This document shows, one piece after another, positions 1 through 64,000 of a stretch of DNA of 64,000 nt; positions within the stretch are counted from its first letter, which is position 1; every line of letters starts with the position of its first letter. The notes below the pieces were generated by a model. That model did no database searches and was not told the DNA's origin. It saw only the letters and a program-made list of their open reading frames with translations. Made by a program: the position numbers and the translations under genes. Location of the stretch: assembly GCA_964016885.1 (NCBI GenBank), contig OZ024743.1:51274001-51338000 (forward strand). The letters run 5' to 3'. This stretch comes from Eledone cirrhosa (lineage: Eukaryota).

Positions 1-98
1 CGGGAAGCAACTCCAGCTACTTCCTGTCTAGAGATGGTGATGGTGATGTGAGTGTCACAACAAGGGAGGCAACTCCTGCTACAATATATTTTAGAAAA

Positions 99-767
99 TA
101 TAATAGTAAATATAAGTATGTACACGTACATACATACATGCATTATAATAAATGTTCGGTAAATCCATACGTACATATATATATGTGTGCATGTATGTAT
201 ATATATATATATATATACATACTACTGTACGTCTGTATGCATGTATGTATGTATGTGTACATACTTATATTTAAGTAACAGCCGTACTAAGAGTGGGAAA
301 TGAAATTTTGTTTCATTTTTTCCGTTTATCGTTTTCCGTGCACCCGGCCGATTAACCCACTCGATATGCAAATTGGGCTACTCAGCCATTAATATACATA
401 AGGTAAGTATATACGTTAACAATCTGGCAGGAAGGTATACGTTGCTGACGATAGCTAATAAGCTTGAAACTAGTACAGCGTTCCTTTGTCAGTGTTGAAC
501 AAACGAGCAACGATGGTTGCTAGACACTACGGCTTAATACGGGATGTTTGTTTACAAACACACCGAGCATTATAATAAATGTTCGGTAAATCCATACGTA
601 CATATATATATATATGTGTGCATGTATGTATATATATATATACATACTACTGTACGTCTGTATGCATGTATGTATGTATGTGTACATACTTATATTTAAG
701 TAACAGCCGTACTAAGAGTGGGAAATGAAATTTCGTTTCATTTTTTCCGTTTATAATAGTAAATATA
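99..767 (+). mobile_element. Retrozyme-like non-coding element, ~1.4 monomers of ~427 bp, with hammerhead ribozyme
   Basis: Direct repeat 140-329 = 567-754; short inverted segment at ~107-143; TATAATAGTAAATATA on both flanks (99-114, 752-767) as candidate TSD; hammerhead at 439-481; octamer at 366-373. Confidence 0.75.
439..481 (+). ncRNA. Type I hammerhead ribozyme motif
   Basis: acgttg-CTGACGA-t-agc-taataa-gct-t-GAAA-ctag-TA-cagcgt; stem I acgttg/cagcgt pairs, palindromic stem III CTAG, GUA cleavage triplet; U.U mismatch at base of stem II. Confidence 0.8.
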
Positions 768-925
768 TTTTAGTATAATAATATAATTTAGAAAATATAA
801 TAGTAAATATATTTTAGTATAATAATATATTTTAGAAAATATAATAGTAAATATCTTTTAGTATAATAATAATATATTTTAGTATAATAATAATATATTT
901 TAGAAAATATAATAGTAAATATAGA
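755..925. repeat. AT-rich degenerate minisatellite
   Basis: Repeated TATAATAGTAAATATATTTTAG / TTTTAGAAAATATAATAG blocks. Confidence 0.7.
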
Positions 926-1274
926 AATGTAAAATAAGTTTTAAACAATCAATAAACAGAAGAAAAGGGGGTAGGATGAGAAGAAGATTTTCTTAGAAAA
1001 TGTTTTCTTTTAATAGTGTTTATGACAATATGTGAGTGACCTAGTTTAAAGGTGGTAGTGACATTTGTATTGGCTGGCTGCTTTAAGATATCTCTTCTAT
1101 TTGATTGAAAATTGAAATGGATGGTGTCATCATCAAAGGTATGGATATTCTACTAGATAAATATCATGGCAGAGCTTCGAATTCACCTCTCCCCCAACAT
1201 TTGTGATTGTTCAATTGAGAAATGTAAGCTCTTCAATTTTCTAGTCTCTCCTTTTCGTAGTTCATTTAGCGAGT

Positions 1275-1952
1275 GAGGGACTTAGTGTTTACAACAGACA
1301 CTCTGTCACGTCTCCTAGTAAGGATATAATCTATCTGGCTGGCGTGTTCCCCTGATCTATAGGTGATCAAGTGATTGTCTTGTTTTTTGAAGTTTGTGTT
1401 ACAAATAGTTAAGTTATTAGCATCACAGAATTCCAGGATCCTGAAGCTGCTTTCCTCATTTCTAGTACCAAACCCATAGCCTCCATGGATTCCGTCATAG
1501 CCATCACATGACCACTTAAGTCGCCAGCAATAATTATGTAGTCACTGTCGGCTATTTGGGAGGTAGTGTGCATTAGCGACTCATAGAACATGTCTTTTAT
1601 AACGTCTGGTGGACCAGATTGGAGCACATAAGCGGATATTATTGTCACAGTTGTTCTATTTAGAACTAGTCTTATTTTAATTATTCTGTCGTTCACTCTA
1701 TTTACGGCAATTACCTTATCTACCCATTTTTCTGCTAACATAATTCCTACTCCACCCAGCCCATTGTCATTTCCCATCCAGAAAAGTTTATAGCATCATT
1801 TTTTACCCACAATGAATCTAGCAGACCCACCTCTCCACCTAGTCTCTTGAACACAACAAACATCACCTTCCTTACGTTCAAGCATCTCTACAACCTCATT
1901 TGAGCAACCTTTCAATGTGCCTACATTCATGGTACCAACTCTGAAGTTTTGG
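1275..1952 (-). mobile_element. RTE-clade LINE fragment, APE endonuclease (disrupted)
   Basis: FRVGTMNVGTL, DVCCVQETRWRG, GVGIMLAEKW, IIAGDLSGHV and SQIDYILTR motifs with frameshifts. Confidence 0.88.
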
Positions 1953-3871
1953 ATGTCGCCCACCTGCACGAATGCACTCTCTCTCCCCACTGGCCGTTGT
2001 GGTGGCGTGCACGGGTGCCGCCACTCGTATCTGAATACTGCTCTGTGTGGCACCGATTCCTCGACCTGTCCCACCCGAGGGGACATGTTGTACCAGAACA
2101 CTGCCTCCATTGGTGAGATATGGCCCCGCTCCACCATTGCCTTGATCGTCCGGTGGTGTCGCTCCACAATTCCATTCCTGCTCGGCCTGTGCGCTGCTCT
2201 GAAGAAACGGTCCACCTTCCATCCATCGAGCATCTCCCTCAGCGCCTCCGAGCGGAACGCTGCACTGTTGTCCATCAGCAGTTCGTCCACAGGGCCCCGC
2301 TCCAAGAACACCTGTCTCAACGTCCGCATGATTTCCTCGGACGTTCCAGTCTTCATCTCCCTCCATATCGCCATACGTCCTGGTCCACAGTCGACTATCG
2401 AGAGGTACGTTCACTGTCGGTAGTGCGTTACATCCACCACCAATCGCTACCAGTCGCGATCCACCGGGAGGCTTCCCGTTTCGTGCACTCCTGGCTAGGA
2501 ACAGGCTCCTATCCACTCCCATGTGGTGCATGTCATGCAACCCTTTCAGATCCGACTTGGTCAGCCGACACACGGCAGCTATCTCATCTTCTACCTCCTC
2601 TGGCGCTTCCATCCAGGCTTTCTTCAACCTAGTTAAGACGTCCGCCCTATTTTTCTCTGAGGGCACGAAAACTACGCTCAGCCTCAGGTCGAACTCGGTG
2701 GCCAGCCCTCCTAAAGTTCCCAGGCGGCGCTTTATCAGCATCTCCGCCGCCCCTCTCGTTCGCACTCTCTTCTCACTGGTGAGCACTGATCTCACCCATC
2801 CGAGTACAGTAGCCGAGTCGGTGCGTATCTCGATGGTGCACAGTCCCCACCTCAGGGCGAGGTTCACCCCTCTCAACATTGCGTCCAGTTCGGCCACATT
2901 GATATGGTTGCAGTCGTCCTTCTTCCTAAGCCAGGCTGCATCCTCGACCTCAACACCTCCTATCTCCAATGTGACACCCAGCGCTATGCTGCTGGCATCG
3001 CACCATATGGTCCCGCTCTGTGATTTGGGAACATACCAGCATCCCTGCACTGGGTCGTCGGCCTTCACCCTCCCCACGATCTCCTGCATCATGGCCACCG
3101 TCCTCTCTCCCACTCTGTCACTCCTCCCGCTCGTCTCTTGACATAGCTGCATGCCGTCCGGAGCCACCCAGCAATCGGGTAGTGACCCACCAACTTTCCA
3201 CACACCGAGAAAAGCTCCCGCCTACTCATACTTGGGCCCAGTTCTGGAACTTCATTTCCCCTCTGGAATACCAAGACGCCCGTCCTGTCTCGCCGTAGCC
3301 TAAGTCCCAGCGCGATTCCTCCCTCCATAGCTTCTGACGGCTTCGCAGCCAGTCCATACCCCTGTAAATGGCTCGTGACCTCCGCCGCCGACACCACAGA
3401 CTTGTCCACTAGGATGTCGTCAATATAAGAGTTAGTGGCCCTCTTCATCTTGTCGGCCTTTCCCAGAATAGTCTTGAGGACCGCCGCCATGATCTTCGGT
3501 GCGGAGCTCAGCCCGAAACCGAGCCTGGTCACTGTGACGCCTCCTAGACGGCCAATTGCGTCCATGCCCATAACCACGCTGATCCCATCCACCACGCTGT
3601 CTACTACGATGGCAGAAAGCCTTATTTTCCTTCCCCGTACCGCTATTTCCATCTTGCGACCTCAGCATTCAATTTTCCTGCCGTCGACTGCCCTTACGCT
3701 GCTCTTCTCTCTCCACCTCTGCGCCACCCCCGCAGTCACCAGTGTCGTCGTACAGCCCGTGTCCACGAGGGCTCGCTGTGGCTTTCCCCTCAAGAAGACT
3801 TCCACCACGGGCAGCGCCTCTACTCGTAAGGGGCAACTACCGGCGCAGTAGTTCCCCTTGGATCGTTTCCC
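1953..3871 (-). pseudogene. pol: Gypsy pol (PR-RT-RH-IN), disrupted
   Basis: Entered by a -1 frameshift; in-frame TGA in protease (~3662-3664), further frameshifts, and protease fused directly to RT motif RLGFGL at ~3530. Confidence 0.85.
3812..3871 (-). promoter_or_regulatory. -1 programmed ribosomal frameshift signal (slippery site plus pseudoknot)
   Basis: G GGA AAC at 3871-3865 in gag frame, then stem aagggg-aactac/gtagtt-g-cccctt whose loop gcgcc can pair with downstream ggcgc; the -1 frame reads into ALVDTG. Confidence 0.8.
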
Positions 3872-4581
3872 TGGTCGCAGTTAATAGCGATGTGGCCTGG
3901 TCGCTTACACCGGTAGCATATTATTTCCGGCCTTGACTCTCTGCAGTCTCTAGCCATGTGCGGGCCCTGGCACCGAAAACAGCAACCTCTAAACGTTCGC
4001 GGGCGACCGCGTGCCGTGGTTGCCTCCCTTTCACCATTTCGCTGCCAGCTGTCTTGAGCCTCTGTAGTTGCTATCGCCGTAACACTCTTCTTGGCATCTT
4101 CTGCTATGATCCGGGCTTGTTCCACCAGTGAACGCATTTCCATTTCTTTGTAACCCGGGACTTGCTGCAGTTTCACCGCTATGTCGTCTGGAAATCCATT
4201 TATGAACGCCAACCGCACCGTGCGTTCGCATTCCACCTGATATCCAGCCAACATGGCCAATCGCCGTATTTCCGCTGCGAAAATGTCAACGCGTTCACTG
4301 TTCCATCTAATTCTTGCCAGCTTAGCAAAAGCGACTAACGGTCGCTCTGCGAACGCTTCCATCATGCGCCTCTCAATCTTTTGCGCATCTCTTTGGCTGT
4401 GTTCGTCCAACTCAAGGAAGAGTACCAACGCGTCCCCCTCGAGGTACAGTGCCATGAGACCAGCCACATCTTCTATCTTCTGCAAGCTTGCGACCAGCCG
4501 GACTTTTCGCAGCCAAGCGACAACATCACCTTCCCCAGTAAATGCCCTGATAGCTTCGCTTGTTCGTAGTCTTGTCACCAT
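3820..4581 (-). CDS. gag: Gypsy Gag, 253 aa, open frame
   Basis: ATG-started ORF with CFRCQGPHMARDC and CYRCKRPGHIAINC zinc knuckles. Confidence 0.88.
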   Translation of the reverse strand: MVTRLRTSEAIRAFTGEGDVVAWLRKVRLVASLQKIEDVAGLMALYLEGDALVLFLELDEHSQRDAQKIERRMMEAFAERPLVAFAKLARIRWNSERVDIFAAEIRRLAMLAGYQVECERTVRLAFINGFPDDIAVKLQQVPGYKEMEMRSLVEQARIIAEDAKKSVTAIATTEAQDSWQRNGEREATTARGRPRTFRGCCFRCQGPHMARDCRESRPEIICYRCKRPGHIAINCDQGNDPRGTTAPVVAPYE

Positions 4582-4697
4582 CTTCTAATTTGTCTTGCGG
4601 TATGTGATAAAAAAAAAAAACAACAGACTCCTCTCTGTTTTTCCAGTAGCTTTTTTTTTTTTTTTTTTTTTTTTTCAATCAGATCTCAGTTTCCAGT

Positions 4698-4709
4698 GCC
4701 GAAATAGCT
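4698..4709 (-). promoter_or_regulatory. Candidate primer-binding site complementary to tRNA-Phe nt 1-12
   Basis: AGCTATTTCGGC abuts the LTR end CCACA; its complement GCCGAAATAGCT is the 5' end of metazoan cytosolic tRNA-Phe(GAA). Confidence 0.7.
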
Positions 4710-4963
4710 TGTGGTTAGAAAAATCTATCTCACTTACCGCTTTTCATAGGCGCCGCTAAATCCCACTGCTGGTTTCTCCTCTTCCACGTGCGTCCAACTC
4801 CTTAACACCGGGAGCTACCAAAACTCGCGTTCACATCGTTGCTGGTCACCACTAGAGAGAGACCCATCTGCTGGCCCTTCCGGTCGAGCATCCTTCTGGC
4901 CAAGCACCCTTCCGGTCGAGCACTCCCCCGCTTTCGGCCACCGCACGCCACACCATACCCACA
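4710..4963 (-). repeat. Gypsy 5' LTR, 254 bp
   Basis: TGTGG...CCACA terminal inverted repeats upstream of gag; LINE coding sequence resumes at ~4964. Confidence 0.8.
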
Positions 4964-7183
4964 AATAGTGTGTCTGTAATGATGATGGTGCACTTACCCT
5001 CACTGATACTGATAAGGTAGCTTGGAAGTGTCACTACGAGAGACTACTAAATCAGGAGAATAAATGGGAGAAAGATAGTCTGCCCCAAATCGATCCAATA
5101 GAGGGACCAGCGGTGCAAGTTAACAGTAGTATAAGTAAGGCAATCAAAGATATGAAGACAGGCAAGGCAGCTGGGCCTTCGGAGATAAATGCTGAGATGT
5201 TGAAAGCATCTGGAATGGTGGGACATACTATGGTCACCCAGATAGTAAACCAAGTAATACAGAATGGGGTAATTATATAAAAAAATACCAAATGACTGGC
5301 GTAGCAGCATCATTGTTAACTGCTACAAGGGTAAAGGAGACACTCTAGATAGAGGAAACTATACAGGCATTAAGTTAGTAGACCAGGTCATGAAGGTCAC
5401 AGAAAGAGTTCTGGCACCACTAATTAGTGACCGAATTGATCTAGATGAAATGCAGTTTGCGTTTATGCCAGGTAAAAGTACCACAGATGCTCTTTTTCTT
5501 GTACAGCTCCTACAGGAGAAGTATCTAGCTAAAAGTAAACCTCTCTACTTAGCTTTTGTTGACTTGGAGAAAGCCTTTGTCAGAGTCCCCCACTCCATTA
5601 TCTGGTGGGCTCTTACAAAACTAGGTGTAGATGAATGGCTTGTGAGAGCTATACAAGCCATGTATAAATAAACAGTCAGCAAGGTTAGAATTAACATTGA
5701 ATATAGTGAAGAATTTAGCGTAAAAGTAGGTGTTCATCAAGGCTCCGTCCTTAGCCCCCTTCCTGTTTATTATTGCCCTTCAGGCCATAACAGAGGAGTT
5801 TAAGACTGGCTGCCCATGGAAACTTCTATATGCAGATGATCTGACTCTCATAGCTGAATCTATGGTTGAACTAGAGAAGAAACTCCAGCATGGCCTAGAA
5901 TCAAAAGGCCTTAAAGTTAACTTGTCTAAGACTAAAGTTCTAGTATGTAGAAAGGAAAATAGGGCACAGGTGCCCTCTGGGAAATAGCCATGCTCAGTGT
6001 GTAGGAAAGGAGTAGGTGGAAATTCCATTATATGTCCCAAATGCAAACTATGGGTACATAAAAGATGTAGTAGGATCACAGGTAAGCTATCTAAGAATGT
6101 AGATTTTATATGTGGCCGATGCTCAGGTGCAATAAGTAGCAAGTGCCCACAGGATACTAGCTCCTCCTACTGCCCAGATGGTTCTATAGAAATAGTGGAC
6201 ACTTTCCGTTACCTGGGTGGCAAAATCAGCAGTGGTGGAAGGTGCTCTGAAAGTACAGTAGCCAGAGTTAGAATGGGATGGAAAAAGTTCAGAGAGCTTA
6301 TACCACTATTGGCCACTAAAGGTTTCTCTCTAAAAATGAAAGGCAGATTGTATGATGCTTGTATACGAACAGCAATGTTACATGGCAGTGAGACATGAGC
6401 ATTGTGTGCAGAGGATCTGCGCAGATTAGAAAGGAATAAAGCATGCATACTCCGTTGGATGTGTAATAGTAATATACATGAACGGCAAAACATAAATGAA
6501 CTAAGTGAGAAATTAGGAATAAGAGGGATCAGATGCTGTTTACTTGAGAGAAGACTATGTTGGTATGGTCACGTAATGCGCATAAAAGACGACAGCTGTA
6601 TAAAAAAAGTGCAGGGCAATCAAAATTGATGGAAGTTACGGAGTAGGCAGACCCAGAAAAACCTGGAACGACATGATAAAATCCGACCTTGCACACATAC
6701 ACCTCTCTAGGACAACGTCACTGGATCGAGATCTTTGGCACCACGCAGTAATACAGAAGACACGCCTTCCCTACGTCCAAAGTTAACCTACAGTCAGTAG
6801 GCCCCTCCTAACCAAATAGACCCCCCAACCCACTACTCTACTCCATCCTCCCACTCCCACCAACACCACCCTCTCTCTGTAAAGTTATGTTGGTACCACA
6901 ACATCCAGTCCAAACTAATGAGGTTGTGTAGGTGTCACGACAAAATAACACACAGTCCACGCTGTAATGTGGCCATGTAGGTAACACGGTGAAAACCTCC
7001 CAGTCCACACTGTAAATGTGGTTGGTGTTAGGAAGGGCATCCAGCCGTAGAAAACCTGCTAGATACAGTTCTACATGAGCAAGACACGGTCACTCGATCA
7101 ATCTTACCTCAAGTGGAATAATTCCCGTCTAACCCATGTTAGCGTGGAAGATAGACATTAAACGATGACGATGGTGATGATGA
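4964..7183 (+). mobile_element. RTE-clade LINE: RT, Cys-rich insert, C-terminus and 3' UTR (degenerate)
   Basis: MQFAFMPGKSTTDA, FVDLEKAF, LLYADDL, RTAMLHGSET motifs; 3' UTR gttaggaagggcatccagccgtag and (GAT)n tail. Confidence 0.93.
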
Positions 7184-7189
7184 CACTCT

Positions 7190-7520
7190 CACGCACACCT
7201 GTCTATCCTCATATATGTATTTGTACGTGTGCAATTGTCTGTGTGCTCACTTATATACAAAATGTGACCTCGTCGTTGTCGTGGTTTACTATAGTTGACT
7301 AAAGAAAATATTGTTATGTCAGTCAACACACATACACATTATGTGTATATGTGTGTGTGTTTAATTCTCTGAGGCCTAACGTACATAACAAACACATACA
7401 CACACTCATACAAAATGTGATGTCGTGGTAGTGGTTTACTATAGTCGACTATAAAAATATTATTAGAGAATGTAGAGGAACAGACAGACAGAGAGACAAA
7501 GAATTTTATATATATAGAGA
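7190..7520 (-). mobile_element. Helitron-related fragment, head-to-head with the 7629 copy
   Basis: Reverse complement of 7480-7520 matches the Helitron 5' end TCTCTATATATATAAAATTCTTTGTCTCTCTGTCTGTC; 7335-7425 is inverted-homologous to 7840-7945. Confidence 0.6.
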
Positions 7521-7628
7521 TAGTGAACAATTCATGAAAGGAGGAGAGGGAGCTGTATCAGATAATATTGTAAAACAGATACAAGAAATCCCTGCTCATT
7601 GGCTCTTCAAAGGGGTTGCGGATTACAA

Positions 7629-8357
7629 TCTCTCTGTATATAAAATTCTTTGTCTCTCCGTCTGTCTTTTCCTTATGCATTCTCAAACGGCTGGACCAAA
7701 TCAAATCAAATTTTACACGGTAATAGAAGTAGATCTTGGGATTAATATGTAATTTTTATTTTCATTTGGATTAAAACAATATAACATTTTATCTAAAATA
7801 ATAAACTATCGAATATATGTAAACAGACATTTTATAACATGACGTCACATTTTGTATGAGTATGTATGTGTTTGCGCGTTCATTACATACACATAAATAT
7901 TTAATCAGATACAGAGAATTAAACACGCACACACACACATACATATGTGTGTGAGTGTATGTGAGGTTGAATTTAAGAGGCTTCAGTTACCAGTCAAACT
8001 AAGTTTTTCTATTTCAATTAACAAATCTCAGGGTCAATCACTCAAGGTAGTTAGACTTGATCTCTCTACTACGTTTCTCTCATGGTCAACTCTATGTTGG
8101 TTGCTCACGAGTTGGAAGCAACAATTTATTCATTTGGACACCAACAAAGGATTACACAATGGATATTGTCTACCCTGAGGTGCTTCAAGATTCAGATTTT
8201 CATTTCTAAATTCTATTATCATTACAATTTTGATATTTCTTCTATAAAATGTAGATATTTTGAAATAATTATGAGAAAAAATATATATCTCTATATTTAG
8301 TTTACTAATCTTAATAAGAACAGCAGTAACCCGGGCAACACCGGGTCATTCAGCTAG
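7629..8357 (+). mobile_element. Non-autonomous Helitron with PIF1 helicase remnant
   Basis: 5' A|TC and 3' CTAG|T termini, subterminal hairpin acccgg-gcaaca-ccgggt (8329-8346), helicase motifs FKRLQLPVKLSFSISINKSQGQSL and SHGQLYVGCSRV. Confidence 0.88.
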
Positions 8358-8440
8358 TTCAATATGATCTACCTAATACTTTGTTTTTTTCTATTTCATG
8401 AAAGAATATATTGTTTTCAAAACTTCTCATTCTCCTTTAG

Positions 8441-8602
8441 TTGTACTTAATGAAGATGACTTTATAAGCTTGATGTGTCAGTTGTGTGATGAACATAAAC
8501 TTCGCGTCAATCTGAGAAAAAGTGCCAAAAGTCATATGCTAACTGGGTTGGCTGGTCTCACTGGAGGAATTGTATTTGGACCTCTTATTGGTTTATTTAT
8601 TG
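8441..8602 (+). CDS. C19orf12: C19orf12/nazo-like protein, internal coding exon
   Basis: Acceptor ctttag| and donor |gtaagt; DDFISLMCQLCDEHKLRVNLRKSAKSHMLTGLAGLTGGIVFGPLIGLFIG resembles the C19orf12 N-terminus and glycine-zipper segment. Phase-1 start, so the ATG exon is upstream and was not located. Confidence 0.8.
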
Positions 8603-8609
8603 GTAAGTT

Positions 8610-9947
8610 ATCATCATCATCATCAATATCACCGTTTTACGTCCATTCTTCCACACTAGCATAGGTTAGACGGGTTGTCCTGTTGTGGGCAGTGCCCAGT
8701 CGGCTGACCTTGTCTTGCTCATACGGGAACTGATTTTGGCTTGATTTTTACAGCTGGATGCCCTTCCTAACACCAACCTCACAGTGAGTGCTGGGTGCTT
8801 TTTTCCATGGCGTCTACACGTCCACTTTACAGTGTAGGCTGAGTACTTTTTTGTCGTAGCACCTCCACGACCACTTTGTAGTGGGAGCATAGTCTATATG
8901 CTTCAGCTTGTATCTGTGGGAAGTTGGGTCTTCTGTATTACTGTGTGACACCAGAGGTCACGGTCCTGTGTCATCGCCTTTGAGCGATGCAATTGGGTAT
9001 GGTCGGCTTTTATCACCTCATCCCAGGTCTTCTTGGGTCTCCCCACTTCACGGCTTCTAGTGCTTTGCACCTTTTTATGCAGCTGTCATCCTTCATACGC
9101 ATCACATGTCCATACCAATGCAACCTCCTCTCTTGCACAGCATGAATCCTCTTATGCTCAGTCTCTCTCTCAATTCGTTTATGCTTTGCTGTTCGCGTAT
9201 ATTACTATTACACATCCATCGGAGTATGCAAGGTTCGTTTCTTTCTAATCTACGCAAGTCTTCTAGGCACAGCGCCCAGGTCTCATTACCATGTAACATT
9301 GGTGTTCGTATGCACGCATCATACAGTCTGCCTTTCATTTTGAGGCAAAAGACTTTTGCAGCAACTCCCTGAACTTCTTCCATCCTGTTCTTACCCTGGC
9401 TACTGTACTTTCCGAACACCCATCTCCGCTGCTAATTCGGTCACCTAGGTAGAAAAAGCTGTCTACTGTTTCTACAGAGCCCTCCCGGAATTTGGTAGTG
9501 CTTGTTTGCTGCATGTAAAGCCTACATTCTCAGCTAAGCTTCCCGAGATCCCACTACATCTCGTGTACCCATTGTTTGAATTTGAGGCAGAGGATGGAGT
9601 TCCTACCTACATACTGAGCAAGGCCATTTCCCTGAGGGAATCTGGGCTCTGTTTTCTCATCTACCTACGAGGACCTTAGTCTTTGTCAGGTTCACTTTGA
9701 GACCCTTTTTTCTAGTCCCTGCTTCCATGTTTGGAATTTCTTCTCTAGTTCCACCATAGATTCAGCTATAAGTGTGAGACCATCTGCATACAGGAGTTCC
9801 CATGGGCATCCGGTCTTACTCCTCTGTTATTGCTTACAATACTATAATGAACAGGAGAGGGCTAAGAACAGAGCCCTGGTGGACACCGACCTGTATGCTA
9901 AATTCCTCGCTATAGTCATTGTTAACCCTAACTTTGCTGACTGCTCC
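8610..9947 (-). mobile_element. RTE LINE, 5'-truncated, intronic
   Basis: (CAT)n tail at 8610, same 3' UTR and KGRLYDACIRT..LHG.ETW motifs as 4964-7183. Confidence 0.9.
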
Positions 9948-10392
9948 CAAATGCAGAAAATATTTTATTTTGTTTAGTTTTTCTGTTCATAATGAAAAGT
10001 CTGTTGACATGATTACATGGCAGAGAGAGAGAGAATGTAAGGGAAAGACGGGAGCTGGTTTGTATGTATTTTTATAGCTCACACCTATCCAGATTTAGCT
10101 GGCCTCCTATGAGGTTACATCTTATAGGTTTCATGAAAGTTTCAATGATAGGGGCCCCAGTTGTATCATCAAGACTCCTTGTCAAGTACCAGTCTGCTAC
10201 AAGATTGCACATCATACATTTCTCAGGTATTATAATGATAGAGATCCCATTTCCCAACCCCTGGACAGGAAATTAGTCTATTGCAGGAGTTAAACCCCCA
10301 GCTAATGCTGGTACTCATAATCTTCCTAAATACTGTTAAACTAGGTGGCTTAGAATATCGAAATAATGGTATATTTTTATTTTATTTTTTAG

Positions 10393-10592
10393 GTGGAGTA
10401 ACTTATGCAATGTCTGGAAACTCTAAACCTGCTTCACAAATCATTAAAGAAATGCCTAGAGAGAAAAGGAAGTTATTAGTCAAAAGAGTTGAACAAACAT
10501 TAGAAGATCCTGAGTCTTTGGTATTCAAACGGAATGCACTTACAAAGGGTTTGAATCACTTTATAACCACAGATCTTAATATGAATCTATAA
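10393..10592 (+). CDS. C19orf12: C19orf12/nazo-like protein, last coding exon
   Basis: Acceptor ttttttag| in matching phase 1; GGVTYAMSGNSKPASQIIKEMPREKRKLL resembles MTSGQFKPVPQILMELP; stop at 10590-10592, AATAAA at 10662. Confidence 0.8.
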
Positions 10593-10666
10593 AACAAAGG
10601 AAGGAGTGCCGGACGTCTGTTTTATATCTTTTTATCTCGTAAAATAAGTTGGATTACTTTGAATAA

Positions 10667-11005
10667 ATAATTGTTTATACTTTTGGCACAAGGCCAGCAA
10701 TTATCTCAGTGTATTACTGGTATTTTATTGACCCCGTAAGGATGAAAGGCAAAGTTAACCTCGGCGGGATTTGAACTCAGAATGACAAGGGCCGTAACTC
10801 TATGCGTCAAAGCATAGCGTCCGACCCTCTACCGATAATTGTTTCTACTTTAGGCACAAGGCCAGCAATTACCCAGTGCATTACTGGTACTTTATTTTAT
10901 CGACCCCGTAAGGATGAAAGGCAAAGTAAACCTCGGCGGGATTTGAACTCAGACTGTAAAGGGACGTAACTATGCTGGAAAGCATGGTGTCCGACTCTCT
11001 ACCGA
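10667..11005 (-). mobile_element. Tandem dimer of tRNA-derived SINE
   Basis: Two ~169 bp copies with B-box GAGTTCAAATCCC on the minus strand and the ggcacaaggccagc / aaggatgaaaggcaaag body. Confidence 0.85.
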
Positions 11006-11162
11006 TAATGAATGAATATTATATAATTTATCTACTAAATTTTGTAACACAGGATTAAACATAAATAATTTAATGTATTGCTTATTTCAAGATTCACTTC
11101 TTTTAAAAGTTTCAAATTTCAACTTCTGGTATATCGCCACCACCACTAACACTTCAACTATA

Positions 11163-11652
11163 TATACATATGTGGATGTACATTTTTAACTTAATTGTTT
11201 AAGCGTCAGTCATACAAAAGTGAGTTACAAACGAAACGAAATTTAATTTCGTTTCGTTATTTGTTTTTATCGTCTCCGTTGAACCGGTACGTACTCACGC
11301 TCTATGCAAATTAGTCTGCCCACTACTAATTTTCATAGAAAAAGCATATAACGATATGTGCTTTTACGATTCTCTAGAAAGGCCGGAAGATAGGTAAATA
11401 TTGCTGATGAGATGTAACAACATCGAAACTAGTCCAATATTCCTTGTCTGGAGAATAGAGGAAAGGTGTTTCCTCAAAAACCAGTATGACTCTAAAAACC
11501 GGTTTGTCTGTGTGTTTACATACAGAATAGCTGGACACTCACAGTAAAGTGACCAGTGAAAAACTCGGTACATCTACATATGTACACGTGTGTGTATTCA
11601 TATGCATACTATTTCAGTATACATATGTGGATGTACATTTTTAACTTAATTG

Positions 11653-11653
<1 letters not shown>
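11163..11653 (+). mobile_element. Retrozyme-like non-coding element, 455 bp monomer with 36 bp terminal redundancy
   Basis: tatacatatgtggatgtacatttttaacttaattgt at 11163-11198 and 11618-11653; TA-repeat flanks; hammerhead at 11397-11441; octamer at 11304-11311. Confidence 0.8.
11397..11441 (+). ncRNA. Type I hammerhead ribozyme, intact core
   Basis: aatattg-CTGATGA-gatg-taacaa-catc-GAAA-ctag-TC-caatatt; perfect 7 bp stem I, 4 bp stem II, palindromic stem III, GUC triplet with cleavage after 11434. Confidence 0.92.
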
Positions 11654-11687
<34 letters not shown>

Positions 11688-11914
11688 TGAGATACAGAGT
11701 GACTACGTGACATATATGTAGAGAGAAAGATGAAGAGATTAGTACTCTTTTCAACACGCTGATGCGTATGTGTATGTGCATACATTTATATGCATAAAAA
11801 ATATAATATAATGCTTACAGAACGAAAACAGAGATGTGTGTGTCACCGTTTTTAAGTTAGAGACATATATATATGTGTGTATCCCTTCCTTCCTTTTACA
11901 CACACACACACATT

Positions 11915-12500
11915 GTGTGATGGATAGATGGACAGAAGTTGCTCAAATTTATATACATGTGAATGGAGTTCCACTGAAGCAGGTAGAAAAGTTCAAGTAT
12001 CTCGGAGCTGTATTCACAAGAGATGAAAGGCAGGAAGCTGAATTAATTGCAAAAGCTGATGCAATAATCAAAAGGGAGGTAAGTGTAAAAGCCAAACCCG
12101 CTGCCTTCCTGCCAACCCTTACCTATGGTCATGAATCTTGGGTAATGACTGAAATACAATCACAAATACAAGCGGCCGAAATGAGGTTCCTTTGAAGGGT
12201 CTTTGGAGTAACTTTAGTCGATAAAGTGCACAGATCAGAGAGTCACTCCAACTAGAGCTGCTACTTCTTCGGATTGTGAGATCACAGCTCCAATATTATG
12301 ACGTGGTTAGAATGTCTCAGGAAAGAATCACTGGACAGATTTTGCAGGCAAAACCAACCGGCAGGAGACCCAGAGCAAGATAGTTGGATAACATCCATGA
12401 GATAGGCTGGTCACGCTTTGGGATCAAGCTGGATCAGTTAGCGATGTTTGCTTCCGACAGACTCACTAGGTGTTTGAGGACTGTCCTCACAACCCTCTCA
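11915..12500 (+). mobile_element. Second RTE-like LINE family, 3' fragment
   Basis: QVEKFKYLG, LPTLTYGHESWVMT and QAAEMRFL motifs. Confidence 0.8.
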
Positions 12501-13112
12501 GAAGATATTGTCAATTTACATATCATCTCTATATGCATATACATTCGCGCATAATACTAATACGCACACTACATATGTTAGCAGAAAACGGCTCGAGGGT
12601 GGTTCTTCTGCTAGTTTAAAATAATGATTGAGTAGTTCCAAAACCTGTTTTTATTGTAATGCAATTGTAGCAGATTTAAGGGAGATAATTAGAATGTAGG
12701 AGCTTTTGATTGACACCACCGAAATGCTTACAGTGGATTTCAGTGACCATCAGGAAATATATAATCCATATGGGATGCTTTGACTTAGTTGCTTCTAACC
12801 AATATATGTGTTGGGGTAATTCTAAATGTTTTTATATTTTATATCTTGTTTAAATTATTGCTTTAGAATAATTTTATACTTATTTCATGTTTTATCCAAT
12901 TAATCTGTTGATTGCATACCATACGTATTGTAAATCCTTGCAGTCTACATGTCAAATAAAGAAATCATATAAATACAATTGTATGAATTTTCCAAAGTAT
13001 GTTTAAATATATTAAATTTATGTGAAGTGTAGAATAAAAAGTTCATAGAATAGAACATTGTTTTTACACGTGGGAAAGAAAAATCTGAAGTTTAAGTCAT
13101 GTTGAACAATGT

Positions 13113-13400
13113 AATGTGAACCACTGGATTTATACATGAGATGTGAACCACTGGGTTATACATGTGATGTGAACCACTTGGTTTATACATGAGATGTGAA
13201 CCACTGGGTTATACATGTGATGTGAACCACTGGGTTTATACATGAGATGTGAACCACTGGGTTATACATGTGATGTGAACCACTGGGTTATACATGTAAT
13301 GTGAACAACTGGGTTATACACGAGATGTGAACCACTGGGTTATACATGTGATGTGAACCACTGGGTTTATACATGAGATGTGAACCAACTATAGGGTTAT
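13113..13400. repeat. 26-27 bp minisatellite, ~11 copies
   Basis: Unit atgtgaaccactgggttatacatgtg; lies in the probable 3' UTR of the zinc-finger gene. Confidence 0.95.
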
Positions 13401-13576
13401 GCGTTATTTGAATCACTCAGGTATGCTGGATTATAAAATTCTATTTGCCAATATTGGAAAAATTTAGTGAAATCAAACGCTGGGTCTCACAGATGACAAA
13501 AGATTAAAATGAATGTTAATATGATGTACAACAGAATGATGTCAACATTAAGTTAAAGTGGTGGTAGTGGTAGCAG

Positions 13577-14896
13577 TCATGATGATTTTTTTCTTGTGTG
13601 GACAATGTAATGTTTATTTAAGTCACCTTTATACCAGAAACCTTTACCACAGATTTCACATATGTTTGTTTTGTTGTCTGTATGAACTATACTATGTTTC
13701 TTCAAGTCACTAACACACAAATAAGTTTTACAACAGATCTCACATTGGAATGGTCTGTCATTGGTGTGAAGCTTTTTATGTCTATTTCTATTAGATTTTA
13801 ATGAGAACGCTTTACCACATACATCACAGTTATATGGTTTCTCTTTACTATGAACCAGTTTATGGCACTTTAAGTAATCTATGCATGTGAATGTTCTACC
13901 GCAGCTTTCACAGCAGTAAGGTCTCTCTCCTGTATGAATGGTTTTATGCCTCTTTAAATCTCGACTTTTTACAAATACTTTATCACAAATATTGCATCGT
14001 TTTGGACTAGAGATGGTTGTATGGAGTAGTTTATGTTTTATTAAATCAGCATTATTCCAGAATGTATTACCACAAAAGTTGCAGTAGTAAGGTTTTACTC
14101 CAGAGTGAACCATTTTATGCTTGGTTAAATAATATTTTTTTGAGAATGTTTTGTCACAAATTTCACATTTGTACATTTTATCTCCAGTATGAACAAACAT
14201 ATGATGCTTTAATTCCCCATTAGTTGTAAAAGTTTTACCACAAATTTCACAGTGGCATGGTTTATCTCCTGTGTGAATCATTTTATGTCTCTTTAGGACA
14301 TTATTTCTATTAAAAGTTTTACCACAAACCTCACAACTGAATGGTCTCTCTACCGTATGAACAAGTTGATGGTCCTTTAAAATACTGTTGTATGCAAATA
14401 TTTTACCACAGGTATCACAACGATATGGACTTTCTCCCGTGTGCATCATTTCATGCTTCTTTAAGTAACTTTTATTAAAGAATGTTTTACCACAAATTTT
14501 ACAGCAAAATGGCTTCTCATCAGTGTGAATCCTTTTATGACTAGTTAAGTCATTTTTTCTTGAGAATACTTCATCACAAATGTCACAGTGGAATGGTTTC
14601 TCTCCAGTATGAAGCACCATATGTTGTTTTAATACAACATTAGTTGAGAAAGATTTACCACAAATTTCACAGCAGAATGGTTTCTCTCCGGTATGAATCA
14701 TTTTATGATTCTTTAGGTGAGCATTTCTTTTAAAAGATTTACCACAAACCTCACAGCTGAATGGTCTCTCTGCTGAATGAATACGTTTATGTACTTTTAA
14801 ATAACTATTATACGAGAATGTCTTATCACATATATCGCAGCGATGTTGTTTTTCTTCAATATGTGCTGACTCTTCGTTGACTCTGTTGTCTTCCAT
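13577..14896 (-). CDS. Tandem C2H2 zinc-finger protein, 439 aa, 15 fingers
   Basis: Uninterrupted ORF with 15 CxxC-x12-HxxxH units and TGEKP-type linkers; candidate upstream acceptor tttcag| at 15127. Confidence 0.95.
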   Translation of the reverse strand: MEDNRVNEESAHIEEKQHRCDICDKTFSYNSYLKVHKRIHSAERPFSCEVCGKSFKRNAHLKNHKMIHTGEKPFCCEICGKSFSTNVVLKQHMVLHTGEKPFHCDICDEVFSRKNDLTSHKRIHTDEKPFCCKICGKTFFNKSYLKKHEMMHTGESPYRCDTCGKIFAYNSILKDHQLVHTVERPFSCEVCGKTFNRNNVLKRHKMIHTGDKPCHCEICGKTFTTNGELKHHMFVHTGDKMYKCEICDKTFSKKYYLTKHKMVHSGVKPYYCNFCGNTFWNNADLIKHKLLHTTISSPKRCNICDKVFVKSRDLKRHKTIHTGERPYCCESCGRTFTCIDYLKCHKLVHSKEKPYNCDVCGKAFSLKSNRNRHKKLHTNDRPFQCEICCKTYLCVSDLKKHSIVHTDNKTNICEICGKGFWYKGDLNKHYIVHTRKKSS

Positions 14897-14923
14897 TCTG
14901 CAGGAATGTTTACAACTACAAAA

Positions 14924-15018
14924 CTTTTAAAAAGTTACAATAGTAACTAACAGTTCCCAAAACATAAATCTTTTAAAAAGTTACAATAGTAACTAACAGT
15001 TCCCAAAACATAAATCTT
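14924..15018. repeat. ~46 bp tandem duplication upstream of the ZNF start codon
   Basis: cttttaaaaagttacaatagtaactaacagttcccaaaacataaat occurs twice. Confidence 0.9.
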
Positions 15019-15267
15019 ATAATGTAAGTTTTCAATATTCTGTTAAACCTCCAGAACGTGTATATTAATGGATACAATTTGTTAACATCTTCATTTGGAA
15101 ATATTTTTCTTAAGATGGAAACAGTTCCTGAAATAATATAAAGAAACCAATATTAACATAGTTAACTATTCTAGCACATAATATGGTTAATTTTTTTAAT
15201 GAAATAAGTAACATTTGGTATCTTCACCAAACTGTAACACAGCTATGTTTGTGGGCTAATATACCTA

Positions 15268-16095
15268 CATCATCATCACTGTTTAACGTCCATTTTTCCA
15301 CACTAGCATGGGTTAGACAAGTTGTCCCATTGTGAGACAAGTCAGATCAGGTGACTGTGTCTTGCTCATACAGAACTGGTTCTGGCTTAGTTTCTATGGC
15401 TGAATGCCCTTCCTAAAGCTAACCACATTTACAATGTGTACTGGGTGCTTTTTTTTCGAGACACCTACATGACCACCTTACAGAAACACACGCACATACA
15501 TATATACACACATATATATATATATACACATTATCATCATCACCGTTCTACGCTAGCATGGGTTAGACAGGTTGTCCTGTTGTGGGCAGTGTCCGGTTGG
15601 CTGACCATGCCTTACTCATACGGGAACTGATTCTGGCTTGATTTCTATAGCAGGATGCCCTTCCCAACACCAACAACCTCATTTACAGTGAGTGCTGCAA
15701 ACTTTTTTTCCGTGGCACCTACACGTCCACTTTACAGTATGGGCTGGGAGCTTTTCTGCCGTGGCACCTCCACAACCACTTTGCAGTGGTGGTGGTGGTG
15801 GTGGCATATTGTCTATATGCTTCAGCTTGTATCTGTGGGAAGTTGAGTCTTCTGTATTACTGTGACACCAGAGGTCAAAGTCCCGTGTCATCGCCTTTGA
15901 GAGGTACAATTGGGTAAGGTCGACTTTTATCACCTCATCCCAGGTCTTCTTGGGTCTCCCCACTCCGTGGCTTCCATCGACTTCTAGTGTTTTGCACCTT
16001 TTTATGCAGCTGTCATCCTCCATACGCATCACATGTACCAATGCAACCTCCTCTCCTGCACACAGCATTTGATCCCTCTTATGATCAGTCTCTCT
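15268..16095 (-). mobile_element. Two RTE LINE 3'-end fragments
   Basis: Tail copies at ~15270-15475 and ~15535-16095; HVMRMEDDSC and GRPKKTWDE motifs. Confidence 0.85.
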
Positions 16096-16184
16096 CACAC
16101 ATATACATACATATATATATATATATACACACATATACATACATATATAATTAACAAAAACACCCAAAGAGGATTAATGGTACA

Positions 16185-16470
16185 TTCAGGTGAATGCTGA
16201 GAAAGGTTCAGAGAGCTTGGAAAACACACGTAGCAAAGAAATCGCGCTACATCATAAGGCAACAGAGGATCACATTAGTCAGACATGTGAAGTGTCACAA
16301 AAAACCTGCTGGCAGAGTTCTCTACTGGAAACCATTTGTTTGCAGAGATGTTGGGAGACCAACCATCACACTGAAGGATGTTCTTGGAGGCAAGGGAACT
16401 TCAGACAGTAATGCGGGACAGGGTCTGTTCAAGGAGGAAGTTCTTCATGGCACCAATAATAGATGTGTAG
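16185..16470 (+). mobile_element. Diverged RTE-like LINE C-terminal fragment
   Basis: RMLRKV..W, IIRQQRITLVRHV, VLYWKP and VGRPTIT pattern. Confidence 0.6.
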
Positions 16471-16880
16471 AATATAAATATATATACATATACACGTTTA
16501 TGTATTTGTTTTGCAAGATTTTCTGTGTAATCATGTGTTGAAACAGTTATATTTGGGGAGGGTCATGTTGGCAATAAAAACTCATGCAATATTTTGATTT
16601 TCACTTCAGTAGCATCATAGTTCTAATGTCCGTTTTCCCTTAGTTAATAGTTAGTTTGTCACACATTGACTATTTGCTTTCCTCTTATTCTGTTTATTCC
16701 ATCTTGTCTTTCTATGGTACTCCAAAATAAGAGCAGAAAGAGGAGGCAGAGAAAAACCAAGTGATTGTAACAAAAACACTTCGACGAATTAATAACAAAG
16801 CTTAAGTGACAATCAAATAGTGCATGTTTTTACTGGTAATATTGCCAACATGACTATTCCTAAATAAAACAATATATATA

Positions 16881-18530
16881 TATTAAAATAACAGATTAAA
16901 GTTTAAGCAAAGAATCGCTGCTTTCACCCATAACGGGATCTTCTGAAATAAAAAAAATCAATCTGTGAATGCAGAAGTAAATATTTTGAAAAACGTTGCG
17001 ACTGAAGGAAAACAGGAAGACGATACTTTGGTTTTGTGAAGTCGTTCCCTGGCAATGAACGGAAAAAGCGAAGATAATACGTTGTTATGTGGAGCGCGGA
17101 GAACAATTACACGCAAAGACAAAACCACGTTTATGGTATAAATTAAGTCGTAGACTAATATTCTATTTGGGAAAACGAATGATTCTCGGCTTCAGAGTTA
17201 AGAATAATATAAATAACTTAGAACGAAAATGACAGAGATTATGAATCAATAATAATTGTGGACAACTTCCGTTACCTGGGTGACAAAATCAGCAGTGGGG
17301 GAGGGTGCTCTGAAAGTACAGTAGCTAGAGTCAGAACTGGGTGGAAAAAGTTCAGAGAGCTCATACCACTATTAGCCGCTAAAGGGTTCTCCCTAAAAAT
17401 GAAAGGCAGGTTGTACGATGCCTGCATACGAACAGCAATGTTGCACGGCAGTGAGACCTGGGCATTGTGTGCAGAGGATATATGCAGACTAGAGAGAAAC
17501 GAAGCTTGCATGCTCCGCTGGATGTGTAATAGTAATATACGTGAACGGCAAAGCATAAACGAACTAAGGAAAAAATTAGAAATAAGAGGGATCAGATGTT
17601 GTTTACTCGAGAGAAGGCTACGTTGGTATGGTCACGTGATGCGCATGAAGGACGATAGCTGTATAACAAAGTGCAGGGCAATAAAGATAGATGGTAGCCA
17701 CGGAATAGGCAGACCCAGAAAAACCTGGGACGAGCTGATAAATTCCGACCTCACACACTTACACCTCACCAAGACAATGTCACTGGACCGAGACCTTTGG
17801 CGGTACTCAGTAATGAAGACCCGCCTTACCTAAATACAAAGTAAAACCTACTACAGTCAGTAGGCATCTCTAACAAAATACACCCCCGTCCCACCACCCC
17901 CACCGCCCCTTTCAATGTAAAGTTATGTTGGTGCCACAACATCCAGGCCGAAACAAATGAGATCGTGTAGGTGTCACGTCAAAAAAACACACAGTTCACG
18001 CTGTAATGTGGCCGTGTAGGCAACACGGTAAAAACCTCCCAGCCCCACACTGTAAATGTGGTTGGTGTTAGGAAGGGCATCCAGCTGTAGAAAACCCGCC
18101 AGATAGTCCTATGCGAGCAAGATAACCACTCTTGCCTCAAGTGGGAAAACCCTCCGTCCAAACCCATGCAAGCATGGAACACGGACGTTAAATGATGATG
18201 ATGATGATGATGACACATCCATAAACGTACATACACGAAAACACTCGCCACGCATGCATATTGCCAGGGAACGTCTTCACGAACCAAAGTATCGTCTTCC
18301 TGTTTTCCTTCAGTTGCAACGTTTTTCAAAATATTTACTTCTGCGTTCACAGATTGATTTTTTTTAGTTTCAGAAGATCCCGTTATGGGTGAAAGCAGCG
18401 ATTCTTTGCTTAAATATTAATCTGTTATTTTAATAAATATTTGCTCTAGGGTTCTTATATATTTGATATATATTTATCCTTATCGAGCCCTCTTTGGATT
18501 TTAGTCTTCACATTTATTATTATTACTATA
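16881..18530 (+). mobile_element. Non-coding element with ~175 bp inverted arms and a unique 3' tail (Penelope-like architecture), interrupted by a LINE
   Basis: 16881-17056 is the reverse complement of 18260-18435; the tail 18436-18530 recurs at ~46236-46330; TA-repeat flanks. Confidence 0.65.
17257..18213 (+). mobile_element. RTE LINE 3' fragment, 191-codon open frame plus UTR
   Basis: FRYLGD, RTAMLHGSETW, RRLRWYGHVMR, GRPRKTW motifs; (GAT)n tail. Confidence 0.93.
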
Positions 18531-18999
18531 TGTATAAATAAAATGTAACGTTTGTTTATATATAGATATGTTATATAAAAAATATTTCTGTGCTCCAATT
18601 TACTTCAGAAACCAAAATTAATTATGTAGTAAATATATAAGATTAAATAGAAGTACATACATGTAATCAATTATTATTAGTAACCTTAGTCTAACCCATG
18701 GAAAATAGACAAACAATGATGGTGAACCTTATAAATATAATACACAAAAATATATAATCAAAGTGAGAGAAAAAAAAAAATCAATTCATCATTGTGACAA
18801 TTAGTCACACAGCACAAGGGTCAACAGAGATGTTTGAGGTAGCCAACTCTCTGGCAGCTTTACTGTGGGTGATGGCAAGGTGCTGAAACAGCCAAAGGTG
18901 ATGCCTGTGAGGGTGTTTAATTACTTATAAAGATTTTTGTAATTTCTAAGTTCTTCATGCTTAGTTTGGCACAATAGTGTTCCTAAATCTGTCTATTAA

Positions 19000-19197
19000 C
19001 CCTTTAGTATTTAAACCAGCCAGAATTCTCTCACCTTTTTCTGTTCAAACCAGCCATAACTGGCCACTCATACTGAATTTAAGGTATTGTTCTCAAAATA
19101 AATAATATCAAAATCTCATAGATCTGATATTATCTGAGGTAAAGTCTTTACCATGAAAATACAATAATAGATATAGAGTAATGTAAATGCTAAAGGG
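19000..19197 (+). mobile_element. piggyBac-type MITE
   Basis: TTAA|CCCTTTAG ... CTAAAGGG|TTAA termini and TSD. Confidence 0.85.
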
Positions 19198-20079
19198 TTA
19201 ATGTTGTGAGCCCTCCAGCCCATCTTCAGAATGACCATAAAGCGTAGTCAATAAAGGATCATGGGAGTAATAAAAAAAAAAGTGATTTAAAATGTCTCAA
19301 TGGTAGAAACATGGCACTTATCAAAATAGGTTTCACGTTTGTGGATCTGAGTTATTTGCTTATAGTTTTGTCTGTAATTCTCTTTCTCTATGTATGTGTA
19401 TATATAGATATATAGTTCAAGGAGACAAACAGAGGTACACAACGTGCCATGTTTCTACCATTGAGACATGCTAAGATGTGTATATATATATACTTGTTAA
19501 CATGTCTGATGAGCAGATCGGGCTGAAGTCAGGCCTATATATTTTACATAGATCCTGAGCCAGCCATCTGTGAAACGGTCCTAACAGTGTATAATCAATA
19601 AAGACCTTAATGTTGTTTTTAATATATACACTCTGCATTAGCATAGAATGTTGACTTTTGTACCTTCCACAGTAAACCACGAATCTACTGACCACACTTT
19701 ATTTATATATATACACATACACATGTAGATAGAGAAAAGCAGACGGACAACACTGTTGAGAGAACGTTAACTCCTAGTATGAATGGAAATATTTTCACAT
19801 CTAGCCCCCCAAACACTTGTCTTACCGGGGCGTTGACAGTGGAAGTTTGGTTCGGTCCCGGTGTGTAATTTTACACCATTTCCTTGTAAAGGTACAGAAG
19901 TAGTAACATTTAATTAGAATATCTCTCTTCCCAGTAATACCGCGTCCCGTCTATTCGTAAACGAGCGGCATAGTAAAACAAAAGTTTGTAACATTATAAA
20001 CAAAATAATAAAAATTAGAACGTTTATCAGACCGTGTTAATGCGACAGGTGGCCATTGTATCTTCACCCATCTCTTTAA

Positions 20080-20290
20080 CCCTTTAGCATTTAAACTGGA
20101 CATATCCGGCCAGAATTCTCTCACCTCATTCTGTTCAAACCAGCCACTCATACTGATGTTAAGGTATTGTTTTCAAAATAAATAATATGAAAATCTCATA
20201 GATTCGATATTATGTGAGATAATTATCAGGTAAAGCCTTTACCATGAAAATACAATAGTAAATATAGATGAATGTAAATGGTAAAGAGTC
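20080..20290 (+). mobile_element. piggyBac-type MITE, second copy
   Basis: TTAA|CCCTTTAGCATTTA start; colinear with 19000-19197; right end decayed. Confidence 0.8.
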
Positions 20291-20571
20291 TGCTAGAAAT
20301 ACAAGTCAAATCTCCCTGAAACCAGCGGGTCGGGTCGTAGCTTGTATGAAATGCCTTTAATAATGGATACAACAAATCTATTATATATACCGTCTTCTCA
20401 ATGTGGTCCATATCGATCCCTAGGGGTAAATAAATGTTTACTGGTTCACAGCTGGTGAATTTACTAGTTTACATTAATTTATCTGTTCCTAACTGGAGAA
20501 TAAACACCAGTTCATGTAGACTGGCTGCCATATGTGGTACACCTAAGAGAATGCCTGTTAAGTTGTATTAA

Positions 20572-20768
20572 CCCTTTGGCATTTACATTACTCTATATAT
20601 AATATTGTATTTTCACAGTAAAGGCTTTACCTCACATAATATTGAATCTATGAGATTTTGGTATTATTTCTTTTGAGAACAATACCTTAACATCAGTATG
20701 AGCAGCAGTTTGAACAGAAAGAGGTGAGAGAATTCTGGCCGGATATGGCTGGTTTAAATGCTAACGAG
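20572..20768 (-). mobile_element. piggyBac-type MITE, inverted third copy
   Basis: TTAA-flanked reverse complement of 19000-19197; another TTAA|CCCTTT terminus follows immediately. Confidence 0.8.
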
Positions 20769-21881
20769 TTAACCCTTTTTATAACAAACCGCCTTTGTCT
20801 TATGATACAAACGTGTTCAGGCTTATATTAAAAGCTTTCATCGTAATTTTATGGCCCGAACTTCTCCATCCTGTCCGCCGGGGCTGTGGAGAGGCCAGCA
20901 CGTTGGACCCCATTTGCTCACCATACGGATTAATAGGCAAAGTTATAAACTATTGTAAATAAACTTATTTAATTTTAAAAAATAAAAAGCTGAACTAAAA
21001 AGTCAGTTATTTCACTAAACTCCTCCAAGTTCTTATTTGAAACACATTAAACAATGTCTATCATTAGAAATGTAACAAGAAGCTTAAACACTGCTAAATT
21101 AGTTATGTTTTATAATTTTATATTACATTTATAGTTGGCTCCCTTGTTCACCCCTTCCTTTACATTTTCTTTAATATTAAAAGAATATATCTTTCTGAAA
21201 GAATAGCGAGCTATTTATAATGTTGTCTAAGCATTTGTAATGTTATTTATGTATATATTTAAAACATATTTGTTATGTTATTCTACTGTAATTTATTTAT
21301 ATGCTCTGTTTATATTTTCATTCTGAAAGAATTGCAAACGATTTGTAATGTTATTTATACAACTGTGAATAAAGTTTACTGGTTCTTTTCTTATTTAAGT
21401 TGTATTAAAAGTAAATTGATGTACTTTGTGTTGAATTGATGGTTTTTTTCCCCTTTTCACTTTGATTACATATTTGTTGTGTATTATAAAGTTCCTAGCA
21501 ATAAGTAATTCCTATGTACTTCTATTTAATCTTATATATTTGTTGTGTGATAATAAAGCTTCAAATCTAAAAAATGTAAATTAGTGATGTTTTGTAATTT
21601 TATGATTAATTTGTTCAGGCTGAGTATAAATTAAATCTTGTAAGAAGAGAGTCTATCAAGTGGAGAATACAAGATATATATACCTACCATCATCAGATAA
21701 AAAGAATGATATTAAAATTAAGTTAAAATGAAATTCCAAAGAATTCGAGCATGGTATGGCGCACCGGAAGTGAAGACATAAGTAAGCGATAATACCACAC
21801 GGCGAAACTAAACCATCATTGAAATTTTCAAAATACTTTCAGGAAATGTATTGAGGTGTATTGATCTACTGCTCAAGGAAA

Positions 21882-22060
21882 TAATTGTTTCTATTTTTAG
21901 CACAAGGCCAGCAATTACTCCAGTGCATTACCGATACTTTAATTTATCGACAAAGTAAGAATGAAAGGCAAAATTAACCTCGAGAGGATTTGAACACAGA
22001 CTGTAAAGGGACGTAACTCTATGCAACAAAGCATGGCGTCCGACCCTCTGCTGATTCTGC
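21882..22060 (-). mobile_element. tRNA-derived SINE
   Basis: Same family as 10667-11005. Confidence 0.8.
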
Positions 22061-22431
22061 TAAAAGCAAATAATTGTTTCTACTTTATTTTTCTTAAGGA
22101 AATAATTGTTTCTACTTTTGGCGCAAGCCTTTCTGCGGTAAAGTTCTAGTTGGAAGGGACTTTAGGTAAACTGCGTCACTCATTAAGAGAGGATCAAATG
22201 CTGCTATAATTAAATCTTTTTTTTGTCGCACTGTAAAATTGAAACATTTTAAATATCAGAGTGTGTTCTATTATTATTTCTGGCAATATTATAACAATAT
22301 AACATCACAAATATAATGTCGTTGATAAACGTATATAAAAAAATACAACCAACTATCCAGAACCTTACCAAAACACGTGACGAGAAAAAGAAAAAAAAAC
22401 GAAAACGACCATCAAGTCCGTCACACACGAA

Positions 22432-24345
22432 CCGGGTGAGGAGTTTAGTCCGGTGCAACTGGGTGTCTGCGTGTCCGGTGGTTGTGAGGGAGCCTCTCAT
22501 GCAATCAGGCAGTTCTTCAGCAGCTGCCCATCGGTACCGACATCCAGACACCTCATTGTCAAGTTTGACATGAGGAATGCCTTTAACTCTTTACGCCGGG
22601 ATCATCTGCTCGAGGCCTGCCTCAGCCGAGCCCCTTCTGCCTACCCGCTGGCCTACCTGTCATATGGAGCCCCGAGCATGATCCTAGCTGCTGATACGGT
22701 CATACCCTCGGCTACTGGGGTCCAACAGGGCGACCCTTTGGGACCCCTCCTGTTCGCCCTTGGTATTGACCACATCGCCCAGAGTATCACGGCCCCTCTC
22801 AACGTTTGGTATCTGGATGATGCTACGTTGGGCAGGCTCGTATGGACGATCTGCCATGACCTTCAATCAGTGATTCCTGCCCTGGCGGGAATCAGCCTCC
22901 AGGTCAACTTGGCCAAGTCGGAGGTGGTGAACGTCAGCCTCGATGCTGCGAGCTTTGCAGCCTCCGTCTTGGACGTGCGGTCCATTCTCCGCCAGGTTCA
23001 AGTGACCCCCAAAGAGGATGTCCTCATCCTCGGGTCACCGATCCACCTGCTGGCCATCCGCTCCACCATCAGGTCCAGGCTTCAACAGCTCCAGACTCTC
23101 ACGAGCCGACTGGGCTTGATTGACGGCCACCCAGCTGTCTTTCTGCTGAGGAACTGCTTCGCCATGCCGAAGCTCCTCTATACACTCCGCAGCGCTCCAT
23201 GCTACACCCAGAAATCTCTCCTCGCTGACCTCGATACTTGTATCTGAGCAGCAGCCGAGGGGATATGCAACATCAAGTTTGATGACATAGGGTGGCAACA
23301 GGCCACTTTACCAGTCAGGTATGGCGGCCTAGGCCTCCTGTCCCCGATCTCACTAGCTTTGCCGGCGTATCTTTTGTCATTAACCTCGTGCCGCTTCCTC
23401 ATCAGCAGGGTTCTTCAAAACACAACAGAACCCTGTGTTCAGAGAACGTGAGGCTGCCTGTGAGACGTGGGACCGGCTGGGACTTAGCCCAGTAGACGTC
23501 CCTCCTCCTCCTACCCCTGTTGACGTCAAGTCCCCCCAACGCACTTGGGATGCCATCCAGTGCAGCCTGGTCTCAGACAGGCTCATGCGCCAGCACCACC
23601 TTGCTTGTTTTCGTGCGACCTCCAAACCCCACAGTGGTGCCTGGCTCCATGCCCTGCCCTCCTCCACTGGCACGCAGCTAGACAACCATAGCCTGCGAAT
23701 CGGCGTTTCCCTGAGGCTCCGCCTCCGGATCTGCCAGCCACACCAATGTCGCTGTGGATCCACCGTGGACTCTTTCGGCCTCCACCCGCTTTCCTGTCGC
23801 CACAGTGCCAGCCGCATTCCACGCCATACTGCCCTCAACGAGGTCATTAAGCACGGCTTGGATGCTGCAGGCTTCCCTTCCCAGCTCGAGCTGGTGGGAC
23901 TGGATCAAGGGGACGGCAAAAGGCCAGATGGCAATACCATCTTCCCGTTCCGCGGTGGCAAACCCTTCATCTGGGATGCCACTTTATGCAGCCACAACCT
24001 GGTGCAGTCTGCAACTGACCCAGGTTCTGCTGCACGTCGGGCTGAGGGGGCCAAACTCCTCAAATACCGGTCACTCTCCGACAGGTTTGCAGTCGTTCCC
24101 CTGGCAGTGGAAACTTCTGGTGTCCTCGGCCCCAGGGCTACTTCCTTACTCACCACCATAGGTGCTGAGCTGGCCAGCCGCAGGTGTGAGCCCCACGAGT
24201 TGGAGTGGCTTTGCAAGCGCGTCTCCCTTGCCGTCCTCCGGGGAAACGCCTTCTCCATTCTGTCCGCCGAGGCTGTGGGTGGGGCCCCATCGCGTACCAA
24301 TACATTAGTTAAATACCATTCTTTCATCTGATACAACACAATAAA
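22432..24345 (+). mobile_element. CRE-like non-LTR retrotransposon (RT plus RLE), 5'-truncated
   Basis: KFDMRNAFNSL, GVQQGDPLGPLLF, WYLDD; CRCG...HPLSC zinc knuckle, RHTALN, KRPDG, WDAT, PLAVETSG. One stop and a frameshift; GC-rich. Confidence 0.9.
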
Positions 24346-24399
24346 GTAAATAAGTATAAGTTATATTCACCACTTAGTGCATCAATCGGCCGCCCATCA

Positions 24400-27115
24400 C
24401 ATTGGTCAACAGAACACTGAGGCAAGCCAAACATGTTCGCAACATTACCATGGCTGATGGCGAGGCTAAGGCTCTGAAATAACCAGGCACCCTCACAGGC
24501 ATCACCTGACACCTCAGTAAAGTGAGCCACCAGAAAAAGCAAGAACTTTGCTGTCAGTGACCCAACTCCACCAAATGTCTCAGGCTGGAAAAAAATAATT
24601 AGATAAATGCAGGTTTTTCCGAATTTTACTCCGTTCGGCAATGGAAGCAGTGACCTCCACATTTACCATGGCATCCATGATGTGGGAGGGAGCAAAAGAG
24701 TCACTGACTGGTGTCCCAGATGAGACACCTGCCTCTAACCCAGGGAGAAAGAGTAAAGATGTCTGGTTTCTTCCCACCAATTCTTGATAATCCAGCCGGC
24801 TCCAGAACTGAGGGGATATTTACCTCAGCCAGGGCCCATTTAATGATTAGGTTTAACTCTGTGTGGTGGGCAAAACAACCAGCATTCAGGCAGCAGGACA
24901 AACCATGGAGGCCTGTGGAGTCGAGGGACCTACCACAGTGATATCTCAGACCCCCACAGACATCAGCTCCCACTCAGAGCACAATGGAAATGCAGAGCCT
25001 GTCCTAACTGAGAAGACCACCAATGCTGGTCACAGGCAGAACATCAATCCAGTTCCCCTAGAAAATTAATCAGAATGATTAAAGAGAGAGTTAAGTTTCC
25101 CCTTGAACACAGATTGTCACATGCTCTCTGCTTTTGTCTATCCTCCTATCGGGAACTGACTAGCTCTCTCCACTAGTAAAGCTTCAACCATCTCCCTGAT
25201 GAAACTAGTCCATGTTGGAAAGGAGAGGATATCACCCACTAAAGGGGAGCAAGCATAGATGGAGGAAAGAAAGCAAGGTAGAGACAAAGATGTGCAGACC
25301 AAGATCTCCAAGCCATTTGGGCAAGGCAGCCTGGTCGTGGGACTCTGGAGAGAGTCGGACATTGACCAGACCCTTGGGCTCACTGAATATTAGTGATTGA
25401 CAATTCCTAAGTATAAAAAAAAAAAACATTGGTGTGGCTCAATGGCCTCGAGGTTAGCCAACTTAGATAGAAAGATGAACTCAAAGTCTTTGTTAGTAAT
25501 CGGGGCTCTACACAGATAAGGGAGAAACCACAATAAAGGGGAAGGACTGTATACAGGTCAACAGTCTTCTGGTGTGAAGCTGGATGGTTGAGAAAGAACT
25601 AGCATTTGGAACTGTTGACACGAAGGCTCCTACAACCCAGTTCCTCAATCGTCGTCTTCATGGCTGCAAGGACTTTATTTGGAGGACCACTCCAGCAAGC
25701 ATCATCCAGATACAAGACATTCAGATCCATGTCAGCTCCCATCTTGTTGACATCATCAATGCCCAGTGCGAAAAGAGCAGGTCCCCCTGTTGGACTCCTG
25801 AGGCAGATAGAATGAAATGGTCACCGAAGGAGAGGTAGGAGGGATCCCGATAGGCTTGTCAAGCTATATAGTAAAACCGAGGGCCCTCTTCTTTACTGAA
25901 TGGAGGATGACATCCCGACTAATGGAATTAAAAGCATTCCTGAGATCTAGCTGGAAGATAACCTTGGGAGTTTCAGAAGGCAAGTTGGTAAATACTCTGG
26001 TAGCATGAACAGCAGCCTTACAACCCAGCTTGGTACCCACTCTTAGCTGAATACGAGTAAATTTGGTGGACAGGCTGCCTGAAATCAAAGACAAACATAC
26101 TTTTGTAGTGTCTACCCAACTGCTATGGAGCGGAGATCACTGTTGTGCTTTGTAAAGCCAAACAGTTTAGTGCCAGAAAACAGGGGACGAATATAAGAGA
26201 GGACTTTCTCGGACGAGAACAAGTTGATGAAGTGGGTGAGGTTCTTGAAGAGACCAGCATCTCTGGCCGACATGGAGAAACCATCCTTGAGGTGCTGAAG
26301 TCGAAGTCCATCAATCCTAGCACCAGAACCCACCGAAAAGGATATAACCACCTTCCTGACATTAACGTGAAGACAGGTTGCAAATAACCTGGTGGATCGG
26401 GCCTGAAGATGTTTCACTCTCAGTTGGTTGAGTAAATCAGGAGTGTGCTGGGTGAGGGAGGACAGAGAAGAGAGGAGGCGAACAGCCCCTTTAATGTCAA
26501 ATTTGTTGAATTTGGCATTGACTGCCTTCTTTAAGTTCGGTGATCGTCCATTAATTGGAACTGAGTTGATCACCGACCTGAGATGAGTTGGGGTGGAATC
26601 AAACAACTTGAACTGCCGTATTAGGGAAGATGTGAGGGATCCGGTTTTCGCGTTTGTCAAGTGGAGAGAAACTAGAGCGAACAAAAAAAGTTTCTGCCAA
26701 TCCGAGATGTTGGATAAGCAGTTGTTCTTCACCAGCTTGGGGAGAGCATGAGTGAAACTAGTCCAAGCAGCCTTTTGGATCTATTTGATGAGTTTCAACT
26801 TAGACAAGTCTTGGAGGGATCAGAAGGGATCGACTGGTATGGGAGCAGAGAACACAGTTTGGTGGTGGATTGGCAGCATCAGAAGGGATCGACTGGTATG
26901 GGAGCAGAGAACACAGTTTGGTGGTGGATTGGCAGCATCAGAAGGGATCGACTGGTATGGGAGCAGAGAACACAGTTTGGTGGTGGATTGGCAGCATCAG
27001 ATAATAGGAGGGAGAGGATATTAGCTCTCCTGGAATGAGGTGGGCATACTGGGGAACGGGAGGATGAAAGATGATAGGATGTTACAAAATCCTTTAACCA
27101 TGCAGGTCTCCTGGT
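24400..27115 (-). mobile_element. Second, more degraded CRE-like non-LTR retrotransposon
   Basis: GIDGL-like, DLRSIAVG, QLDLRNAFNSISRD, GLHGLSC, KKPD, LIWD and WLFQSLSLAI..GN motifs across frames. Confidence 0.85.
26821..27000. repeat. 59 bp exact tandem triplication
   Basis: Units start at 26821, 26880 and 26939. Confidence 0.95.
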
Positions 27116-27547
27116 CACTCAGCGCATGACTTTAAAATAATTTATATTTAAATCTGAATAAATTTTTTTTAACCAACCATCTGTGTTAAATCTACCATTG
27201 GATGGGCAGTGAAAAGGGATGTATGGACCACACATGGGGATTGGGAGCAAGCTACAACAGAAATGAAATCTGTTTGTGGGGAAATGTGTGTGTGTAAACA
27301 TTTAAAACAGTAAATTCAATAACTGTAAAAACTGCAAAAATAGAGTAATGATATACTAAAATGTTGAAGAGAGGAAGCCAAAATCTGAAAAAGGAATTTT
27401 GAGATGTACCAAAGTGAGGAAATGTGTGTGAAATGTTGAGATGTTGGATGTGTGGAAACATTAGAAACAGTAAATTCAATAAAAGTGTAAAAATAGAAGC
27501 ATGAGATGTATGAAAGACAGTGGAGGGGAAATATTTTAATGGTGTCT

Positions 27548-27680
27548 GATTTAGGCACAAGGCCAACAATTTGAAGAGGAGGGGAAAGTTGATTAAATCG
27601 ACCCCAGTGTGTTACTGGTACTTTATTTTATTGACTCTGTAAGGATGAAAGGCAAAGCTAACCTCGGTGGGATTTGAACT
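27548..27680 (-). mobile_element. tRNA-derived SINE, partial
   Basis: ggcacaaggcc ... aaggatgaaaggcaaag ... gggatttgaact. Confidence 0.75.
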
Positions 27681-28369
27681 AATAATGCTTTCACGAAATA
27701 CATGTCACTCATGATTACAGATAAAATGTTAAACTAAAACTTCGATCACTCAGTCCTGATTTCTTTTCAGTCCCAGATTGGCATTAAACTGGAGCTTGAA
27801 GCAGTCTTCCAAAGAGTCCTTTCCTAATTTAGGATGGTATGATATGACCGGAAAGAAATTTGGCTGCTATTTCTAACAGGTCAAGCGCCCACTTAGGTTT
27901 TCTCGCCTTCGCTCGAAGTAAACATATTTGTTATTGTTATTGGCCAAAATGTTCTTGTTGAAATTAGTAATTTCTACAGGATAGGTGAGATTCTAAAAAG
28001 AAAAGCTTCAAACAACGTTACCATTTAAATCAAAAAGTTCAGCATTATACATTAGTCTTTTGTGTTGGGTCAACAAAACAATTGATATTAAATGAAGATC
28101 ACATTAACATCAAACGAGGAAAGATTTTAGCTGACCAACATAGGAAACAATATAACAGGACACTTTGTAGAATAATTATTTCAATTATTTTCTCTTTTTT
28201 CCTATCAGCTTTCTGTTTCTTTTCAGTTTTTTTTCTCTTCTTTTCTTTAACCTTCTCATTAGATTATATGTTGTCTTATTTTCTGCTTAGATCATATACT
28301 TGTGTGTATTATATCTATAAGGTTCCATGTGGAACACCAGGACTATAATACAATCTCCCTCGTTGAGGT

Positions 28370-28720
28370 CATTCTTTTTTTTCTTTCTTGGAGGGTAGCA
28401 ATACGTGGTTGTTGCTGCTGACTCTAGCAGAGCCCCAAGAAAACATGTCCATCTCAACTGTGGACAGATGTGACAATTTTTACCTTAACTGAGAATATGT
28501 GAATAAATGGGCAAGTAGAATCCAATGCATGGCTTCTGAGCATTAGGAAATGGAACAATTAATGATGTGGGCTTAGATGAAGATCTGATAGAAATACATG
28601 AAACCATCATTTCTTTTGGAAATTTGTTAAGAGACATATTTGGCAATGCCATTTCTGTTGTCAGTATTGGTGATATTGATGAAATTGACAAAAATTATTT
28701 TAACACCAAAAAGACAAAGA
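28370..28720 (+). pseudogene. Helitron/PIF1 helicase fragment
   Basis: Degenerate LW...TLTENM(R)I, WLLSI.NG, DIFG and ILTPK motifs. Confidence 0.6.
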
Positions 28721-28754
28721 TTCAACCAAACTGAATACTAAGATATTATCACTG

Positions 28755-29420
28755 ATTGCAGTTGGTGGCTTTAATGGGCAAGTTGGGAAATGGCACAAGA
28801 AATGAGGGAGGGACTAGGCTTCTGGAGTTTTGAAATGCTCTTGATTTATTGATCTTTAACACAAACTTCAAAAAACCAACCAACCAATTACCCAGGGGTA
28901 TACAAGCCAATTAGACTTCATCCTCACCAGGAAACAAGACAGGCAAATGGTCATAAATACGAAGTCCTCCCTTGGGGAGAAATGTACCTCCCAAAATAGA
29001 TTAGTTGTCAGTGACCTTAGAGTAAGCGTTAGGTGGACCAAGAGACAAAAGCCAGTCTCGAGAAGGAAGACATGAAAGAACCTTCTGTAAACAAATTTAG
29101 AGAAATCCTTCTTGACGCATATGATAGTAAGGAAGAGGAGTTAGGGACATATTACATAGAGAAAAATTGGGAATTTCAACGGGACAACTTTCTGGAAGCC
29201 ACGAACCAAGTCTGCGGCTGGAGCAAGGTCTCACCAAGATAGAGAGTGACATGATAGTGGAATAACAAAGTAGAAAGAGCCATTAAAACAAAAAAGACAA
29301 GCCTGGAGAAAATGGAGGAACAGAGGAATCAGAAAGCAATACCAGATAGCTAAAAGAGAAGCCAGGTGTCATGTATATTGAGCAAGGGTAGAGGCAGAAA
29401 AGAAGAAGTTTGCACATGTT
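28755..29420 (+). mobile_element. RTE LINE endonuclease/linker fragment
   Basis: GGFNGQVG, NTNFKK, QLDFILTR, RLVVSDL and WNNKVERAI remnants. Confidence 0.75.
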
Positions 29421-29424
29421 TTGG

Positions 29425-31230
29425 CATACCATGAAACAAGATGTACAAATGTTCAAAGTGTTAATGTGTGCAAAGGTAAAATTTTCAAGTCCTAAACCTA
29501 GAACTCTAATGGTGTTAGACTCTTCAGGATATCCAATGGAGAAGATAGCAATGGATATATTACAGCCACTTCCTATAACAGAAAAGGGGAATAGGTTTCA
29601 AATTTTTTTTTTAAATGGCAGAGGCATTTGCCTTGCCAGATAAAGCAGAAACCATTGCTGAAAAACTTGATGAAGTCTTGTCATTTCAATATTCCAGAAA
29701 GAATATACACAGACCAAGATGCAGATTTTGACTCACACTTAACACATGAAATATGCAAGTTGCTGAACATTGAGAAAACAAGAACAATACTATAACATCC
29801 AGAATCAGATGGACAAGTTGAACACATGAATCATACTTTTTATCAGATGTTAAAAATGTTTGTTAATGGAAATCAGAAGAACTAGGATGAGGTAATTCCC
29901 AAAATTTTTATTTGCATACCGTTCAAGTGAACATTCAGTCACAAAATTTAGTCCCCACTTTATTATGACAGGGAGAGAAATCAATTTACCTGTTGATGTA
30001 ATATTTATGGGGTTCACAAAGTAGATGTTAAAATGTGCTAGATTTTGTAAGCAAAATCTGCAAAACCCTGATAAGAGGTTATGAATTAGAGAGAATATTA
30101 CTGCAGCACACGCCAGAAAATATGGTTTGATTGGTAAGCAAATGGTCCAAAACACAAAGTTGGTGATCAAGTTCTATTATATTCTCCAGCTGTGAAAAAG
30201 ATAAGGAAATTATAGTTTTCCTAGAAAGGCCCCTTTGATGTGATCAAAGTTATAAAGGATGCACTATACAGAGTTCAACTTATTCATGGATGGTATAGGA
30301 AAGTGATTTGTTTTATCAAGTTGAAACCTGCACCAGTTGGTATAGGAAAGTGATTTGTTTTATCAAGTTGAAAGCTGCACCAGTTGAAAATATGAATGTA
30401 CAAAGTTCAGAAAAAAAAATGAAAATGATTTACTTTCAATTAGGAAAGGAAGTGGGGTAAAAATGATAAACCTGAGGAAGTGGATGAAGAGAGTGACAAT
30501 GAAAGTGACAATAGTGAGAGTTGGGATACAATTGAAAATGGAGGTGTGAACAACAAGTCTGGCTGTCAAATAAGACACACTATTAGATTTGGTGATTATA
30601 CAATGAATTGGTAATCATGTTTTGTTTTGTTTTAAATAGTGCATCTTATCAATTGTAAATAAAGAATTTGTGAAGAACAAATGGAAGAAATAATTGTTTC
30701 TACTTTTGGCACAAGGCCAGCAACTATCCTAGTGTATTACTGGTACTTTATTTTATCGACCCTGTAAGGATGAAAGGCAAAGTTAACCTCGGCAGGATTT
30801 GAACTCAGACCACAAAGGGCCGTAACTCTTTGCTGCAAAACATGGCGTCCAACCCTCTACCGATACTGCCAATCCAAAGAATACAAAACTCTCAGACGAG
30901 GAGGAAATAGAGAAAGGAGCATGAAAAACAAAAGAACAAGAAAAGAAATGTATTGAAAATGGAACTAGAATTGATTGATATTTGAAATTAAAGTTAAAAA
31001 TTGTGCATTTTATTAGCAGTAATATGAGTAAAACTTTGTATTGTATATAAAATAACATTTGGTACAAAAGCTGTTAATATTGATTAACCATTTGATAATT
31101 TTGTTTATTGGACTTTAAACATGAAAGTCAATGTTAAATGAACTGAATAAGAAAAGTGAAACAAATGTGCAAAGTTATATGAAATATTAGTAAAAGATAC
31201 GTGGACACTTCTTAGCCGAGGAGGAATGGT
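29425..31230 (+). mobile_element. Degraded Gypsy integrase and 3' region, second family
   Basis: PMEKIAMDILQPLP, HTDQ, HPESDGQVE and GPF remnants; purine tract gccgaggaggaatgg before TGTG at ~31230. Confidence 0.7.
30691..30870 (-). mobile_element. tRNA-derived SINE
   Basis: Same family as 10667-11005. Confidence 0.85.
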
Positions 31231-31784
31231 GTGCTTCACAATAGTGAATTAATGATTGAATTCTTTAATATATTTAGTTTATGCCAAGGTCATGACCTGG
31301 TAGAACAGGAACGTCTAACATATTTAGTGTATGCCAAGGTCGTGACCTGGAAGAGCAGGAGCATCTAACTGAAAAAAAAAAAAAAAGATGCCATCACTTT
31401 TTAACTTGGTGACTTCAGTTGTATTTGGGGAAAATGAGGCTTGGAAAAATAGAAAACAATTGGCTAAGTTATCATGCAGATGGAATGAACTGAAAACCAT
31501 GTGACTATGAAGCAAACCTTTAATCACACAGTCCTGTCTATGCTTTATTAACAAGGAAATTTAAGGTTATTAAATCGAAGAGTACACTGGAAAAAAATGA
31601 GATAAACTGAGGAAAAGAATGTTCATTGTCAATAAATAGAAAAGACCAGAGATGCCGGCAACAGATGAAGACTTGTTAGTGATAATGGAACTGAAGGTGT
31701 GTGTGTGGAGCACCTAAGTCTGGCTCAAGTGGAAGAATCCCCTCTATACTGATGGACAGTAGAATCAACTGTGGTTTCACAAAG

Positions 31785-32200
31785 AATCTGTGTAAGGACT
31801 TGGATACTACAGTGGGAAAGGAATTGGGCCACTACTTCTGTATAACTGATGAACAGCCACATCAATGAGAGCAAGGAATTGGGTCCCCTATTCATATATA
31901 ACTGTTCAAGAACATCTCTCAATAAAATAACGAAGACAGGCAGCATTGGAAACTAGAGATCTCCAGGCTTTTCAGAACAGATTATGTTGAGAGATCTCCA
32001 ACCTCTAGAAAAGAAGGAAGATAAATTGTTGCATAGAACCAGTGTTTCACATCCTGTACAAAGTAAAATGGTCAACTTCAAATTCACAAAACAAAATATG
32101 CCGACCACCAGAAAAATAATCAAGGAAACATGTTAAATAGCAACTAGTCTCCTCTCATCAAAGATGATGTACAAAACAAGGGGAAGCACAGACCTGGAAT
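31785..32200 (+). repeat. Dispersed repeat, possibly LTR-derived; second copy at ~38790-39170
   Basis: Shared ctacttctgtataactgatgaacagc, cattggaaactagagatctcc and tcaaggaaacatgttaaatagcaactagt blocks; lies 3' of the candidate PPT. Confidence 0.7.
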
Positions 32201-33571
32201 CTCTCTCTCTCATAGGTAGGAAGGTAGTTGCATGTATGTTGGACTTCTGTTGCTTCTGACAGTGTTCTAGTTGTTTGATCAATGATGCAGCCTGCTCATG
32301 AAATGAACATGCAAGTGGCTGAGCATGCCAGAGACGTGCATTCCCTTAAAGTAATTATTAACACTTATTTTACTAACCTTGTAAAGCTGAAAAATACCCT
32401 CGTTAGCGGGTTTAAGGCTACAGACCAAGCCTTGATGTATCCAATGACCCTGTACCCTAATGACTCATGTCCAATCAGGTAATGCCATGAGCAAAGTATA
32501 TTAGTGGTATTTATATAACCAATCTTTGTCTTCTCATATCAGTAAGATTTGTAGGATTGCATGGCATATTATTGATAACAAAAAGAAAAAACTCAATCAT
32601 AAGACCAAGAAAACAATGTTTCCATTTTTATTTTTGCTGATACAACCTGCCATTCCTAACGTCTAGCAGAAGAAGGTGGGATTTGAACTCAGGAGACACA
32701 CAGTCAAAACAGATGCTGCAAAGCATCCCATCTGACTTGAGCCATTCTACCAATCCACCACCCATGGATTGGTATTTTATCAACTTCCAAAGGATGAAAG
32801 GCAAAATAGTCTTCAGTGGGATTTGAATGTTAAGAGTCGAAGGCTGGAACAAATACCATTTAATCTGGTGCTCTTTACAATTTGCCACTAAAAACGAGAG
32901 ATTTGAACTCCAGCCTGGACATTCATTAAGTCTACATTCCACCAAATTAATAATTAGAATATCATTTAAAGTATTGTTATGTGACCCTTGGCTATCTATA
33001 AACCCAGAAATGGTCATTTCAAATACTCCTTCAGACATGTACCATTACATCAGTATAGACTTCAGTATGAAAATGTAGTTTACCTCTGTCGAGGTAGTGT
33101 GCCATCACCTGTTGTGTATTGGGTAGCTATGAATCTAAAGACGGTAATTTCAAATACTTTAGACACCTATACGTGTTGTGTATTAGAGAGGCAAGAACCC
33201 AGAGATGGTGACCACAGGATTCTAACATCAACTGAATAAGGTATGGAGAGAGGCAAACATTATCAACAAATGAATATGATGAAACATATCCAGAAGTATT
33301 TAATCTTGCGAAATTAATGATTGATGGGGACTTTTTCAGCAGCTTGCTATGAGGATTGAACCATGTTTTGTTGGTATTATATATCACCAGGATTCGCTTA
33401 TCTCTCTCTAAGTATTTTTTAGCTTATTTCTGTTTCATGTCAATCATTGCTTGTTTTAATGGTTCTTTAAAACAGAAGCCAATGATAGCACTCATCCTAC
33501 TGACATTCATTAAACTAGCTCTACATTTTTAATGAGATAAAAAAGTAAATAAATTTGAAACATTCCACCAT

Positions 33572-33607
<36 letters not shown>

Positions 33608-33649
33608 TAAATTTGTTTTGCAAGGTTTTTGATATGAAATCAGCGTCAG

Positions 33650-34840
33650 CATAGCTGGCGATATTGCCAACCTATTTATGGTATGGTGGGAAAGGAGACT
33701 CAGAGAACACCTAGCAGAGAATTCCATAGCCCTCATTATGTACTCTGGTTACATAGATGACATTAATATAATCATAAAAACGCCCCCACAAGAGAGTACC
33801 AATAAACCTGAATTAGAAACTAACACCATGGAGAGCATCCAGCAGATAGCTAATTCCACACACCAGAGCATCACAGTAACTATCGACTACCCTTCCAAAC
33901 ATCCTAACAATAAACTACCAGTATTAGACGCAGGGTTTTCTTGTTAATAGAATGTAATCCGAGTTCAAATCCTCCACTCACATTATGCTAAACCCATGTC
34001 CTCCAAATACCTAATACACAAAAACTCAGTGATGTCCAATAGTTTAATATTCTGGTGGCAGACTTGGTAAGAGTGATGAAGAATGTGACCCGCATGTGCG
34101 ATCCAACTGAACTGAAGAGACACGTACAACACTTCAATCACATGCATTTCTCTGGCTACAACCAATGAGACAGAATCAAGGTATACAAAGGAGCCATGGT
34201 GAAATATAAGACCCTCATACAGATGGACTTGAAAGGGATTTTCCCACTGTACAGGAGCAAATCATGGAATAGCATAAGATAGGACCAGACAAAAGATAGG
34301 GAAAGCCACTTCATTGTACGACAACCAGAAATACCAGAGTGTCATGTTCGTGGATGCAGCCACTGGAGGTGAACTAGCTAAACAATTTAGAAAGACCTAT
34401 TTAAAGATTAAAGCAGTAGAAAAGCCATAGCTACCATAAAATCCCTGATCAGCAAAACATACTCCTTTAAGAAAACCCACTGTACGAATAAGAAATGTGT
34501 TATATGTAGAATAAGTCCACAAATAAATTGTAAAACTAGAAATGTAGTCTATAGCAAAAGATGCACAGAGGGTGCCTGCAGAAACATGACGACATACATA
34601 GGAGAGAGAATAGTTGAACACTGGGGTGAACTAAAAGGACAAAAAGATGGTTCGGTGCTATATGAACACGCTTGACTAGGACATGATCATAATATAGACA
34701 ATAGAGAAATTAAAATAATACCTAAAAGTAGATATGACTCAACAAATAGACAAATTAGGGAAGCAACAGAAATAGAATTAAGAAGACCGAAGCTGAACAG
34801 AAAACATGAATGGAATACCAACAACCATACAATAGTGATC
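33650..34840 (+). mobile_element. Penelope-like element, RT C-terminus and GIY-YIG remnant
   Basis: YSGYIDDINII, DYPSKHPNNKLPVLD, HYAKPMSS; later NVVY, YIGE and RQIREA..I...LNRKHEW. Confidence 0.8.
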
Positions 34841-35014
34841 TAAGATAAATATAAGATACACATACAACACCCTAGTGACCAAAGGTAGAATACAAACACA
34901 GACTCAGACATGAACACACATCAAGAGATAACAATAAATAAATAAAATAGAATAAGAAAACATTACAACAATACAACAGGAGGAAACATAACACTAAGAT
35001 TGGTTAGTCTTGAA

Positions 35015-35057
<43 letters not shown>

Positions 35058-35062
<5 letters not shown>

Positions 35063-35847
35063 AGCAAAAGATAACCCAAGTCAATGAAAAATATCCTAAC
35101 ACAGGCCAAAGCCCAGTCGACCTTAAAAAAAACCAACAGTGAAAAAAAAAAAAAATGCAGAAGACCCATCTGTAGTATATGCATCAACCTAATAGAGGGA
35201 TCGGAGTTCTGTTTCAAACAGGGTCAACGCTTTACGGTGAAAAACAATTTCACATGTGCATCAGAAAACCTGATATATGTATTAACTTAGGCTGTCAAGA
35301 GCACGACATAGGACAAACTAAAAACAGTCTTCATCAGCGTATGACCGTTCATAGATCCAAATTAAAATACAGGAATACAGAAAAATAGCAATGAGTGAAC
35401 ACATTGCCACTTGCGTCTCTAATGAACAACCCGACTTCAGAATTTTCCCCCCTCTATAAATTTAAAGACAACTCTACCCCCAATCAACTCTAATGAATCA
35501 TACTTCATCACAAAATACGAACCTCGTTTAAATGCATCCACCACAGACGAAACTGAAACAAGCACCCAACAATAACTCCAATGGAAAAATTAAGGACAGT
35601 ATTTCCTACAGAAATACTAAGATAGATATATTTAGAAACAATCACTACTTCAGGTCAGTCCCACGGACAGCTTCTATTACTAATAATATTATTACCACAT
35701 CTCCCCGTCGTCTCCTTCCTCCTTTACTATACCCCTATTATTACGACCACACCTACTCCCTCTACTACTACTGCAATTGAAGTCAACAGCCAATTAGCTG
35801 CTACTACCAGCAAACCACCAAGGGAGAGAGAGAACGAAAATGTGAAT

Positions 35848-35889
<42 letters not shown>

Positions 35890-36045
35890 TATGTTCTTTA
35901 ATTTCCTCTTCTAATTAATATACCTTAATTTTATTATATACTTTTTATCATTTCCTGTAGCATCAAGACGCCGAAATGTTTATTGGCCGAAACTAGTACT
36001 ATAAATTACTTTTAAAAAATGTTTTGGTATTATTCTATGAGAAAA
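35058..36045 (+). mobile_element. Second Penelope-like element 3' fragment (Cys linker, GIY-YIG, 3' end with degenerate hammerhead)
   Basis: CRRPICSIC, FTCASENLIYVLT, IGQTKNSLHQRMTVHR; begins in (TA)n; GGCCGAAACTAGTA at 35985-35998. Confidence 0.8.
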
Positions 36046-36829
36046 TCCTATGAGCATTTTCTATTTTTTTTTTTTTCCTTCGTCATTTAACTCCATCTTC
36101 CACGCTAGCATGGGTTGGACGATTTTGTCCCACATGAGGCGCGATTGGTCGGGAGACTATTGCTCGTACAGAACTGTATCTGGCAGGTTTTCTACGGCTG
36201 GATGCCCTCCTTAACACCAACCATATATATAATGGCTAAGAGTAAAAAGCAAACTAATCAACCACTGAAAGGTTGTCTCCCCTGTTTTGCCTACAAAATG
36301 GAGATAACTCTAGAAATTGTCTAAAAGCTGCTACTCAGAAAATTATCACACAATTTTGGACGTAAATATTTTTTTATTTCAGGAGTTTGCTTATCGTCGG
36401 TCTTTATGGAGGGGATACCACTACGAGTTAAATAAGCAACTCTACCCTCGGAGATCAGCCAGGTTAAGAAGGTGGCTATTGAAACCCAACAGGACAAAGA
36501 CAAAAATCTGTCCTAAGAACGAATAACCACCTGTTGCTAGAGTTAACTATCAAAAGAGTTCTCTCTCTCTCTCTCACACACTCAAGAAGTGAACGAGCGT
36601 GTTATAAGACTGGTCAGAGAGTGATGAACCTCAGTTCTTCTCACTCAATATCTAGTTCTATTACCTACTATGGTTTGGTTGTTTCTTCCAGTTAGACAAT
36701 CCTGGTATCTAGAATATGTGATTTGATAGGACCAGACCCCTATTGTAAAATCTCACCAGAAACCTATGAACAGACTTCAAAATTGTAGTGTCATTGATAA
36801 GGGATAACTTAATAGAATTTGAAATGTTT

Positions 36830-36865
<36 letters not shown>

Positions 36866-36984
36866 TGAACTACATATCCACGATTTGAACCCAGATCAAC
36901 ATTTGCATTTCTATAAAGGAAAATTTAAGTTGTATGTTGCAATTTTCATCACAATGTTCACTACAAATAGGTCCTGTGCCCCAA

Positions 36985-37031
<47 letters not shown>

Positions 37032-38789
37032 TTGACAATAAACTTGACAAAACTGACACGACCTGAGAAGTAGGTTAACCCTGCAAGATGTAAGCTGAAA
37101 CGGTTACAATTAGGAAAACATGGAGATGGACATTCTGAATCGAATGACAGCCATAAATAATCACAGTGTCCCTGGTAGAAATATTGGATTACAGGACTTA
37201 TCAAACAACTCAGTTAAGAATTAACAAAATAATAGAAATTAAAATGGATGAGAAAATCGAATTGTTAACCAAAAGTTAACTGAAATATACAAGCCACTGA
37301 GGGTGCCTATGTGTACTCAATGAGCTATAAATAACAGCCTAATCTCCCCATACATTCTTTTCCAACAGCAGGTTGTGGTATGTCTGAGAGAGACTGTGGT
37401 CATAGATGGAATAGTTTTGATCATAGGTCTGGTCAAACAACGACTAGAAGGCACAAGTAAAGCTATATTTGAACTGAAACTCAACCAGTTTCCTTGGCCG
37501 ATAATATTTGTCAATCAAAGTATTTAAACTTGCAAGGCACAGAGCCAGATCAGGCACTATACATTTTTCTGTCTCAACAATCCACCACCAAAGGACTAAT
37601 ACTTTATTTACTTACTCCAAAAGTATGAAAGGTAAGTTGATCTCAATGGGATTTGAACTCAGAACTGAGCTGGAAATGATAGTGAGGTATTTCACGACAC
37701 TAATCAGACTGCCAATTCAACATTGGAAGTTGTGCAGTTTCATTAAATATTACACACACACATTGAAGAGAACACAAGATGGTGTTTAATAGGGAGACAT
37801 AAATGACATACTGTACAGTGAAGCAAACAATGTCAGCCTAATAAAATGGACATTAAAATAATGTTAGAATTATTTATAATTTCAATAACTGCTTGAATAT
37901 CTTAAAATGAACAAAATATCCAGCATAACCACTGCCATTCACCAGTTCAGTTAAAGTTATTATTTTACATCTGTTTTAACTTCCTTGCACCGGTAGGACA
38001 AAGCCCAGAGTTTATACCAGTTTCATAGGTGTCAAACCCGGCACTGGATGGGACACTGGTTCATCACAGGGCTAAACCCAAGCTGCTGTTGGTACTCATC
38101 ATTTCAGCTGGGTGACCTGGAGTAATGTGAAATGAAGAGCTTTGCTCAAGGGTATTGTAAAAATTCATGGCCAGTTAAGACTTACTTCACTCAAACTAGG
38201 GATGTAGGAGCTAAAATGATATAAAAAATGAAATAGGTTTTATATTTAAAAAAATATATTGTAGACCTAAAGAACAAAAATGTATATTTCAACAAAATGA
38301 TATAAGGGTGGAAGATCCCTTTGCTTCATATCTGCCATGGAAATTATGACAATCTTCAAAAGTAGTGCATGCTGTGGAAAATATAAATATACAGACACAG
38401 AAGACATACAGGTAAATAAACTCAAAATAGAGATATACTTGGAGGGAATTTGTAGGTAAAGATTGGCATTGGAAAATGGCTGACACACAAAAATCATAAA
38501 AATACTATTTTACCTTAACAAACCAAGAGGAATTATTCAGATGTATCCTTAAGAAGATTAACAAATTTCCTTGAGAAACTTAAAACTACTCCATTCCTGA
38601 AAACATCTTGACTACTGATGAAATATAATAAGGGAAGAGGAAGCAGTAGTTATTAGCAAGAGGCATAACAGGTGCTTATAGTTATGTGCAACTGAGCATG
38701 AATACAGGTAGTGATTAGGGGAATGACCTATAGATATAAGGCCCAGCTTTTATCTGACAAGACAAATGGACAGCAAAAAAAAAAAAAAA

Positions 38790-39170
38790 AATCTGTGAGC
38801 AAGGATTTGGGCCCCTACTTCTGTATAACTGATGAACAGCAACATCAACTGTGAGGAAGGAATTGAGTACCCTATTCATGTATAACTGTTCAAGAACATC
38901 CCTCAATAAAACAATGAAAATCTATCAGACAGACAGAGTACATTGGAAACTAGAGATCTCCAACCTCTCTAGAAAAGACGGAAGATAAATTGTTGCATGG
39001 AACCAGCATTTCACATCCTGCATAAAGGTGGTCAACAGAGAGATTAACTTCAAATTGACGAAACAATTTCCTGATCACCAGAAATATAATCAAGGAAACA
39101 TGTTAAATAGCAACTAGTGTCCTCTCTTCAAAGACGATGTACAAAACAAGGGGAACCACAGACCTGGAAT
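38790..39170 (+). repeat. Dispersed repeat, copy of 31785-32200
   Basis: Direct sequence similarity over ~380 bp. Confidence 0.75.
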
Positions 39171-41494
39171 TCATGAGTCATGGATTCTTGGTCTCAAAAA
39201 TGTGATCATGTGTTTGACCTTGGTTCTGACGAGTGTTCTAGTTGTCTCCTTGTGAAATTTACGTGCAAGTGATTGAGCCTTCCACAGCTGAGTGGACGGG
39301 AGCAATGTGAAATTTGTCTTTCTGAGGATCAAAATCATAACCTTACAATCAGAAGCCAAACATCCTAACCACTAAGCCATGTGCGTTCACTAAAGTACTG
39401 ACAATCAGAGCCTTGCTTCTGTGAAACAGCATGACAGAAACAGCACCACTATCACTATGATGATTGAATATGAAACTGGTTCAGTAATTAATCTGTATGA
39501 ACAACCTGCACTAGATAATCTAATAACCATTGGTTACCACTATTTTATAAGGAACCATCAGGAAAATTATGTGGATCAAGTGACTGAGTCCAATATCATC
39601 CAAGTAACAATGATCTTCCAGTCAGTGTTAACATAAGTATATTAAGGTAAATTTAGCAACAATGGAATAATGTAGATTGTGATTCACAATTTTTAATACA
39701 AATATTGAGCATAAGAGTATGGCTTGTGGCCGGTTATAGGAAGGATTGCGAAGTACTTGAATTTGACCCAGAAAAATATTGCTGGCACTGCCTGTCCTCA
39801 GGACACTGCTTGACTCTGGTAAAAAGAGCTGGCACTGATCCCAGTAGAAAGGGCTTGCCCTGTCTGATCTTCGGACACTACCTATCCTCAGAATACTGCT
39901 AGTATTTTCTGACCCTAGAGAAAAAGGTTAGCGCCACCCGACCCCGATGACAAAAATCATTAGTCAGAGCAGGAAGAATTTCTCCCGATTAATTACCGTA
40001 ATCTAATTATTAATGCCTAAGCACAATCTCTGAAATTAATTCTTGATAGCAATCCACCAAAGACTACCTTGGGTTTATGACAAAAATTCTTGTTTTGAAG
40101 TGTTCATATTTAAATTAAAACTTCATAACTTTATCTAAGAAACTTAAGTTATACTTCGAACATCATTCTAAAATGAAAAAGAATTACATCTTTTACTAAA
40201 CCTCTCGGATTGATTATTTTCACCATTATATGAAACACAGAGGCAGTGTAAGATGCTGAACAAAACTTCATCTCTTTATTGCAGATGGTTAGTCCTCAAC
40301 ATTATAAAGTTTATAAGTTGGGTAGAACAACCCCCATGAACTAGTCCTGCTACAACACAAACCTTGATATACAGTATAGATGACGCCAACAACAAAGCAC
40401 TAAAGAAATGTGCTACATCATGACCTAATATTTCAAACTCCAGATTAACCAAACTAGAGTGGATCCACCCTAGTTCAAGACAGCTTCCCATAGACTACCA
40501 GTAACACTACCCTGGCTTCTAGTACAATTAAAATAGACATTTAAAAACGACATTTGAATAGTAAACAAGCAAATAAACCAGAATTTACATCAACTAATAG
40601 AAAACACTGACAATTTTATTTATTATTTTAGAGAAAACATTTTGGCATTTTTAGTTAAAATGTCAAAGCTATATAATCTTGATAACTGAAACTACAGATT
40701 ACCAAAGATGAATTATCTCAAAAAGAACTTTTTAGAGTAAAAAAAATGATATCTAAAGGGATGCAAAGACGTGTACACAAAAACACACTCACAAACGATG
40801 GGCTTCAACAATGTCAACAAAAGTCACACTGGTCAGCCTGAGGACATAGGTGCCATACAACAGGACTGAACCCCAAACCACATGCTTTAAAAGCAAAAAT
40901 CTAAACCCCACAGCCATAGAATATTTGATTTTAAATTATAAATACATTTAATCCAGTGATACACATTTTAGCTTGTATATTTCCCCTCTCTCAAGTTTCA
41001 AATGTCATTGATAAAATGAAAGTTTACAAAAACAAATGGCAAAGACGGTAAAAAGATGTGAATGTAAAAATCTTTGCATCTAATTCAATCAAATCAAATT
41101 TTAGACTCAACCATTCTTTGTTTTAAATGTGTGTTGTGTGCTCAAATCTCATTTGTTCTTAGGAATTGATTTAATTTTGAAACCAACGGTTTACAATCTG
41201 AAATTTAGATGGGGGTGGAGGGATATATTGTATTAGAATTTGTCTTCAAATAAAAAATATTTTAGATAGTTAAAAACTGGACTAGATTTTAGATTGTGAG
41301 GACTTGGACGAGATCAAAATGATGATTTACATATAAATATATTTGAGTCTATGAAAAGAGATTCTGTGAAAAAAAAGACAAAAAAAAAATCTGGAAATCA
41401 AACACCTTAACCACTAGGCCAAACACCTTCACTGTTTCCATACATGGTGCTGAAATCCTGTGAGATTACTGTATATTATTCTAAAGTCTGTCTT

Positions 41495-41752
41495 GAGCCA
41501 GGAGGCTCATCAAGCCAGTGCTTATCCCAGTTTTTGTAGAGTGAAGTGACAGAGTACAAGACTCCCCCCTGGACAGGATGCAAGTCCATCACAGGGTTAA
41601 ACCACCAGTTATTGCTGGTATTCATTTTCATCTGAGTATACTGGAGCAACATGAAATAAAGTGTTTTGCTCAAGAACACAACACAGTAATCAAACCCACA
41701 ACATTATGACCATAAGTCTAACACATTTACCACTAGGCCATGCACCTCCACT
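41495..41752 (-). mobile_element. Second SINE family; related fragments at ~37990-38152, 39280-39390 and 43630-43730
   Basis: Shared actggagcaa(c/t)gtgaaat...ttgctcaag core and taaccactaggcca tRNA-like head. Confidence 0.65.
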
Positions 41753-43913
41753 ATATACATTCTGATTTTACTAAATTGTTACCATATATGGTGTTGTCCA
41801 AGCCTTGTATTTGAATATATTCCCATATATGGTGTAACTGAAGTCCTCTGTCAGAATATATTGCTATTACCAAATATGGTGTTATGGTCCTGTGACAATA
41901 TATTGTTATTCTGGTTAGACTCGGTTTTGGAGAATATTCATGAAAATGTCTCCAAAGGATTATTTCAAGAAATCAACAATTATAAATGATAAAAAGAACT
42001 CCAGATATTTCTTGGAATGGAGAAAATAAAAGAGTGACGGTAAAATAGTTCTCTAATCTTAGATATCTAGTTTACTTTATGGCCAGTATGTTGGAGGGAA
42101 CAAAGAGTGGTGTGCATTTCTGGGAAAGAAGTATTTGATCAAGTATTTAGTATTAGAAAGGTAGGGCTGCATTGTTGAGGTGTATTAAATGGAATTAGAT
42201 GAATGCATGAAGTCAAATTAGTTGGCAAGTCCAGAAGTCATTAAACTAACAATGGGAGAACCAAAAAGAACACAGCCCAAATAAATAGAAAAGGACGAAG
42301 TTTTTTGTTTAATATAGTAGGTACGAAAATTCAACAATGTGTAACCCTGATAAAAAAAATCTGAAACATAAAAAATGAGTTGGAGAAAATTTACATAAGA
42401 ATTTTATAATATATCTGGTGAGTCTATAAGATCTGATTATTATTTGTTGATCAACTCTTAGACCATGCTGTATTCCTGAGAATAGGTAGATTGTCTCCTC
42501 ACATGTCATAAGAGCTAACTAAAAGGGTTGATATCAGGAAGGGCAACTGGCTCTAAAACATTGCCTCAAAGGCCCAGTGATGCAAGTGGAGCCTGTCATG
42601 GGACCTGCATGGCTAACTCCTATTTTAGCAAGGGAAATTACCTTACACACTTGGTGTGTATAAACTCTTAGCATGGGTGCTCAGATGTCAGTTGTTCATG
42701 GGCACCAGGTGAGAACTGAATAAATAGAGTCACAATCAAAAGGTACTCCAGCCTTGATTATCCTGTCTTTTTGTATATCAAGGATTATATTGCTGACTCT
42801 GCACCTTCAGAAGATGGTAGGGAGTGATTTGAGGGAGATTTGACCACTGTTCCTAACATATCAAACAACTGCATGGAGGCTCTCATTGGCTTGGCATCTG
42901 TACCTAAGAGAAGCAATTCAGTCAACTCAAAAACAATCATTTCTAATTTACGCAGAAGGTCAGAAAAGTAATAGAAAGAACAGTTAATTATGTCTATCTA
43001 GTATTTGGCTGGTATTATATTTATCAGCTCAGTTAATAGAGGCACCACTGACATGGTCTTTGTTCTTAGGCAGCTAAAAACCAGCACAAAGCAGAGCTGC
43101 ATCCTCACGCCAACGTACTTCAGTATTCCGTTCAATTAGATACCACACTAATGGCAGCTTGCATCATCTTCAATGAATCATATACCAATTTATTGATAAT
43201 AGTCAAATTATATTCTCAAGTATTTTATTCCTTCACAACAAGTTTCCTACTCACTTGGAAGCAATGGCAATATAACCAAAATGGTCATGGGGCTAAGCAA
43301 TGACTCAACAAACTGATTCTACCTGAAATATGTTGTCACAGGTAGATCCTTTCTTTACATTAGTAAATTTTGTTGCAAACCAAACCATATATGTGTTAAT
43401 ACTTCTAAACATATTCAACAAAGTAACAGACTGCAACTACCTACTTTACATGATCAATAGACCGAATTCTCGGAATACCATATTAGTAGATAACAAATGT
43501 GTAAGGCCGCCATGGGTTAGAAAGTTCCTCTCCAATGCACAGGCCTGGATAAGGTGTTTTGTAGAAGACCAGCAGTTACCTATACATGCCAAACTCCCCT
43601 CTGATGATGTTCAAAGGAAAAGTTGATACACTTTAGCTAAGTGGACTGGAGCAATGTGAAATATACTGCATTGCTCAAGGACATCATGGCATTATGATTG
43701 TAAGCCAAACATCCTAAGCACATGCCAAGGTTATGTAACAATATTAAAATAACAGGTCAAGAGACTGTGTTAGCATAATTAACATTTTAAGACACAATCA
43801 TCCAATATGATTAGTTCACCAGCCCTCAACAACAAAAGACCAGAGATTAAGATTGCTGGGGTTTCTTTCGTCAAATATTAATACTTAGAATAAAGAAGGT
43901 AAGTATACATACA

Positions 43914-43944
<31 letters not shown>

Positions 43945-43986
43945 CCCATGCTAGCATGGAAAATGGACGTTAAACGATGATGATGA

Positions 43987-44023
<37 letters not shown>

Positions 44024-44240
44024 GTGGGTTAAAAAAAGAAAAAATCTCCAAGCTGGAGGAAGAATTTAACTTAATTTTTCTGAAAGCTTAATCCTTTGGT
44101 TTTTGTTTTGAAGTACACAGGAGTAAAAGATTGAGTGCTCTAAAATGTGATTGTGTGTGTATGTGTGTATGTATATATATATATACATACATACATACAT
44201 ACAGATGTATTATATATATCACGTTTTACATATCTCTCTC

Positions 44241-44478
44241 TATGTATGTATGTATATGTATGTATATGTATGTATGTATGTATGTATGTATATGTATGTA
44301 TGTATGTATGTATGTGTATGTATGTATGTATATGTATGTATGTATGTATATGTATGTATGTATGTATATGTATGTATGTATGTATATGTATGTATGTATG
44401 TATGTATATGTATGTATGTATATGTATGTATGTATGTATATGTATGTATGTATATGTATGTATGTATATGTATGTATG

Positions 44479-44510
<32 letters not shown>

Positions 44511-44652
44511 TGTATGTATGTATGTATGTATGTATGTATGTATGTATGTATGTATGTATGTATGTATGTATATGTATGTATATGTATGTATGTATGTATA
44601 TGTATGTATGTATATGTATGTATGTATATGTATGTATGTATATGTATGTATG

Positions 44653-44684
<32 letters not shown>

Positions 44685-44910
44685 TATGTATGTATATGTA
44701 TGTATGTATGTATATGTATGTATGTATATGTATGTATGTATATGTATGTATGTATGTATGTATATGTATGTATATGTATGTATATGTATGTATATGTATG
44801 TATATGTATGTATATGTATGTATGTATATGTATGTATGTATGTATATGTATGTATGTATGTGTATGTATGTATGTATGTATGTATGTATGTATGTATGTA
44901 TATATGTATG

Positions 44911-44942
<32 letters not shown>

Positions 44943-45058
44943 TATGTATGTATGTATGTATATGTATGTATGTATATGTATGTATGTATGTATGTATATG
45001 TATATGTGTGCGTGTGCGTGTGCGTGTGCGTGTGCGCGTATATATATATATATATACA
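44241..45058. repeat. (TATG)n compound microsatellite
   Basis: ~800 bp of TATG/TATATG. Confidence 0.98.
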
Positions 45059-46161
45059 CATTTATATAAAAGCCAATACTGTATCGTGTTATAAAGTGTT
45101 CTGAGGTAGAGAAAAATGAAACAATTTTACCAAAGTCAGCTAGTTTCTTTCCCAGTGTCACCTTACCCACCACATGGACCACATGCAGCACACACACACA
45201 CACACACCCATACAGATGTGAAATGGACTTGTCAGTTTTAAGTGTTCCAGTGTTCAGACATGTAAGTGGCTGAGTATTCCAGAAGCATGTGTACCCTTAA
45301 TGTAAATCTCAGGAAGATTCAGCATGATAGTGTGTGACGAGGCTGAAACTATTGATGACAGGTATGGTTGACCTTGTATCATTGGCAAAGTGGTTGCATA
45401 TTCCACCGACATGTATACGCTTTATGTAATTCTCAAGGAGATTCAGTAAGTGTGTGACAAGTCTGATTATAGTAAACAAGCTTCCAAACAATTTCTGTCT
45501 ACCCTATTTCCCTCACAAGGCATGGGCAGATGTGATGCTATGTTATGACATTTGCCCAAAATGTCACAGTGAGATTGAACACAGGACCTAATACTTACAA
45601 AGCAAATTCCTTCACCATTTGCCTATGCTTTGTCCATACACACAAAGAAGCCATGTCACCCCAGTATGACACTGACCTGTGCTGTCTACTCTCAGAAGTA
45701 GTAGTTTAATAAGTCGCCTATGTTATAGGAAATGTGTGTGAGGGGGGGGGGGGGTAATGGTTGAAAGTGGTGGTGGCGGCGGTGGGAAGAATGAATGGTG
45801 GAGAAAGTTACTGGTAACATATTTAAGAATCTACACTTGTATATGTATGCACATGTATGTATGTGTGTGTATATATGCATGTGTATATGTGTAGATATGT
45901 GTTCACATGCATATATATGTATGTGTGTGTACTTGCACAATTAATACACTATACACACAAAGTGTTTAACCACAAACAAGGATATACAAAAATACACACA
46001 CATATCTGAGCTCATTGTGCATATATACATCCTATACATACACACATAAATTTGTTTATTTACACACCCTTATGATGCACATACACATATCCAAAATATA
46101 TAGGCATACACATATACATACGTATGGAATAATAACACGTCCCAGAAGTTATATATATATA

Positions 46162-46330
46162 TATTTATTAAAATAACAGATTAAAACAGTGAAAGCAGCG
46201 ATTCTTTGCTTAAACTTTAATCTGTTATTTTAATAAATATTTGCTCTAGGGTTCTTATATATTTGATATATATTTATCCTTATCGAGCCCTCTTTGGATT
46301 TTAGTCTTCACATTTATTATTATTACTATA
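46162..46330 (+). mobile_element. Short copy of the 16881-18530 element with 24 bp 5' inversion, in (TA)n
   Basis: 46189-46330 matches 18389-18530; 46162-46185 is the inverse of ~46215-46238. Confidence 0.75.
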
Positions 46331-46674
46331 TATATATATATATATATATTATAAACACATCAAAATATTACAAAGGCATATATAAACACACAGACACCTA
46401 TGGAATATATATACACATCCTCTAAAGTATAAACATACACAGCAGAGGCACTCTGAGGAATGGACTGACTAGGCTGTAGCCCCTCCCCCCTCCCTCCTGA
46501 TATTCAGAGGGCCCCAAATTATAGTTTTTGCTACCATAAATAATATGTAAGGGCACTACCGATGAAATTTCCAACCAAGGACACCATACATGTATGCTTA
46601 ATCTACCTCTGACATACACACACATTATGTTTATATATACACACACACTATATGTATGTCTCTCTCTCCCTCTA

Positions 46675-46710
<36 letters not shown>

Positions 46711-46723
46711 CCTAACATCCTAA

Positions 46724-47234
46724 TCACTTTCCATCCTTAGTTTGATCACATTTTTCAGGTTCCCTTTCACCGTCTCGTAACTGCCATGGGGTGTCCGACT
46801 CCAAGGAATGTAAAGATTGTTCTGATTTTGCCTCTGGTTCTTTATCCACCAACTGCTCTGCTATGTTTTGCTCTTCCAGTTGTTGCAGCTTCATTGGCTG
46901 CAAATCAGTCTCTGCAGTTTCAATTTCTGGCAAAAGCTGTATTTCCAACTGGGTCTGTTTTAATGGAACCATTTCAGAATCTTCCAGAGAAAGTTCACAT
47001 ATCTCCAGTGAGGTGGGCAAGTTGTGTGGGTTAGCTGTCTTAGCAGGTGGAGGTAAGAATGGCAGCTCATGAGCTGGAGGTGGAGAAGGGACAGATATCA
47101 CCAATGGCTGAAAGTGCACTGAATTCATATTTGTAGAGTCCTGATGTTCCTGCGGTGAATTAGTAGACAGCAATTGCAGTGGCTCTAGACATATAGATTC
47201 AGCAGCAGCTGCAGCAGCCTTCTCCTTACGTTTT
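46724..47234 (-). CDS. EMI-domain membrane protein, cytoplasmic-tail exon (probably last)
   Basis: Acceptor ttctccag| in phase 2 matching the previous exon; KKRKEK stop-transfer, then Pro/Glu/Gln-rich tail to TGA. Confidence 0.75.
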
Positions 47235-47292
47235 CTGGAGAAGAGAAAAAAAAACAGGTTAGCAGAAATTAATGAAATTTGTGTATAAATTA

Positions 47293-50200
47293 CACTAGTG
47301 TTTAGAAATGTGAGTATACAACAGTGTTTAGAAATGTGAGTATACAACAGTGTTTAAAAATGTGAGTATACAACAGTGTTGAGAAATGTGAGTATACAAC
47401 ACTTTAGAAATGTGAGTATACAACACTTTAGAAATGTGAGTATACAACAGTGTTTAGAAATGTGAGTATACAAGTGTTTAGAAATGTGAGTATACAAGTG
47501 TTTAGAAATGTGAGTATACAAGTGTTTAGAAATGTGAGTATACAAGTGTTTAGAAATGTGAGTATACAAGTGTTTAGAAATGTGAGTATACAAGTGTTTA
47601 GAAATGTGAGTATACAAGTGTTTAGAAATGTGAGTATACAAGTGTTTAGAAATGTGAGTATACAAGTGTTTAGAAATCTGAGTATACAACACTTTAGAAA
47701 TGCGAGTATACAACACTTTAGAAATGTGAGTATACAACACTAGAAGTGTGAGTATACAACACTTTAGAAATGTGAGTATACAACAGTGTTTAGAAATGTG
47801 AGTATACAACAGTGTTTAGAAATGTGAGTATACAACAGTGTTTAGAAATGCGAGTATACAACACTTTAGAAATGTGAGTATACAACAGTGTTTAGAAATG
47901 TGAGTATACAACAGTGTTTAGAAATGTGAGTATACAACACTTTAGAAATGTGAGTATACAACACTTTAGAAATGTGAGTATACAACAGTGTTTAGAAATG
48001 TGAGTATACAACACTTTAGAAATGTGAGTATACAACAGTGTTTAGAAATGTGAGTATACAACAGTGTTTAGAAATGCGAGTATACAACAGTGTTTAGAAA
48101 TGTGAGTATACAACAGTGTTTAGAAATGTGAGTATACAACACTTTAGAAATGTGAGTATACAATAGTGTTTAGAAATGTAAGTATACAACAGTGTTTAGA
48201 AATGTGAGTATACAACAGTGTTTAGAAATGTGAGTATACAACAGTGTTTAGAAATGCGAGTATACAACACTTTAGAAATGTGAGTATACAACAGTGTTTA
48301 GAAATGTGAGTATACAACAGTGTTTAGAAATGTGAGTATACAACAGTGTTTAGAAATGTGAGTATACAACAGTGTTTAGAAATGCGAGTATACAACAGTG
48401 TTTAGAAATGCGAGTATACAACAGTGTTTAGAAATGCGAGTATACAACAGTGTTTAGAAATGCGAGTATACAACAGTGTTTAGAAATGTGAGTATACAAC
48501 AGTGTTTAGAAATGTGAGTATACAACAGTGTTTAGAAATGCGAGTATACAACACTTTAGAAATGTGAGTATACAACAGTGTTTAGAAATGTGAGTATACA
48601 ACAGTGTTTAGAAATGTGAGTATACAACACTTTAGAAATGTGAGTATACAACACTTTAGAAATGTGAGTATACAACACTTTAGAAATGTGAGTATACAAC
48701 AGTGTTTAGAAATGTGAGTATACAACACTTTAGAAATGTGAGTATACAACAGTGTTTAGAAATGTGAGTATACAACAGTGTTGAGAAATGTGAGTATACA
48801 ACAGTGTTGAGAAATGTGAGTATACAACAGTGTTGAGAAATGTGAGTATACAACAGTGTTTAGAAATGTGAGTATACAACAGTTTAGAAATGTGAGTATA
48901 CAACAGTTTAGAAATGTGAGTATACAACAGTTTAGAAATGTGAGCATACAACAGTTTAGAAATGTGAGTATACAACACAGTGTTTAGAAGTGTGAGTATA
49001 CAACACTTTAGAACTGAGTATACAACAGTGTTTAGAAGCGTGAGTATACAACAGTGTTTAGAAGCGTGAGTATACAACAGTGTTTAGAAATGTGAGTATA
49101 CAACAGTGTTTAGAAATGTGAGTATACAACACTTTAGAAATGTGAGTATACAACAGTGTTGAGAAATGCGAGTATACAACAGTGTTTAGAAGCGTGAGTA
49201 TACAACAGTGTTTAGAAATGTGAGTATACAACAGTGTTTAGAAATGTGAGTATACAACACTTTAGAACTGAGTATACAACCGTGTTTAAAAATGTGAGTA
49301 TACAACAGTGTTTAAAAATGTGAGTATACAACAGTGTTTAGAAATGTGAGTATACAACAGTGTTTAGAAATGTGAGTATACAACAGTGTTTAGAAATGTG
49401 TATACAACAGTGTTTAGAAATGTGAGTATACAACAGTGTTTAGAAATGTGAGTATACAACAGTGTTTAGAAATGTGAGTATACAACAGTGTTTAGAAATG
49501 TGAGTATACAACAGTGTTTAGAAATGTGAGTATACAACAGTGTTTAGAAATGTGAGTATACAACAGTGTTTAGAAATGTGAGTATACAACAGTGTTTAGA
49601 AATGTGAGTATACAACAGTGTTTAGAAATGTGAGTATACAACAGTGTTTAGAAATGTGAGTATACAACAGTGTTTAGAAATGTGAGTATACAACAGTGTT
49701 TAGAAATGTGAGTATACAACAGTGTTTAGAAATGTGAGTATACAACAGTGTTTAGAAATGTGAGTATACAACACTTTAAAAATGTGAGTATACAACACTT
49801 TAAAAATGTGAGTATACAACACTTTAAAAATGTGAGTATACAACACTTTAAAAATGTGAGTATACAACACTTTAAAAATGTGAGTATACAACACTTTAAA
49901 AATGTGAGTATACAACACTTTAAAAATGTGAGTATACAACACTTTAAAAATGTGAGTATACAACACTTTAAAAATGTGAGTATACAACACTTTAAAAATG
50001 TGAGTATACAACACTTTAAAAATGTGAGTATACAACACTTTAAAAATGTGAGTATACAACACTTTAAAAATGTGAGTATACAACACTTTAAAAATGTGAG
50101 TATACAACACTTTAAAAATGTGAGTATACAACACTTTAGAAATGTGAGTATACAGCACTTTAGAAATGTGAGTATACAGCACTTTAGAAATGTGAGTATA

Positions 50201-50837
50201 CAACACTTTAGAAATGTGAGTATGCAACACTTTAGAAATGTGAGTATACAACACTTTAGAAATGTGAGTATACAACACTTTAGAAATGTGAGTATACAAC
50301 AGTGTTTAGAAATGTGAGTATACAACAGTGTTTAGAAATGTGAGTATACAACAGTGTTTAGAAATGTGAGTATACAACAGTGTTTAGAAATGTGAGTATA
50401 CAACAGTGTTTAGAAATGTGAGTATACAACAGTGTTTAGAAATGTGAGTATACAACACACTACTGTTTAGAAATGTGAGTATACAACACACTACTGTTTA
50501 GAAATGTGAGTATACAACACACTACTGTTTAGAAATGTGAGTATACAACACACTACTGTTTAGAAATGTGAGTATACAACACACTACTGTTTAGAAATGT
50601 GAGTATACAACACACTACTGTTTAGAAATGTGAGTATACAACACACTAGTGTTTAGAAATGTGAGTATACAACACACTAGTGTTTAGAAATGTGAGTATA
50701 CACCACATTAGAAATGTGAGTATACAACACTACAGTTTAGAAATGTGAGTATACACCACACTACAGTTTAGAAATGTGAGTATACACCACACTACAGTTT
50801 AGAAATGTGAGTATACACCACACTAGTGTTTAGAAAT
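47293..50837. repeat. Intronic minisatellite, 24-30 bp units, ~3.5 kb
   Basis: Core tttagaaatgtgagtatacaaca with homogenised blocks of 24, 26 and 30 bp variants. Confidence 0.98.
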
Positions 50838-51148
50838 CTGTAAAATCTGTCCAATAATTCTTTCCTTAGATATTCTAATCACATCTGTAGTATCGGAGCT
50901 GTGATCTCTTGATGGTTAAAGCTATCATATTCCGATATGTATATATATTCTCCCCCTGAGATCCATTTAACTAATAACTTGAATTTTAAATGCAGAATTA
51001 CATCCCAATTTATGTTAATGCCATAACAACCTGCCAACACAGGTCAGTGCAATGACAGACTGCAAAAATGCTTAAAATATCCAAGAGAAAAATACTCCCC
51101 CATTTCCCCTAAAAAAAAAAGAAAAAAAAAAAAAAGAAACCAACTTAC

Positions 51149-51275
51149 TTTTTCCAAACAGCTTTTACAATGAAGAACAAAATAATCATGATGAAGAAAC
51201 TTGCACTGCAAATGGCAGCTAAAGTTCCAATAGAAAGTTCATGAATTGATGGTAATGGCTTTGAGCTGATCAATT
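51149..51275 (-). CDS. EMI-domain membrane protein, transmembrane exon
   Basis: tttttcag| ... |gtaagt, phases 1 and 2; ELISSKPLPSIHELSIGTLAAICSASFFIMIILFFIVKAVWK. Confidence 0.8.
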
Positions 51276-51724
51276 CTGAAAAAGAAAAAAAATGTCATGG
51301 TTTAGGCAAAAATCATCATGAATTGTCATGGTCCAAAGTGAGACACACACATACCAAAGTGAGACATACACACATACCAAAACGAGACACACACACACAT
51401 ACCAAAGTGATGAGAGAGACATACATACCAAAGTGATGACACACACACACAAGAGAGAGACATGTACACACATACATGGCAGGCTTTGTACAGTTTCCAT
51501 CATCATCATTTTGTCCGCTTTTCCCTGCTTGCAAGGGTGGGACCATCAACCTTAACTTACAAGGCATGAATCCATGTGATTGCAAATTGAACTTTCATGC
51601 CTGCACTCTTTTGAAAGAAAACCTACCAATTTCAACATTGCAAAACATTGAGAAATAAATAAGGAGAGAGTCAGGAAAGATTTCAACCAATTGAGAACTA
51701 TGGAGAGTGACCCATGGAACTTAC

Positions 51725-51828
51725 CAACACAGGTTGCACTGTCAGTTTTTGTCCATCCAGGACAACAGTCTAATACTGTATGGTACACAGTTATATTTTG
51801 GTCATAGCGCTTCAAACAAGTGGTGGTC
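51725..51828 (-). CDS. EMI-domain membrane protein, second EMI exon
   Basis: ttccatag| ... |gtaagt, phases 2 and 1; TTTCLKRYDQNITVYHTVLDCCPGWTKTDSATCV. Confidence 0.82.
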
Positions 51829-52306
51829 CTATGGAAAATATTAAAAAAAGGAGTTTTAAGATAATTTCCTAGCATAGGTTACAGAGCATGGAATGATGAA
51901 GCTGTAGAAATGAGTATTTAACCTTTTTGATAAAAAAAATTACTTGAAACTGCCCATGGTTCAATTTAATGTATTTATATCCAAAATCTTTCCATCATAA
52001 TTATATGCAAGAACTTTTAAGTTATGGCCCAAACACCAACTTCATAATGAGAAAGTTATATTACTAAATCCCCCAAATTCTTGTTTTCAAAATGATTTGA
52101 AAACTGTAGGAGGAATCTTTTGACAAGCCATCAAAATTGACAGCAGCATGATAGATAACACAAGGAGATGAAGGTAGGGAAGGCAACCAGCCAATCTGGG
52201 ATTGTTGCTGAGATGATTAAATTATTTGAAGTATGAATATAAGTGTAAAGAAGAGGAAAAAAAGTTGATAAGAGAGATAAAAAATCTCTTAAATAGTATT
52301 ACATAC

Positions 52307-52432
52307 TTGTAAAATGTACACATATCCAGAGAAAAAAATCCACAACGGGTAATATATTTTTTATTACAGCTTTTTCTCTCCTCAACTTCTCTTGTCTTCT
52401 CTTCCTTCACTCTCTTTTGACACCATCTTCCA
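52307..52432 (-). CDS. EMI-domain membrane protein, first EMI exon
   Basis: tttcag| ... |gtatgt, phase 2/2; GRWCQKRVKEEKTREVEERKSCNKKYITRCGFFSLDMCTFYK. The upstream signal-peptide exon was not located. Confidence 0.8.
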
Positions 52433-53456
52433 CTGAAATACATTGAAAACAAAACATTTACTTGACAAACAAGGCTAGTAAGAACAGTGATGATATAGAG
52501 TTGTTATACTATCCCTGTATCTGGTTTAAAATAGTTACACTGTAACAGTTGATGCACTGAATCACTATCTGGTTTAGAATAGGTACACCATACCCGTGTT
52601 GTAAGAGGCAACTGAAGGGGTATCTGGCTGTAAAACCTTGCCCCCAAAAGGACCCTATGTTATGGGATTTGCAAGTCTAACATCTGTGTTACTGAAGCTG
52701 ATAACATTAAGACAAGTGTTGATATACTAAGTTTATTTTGAAGTCTTGGAAAATCTCATACCCACCATCAGTTCAAGATTCTCAAGGACATATCTTGGTA
52801 TGCCCCAAACAATGATAGGTACATCTTTTACCTCTTTATCCTTGTCTTCCAAAGACATACAGGTATATTTTAGTATCATTTGTGAAGCACAGGTTCAGAC
52901 AAAAAGTAAATTTGATCAAAATATTTAAAAATATTTTTTTTAAATTACAAAACTAAACATGGGAAAGTAAGATATGTTTAGGTTCAATATTTTCAAACAG
53001 ATTACATTACTGGATATACAAACGGTACCTTGATGAAAACATTTCTGAAATTTTGACAAGTGGAAAGTGTGAGAGATGAGTGGAGAACAGCAGATGATAA
53101 GAGAACAAATAATGACAAAGTGGCGGTTGTGAGGTAGAAAGGAGTAGAGAACAGCAGATGACAAAATGGAGGGTGTGAAGTAGCAAAGTAGAACTCATTC
53201 TTTTACTGGCTTCAGTCATTTGATTGTGGCCATGCTAGAACAGTTATTGCTGGAGAACCACAGTTATTTTTGCACTGGTTTCAGTCAGTGGACTGTGGTC
53301 ATGTTGGATCACACCCAGTACTTATTTTATTTTTTGTTGATTCGCTAATTATAGGGTATAAAAAATACATATGCCCATCTGCATATATATATGAAAAAAT
53401 ATTGTTTTTAAAAAAGAAGTAGGTGGAGAAGTTAAAACAGCTCAAAATACAATAAT

Positions 53457-54790
53457 CATCATCATCATCATCAACGTTTTACGTCCATTCTTCCACGCTA
53501 GCATGGGTTAGACGGATTGTCCTGTTGTGGGTAGTGTCTGGTCGGCTCATACAGGAACTGATTTGGCTTGATTTCTACAGCTGGATGCCCTTCCTAACAC
53601 CAACCTCATTTACAGTGAGTGCTGGGTACTTTTTCGTGGCGCCTACACGTCCACTTTACAGTGTGGGCTGGGTGCTTTTTTGCCGTGGCACCTCCACGAC
53701 CACCTTGCAGTGGGAGGGTGTGGGGGCATATTGTCTATATGCTTCAGCTTGTACCCATGAGAGGTCGGGTACTCTGTATTACTGCGTGACGCCAGAGGTC
53801 ACGGTCGTGTGTCATCGCCTTTGAGAGGTGTAATTGGGTAAGGTCGGCTTTTATCACCTCATCCCAGGTCTTCTTGGGTCTCTCCACTCCGCGGTTTCCA
53901 TCGACTTCTATTGCTCTGCACCTTTTTATGCAGCTATCATCCTTCATACGCATCACATGTCCATACCAACGCAACCGCCTCTCCTGCACACAGCATTTGA
54001 TTCCTCTTATGCTCAGTCTCTCTCTCAATTAATTTATGCTTTGTCGTTCGCGTATATTACTATTACACATACATCGGAGCATGCAGGCTTCATTTCTCTC
54101 TAATCTATGTAAGTCTTCCACCTTCAGCGCCCAGGTCTCACTACCATGTAACATTGCTGTTCGGATACATGCATCATACAGTCTGCCTTTCATTTTGAGG
54201 GAGAAGCCTTTTGCAGCTAGCAGTGGTAGTAGTTCCCTGAACTTCTTCCATCCCGTTCTTACCCTAGTTATTGTACTTTCTGAACACCCACCTCCGCTGC
54301 TAATTCGGTTACCTAGGTAGCAGAAGCTGTCTACTGTCTCTACAGAGCCCACCCAGAGATTGGTGGTACTTGTTTCCTGTGGCTGTTTGTTGCTTGTTGT
54401 CCCAGTACAGCTGCTGCATGTGAAGCCTACATTCTTAATTAAGCTTCCTGAGATCCCGCTACATCTCTTGTGTACCCATTGTTTGCATTTGGAGCAGAGA
54501 ATGGAGTTCCTACCTACACTTTTCCTACATACTGAGCAAGGCCATTTCCCTGAGGGGATCTGGGTTCTGTCTTCTCGTCTACTTACAAGGACCTTAGTCT
54601 TTGAGACCCTTTCTTTCTAGTCCCTGCTTCCAAGTTTGGAATTTCTTCTCTAGTTCTACCTTAGATTCAGCTATAAGTGCGAGGTCATCAGCATACAGGA
54701 GTTCCCATGGGCATCCGGTCTTAAACTCCCCTGTTATTGCCTGCTAGACTATGATGAACAAAGAGAGGGCTAAGAACAGAGCCCTGGTGA
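53457..54790 (-). mobile_element. RTE LINE, 5'-truncated
   Basis: (CAT)n tail, LLYADDL and RTAMLHGSETW motifs; same subfamily as 8610-9947. Confidence 0.92.
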
Positions 54791-55279
54791 ATAAATAATG
54801 AATGAATATTATATAATTTATCTACTAAATTTCATAGCTCTTGATAAAACAAATATTCTTATATATAAAGTATTACTTATTTTAAGATTCACTTCTTTAA
54901 AATTTTCAAATGTCAACACTACAGGTTAGCATCTATTAACACTCATCACATCGCTTATATAAACATTAATATATTTGCATCGTTATATAAGGTTTATGTT
55001 TCCGTTGCTAATTTTCTTTTTCATAACATTTTAGTTTATTATATATGCAGTTTATATATAATGTCTTTTTTCAATGTATCATGGATTATTTAACTGATTA
55101 CAGAAGAGAGTGTAACACAGTCTCTTCAATTTCTGTGCATATTGTCAATTACGATTTCATTTGACATATCTACATGCATATATAGTTGTGTAAATATCAA
55201 TATGCACACTACACAGGCTAGCAGAAAAACCAAAGATTTTTCAAACAAGCACTATTGTGTTAAAAAATAATTACGCATG

Positions 55280-55422
55280 AATATTTAATGTAAAAACCTA
55301 TTTGATAATACTTTAATGAATAATTTGCTTCATCATCATGATCATCAAGCGGACGTAAAATGATAACGATGAAGCAAATTATTCATTAAAGTATTACCAA
55401 ATAGGTTTTTACATTAAATATT
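55280..55422. repeat. 55 bp near-perfect inverted repeat (hairpin)
   Basis: Arms 55280-55334 and 55368-55422 with one G.U-type difference; 33 bp loop. Confidence 0.92.
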
Positions 55423-55953
55423 GATTTACAATCATTTTGTCCCGATATATATATATATAGATATATATATAAAAGGGTAGATTCTCGATGGGTATCGGGA
55501 GTTAACCCCAGTTAAAAAGGTACTTAATACAGAGTATAAGCAGCTCTATTTTATATACAAATGAAACAGTTCTAACCCTGTAGAAGTCATTTTCATATAA
55601 AATAAAGATATATATAAATACATAAACACACGCCAACAATAGGCTACCTTACAGTTTCACTGGTGCAGCCCAACGCTATATTAGAAGACACTCCCAAAGT
55701 TCAATGCAGTGGGATTGAACCCAAAACCTACAAGACAGTAAGATGACCAGTATCTGCCATCACTGATACTTCACAACAGGATAGCAGTCTGTAAAGCATG
55801 CCCCCACCCCGACACACAGACTACTGTTAAGGTAATCATCCAGGGAATAACACCAGAATAACTACCGCACCCCTAACATTTAATGGCATTTCAGGAGATA
55901 CTCTTACTAATAAATAATTAAACCAGGCATTTATCCTTGTCATATCTTCAAAG

Positions 55954-56760
55954 CGTGTGTAAGTGTGTGTGTGTGTGTAAGTGTGTGTGTAAGTGTGTGT
56001 GTGTGTAAGTGTGTGTGTGTGTGTGTGTGTGTGTAAGTGTGTGTGTGTGTGTGTGTAAGTGTGTGTGTGTGTGTAAGTGTGTGTGTGTGTGTAAGTGTGT
56101 GTGTGTGTGTGTAAGTGTGTGTGTGTGTGTGTAAGTGTGTGTGTGTGTGTGTGTGTAAGTGTGTGTGTAAGTGTGTGTGTGTAAGTGTGTGTGTAAGTGT
56201 GAGTGAGTGTAAGTGTGAGTGAGTGTAAGTGTGTGTGAGTGTAAGTGTGTGTGAGTGTAAGTGTGTGTGAGTAAGTGTGTGTGAGAGTAAGTGTGTGTGA
56301 GTGTGTGTGTGAGTGTAAGTGTGTGTGAGTGTAAGTGTGTGTGAGTGTAAGTGTGTGTGAGTGTAAGTGTGTGTGAGTGTAAGTGTGTGTGAGTGTAAGT
56401 GTGTGTGAGTGTAAGTGTGTGTGAGTGTAAGTGTGTGTGAGTGTAAGTGTGTGTGAGTGTAAGTGTGTGTGAGTGTAAGTGTGTGTGAGTGTAAGTGTGT
56501 GTGAGTGTAAGTGTGTGTGAGTGTAAGTGTGTGTGAGTGTAAGTGTGTGTGAGTGTAAGTGTGTGTGAGTGTAAGTGTGTGTGAGTGTAAGTGTGTGTGA
56601 GTGTAAGTGTGTGTGAGTGTAAGTGTGTGAGTGTAAGTGTGTGAGTAAGTGTGTGAGTGTAAGTGTGTGTGAGTGTGTGAGTGTACATGCATGTGTGTAA
56701 GTGTACATGCATGTGTGTAAGTGTACATGCATGTGTGTAAGTGTACATGCATGTGTGTAT
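55954..56760. repeat. (GT)n-derived compound satellite with GTAAGT/GTGAGT units
   Basis: GT runs grade into 16 bp gtgagtgtaagtgtgt and then a 20 bp unit. Confidence 0.97.
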
Positions 56761-57458
56761 GTCATGAGTGGTCTGGTACCAAAAGGGTTAAGGAAACAGG
56801 ATTACCTGTACCTATTCTAAATACCTGGGATACACAAGAAAAACCATGCATACATATCCTTGGTTTTAAAACAGGTATGCCATAACTGCATATTCTCCTA
56901 AACCCAAGCCATCACAGAAAAGTGATCATACAAGGGTTGGCTGAAGGATTGATGCTAAGGCTGTGAAATCTTGCAAGCATTAATTTCAACTGCATTGTTT
57001 CTTTCCAGGGACTATGTTGAAAATCAAACCTCATTTGTCATTCCATGAGAGTATCTTGGTCAGCATACCCTTGCAAAAGCAATCACACAAAAGTTGCCCA
57101 TCTTTCATCCACTTACATACATGGCCTCTTTGATGTATGTTTTAGAAGATCTGGTACCTGTTTTTATCAGCTAATGCCACTGAAGTATGGTGAATAAAAT
57201 GTGCTTAACAGTAGGTCTGCACCAAATTTGAAAACATGACAGATTAACTGTTAACCCTTAACGTCCTATACTACACGAAACTGCATTAAGACATTTGTGA
57301 AAATTACAAAGCACTAACAACATCACATTAAAAGTTAAGTTCTGCAAATTTTCACAATGATCTGTCCACTAGTAAAGATACAAACATTTGAAAACCCTGT
57401 TTTTAGACATTTCCTACTAAATCCTTATCAGTAGGTCATTTTACCTGAGATATACAAC

Positions 57459-58054
57459 TATAATTCTTGACACAGGCCACTGCCTATACAATAATTGACA
57501 CAAGCCACTGCCTATACAATAATTGACACAAGCCACTGCCTATACTTTAATTGACACAGGCCACTGCCTATACTATAATTGACACAGGCCACTGCCTATA
57601 CTATAATTGACACAGGCCACTGCCTATACTATAATTGACACAGGCCACTGCCTATACTATAATTGACACAGGCCACTGCCTATACTATAATTGACACAGG
57701 CCACTGCCTATACTATAATTGACACAGGCCACTGCCTATACTATAATTGACACAGGCCACTGCCTATACTATAATTGACACAGGCTACTGCCTATACTAT
57801 AATTGACACAGGCTACTGCCTATACTATAATAGACACAGGTCACCACCTATATAATAATAGACACAGGTCACCACCTATATAATAATAGACACAGGTCAC
57901 CACCTATATAATAATAGACACAGGTCACCACCTATATAATAATAGACACAGGTCACCACCTATATAATAATAGACACAGGTCACCACCTATACAATAATT
58001 GACACAGGTCACTGTCTATACTATAATTGACACAGGTCACTGCCTATACTATAA
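57459..58054. repeat. 28 bp minisatellite, ~21 copies
   Basis: Unit taattgacacaggccactgcctatacta. Confidence 0.97.
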
Positions 58055-58129
58055 GTAGTAATTTATATATGTGACCAACTAAACTACAGTAAAGCTACTA
58101 GCATATGAATACAAGTCACTGACCAAACT

Positions 58130-59915
58130 TATAACCAGTAACAGTATATAATATAACCAGTAACAGCATATAATATAACCAGTAACAGCATATAATATAA
58201 CCAGTAACAGCATATAATATAACCAGTAACAGCATATAATATAACCAGTAACAATATATAATATAACCAGTAACAATATATAATATAACCAGTAACAATA
58301 TATAATATAACCAGTAACAATATATAATATAACCAGTAACAATATATAATATAACCAGTAACAGTATATAATATAACCAGTAACAATATATAATATAACC
58401 AGTAACAATATATAATATAACCAGTAACAATATATAATATAACCAGTAACAATATATAATATAACCAGTAACAGTATATAATATAACCAGTAACAGTATA
58501 TAATATAACCAGTAACAGCATATAATATAACCAGTAACAGCATATAATATAACCAGTAACAGCATATAATATAACCAGTAACAGTATATAATATAACCAG
58601 TAACAGTATATAATATAACCAGTAACAGTATATAATATAACCAGTAACAGTATATAATATAACCAGTAACAATATATAATATAACCAGTAACAGTATATA
58701 ATATAACCATTAACAGTATATAATATAACCAGTAACAGTATACAATATAACCAGTAACAGTATATAATATAACCAGTAACAGCATATAATATAACCAGTA
58801 ACAGTATATAATATAACCAGTAACAATATATAATATAACCAGTAACAGTATATAATATAACCAGTAACAGCATATAATATAACCAGTAACAGCATATAAT
58901 ATAACCAGTAACAGTATATAATATAACCAGTAACAGTATATAATATAACCAGTAACAGTATATAATATAACCAGTAACAGCATATAATATAACCAGTAAC
59001 AGCATATAATATAACCAGTAACAGTATACAATATAACCAGTAACAGCATATAATATAACCAGTAACAGTATATAATATAACCAGTAACAATATATAATAT
59101 AACCAGTAACAATATATACTATAACCAGTAACAGTATATAATATAACCAGTAACAGTATATAATATAACCAGTAACAGTATATAATATAACCAGTAACAG
59201 TATATAATATAACCAGTAACAGTATATAATATAACCAGTAACAATATATAATATAACCAGTAACAATATATAATATAACCAGTAACAATATATAATATAA
59301 CCAGTAACAGTATATAATATAACCAGTAACAGTATATAATATAACCAGTAACAGTATATAATATAACCAGTAACAGTATATAATATAACCAGTAACAGTA
59401 TATAATATAACCAGTAACAATATATAATATAACCATTGACAGTATATAATATAACCAGTAACACTATATGAAATTATAACAAGTAACGGTATATGAAATT
59501 ATAATCAGTAACAGTATATAATATAACCAGTAACGGTATATTAAATATAACCAGAAACGGTATATTAAAATATAACCAGAAACGGTATATTAAAATATAA
59601 CCAGAAACGGTATATTAAAATATAACCAGAAACGGTATATTAAAATATAACCAGAAACGGTATATTAAAATATAACCAGAAACGGTATATTAAAATATAA
59701 CCAGAAACGGTATATTAAAATATAACCAGTAACGGTATATTAAAATATAACCAGTAACGGTATATTAAAATATAACCAGTAACGGTATATTAAAATATAA
59801 CCAGTAACGGTATATTAAAATATAACCAGAAACGGTATATTAAAATATAACCAGAAACAGTATATTAAAATAAAACCAGTAACGGTATATTAAAATATAA
59901 CCAGTAACAATATAT
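58130..59915. repeat. 22 bp minisatellite grading into a 25 bp variant
   Basis: ataaccagtaacagtatataat, then tataaccagaaacggtatattaaaa. Confidence 0.98.
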
Positions 59916-61336
59916 GAAATTCAATTGTTATGTACAGGAAACAAGGAAGGCTTACAACCAGTAAAGCAGAAAGTCTTTCAACATACAACAACATGCACAC
60001 ATGAGCTAAAATATAATTAGACGAAGGTGTTTATTATATCAGCGCAGGAAGTTATGATTGTCAATCAGATCTCCTGACATTATTATTAAAATAAACTTTA
60101 AATATCAGCAGTTAGGTATTAAAAATATACTGTTCACACCAATGTGTGTTTAGTTGCCTCTCATACGAGTTTTTACATGTTTTAATGTAGGTTTAGCTGG
60201 CCTCTTACAAGGTTGCATCTCATCAGAGCTTCACAAGTGTTTTAATTATTGGAACTCCGGGCCAATCATGTGACAGCTCATATTTACGTATCTCGGGTCC
60301 CCAATAATATGGTTGGAATAAGTGGTAGGGTTGGAAAATCGATAATTTTTCTAGGTTGTCTTCGCTGATTTTTTTTTTAAGAACCAGAATTAATCGTTTA
60401 GTTTACATATTGAGAACCCAACCTATCCTATTTATGTATGGGATTTCTAGTAATTTACTTTTTGTAAGACATGTATAATGTTTTTTAATTCATAAAGAAA
60501 ATAAATTGTTGCAGGAATATTACCACTTAAAATAAAATCTCGCCAGATAGATTAGCAAAATTTAATAAGCAGGTGATGGGGGTGGGGTGGGGGGGGGGGG
60601 GGATTTGATTAATTGAGACCTAAGAATAAGTTTAGCTGACTTCCTACAGGGTTGCATTTCATCTAGGTTTTACAGGTGCTTAAATGATAGAAGCCACTAA
60701 GAATTATAGGCAAATTGGTACAGCAAGAATAGTGCCCCAAGTTCATACAAAGCCATAGTTAATTTTCCCTTCCATTGTTTCAAGGTTGATAAGTACTATA
60801 AGGGCAGCCGAGTGGAATATTCCTATGGTACCCTTATTCCTGAGAGGGTCAAGGGGACAAATTCCTCAAACACTTTTTCCAGCAAGTCCTGTCAGCATGG
60901 ATAACCAAGATCAGTAAATTAAGTACCTTTAATTCAACTACACACACTAGTCAACACATTACATAAGACTAAACTACCAACAATACACAGAATTCAGTTA
61001 ATATTCCTCCTTTACAAAAATTGGTCCAATGCCAAGTGCCAAGTCCAAAGAAACATCACACACAAACACATGATGTATTAAAACATAACATATGCACACG
61101 CACACAGAGATTACACACACACATATAAAGATTATACATACACACGCACGTTTTATACTGTATTCTCAAATCAATATTATACCAGTTTGCATGGCGATGT
61201 TTCAAGATGTCATGACTGCACAACTGAAAAATAGGACAGTGCAGCAGCATTCTGGCCACTACGTTTTCTTCTATGGTCAACTGGTGCCAACAACCAATAT
61301 TGCCCTCTCTAAGAACCTATACTGTCATCTATATAT

Positions 61337-61505
61337 AATTGTTTCTACTTTTGGCACAAGGCCAGCAATTATCTCAGTGTATTACTGGTACTTTATTTTA
61401 TCGACCCCGTAAGGATGAAAGGCAAAGTTAACCTCGGCAGGATTTGAACTCGGTTCGTAAAGGAACGTCACTGTGTTGCAAAGCATGGCGTTCGACCCTC
61501 TACCG
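61337..61505 (-). mobile_element. tRNA-derived SINE with 20 bp flanking duplication
   Basis: Same family as 10667-11005; tactgtcatctatatataat at 61320-61339 and 61513-61532. Confidence 0.85.
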
Positions 61506-61759
61506 TCTGCAGTACTGTCATCTATATATAATGACAGTACTGCAGACCCTTTTTTGTCCGTCTGTCACACGAACACTAGATAATCAAGAATGTTCTAAAA
61601 TATTTAATTTGCAATTTCTGGAACACAAATTTAAGAATATTCGAAAATCACCAGAAATCAGTGATTTTGTCTCTCCATGCCCCAGGGAGTGTATGCAAGG
61701 GAGATACATTTTATATCTGCATTCCACTTTTGCCCATATGTTTAAATACCTCTCTCTTG

Positions 61760-61796
<37 letters not shown>

Positions 61797-61862
61797 AGAA
61801 AAAAAATGTTGAGATTACTTTTAATACGGAATATCTAATTTATATAAAAGCATAGCAGTGTC

Positions 61863-61901
<39 letters not shown>

Positions 61902-61934
61902 TGTGTGGTGTGTGTGTATATAGTGATGATGATA

Positions 61935-63210
61935 TCATTTAATATCTATTTCCCATGCTAACATTGGTGAGATGGGTTACCACAAACTGAGGCTAGGCAG
62001 GTTATATGGCATCTTGCTTGAACGTTCAGTCTTTGACTTGGTTTCTATGGCTGGATACCCTTTCTAATGCCAACCAGTGTACTGGGAGCATTTTATCATG
62101 ACTCCAGCACTAAAATCTTACAGGATGGACAGTGCTTTTCGTGGCACTAGCATTACCACCTTACAAGGTGGACAGTGCTTTTTAACATGGTACCAGCACT
62201 ACCACAGGGTACTCATTGAGTCCTTGATCAGGCTGGTGAAGTACTGATGTGATTAGGGATATAAAAATGAGGGTAGCCTTGAAAGTGTGTTGTGCCTGGC
62301 AGTATATTGTGAGGCACAGGTTGGATATGGAAAGTGAATCAAGGATGTGAGTGAAAATAGGAAGCACAATATGACAGGGATAGGGGGTACTGGAATCGAT
62401 TGGACAAGGAAAGGAGCAAAAAACAAAAGGGGTGAAACGGGATAGTTGGGGGTTTAAAGCAGGGAAGGTGGATGGGTGATGGTGGTGCTGGGGGTTTGCT
62501 AAATACCATTTCACCTATCTGCCATCCCCGGCTACATGGGTAGGCAAGTCTGCTATCATTCAACATATTGCCAGTCAACTCAGCCTCGTATCATCTTCAT
62601 GAGACATACATAAAAGTGCTTGGTGTTAGTCAAGAAGGGCATTCAGCCCCAGACAGTATGCCAAATATGGAACATATAGGCAAGTAGTGGTCCTCCATCT
62701 GGAAAAGTAGTAACCTTAAATAGGAACTGACTGGGATAAACCAGTCAACCCATGCCAGCATAGAATGTAGATGTAAAATATAAAGAAGGGTCCCACACTA
62801 TAATCTGGTGGACACTTAGGAAGCCAGGTGTAGACAAATGGCTTGTGTGGGCCATGCAAGCCATGTATAGAGAAGAAACCAGCAGAGTGAGAGTTGACCA
62901 GTACAGTGATGAATTTGAAGTGCAGGAAGGGGTTCACCAAGGTTCAGTCCTTAGTTCATCATTGTCCTCTAGGATATCACTGAGGAGTAGAAATCTTGTC
63001 AAACAAAAGGGTGAGGAGGACCCTCAGTTGTGTCAAATACACGACAACCTCTCCTGAATACTTGATGGAATGTGAGACTGTATATAAGCGAGACATGGAT
63101 CCCTGGTCTGCCTGGGTGATCAGTAGCTCCACTTCAGTACTGACTTGGTCTATATAGACCTGTCCAACCTTTGCTAGCAGGGAAGCAGACGTTAAAACGA
63201 TGATGATGAT
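61935..63210. mobile_element. Patchwork of old RTE LINE fragments
   Basis: Decayed tails at ~61935-62200 (-), ~62620-62780 (+) and ~63150-63210 (+); QAMY...GVHQGSVLS remnant at ~62790-62960. Confidence 0.65.
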
Positions 63211-63362
63211 AATATATGATGTCACTATGTGTTTGTTTACAAGGAATGCTGATTATGTGTAATGAAGAGAGTGGTGACCATGTATGAGAATATGTGAATG
63301 GGCATACAGTATAATGGCGAGGTGGTGGAGTCAAGTCTCAAGTTTTATCAGCTGACAATGAC

Positions 63363-63821
63363 GAGAGAGAGAGAGAAAGAGAAAGAGAAAGAGGGAGAGA
63401 AAGAGAGAAAGCGAAAGAAAGAGAGAAAGAGAGAAAGCGAAAGAAAGAGAGAAAGAGAGAAAGCGAAAGAAAGAGAGAAAGAGAGAGAGAGAAAGAGAGA
63501 GAAAGAAAGAGAGAGAGAAAGAAAGAGAGAGAAAGAAAGAGAGAGAGAGAGAGAAAGTAAAGAGAGAGAAAGTAAAGAGAGAGAAAGTAAAGAGAGAGAA
63601 AGAGAGTAAAGAGAGAGAAAGAGAGAGTAAAGAGAGAGAGAAAGAGAGAGAGAAAGAGAGAGGAAGAGAGAGAGAAAGAGAGAGGAAGAGAGAGGGAGAG
63701 GAAGAGAAAGAGAAAGAAAGAAAGAGAAAGGAAGAGAGAGGAAGAGAAAGAGGGAGGAAGAGAAAGAGAGAGGAAGAGAAAGAGAGGAAGAGAAAGAGAG
63801 AGGAAGAGAAAGAGAGAGAGA
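63363..63821. repeat. (GA)n/(GAAA)n purine microsatellite
   Basis: Nearly pure A/G tract. Confidence 0.97.
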
Positions 63822-64000
63822 ATCAAATATCGTGTGGGCGTGGTGAGATGGTGCCACAAATAAGCAGTAATTCTCGTCAATGCTCTAACCATTCTATTAA
63901 TCAAAACGGTATTAGATTCCTGTGGAAAATTTATAACATTATCTTGATTGATATTATCAACATGAAAGTAGAAGGCAAGATGAACACATTCCCAAGTTTA

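Follow-up and report, generated by a model that had tools for sequence, protein, structure and literature searches.

Promoter boxes of the host's snRNA class immediately before the ribozyme in high-copy hammerhead retrozymes of Eledone cirrhosa, a likely built-in promoter

Vertebrate U1 and U2 promoters are laid out as a distal octamer combined with a PSE. The promoter of newt satellite 2 reportedly consists of the same two parts, an octamer and a PSE, and the Sm-alpha hammerhead repeats of schistosomes are said to have a Pol III promoter with A and B boxes. In the portions of the literature cited here, newt satellite 2 is described as a hammerhead tandem repeat with an internal snRNA-type promoter used by RNA polymerase II (PMC2220036, PMC6765202), and the schistosome repeats as tandem units in which a promoter is followed by the hammerhead, so that an upstream unit drives the next and single copies cannot propagate (PMC6765202, PMC2220036). 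Plant LTR retrozymes are reported to have promoters and animal retrozymes to occur as very abundant circular RNAs; the latter, in the relevant part of a review, seem to harbour no promoter (PMC7761336). Cephalopods go unmentioned in the main texts of three retrozyme papers (PMC7229834, PMC7761336, 10.64898/2026.07.22.740005), and the accessible text of the last of these, a 2026 preprint, holds 0 matches each for promoter, octamer and octopus. We found no printed description of promoter-bearing cephalopod retrozymes, in a search whose scope excluded Repbase, Dfam, most subscription journals and supplements, any of which may hold such families.

Here we describe two elements, A and B, in a stretch of 64,000 nucleotides from contig OZ024743.1 of Eledone cirrhosa (the window), which are homologous copies of related high-copy non-LTR retrozymes (Table 1). 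Each is a partial tandem with a single ribozyme, A covering 140-754 in addition to its inverted piece, and no open reading frame of 150 aa crosses either. Their local alignment scores 129, against 25.0±3.6 for 300 dinucleotide shuffles (maximum 38), a value so far above the shuffles that the likeness reflects common descent and not chance; the upstream part alone scores 79 (shuffles 20.7±3.3), and the sequence likeness downstream of the ribozyme is not significant when taken alone (31 of 500 shuffles reach the score). All motifs listed in an earlier note on this DNA, made from its letters alone, recur in both elements in the order it gave. They include the tail hairpins, with a U-A to C-G compensatory change, TTTATCGT at 325 and 11266, the shared TATGCAAATT at 365 and 11303 with the octamer itself at 366 and 11304, the hammerhead cores at 445 and 11404, and the TTTA-loop hairpins at 545 and 11508; GGC.GGAAG (426/11381) and TCGGTA.ATC (583/11565) are likewise present in both but differ between members of the families.

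Table 1. Parts of elements A and B, in window positions.
Feature	Position	Strand	Remarks
Inverted, 5'-truncated A piece, ending at the family's short end	111..139	-	Reverse complement is the short-end sequence of the unit
Element A, single full 427-base unit, family A1	140..566	+	140-329 repeated at 567-754; 97-98% identical copies elsewhere
Element A, partial second unit, stopping in the tail (long end, ...TTTAT)	567..754	+	Shared by 18 distinct A ends
Stem GAGTGGG/CCCACTC around tail hairpin (297-319) and T6 run (316-321)	291..363	+	Compensatory changes against B and E
POU/octamer-type box TATGCAAATTGG, A; also 5' arm of an RNA hairpin	365..376	+	15.9 bits
TCAGC, A; resembles TCAGT, the -57 core of host U1/U2/U4 genes	382..386	+	Core+TATA model 16.2 bits, background fraction 4e-5
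TATA-like box, A; 43 bases past octamer-box start	408..413	+	Predicted start near 439, from host spacing
Type I hammerhead A; predicted cut after A475 (GUA)	427..498	+	Rfam HH9 19.7 bits, E 0.007 (121-base search), below the 52-bit cut-off; sequence and covariation
TTTA-loop hairpin of A	545..560	+	
Element B, one 457-base unit and 36 repeated bases; short end abuts (TA)n	11162..11652	+	
B tail hairpin (11231-11257) and T5 run (11264-11268)	11231..11268	+	T5 in 35/35 B monomers
Box TATGCAAATTAG, B; one host U6 promoter has the identical box	11303..11314	+	20.2 bits
CCACT at core position, B; weak match	11320..11324	+	Core+TATA model 5.3 bits, background fraction 0.006, weakest lineage
TATA-like TATAAC, B; 44 bases past box start; predicted start near 11376	11347..11352	+	Weak on host TATA model (4.8 bits)
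Type I hammerhead B; stem III of 2 bp, palindromic; cleavage predicted after C11434 (GUC)	11386..11457	+	Rfam HH9 39.5 bits, E 1.6e-6, below the 52-bit cut-off
TTTA-loop hairpin of B	11508..11525	+	
PSE candidate of the earlier note, rejected	11539..11552	+	-0.2 / -0.6 bits on host models

The families to which these copies belong form dispersed, short tandem arrays of low-GC units of 416-470 bases, free of LTR, PBS or ORF. Every unit has a type I hammerhead, whose core and stems I-III we found in A and B; that of A has a GG-UA bulge in stem I, a U.U at the base of stem II and a 2-bp palindromic stem III. The box-core-TATA cassette set out below matches the genome 34,082 times, against 26 in the control, a direct DNA search for B yielded at least 16 candidates (an undercount), and the matches of a genome search with Rfam HH9 are almost all of family C. 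The predicted circles are strongly folded (MFE z-scores -8.1 for A, -13.5 and -10.9 for B, 30 shuffles each), and compensatory changes, counted on hand-registered helices, occur at 21 of the 43 pairs outside the box hairpin across three lineages (A, B and E), including hammerhead stems I and II; E was folded as two halves with its simple-repeat middle omitted, and none of its 30 loci holds a full tandem monomer. The fold of the units is conserved through compensatory changes and the whole unit is under structural selection, which bears out the proposal of a structurally selected hammerhead RNA family. The family is a dispersed Penelope-type retrozyme and not a satellite: the insertion ends adjoin (TA)n, and inverted loci with both ends called show one tailed and one short end (12/12 for B, 5/6 for A). 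Inverted, 5'-truncated copies with a tail on one end are described, in the part cited, for Penelope-like elements (10.1101/2021.04.23.441226), and A/B-type retrozymes likely spread by such elements. Ancestry around the box is common to the lineages, with C-E, F-E, F-A and F-B alignments each beating 500/500 shuffles; they do not count as independent evidence, because they are related and it was the box that led to families F and G.

Directly ahead of the ribozyme, the units carry boxes of the host's snRNA-class promoters, which likely act as a built-in promoter; since the same boxes stand in front of host snRNA genes, the repeats probably switch on their own transcription. The first is an octamer-type box, which in the host lies at about -78 in U6, U6atac and RNase MRP genes (5/5, consensus TATG[CG][AT]AAT[TG]AG) and in 0/11 U1/U2/U4 promoters. 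These training sets are small, at 5 type-3 and 11 U1/U2/U4 promoters, and leave out 11/11 further U6 hits and 5/6 U6atac hits that are retrocopy-like and have no box; 140 kb scanned around the snRNA genes gave no new gene class. On the box model, host genes score 12.8-22.4 bits in leave-one-out runs and A, B and E 15.9-20.2 bits (E 20.2), and within 384,000 background positions only 3 sequences, all real U6 promoters, score as high as these three. TATGCAAAT is the longest run invariant over A, B and E, exceeding any in the ribozyme core, and the variant TATGCATAT, absent from the host promoters seen, occurs in 7 of 14 A monomers. The related family C is without the box (-0.9 bits), as is the minimal-hammerhead family D (0/7 copies).

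Counted from the start of the box, a YCASY core comes next at +17 and a TATA-like box at +43/44. Host Pol II snRNA genes have this spacing, and their layout, a TCAGT-type core with a TATA-like box 24-28 bases later, is strong in A and E and weak in B. On a core+TATA model, the third Pol II model tried and one with hand-set TATA offsets, the best offset is exactly +17 in 9/9 lineage representatives (5.3-16.2 bits), where host Pol II genes reach 8.3-18.1 bits and Pol III genes are negative. The two models tried earlier, a 70-base matrix and AATTA+TCAGT, gave no match to A, B, C or E, and AATTA 32-34 bases upstream of the core, a feature of host Pol II genes, is missing from the elements (2.5-4.6 bits on the two-block model, with more than 500 background hits). 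A full U1/U2 promoter in family C was likewise rejected on the two-block model, with 1.5-11.9 bits at other places; on a three-block U1/U2-type model the family is suggestive only, and it may show a switch to the full U1/U2-type layout. The combination of box, core and TATA in the elements matches no host gene, and we tentatively propose that cephalopod retrozymes could have assembled a hybrid snRNA promoter out of a U6-class POU box and a U1/U2-class core and spacing.

Of the two polymerases, RNA polymerase II seems slightly the likelier, because the core and the spacing are like those of U1/U2/U4, a T5-T6 run is present in every monomer (T6 in 14/14 A monomers) and no 3' box was found in the elements. 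As a sub-case of the promoter reading, the same promoter might instead be read by Pol III as a U6-type (type 3) one, the hairpin and T5-T6 run serving as a leaky terminator and rare read-through supplying the circles. We hold this to be unlikely, if far from negligible: among host genes the box is confined to those of Pol III, whose position 9 likewise varies between T and G, a hairpin and T5-T6 run precede the box by 37-49 bases in A, B, E and F, the long insertion ends fall at most 8 bases beyond the T run, and schistosome repeats are described as yielding multimers from a Pol III promoter. However, the box-to-TATA distance of 43-44 bases in A, B, E and F places the TATA 4-5 bases nearer than in all 5 host type-3 genes (47-49), where insect type-3 spacing is described as varying by just 1-2 bases, the core matches host Pol II genes, a second T5 is held by 23 of 35 B monomers, and A ends beyond its T6 run, which does not fit plain Pol III termination.

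In A, B, E and F the box also supplies one arm of a predicted RNA hairpin, and it could have been kept as an RNA element, be it as this arm or as a site on the circle to which a protein or an RT binds, with transcription coming by read-through from outside promoters. Such a role is again unlikely, and ranks next. It would agree with the structural selection on the whole unit (z -8 to -13.5), with the spread of family C without a box, and with the view, in part of a review, that retrozymes seem to be without promoters, read-through having been proposed for retrozymes generally (PMC7761336); in F, box position 9 changes along with its hairpin partner. Pairing fails, however, to explain an invariant 5' arm beside a drifting partner (altered at 3/6 pairs in A, B and E, the box arm never), a C that never changes although B and F mismatch it, the conserved C18-A19 in their unpaired loops, a TATA at a fixed offset or a box nearly identical to that at -78 in host genes. 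That the boxes are a non-working relic of a single ancestral capture, for instance of the flank of an snRNA gene, is improbable: all lineages share ancestry around the box, but box identity between them is 10-12/12 against 42-61/100 in the flanks, a contrast that needs continuing selection.

The host's own distal motif is not an octamer. The exact octamer is found at -330 to -100 in none of the 16 host snRNA-class promoters, and the distal position, about -260, holds TTAYCTCCCTT (above 8 bits in 12 of 16 genes, only 4-5 in U6atac and MRP), which the elements do not have (best scores A 4.3, B 3.9 and E 1.7 bits). The layout of the earlier note, with a distal-enhancer octamer and a PSE at 11539 as in vertebrate U1/U2 genes, is accordingly very improbable, as its 235-base distance reportedly resembles vertebrate DSE-to-start spacing but the octamer lies 17 bases from the core, and the candidate PSE, downstream of the ribozyme, reaches -0.2 bits with the Pol II model of the host and -0.6 bits with its Pol III model, is altered in subfamily B2 and is matched by nothing in A or E. 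Of the note's snRNA-promoter-plus-ribozyme cassette after newt satellite 2, the snRNA-class signature ahead of the ribozyme stands, and the distal octamer and this PSE fall away.

With a built-in snRNA-class promoter, a POU factor and SNAPc/TBP would bind the box, core and TATA-like site, and the RNA would start about 74 bases past the box, within the 5' strand of hammerhead stem I, if host spacing is a guide. Transcription by Pol II would continue across tandem units, from which paired hammerheads would release monomers for circularisation; the 2-bp palindromic stem III predicts that cleavage depends on dimers. A Penelope enzyme would then copy more than one unit at a time from the circles into (TA)n sites, by which the promoter would be carried along. 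The two window copies, each with one ribozyme, are probably end products. Contigs from four sequencing runs, of unrecorded kind, were compared with 141-760: one covers all unmasked unit positions and three mostly 414-586. Because the loose ends of these contigs bear a sister subfamily's promoter, the stretch left uncovered does not argue for a start site.

Newt satellite 2 offers a precedent, and the proximal box-core-TATA set found here suggests that the newt satellite is no exception. The analysis names bases and a predicted start for retrozyme transcription, and shows a way in which a mobile element can retain a promoter located upstream of its start site, namely the copying of more than one unit at a time. 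If the hybrid-promoter reading is true, an external-type promoter, which a SINE would lose on retrotransposition, would travel inside an RNA circle, tens of thousands of copies would be autonomous transcription units, and the lineages would form a natural mutagenesis series for polymerase choice at mollusc snRNA promoters. A by-product is a first-pass map of the host's U6-type and U1/U2-type promoters, of use where guide RNAs are to be expressed in cephalopods.

Compared with described systems, as far as the cited portions go, the elements share with metazoan non-LTR retrozymes short low-GC tandems, one type I hammerhead per unit, thousands of copies, strongly self-paired predicted circles, the lack of an ORF and a Penelope-like link (Cervera and de la Pena 2020, PMC7229834; PMC7761336; Li, Clavereau and Pollet 2026, 10.64898/2026.07.22.740005), and with axolotl HHR_Amex2 the U.U at the base of stem II. 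Their units, at about 422-469 bases, reach or exceed the upper limit of the 150-450 range of metazoan retrozymes, and contain a host snRNA-class signature where those seemingly have no promoter (PMC7761336). Partial tandems, an inverted 5'-truncated copy, a single-end tail, microsatellite targets and a hammerhead with a palindromic short stem III are common to them and to Penelope-like elements and their pseudo-LTRs, from which they differ in having no RT/endonuclease ORF, a canonical and not a minimal hammerhead, and a tail of about 56-70 instead of 30-40 bases (10.1101/2021.04.23.441226). As in the schistosome Sm-alpha repeats, a promoter signature precedes the hammerhead in tandem units, there a SINE-like Pol III promoter and here an snRNA-class box-core-TATA set. 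From newt satellite 2, which belongs to a different phylum, they differ in that the octamer-type box is proximal, copies that of host Pol III genes and is not joined by a distal element; the likeness is one of layout and lies in a hammerhead tandem with a weak stem III and an internal snRNA-type promoter signature.

The two hammerhead elements of the window, A and B, align collinearly with a score of 129, as against 25.0 ± 3.6 in 300 shuffles, and are thus homologues; all motifs that the earlier note had listed for the two regions were recovered in both, in the same order. There is a single type I hammerhead in each element; stem I has a GG-UA bulge and stem III is palindromic with only 2 bp (GAAAC TA GTH), and the Rfam HH9 matches to both hammerheads fall below the cut-off of that family. 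Monomers of A, B and a relative met by chance beside an A copy, family E, are predicted to fold into a single common topology, with z-scores of -8.1 (A), -13.5 and -10.9 (B) and -11.4 (partial E) relative to 30 shuffles each. Across seven helices registered by hand in the three families, 127 of 129 cells pair and 21 of 43 pairs have changed on both sides, which bears out the covarying hairpins proposed in the earlier note. Where columns vary (22 of them), pairing holds in 64 of 66 cells, compared to 45.0 ± 3.0 in shuffles, of which 0 in 20,000 reach 64; we take this as support and not as a p-value, because the shuffle takes no account of relatedness and the helices derive from the predicted folds. 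Based on the predicted fold, the tandem layout and the lack of ORFs, the elements are filed as non-LTR retrozymes, following the sequence and structure criteria of PMC7229834.

Features of the window, and the related hammerhead family C found elsewhere in the genome
Feature	Position	Strand	Remarks
Inverted piece of element A	111-139		precedes the element A unit
Element A unit	140-566		427 bases; a partial second copy extends to 754
LTR-retrotransposon-like frames	1796-4584	minus	broken; gag, protease, RT/RNase H, integrase; names by eye
SINE-like repeat	10667-11009		172 bases, two tandem copies, just upstream of element B
Element B	11162-11652		457-base unit and 36 repeated bases
Tandem C2H2 zinc fingers	13577-14926	minus	449-residue frame
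Non-LTR retrotransposon-like fragments	17222-17833, 22381-24331, 26112-26780, 54029-54616		RT/endonuclease; by eye
Family C	loci L107-L136		316-base unit; without box

Within this 3.0 Gb genome, a generic hammerhead pattern has 13,043 matches, as against 40 when reversed as a control. Family B and a minimal-hammerhead family, D, make up the first 100 listed. Requiring the POU/octamer-type box ahead of the ribozyme (box...CTGAHGA) gives 34,082 matches (26 in the control), and among the first 100 listed are A1, A2, A3 and B, together with lineages F and G, which are additional. A has copies that are 97-98% identical (40 of 1,477 candidates scored), and E is represented by 2,693 candidates at about 89% identity. 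Copies are arrayed in short tandems, in many cases accompanied by an inverted array truncated at its 5' end, and their ends adjoin (TA)n; among loci with both outer ends called, one tail and one short end were found at 12/12 B loci and 5/6 A loci, with some of the A short-end calls being false palindrome matches. This is the insertion shape of Penelope-like elements, as described in parts of 10.1101/2021.04.23.441226, but with longer tails (about 56-70 bases). Element A lies between two copies of TATAATAGTAAATATA (97-112 and 751-767), possibly a target duplication, but its right flank is an AT-rich minisatellite made of TATAATAGTAAATATA words. A family B unit with tail (L085:41-613), which precedes the first gene of a U1 array by about 900 bases, is probably a chance insertion. 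The 172-base repeat next to element B is one that we take to resemble octopus tRNA-derived SINEs.

For comparison, a first-pass map of the host promoters (loci L055-L106, L137, L143, L155, L248 and L249) was drawn from U1, U2, U4, U6, U6atac and RNase MRP genes, each distinct upstream type being represented once (5 Pol III and 11 Pol II promoters). The retained U6 genes are the best-scoring matches and RNase MRP the sole match; 11/11 extra U6 and 5/6 U6atac matches were left out because they carry no upstream elements and are likely retrocopies. All five Pol III genes have TATG[CG][AT]AAT[TG]AG at -77 to -79 and a TATA box 47-49 bases after it, about -30. In the 11 Pol II genes, AATTA is found near -90, a TCAGT-type core near -57 and a TATA-like box 24-28 bases beyond the core, about -30; the 3' box of the Pol II snRNA class is AAAAWCAGACT. 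The distal motif common to both classes is TTAYCTCCCTT near -260 (12/16 promoters), and not the octamer to which the earlier note had assigned this role: the exact octamer occurs in 0/16 host promoters at -330 to -100, and the 1,000 bases upstream of U1/U2 contain it at 2 of 40 loci, near -400 in each case. In a U6 array (L101, L102), a SINE-like repeat sits between box/TATA and gene, and the TATA region is duplicated.

Scored with the Pol III box model, A reaches 15.9 bits and B and E 20.2 bits, compared to 12.8-22.4 bits for host genes left out in turn, at most 3.0 for Pol II promoters, 2.5 for family D and -0.9 for family C; a score of 15.9 is reached in the background (384,000 positions) by the three real U6 promoters and nothing else. 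The longest invariant run of the A/B/E alignment is TATGCAAAT, and the box is 10-12/12 identical between five lineages whose upstream flanks are at 42-61/100, with F and G, selected through the box, not testing its conservation. Counted from the box start, A, B, E and F have a TATA-like box at +43/44, which is nearer by 4-5 bases than in host Pol III genes, and YCASY stands at +17 in all lineages. A Pol II core+TATA model, the third Pol II model tried, has its optimum exactly at +17 in 9/9 lineage representatives (A 16.2, E 11.7, F 10.4, C 10.3, G 8.0 and B 5.3 bits); host Pol II genes score 8.3-18.1 bits, and host Pol III genes are negative at +17. Two earlier Pol II models with the upstream AATTA failed on the elements, the distal-motif model found no TTAYCTCCCTT in A, B or E, and the proximal element that the earlier note had placed at 11539 scores about zero on the host promoter models. 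From the host promoter spacing, transcription is predicted to start near 439 (A) and 11376 (B), within the 5' strand of stem I.

In the predicted folds of A, B, E and F, the box doubles as the 5' arm of a hairpin. Across A, B and E, the box arm is invariant and the partner arm has changed at 3/6 pairs, as against two-sided changes at 21 of 43 pairs in the other helices; six invariant columns have a chance of about 0.014. The invariant C of the box is mismatched in the predicted hairpin of B and F, and C18-A19 are conserved though in unpaired loops. Speaking the other way are position 9 of the box in F, which changed along with its hairpin partner, the variant TATGCATAT in 7/14 A monomers, and the loss of the box from the related family C. 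A double constraint, as DNA site and RNA stem, fits best. The third ATGCAAAT of the window lies at 14392, inside the zinc-finger frame.

Family C, without the box, carries TTATCTCCCC, AATT, TCAG[CT] and TATAAG, spaced as in host U1/U2 promoters. Its three-block score of 18.8 bits is reached at 15 background positions out of 384,000, and these include real U1/U2 genes. This no more than hints at a switch of promoter class, since ribozyme stem I contains the distal-like motif and the fit of a diverged C copy is poorer. Minimal-hammerhead Penelope-type families without the promoter box, D among them, are found at L162, L188-L192, L035, L011, L046 and L047, one of them a 78-base tandem. In one such element, GAAACGAAAT forms the end that adjoins (TA)n; GAAACGAAAT also occurs in the B tail hairpin, a lead that may point to the partner element.

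Transcription would initiate at the ribozyme, from the promoter boxes directly ahead, and the polymerase would read through tandem units. The multimer would be cut by paired hammerheads with their short palindromic stem III, a pairing treated in passages of PMC7229834 and PMC7761336, and the monomers ligated to circles; insertion by Penelope, with more than one unit going in together, would restore the upstream promoter in the new copy. A T5-T6 run lies 37-49 bases ahead of the box in every monomer (14/14 A, 35/35 B), joined by a second T5 run in 23/35 B monomers, so that Pol III would have to pass it; alternatively, the run may help to prime insertion where the target is (TA)n. Neither A nor B has a good match to the host 3' box. 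Taking the T runs, the 3' box, the core and the spacing together, we lean slightly towards Pol II over Pol III. That these are retrozymes with a working snRNA-class promoter seems fairly probable from sequence comparison; that this promoter is, in addition, read by Pol II is a tentative and rather less probable proposal.

The feature is real, the kind of element already known and the promoter variant new. Retrozymes and their link to Penelope are described in parts of PMC7229834 and 10.64898/2026.07.22.740005, and the literature searched (repeat databases and supplements being outside its scope) yielded no description either of retrozymes in cephalopods or of this promoter. In passages of a 2020 review (PMC7761336), retrozymes are apparently without promoters. 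In insects, PSE-TATA spacing is tight and a few bases decide polymerase choice, as stated in part of PMC1761439. Among hammerhead repeats, passages of PMC2220036 and PMC6765202 ascribe an internal Pol III promoter to those of schistosomes, and an internal promoter of snRNA type, read by Pol II, to newt satellite 2.
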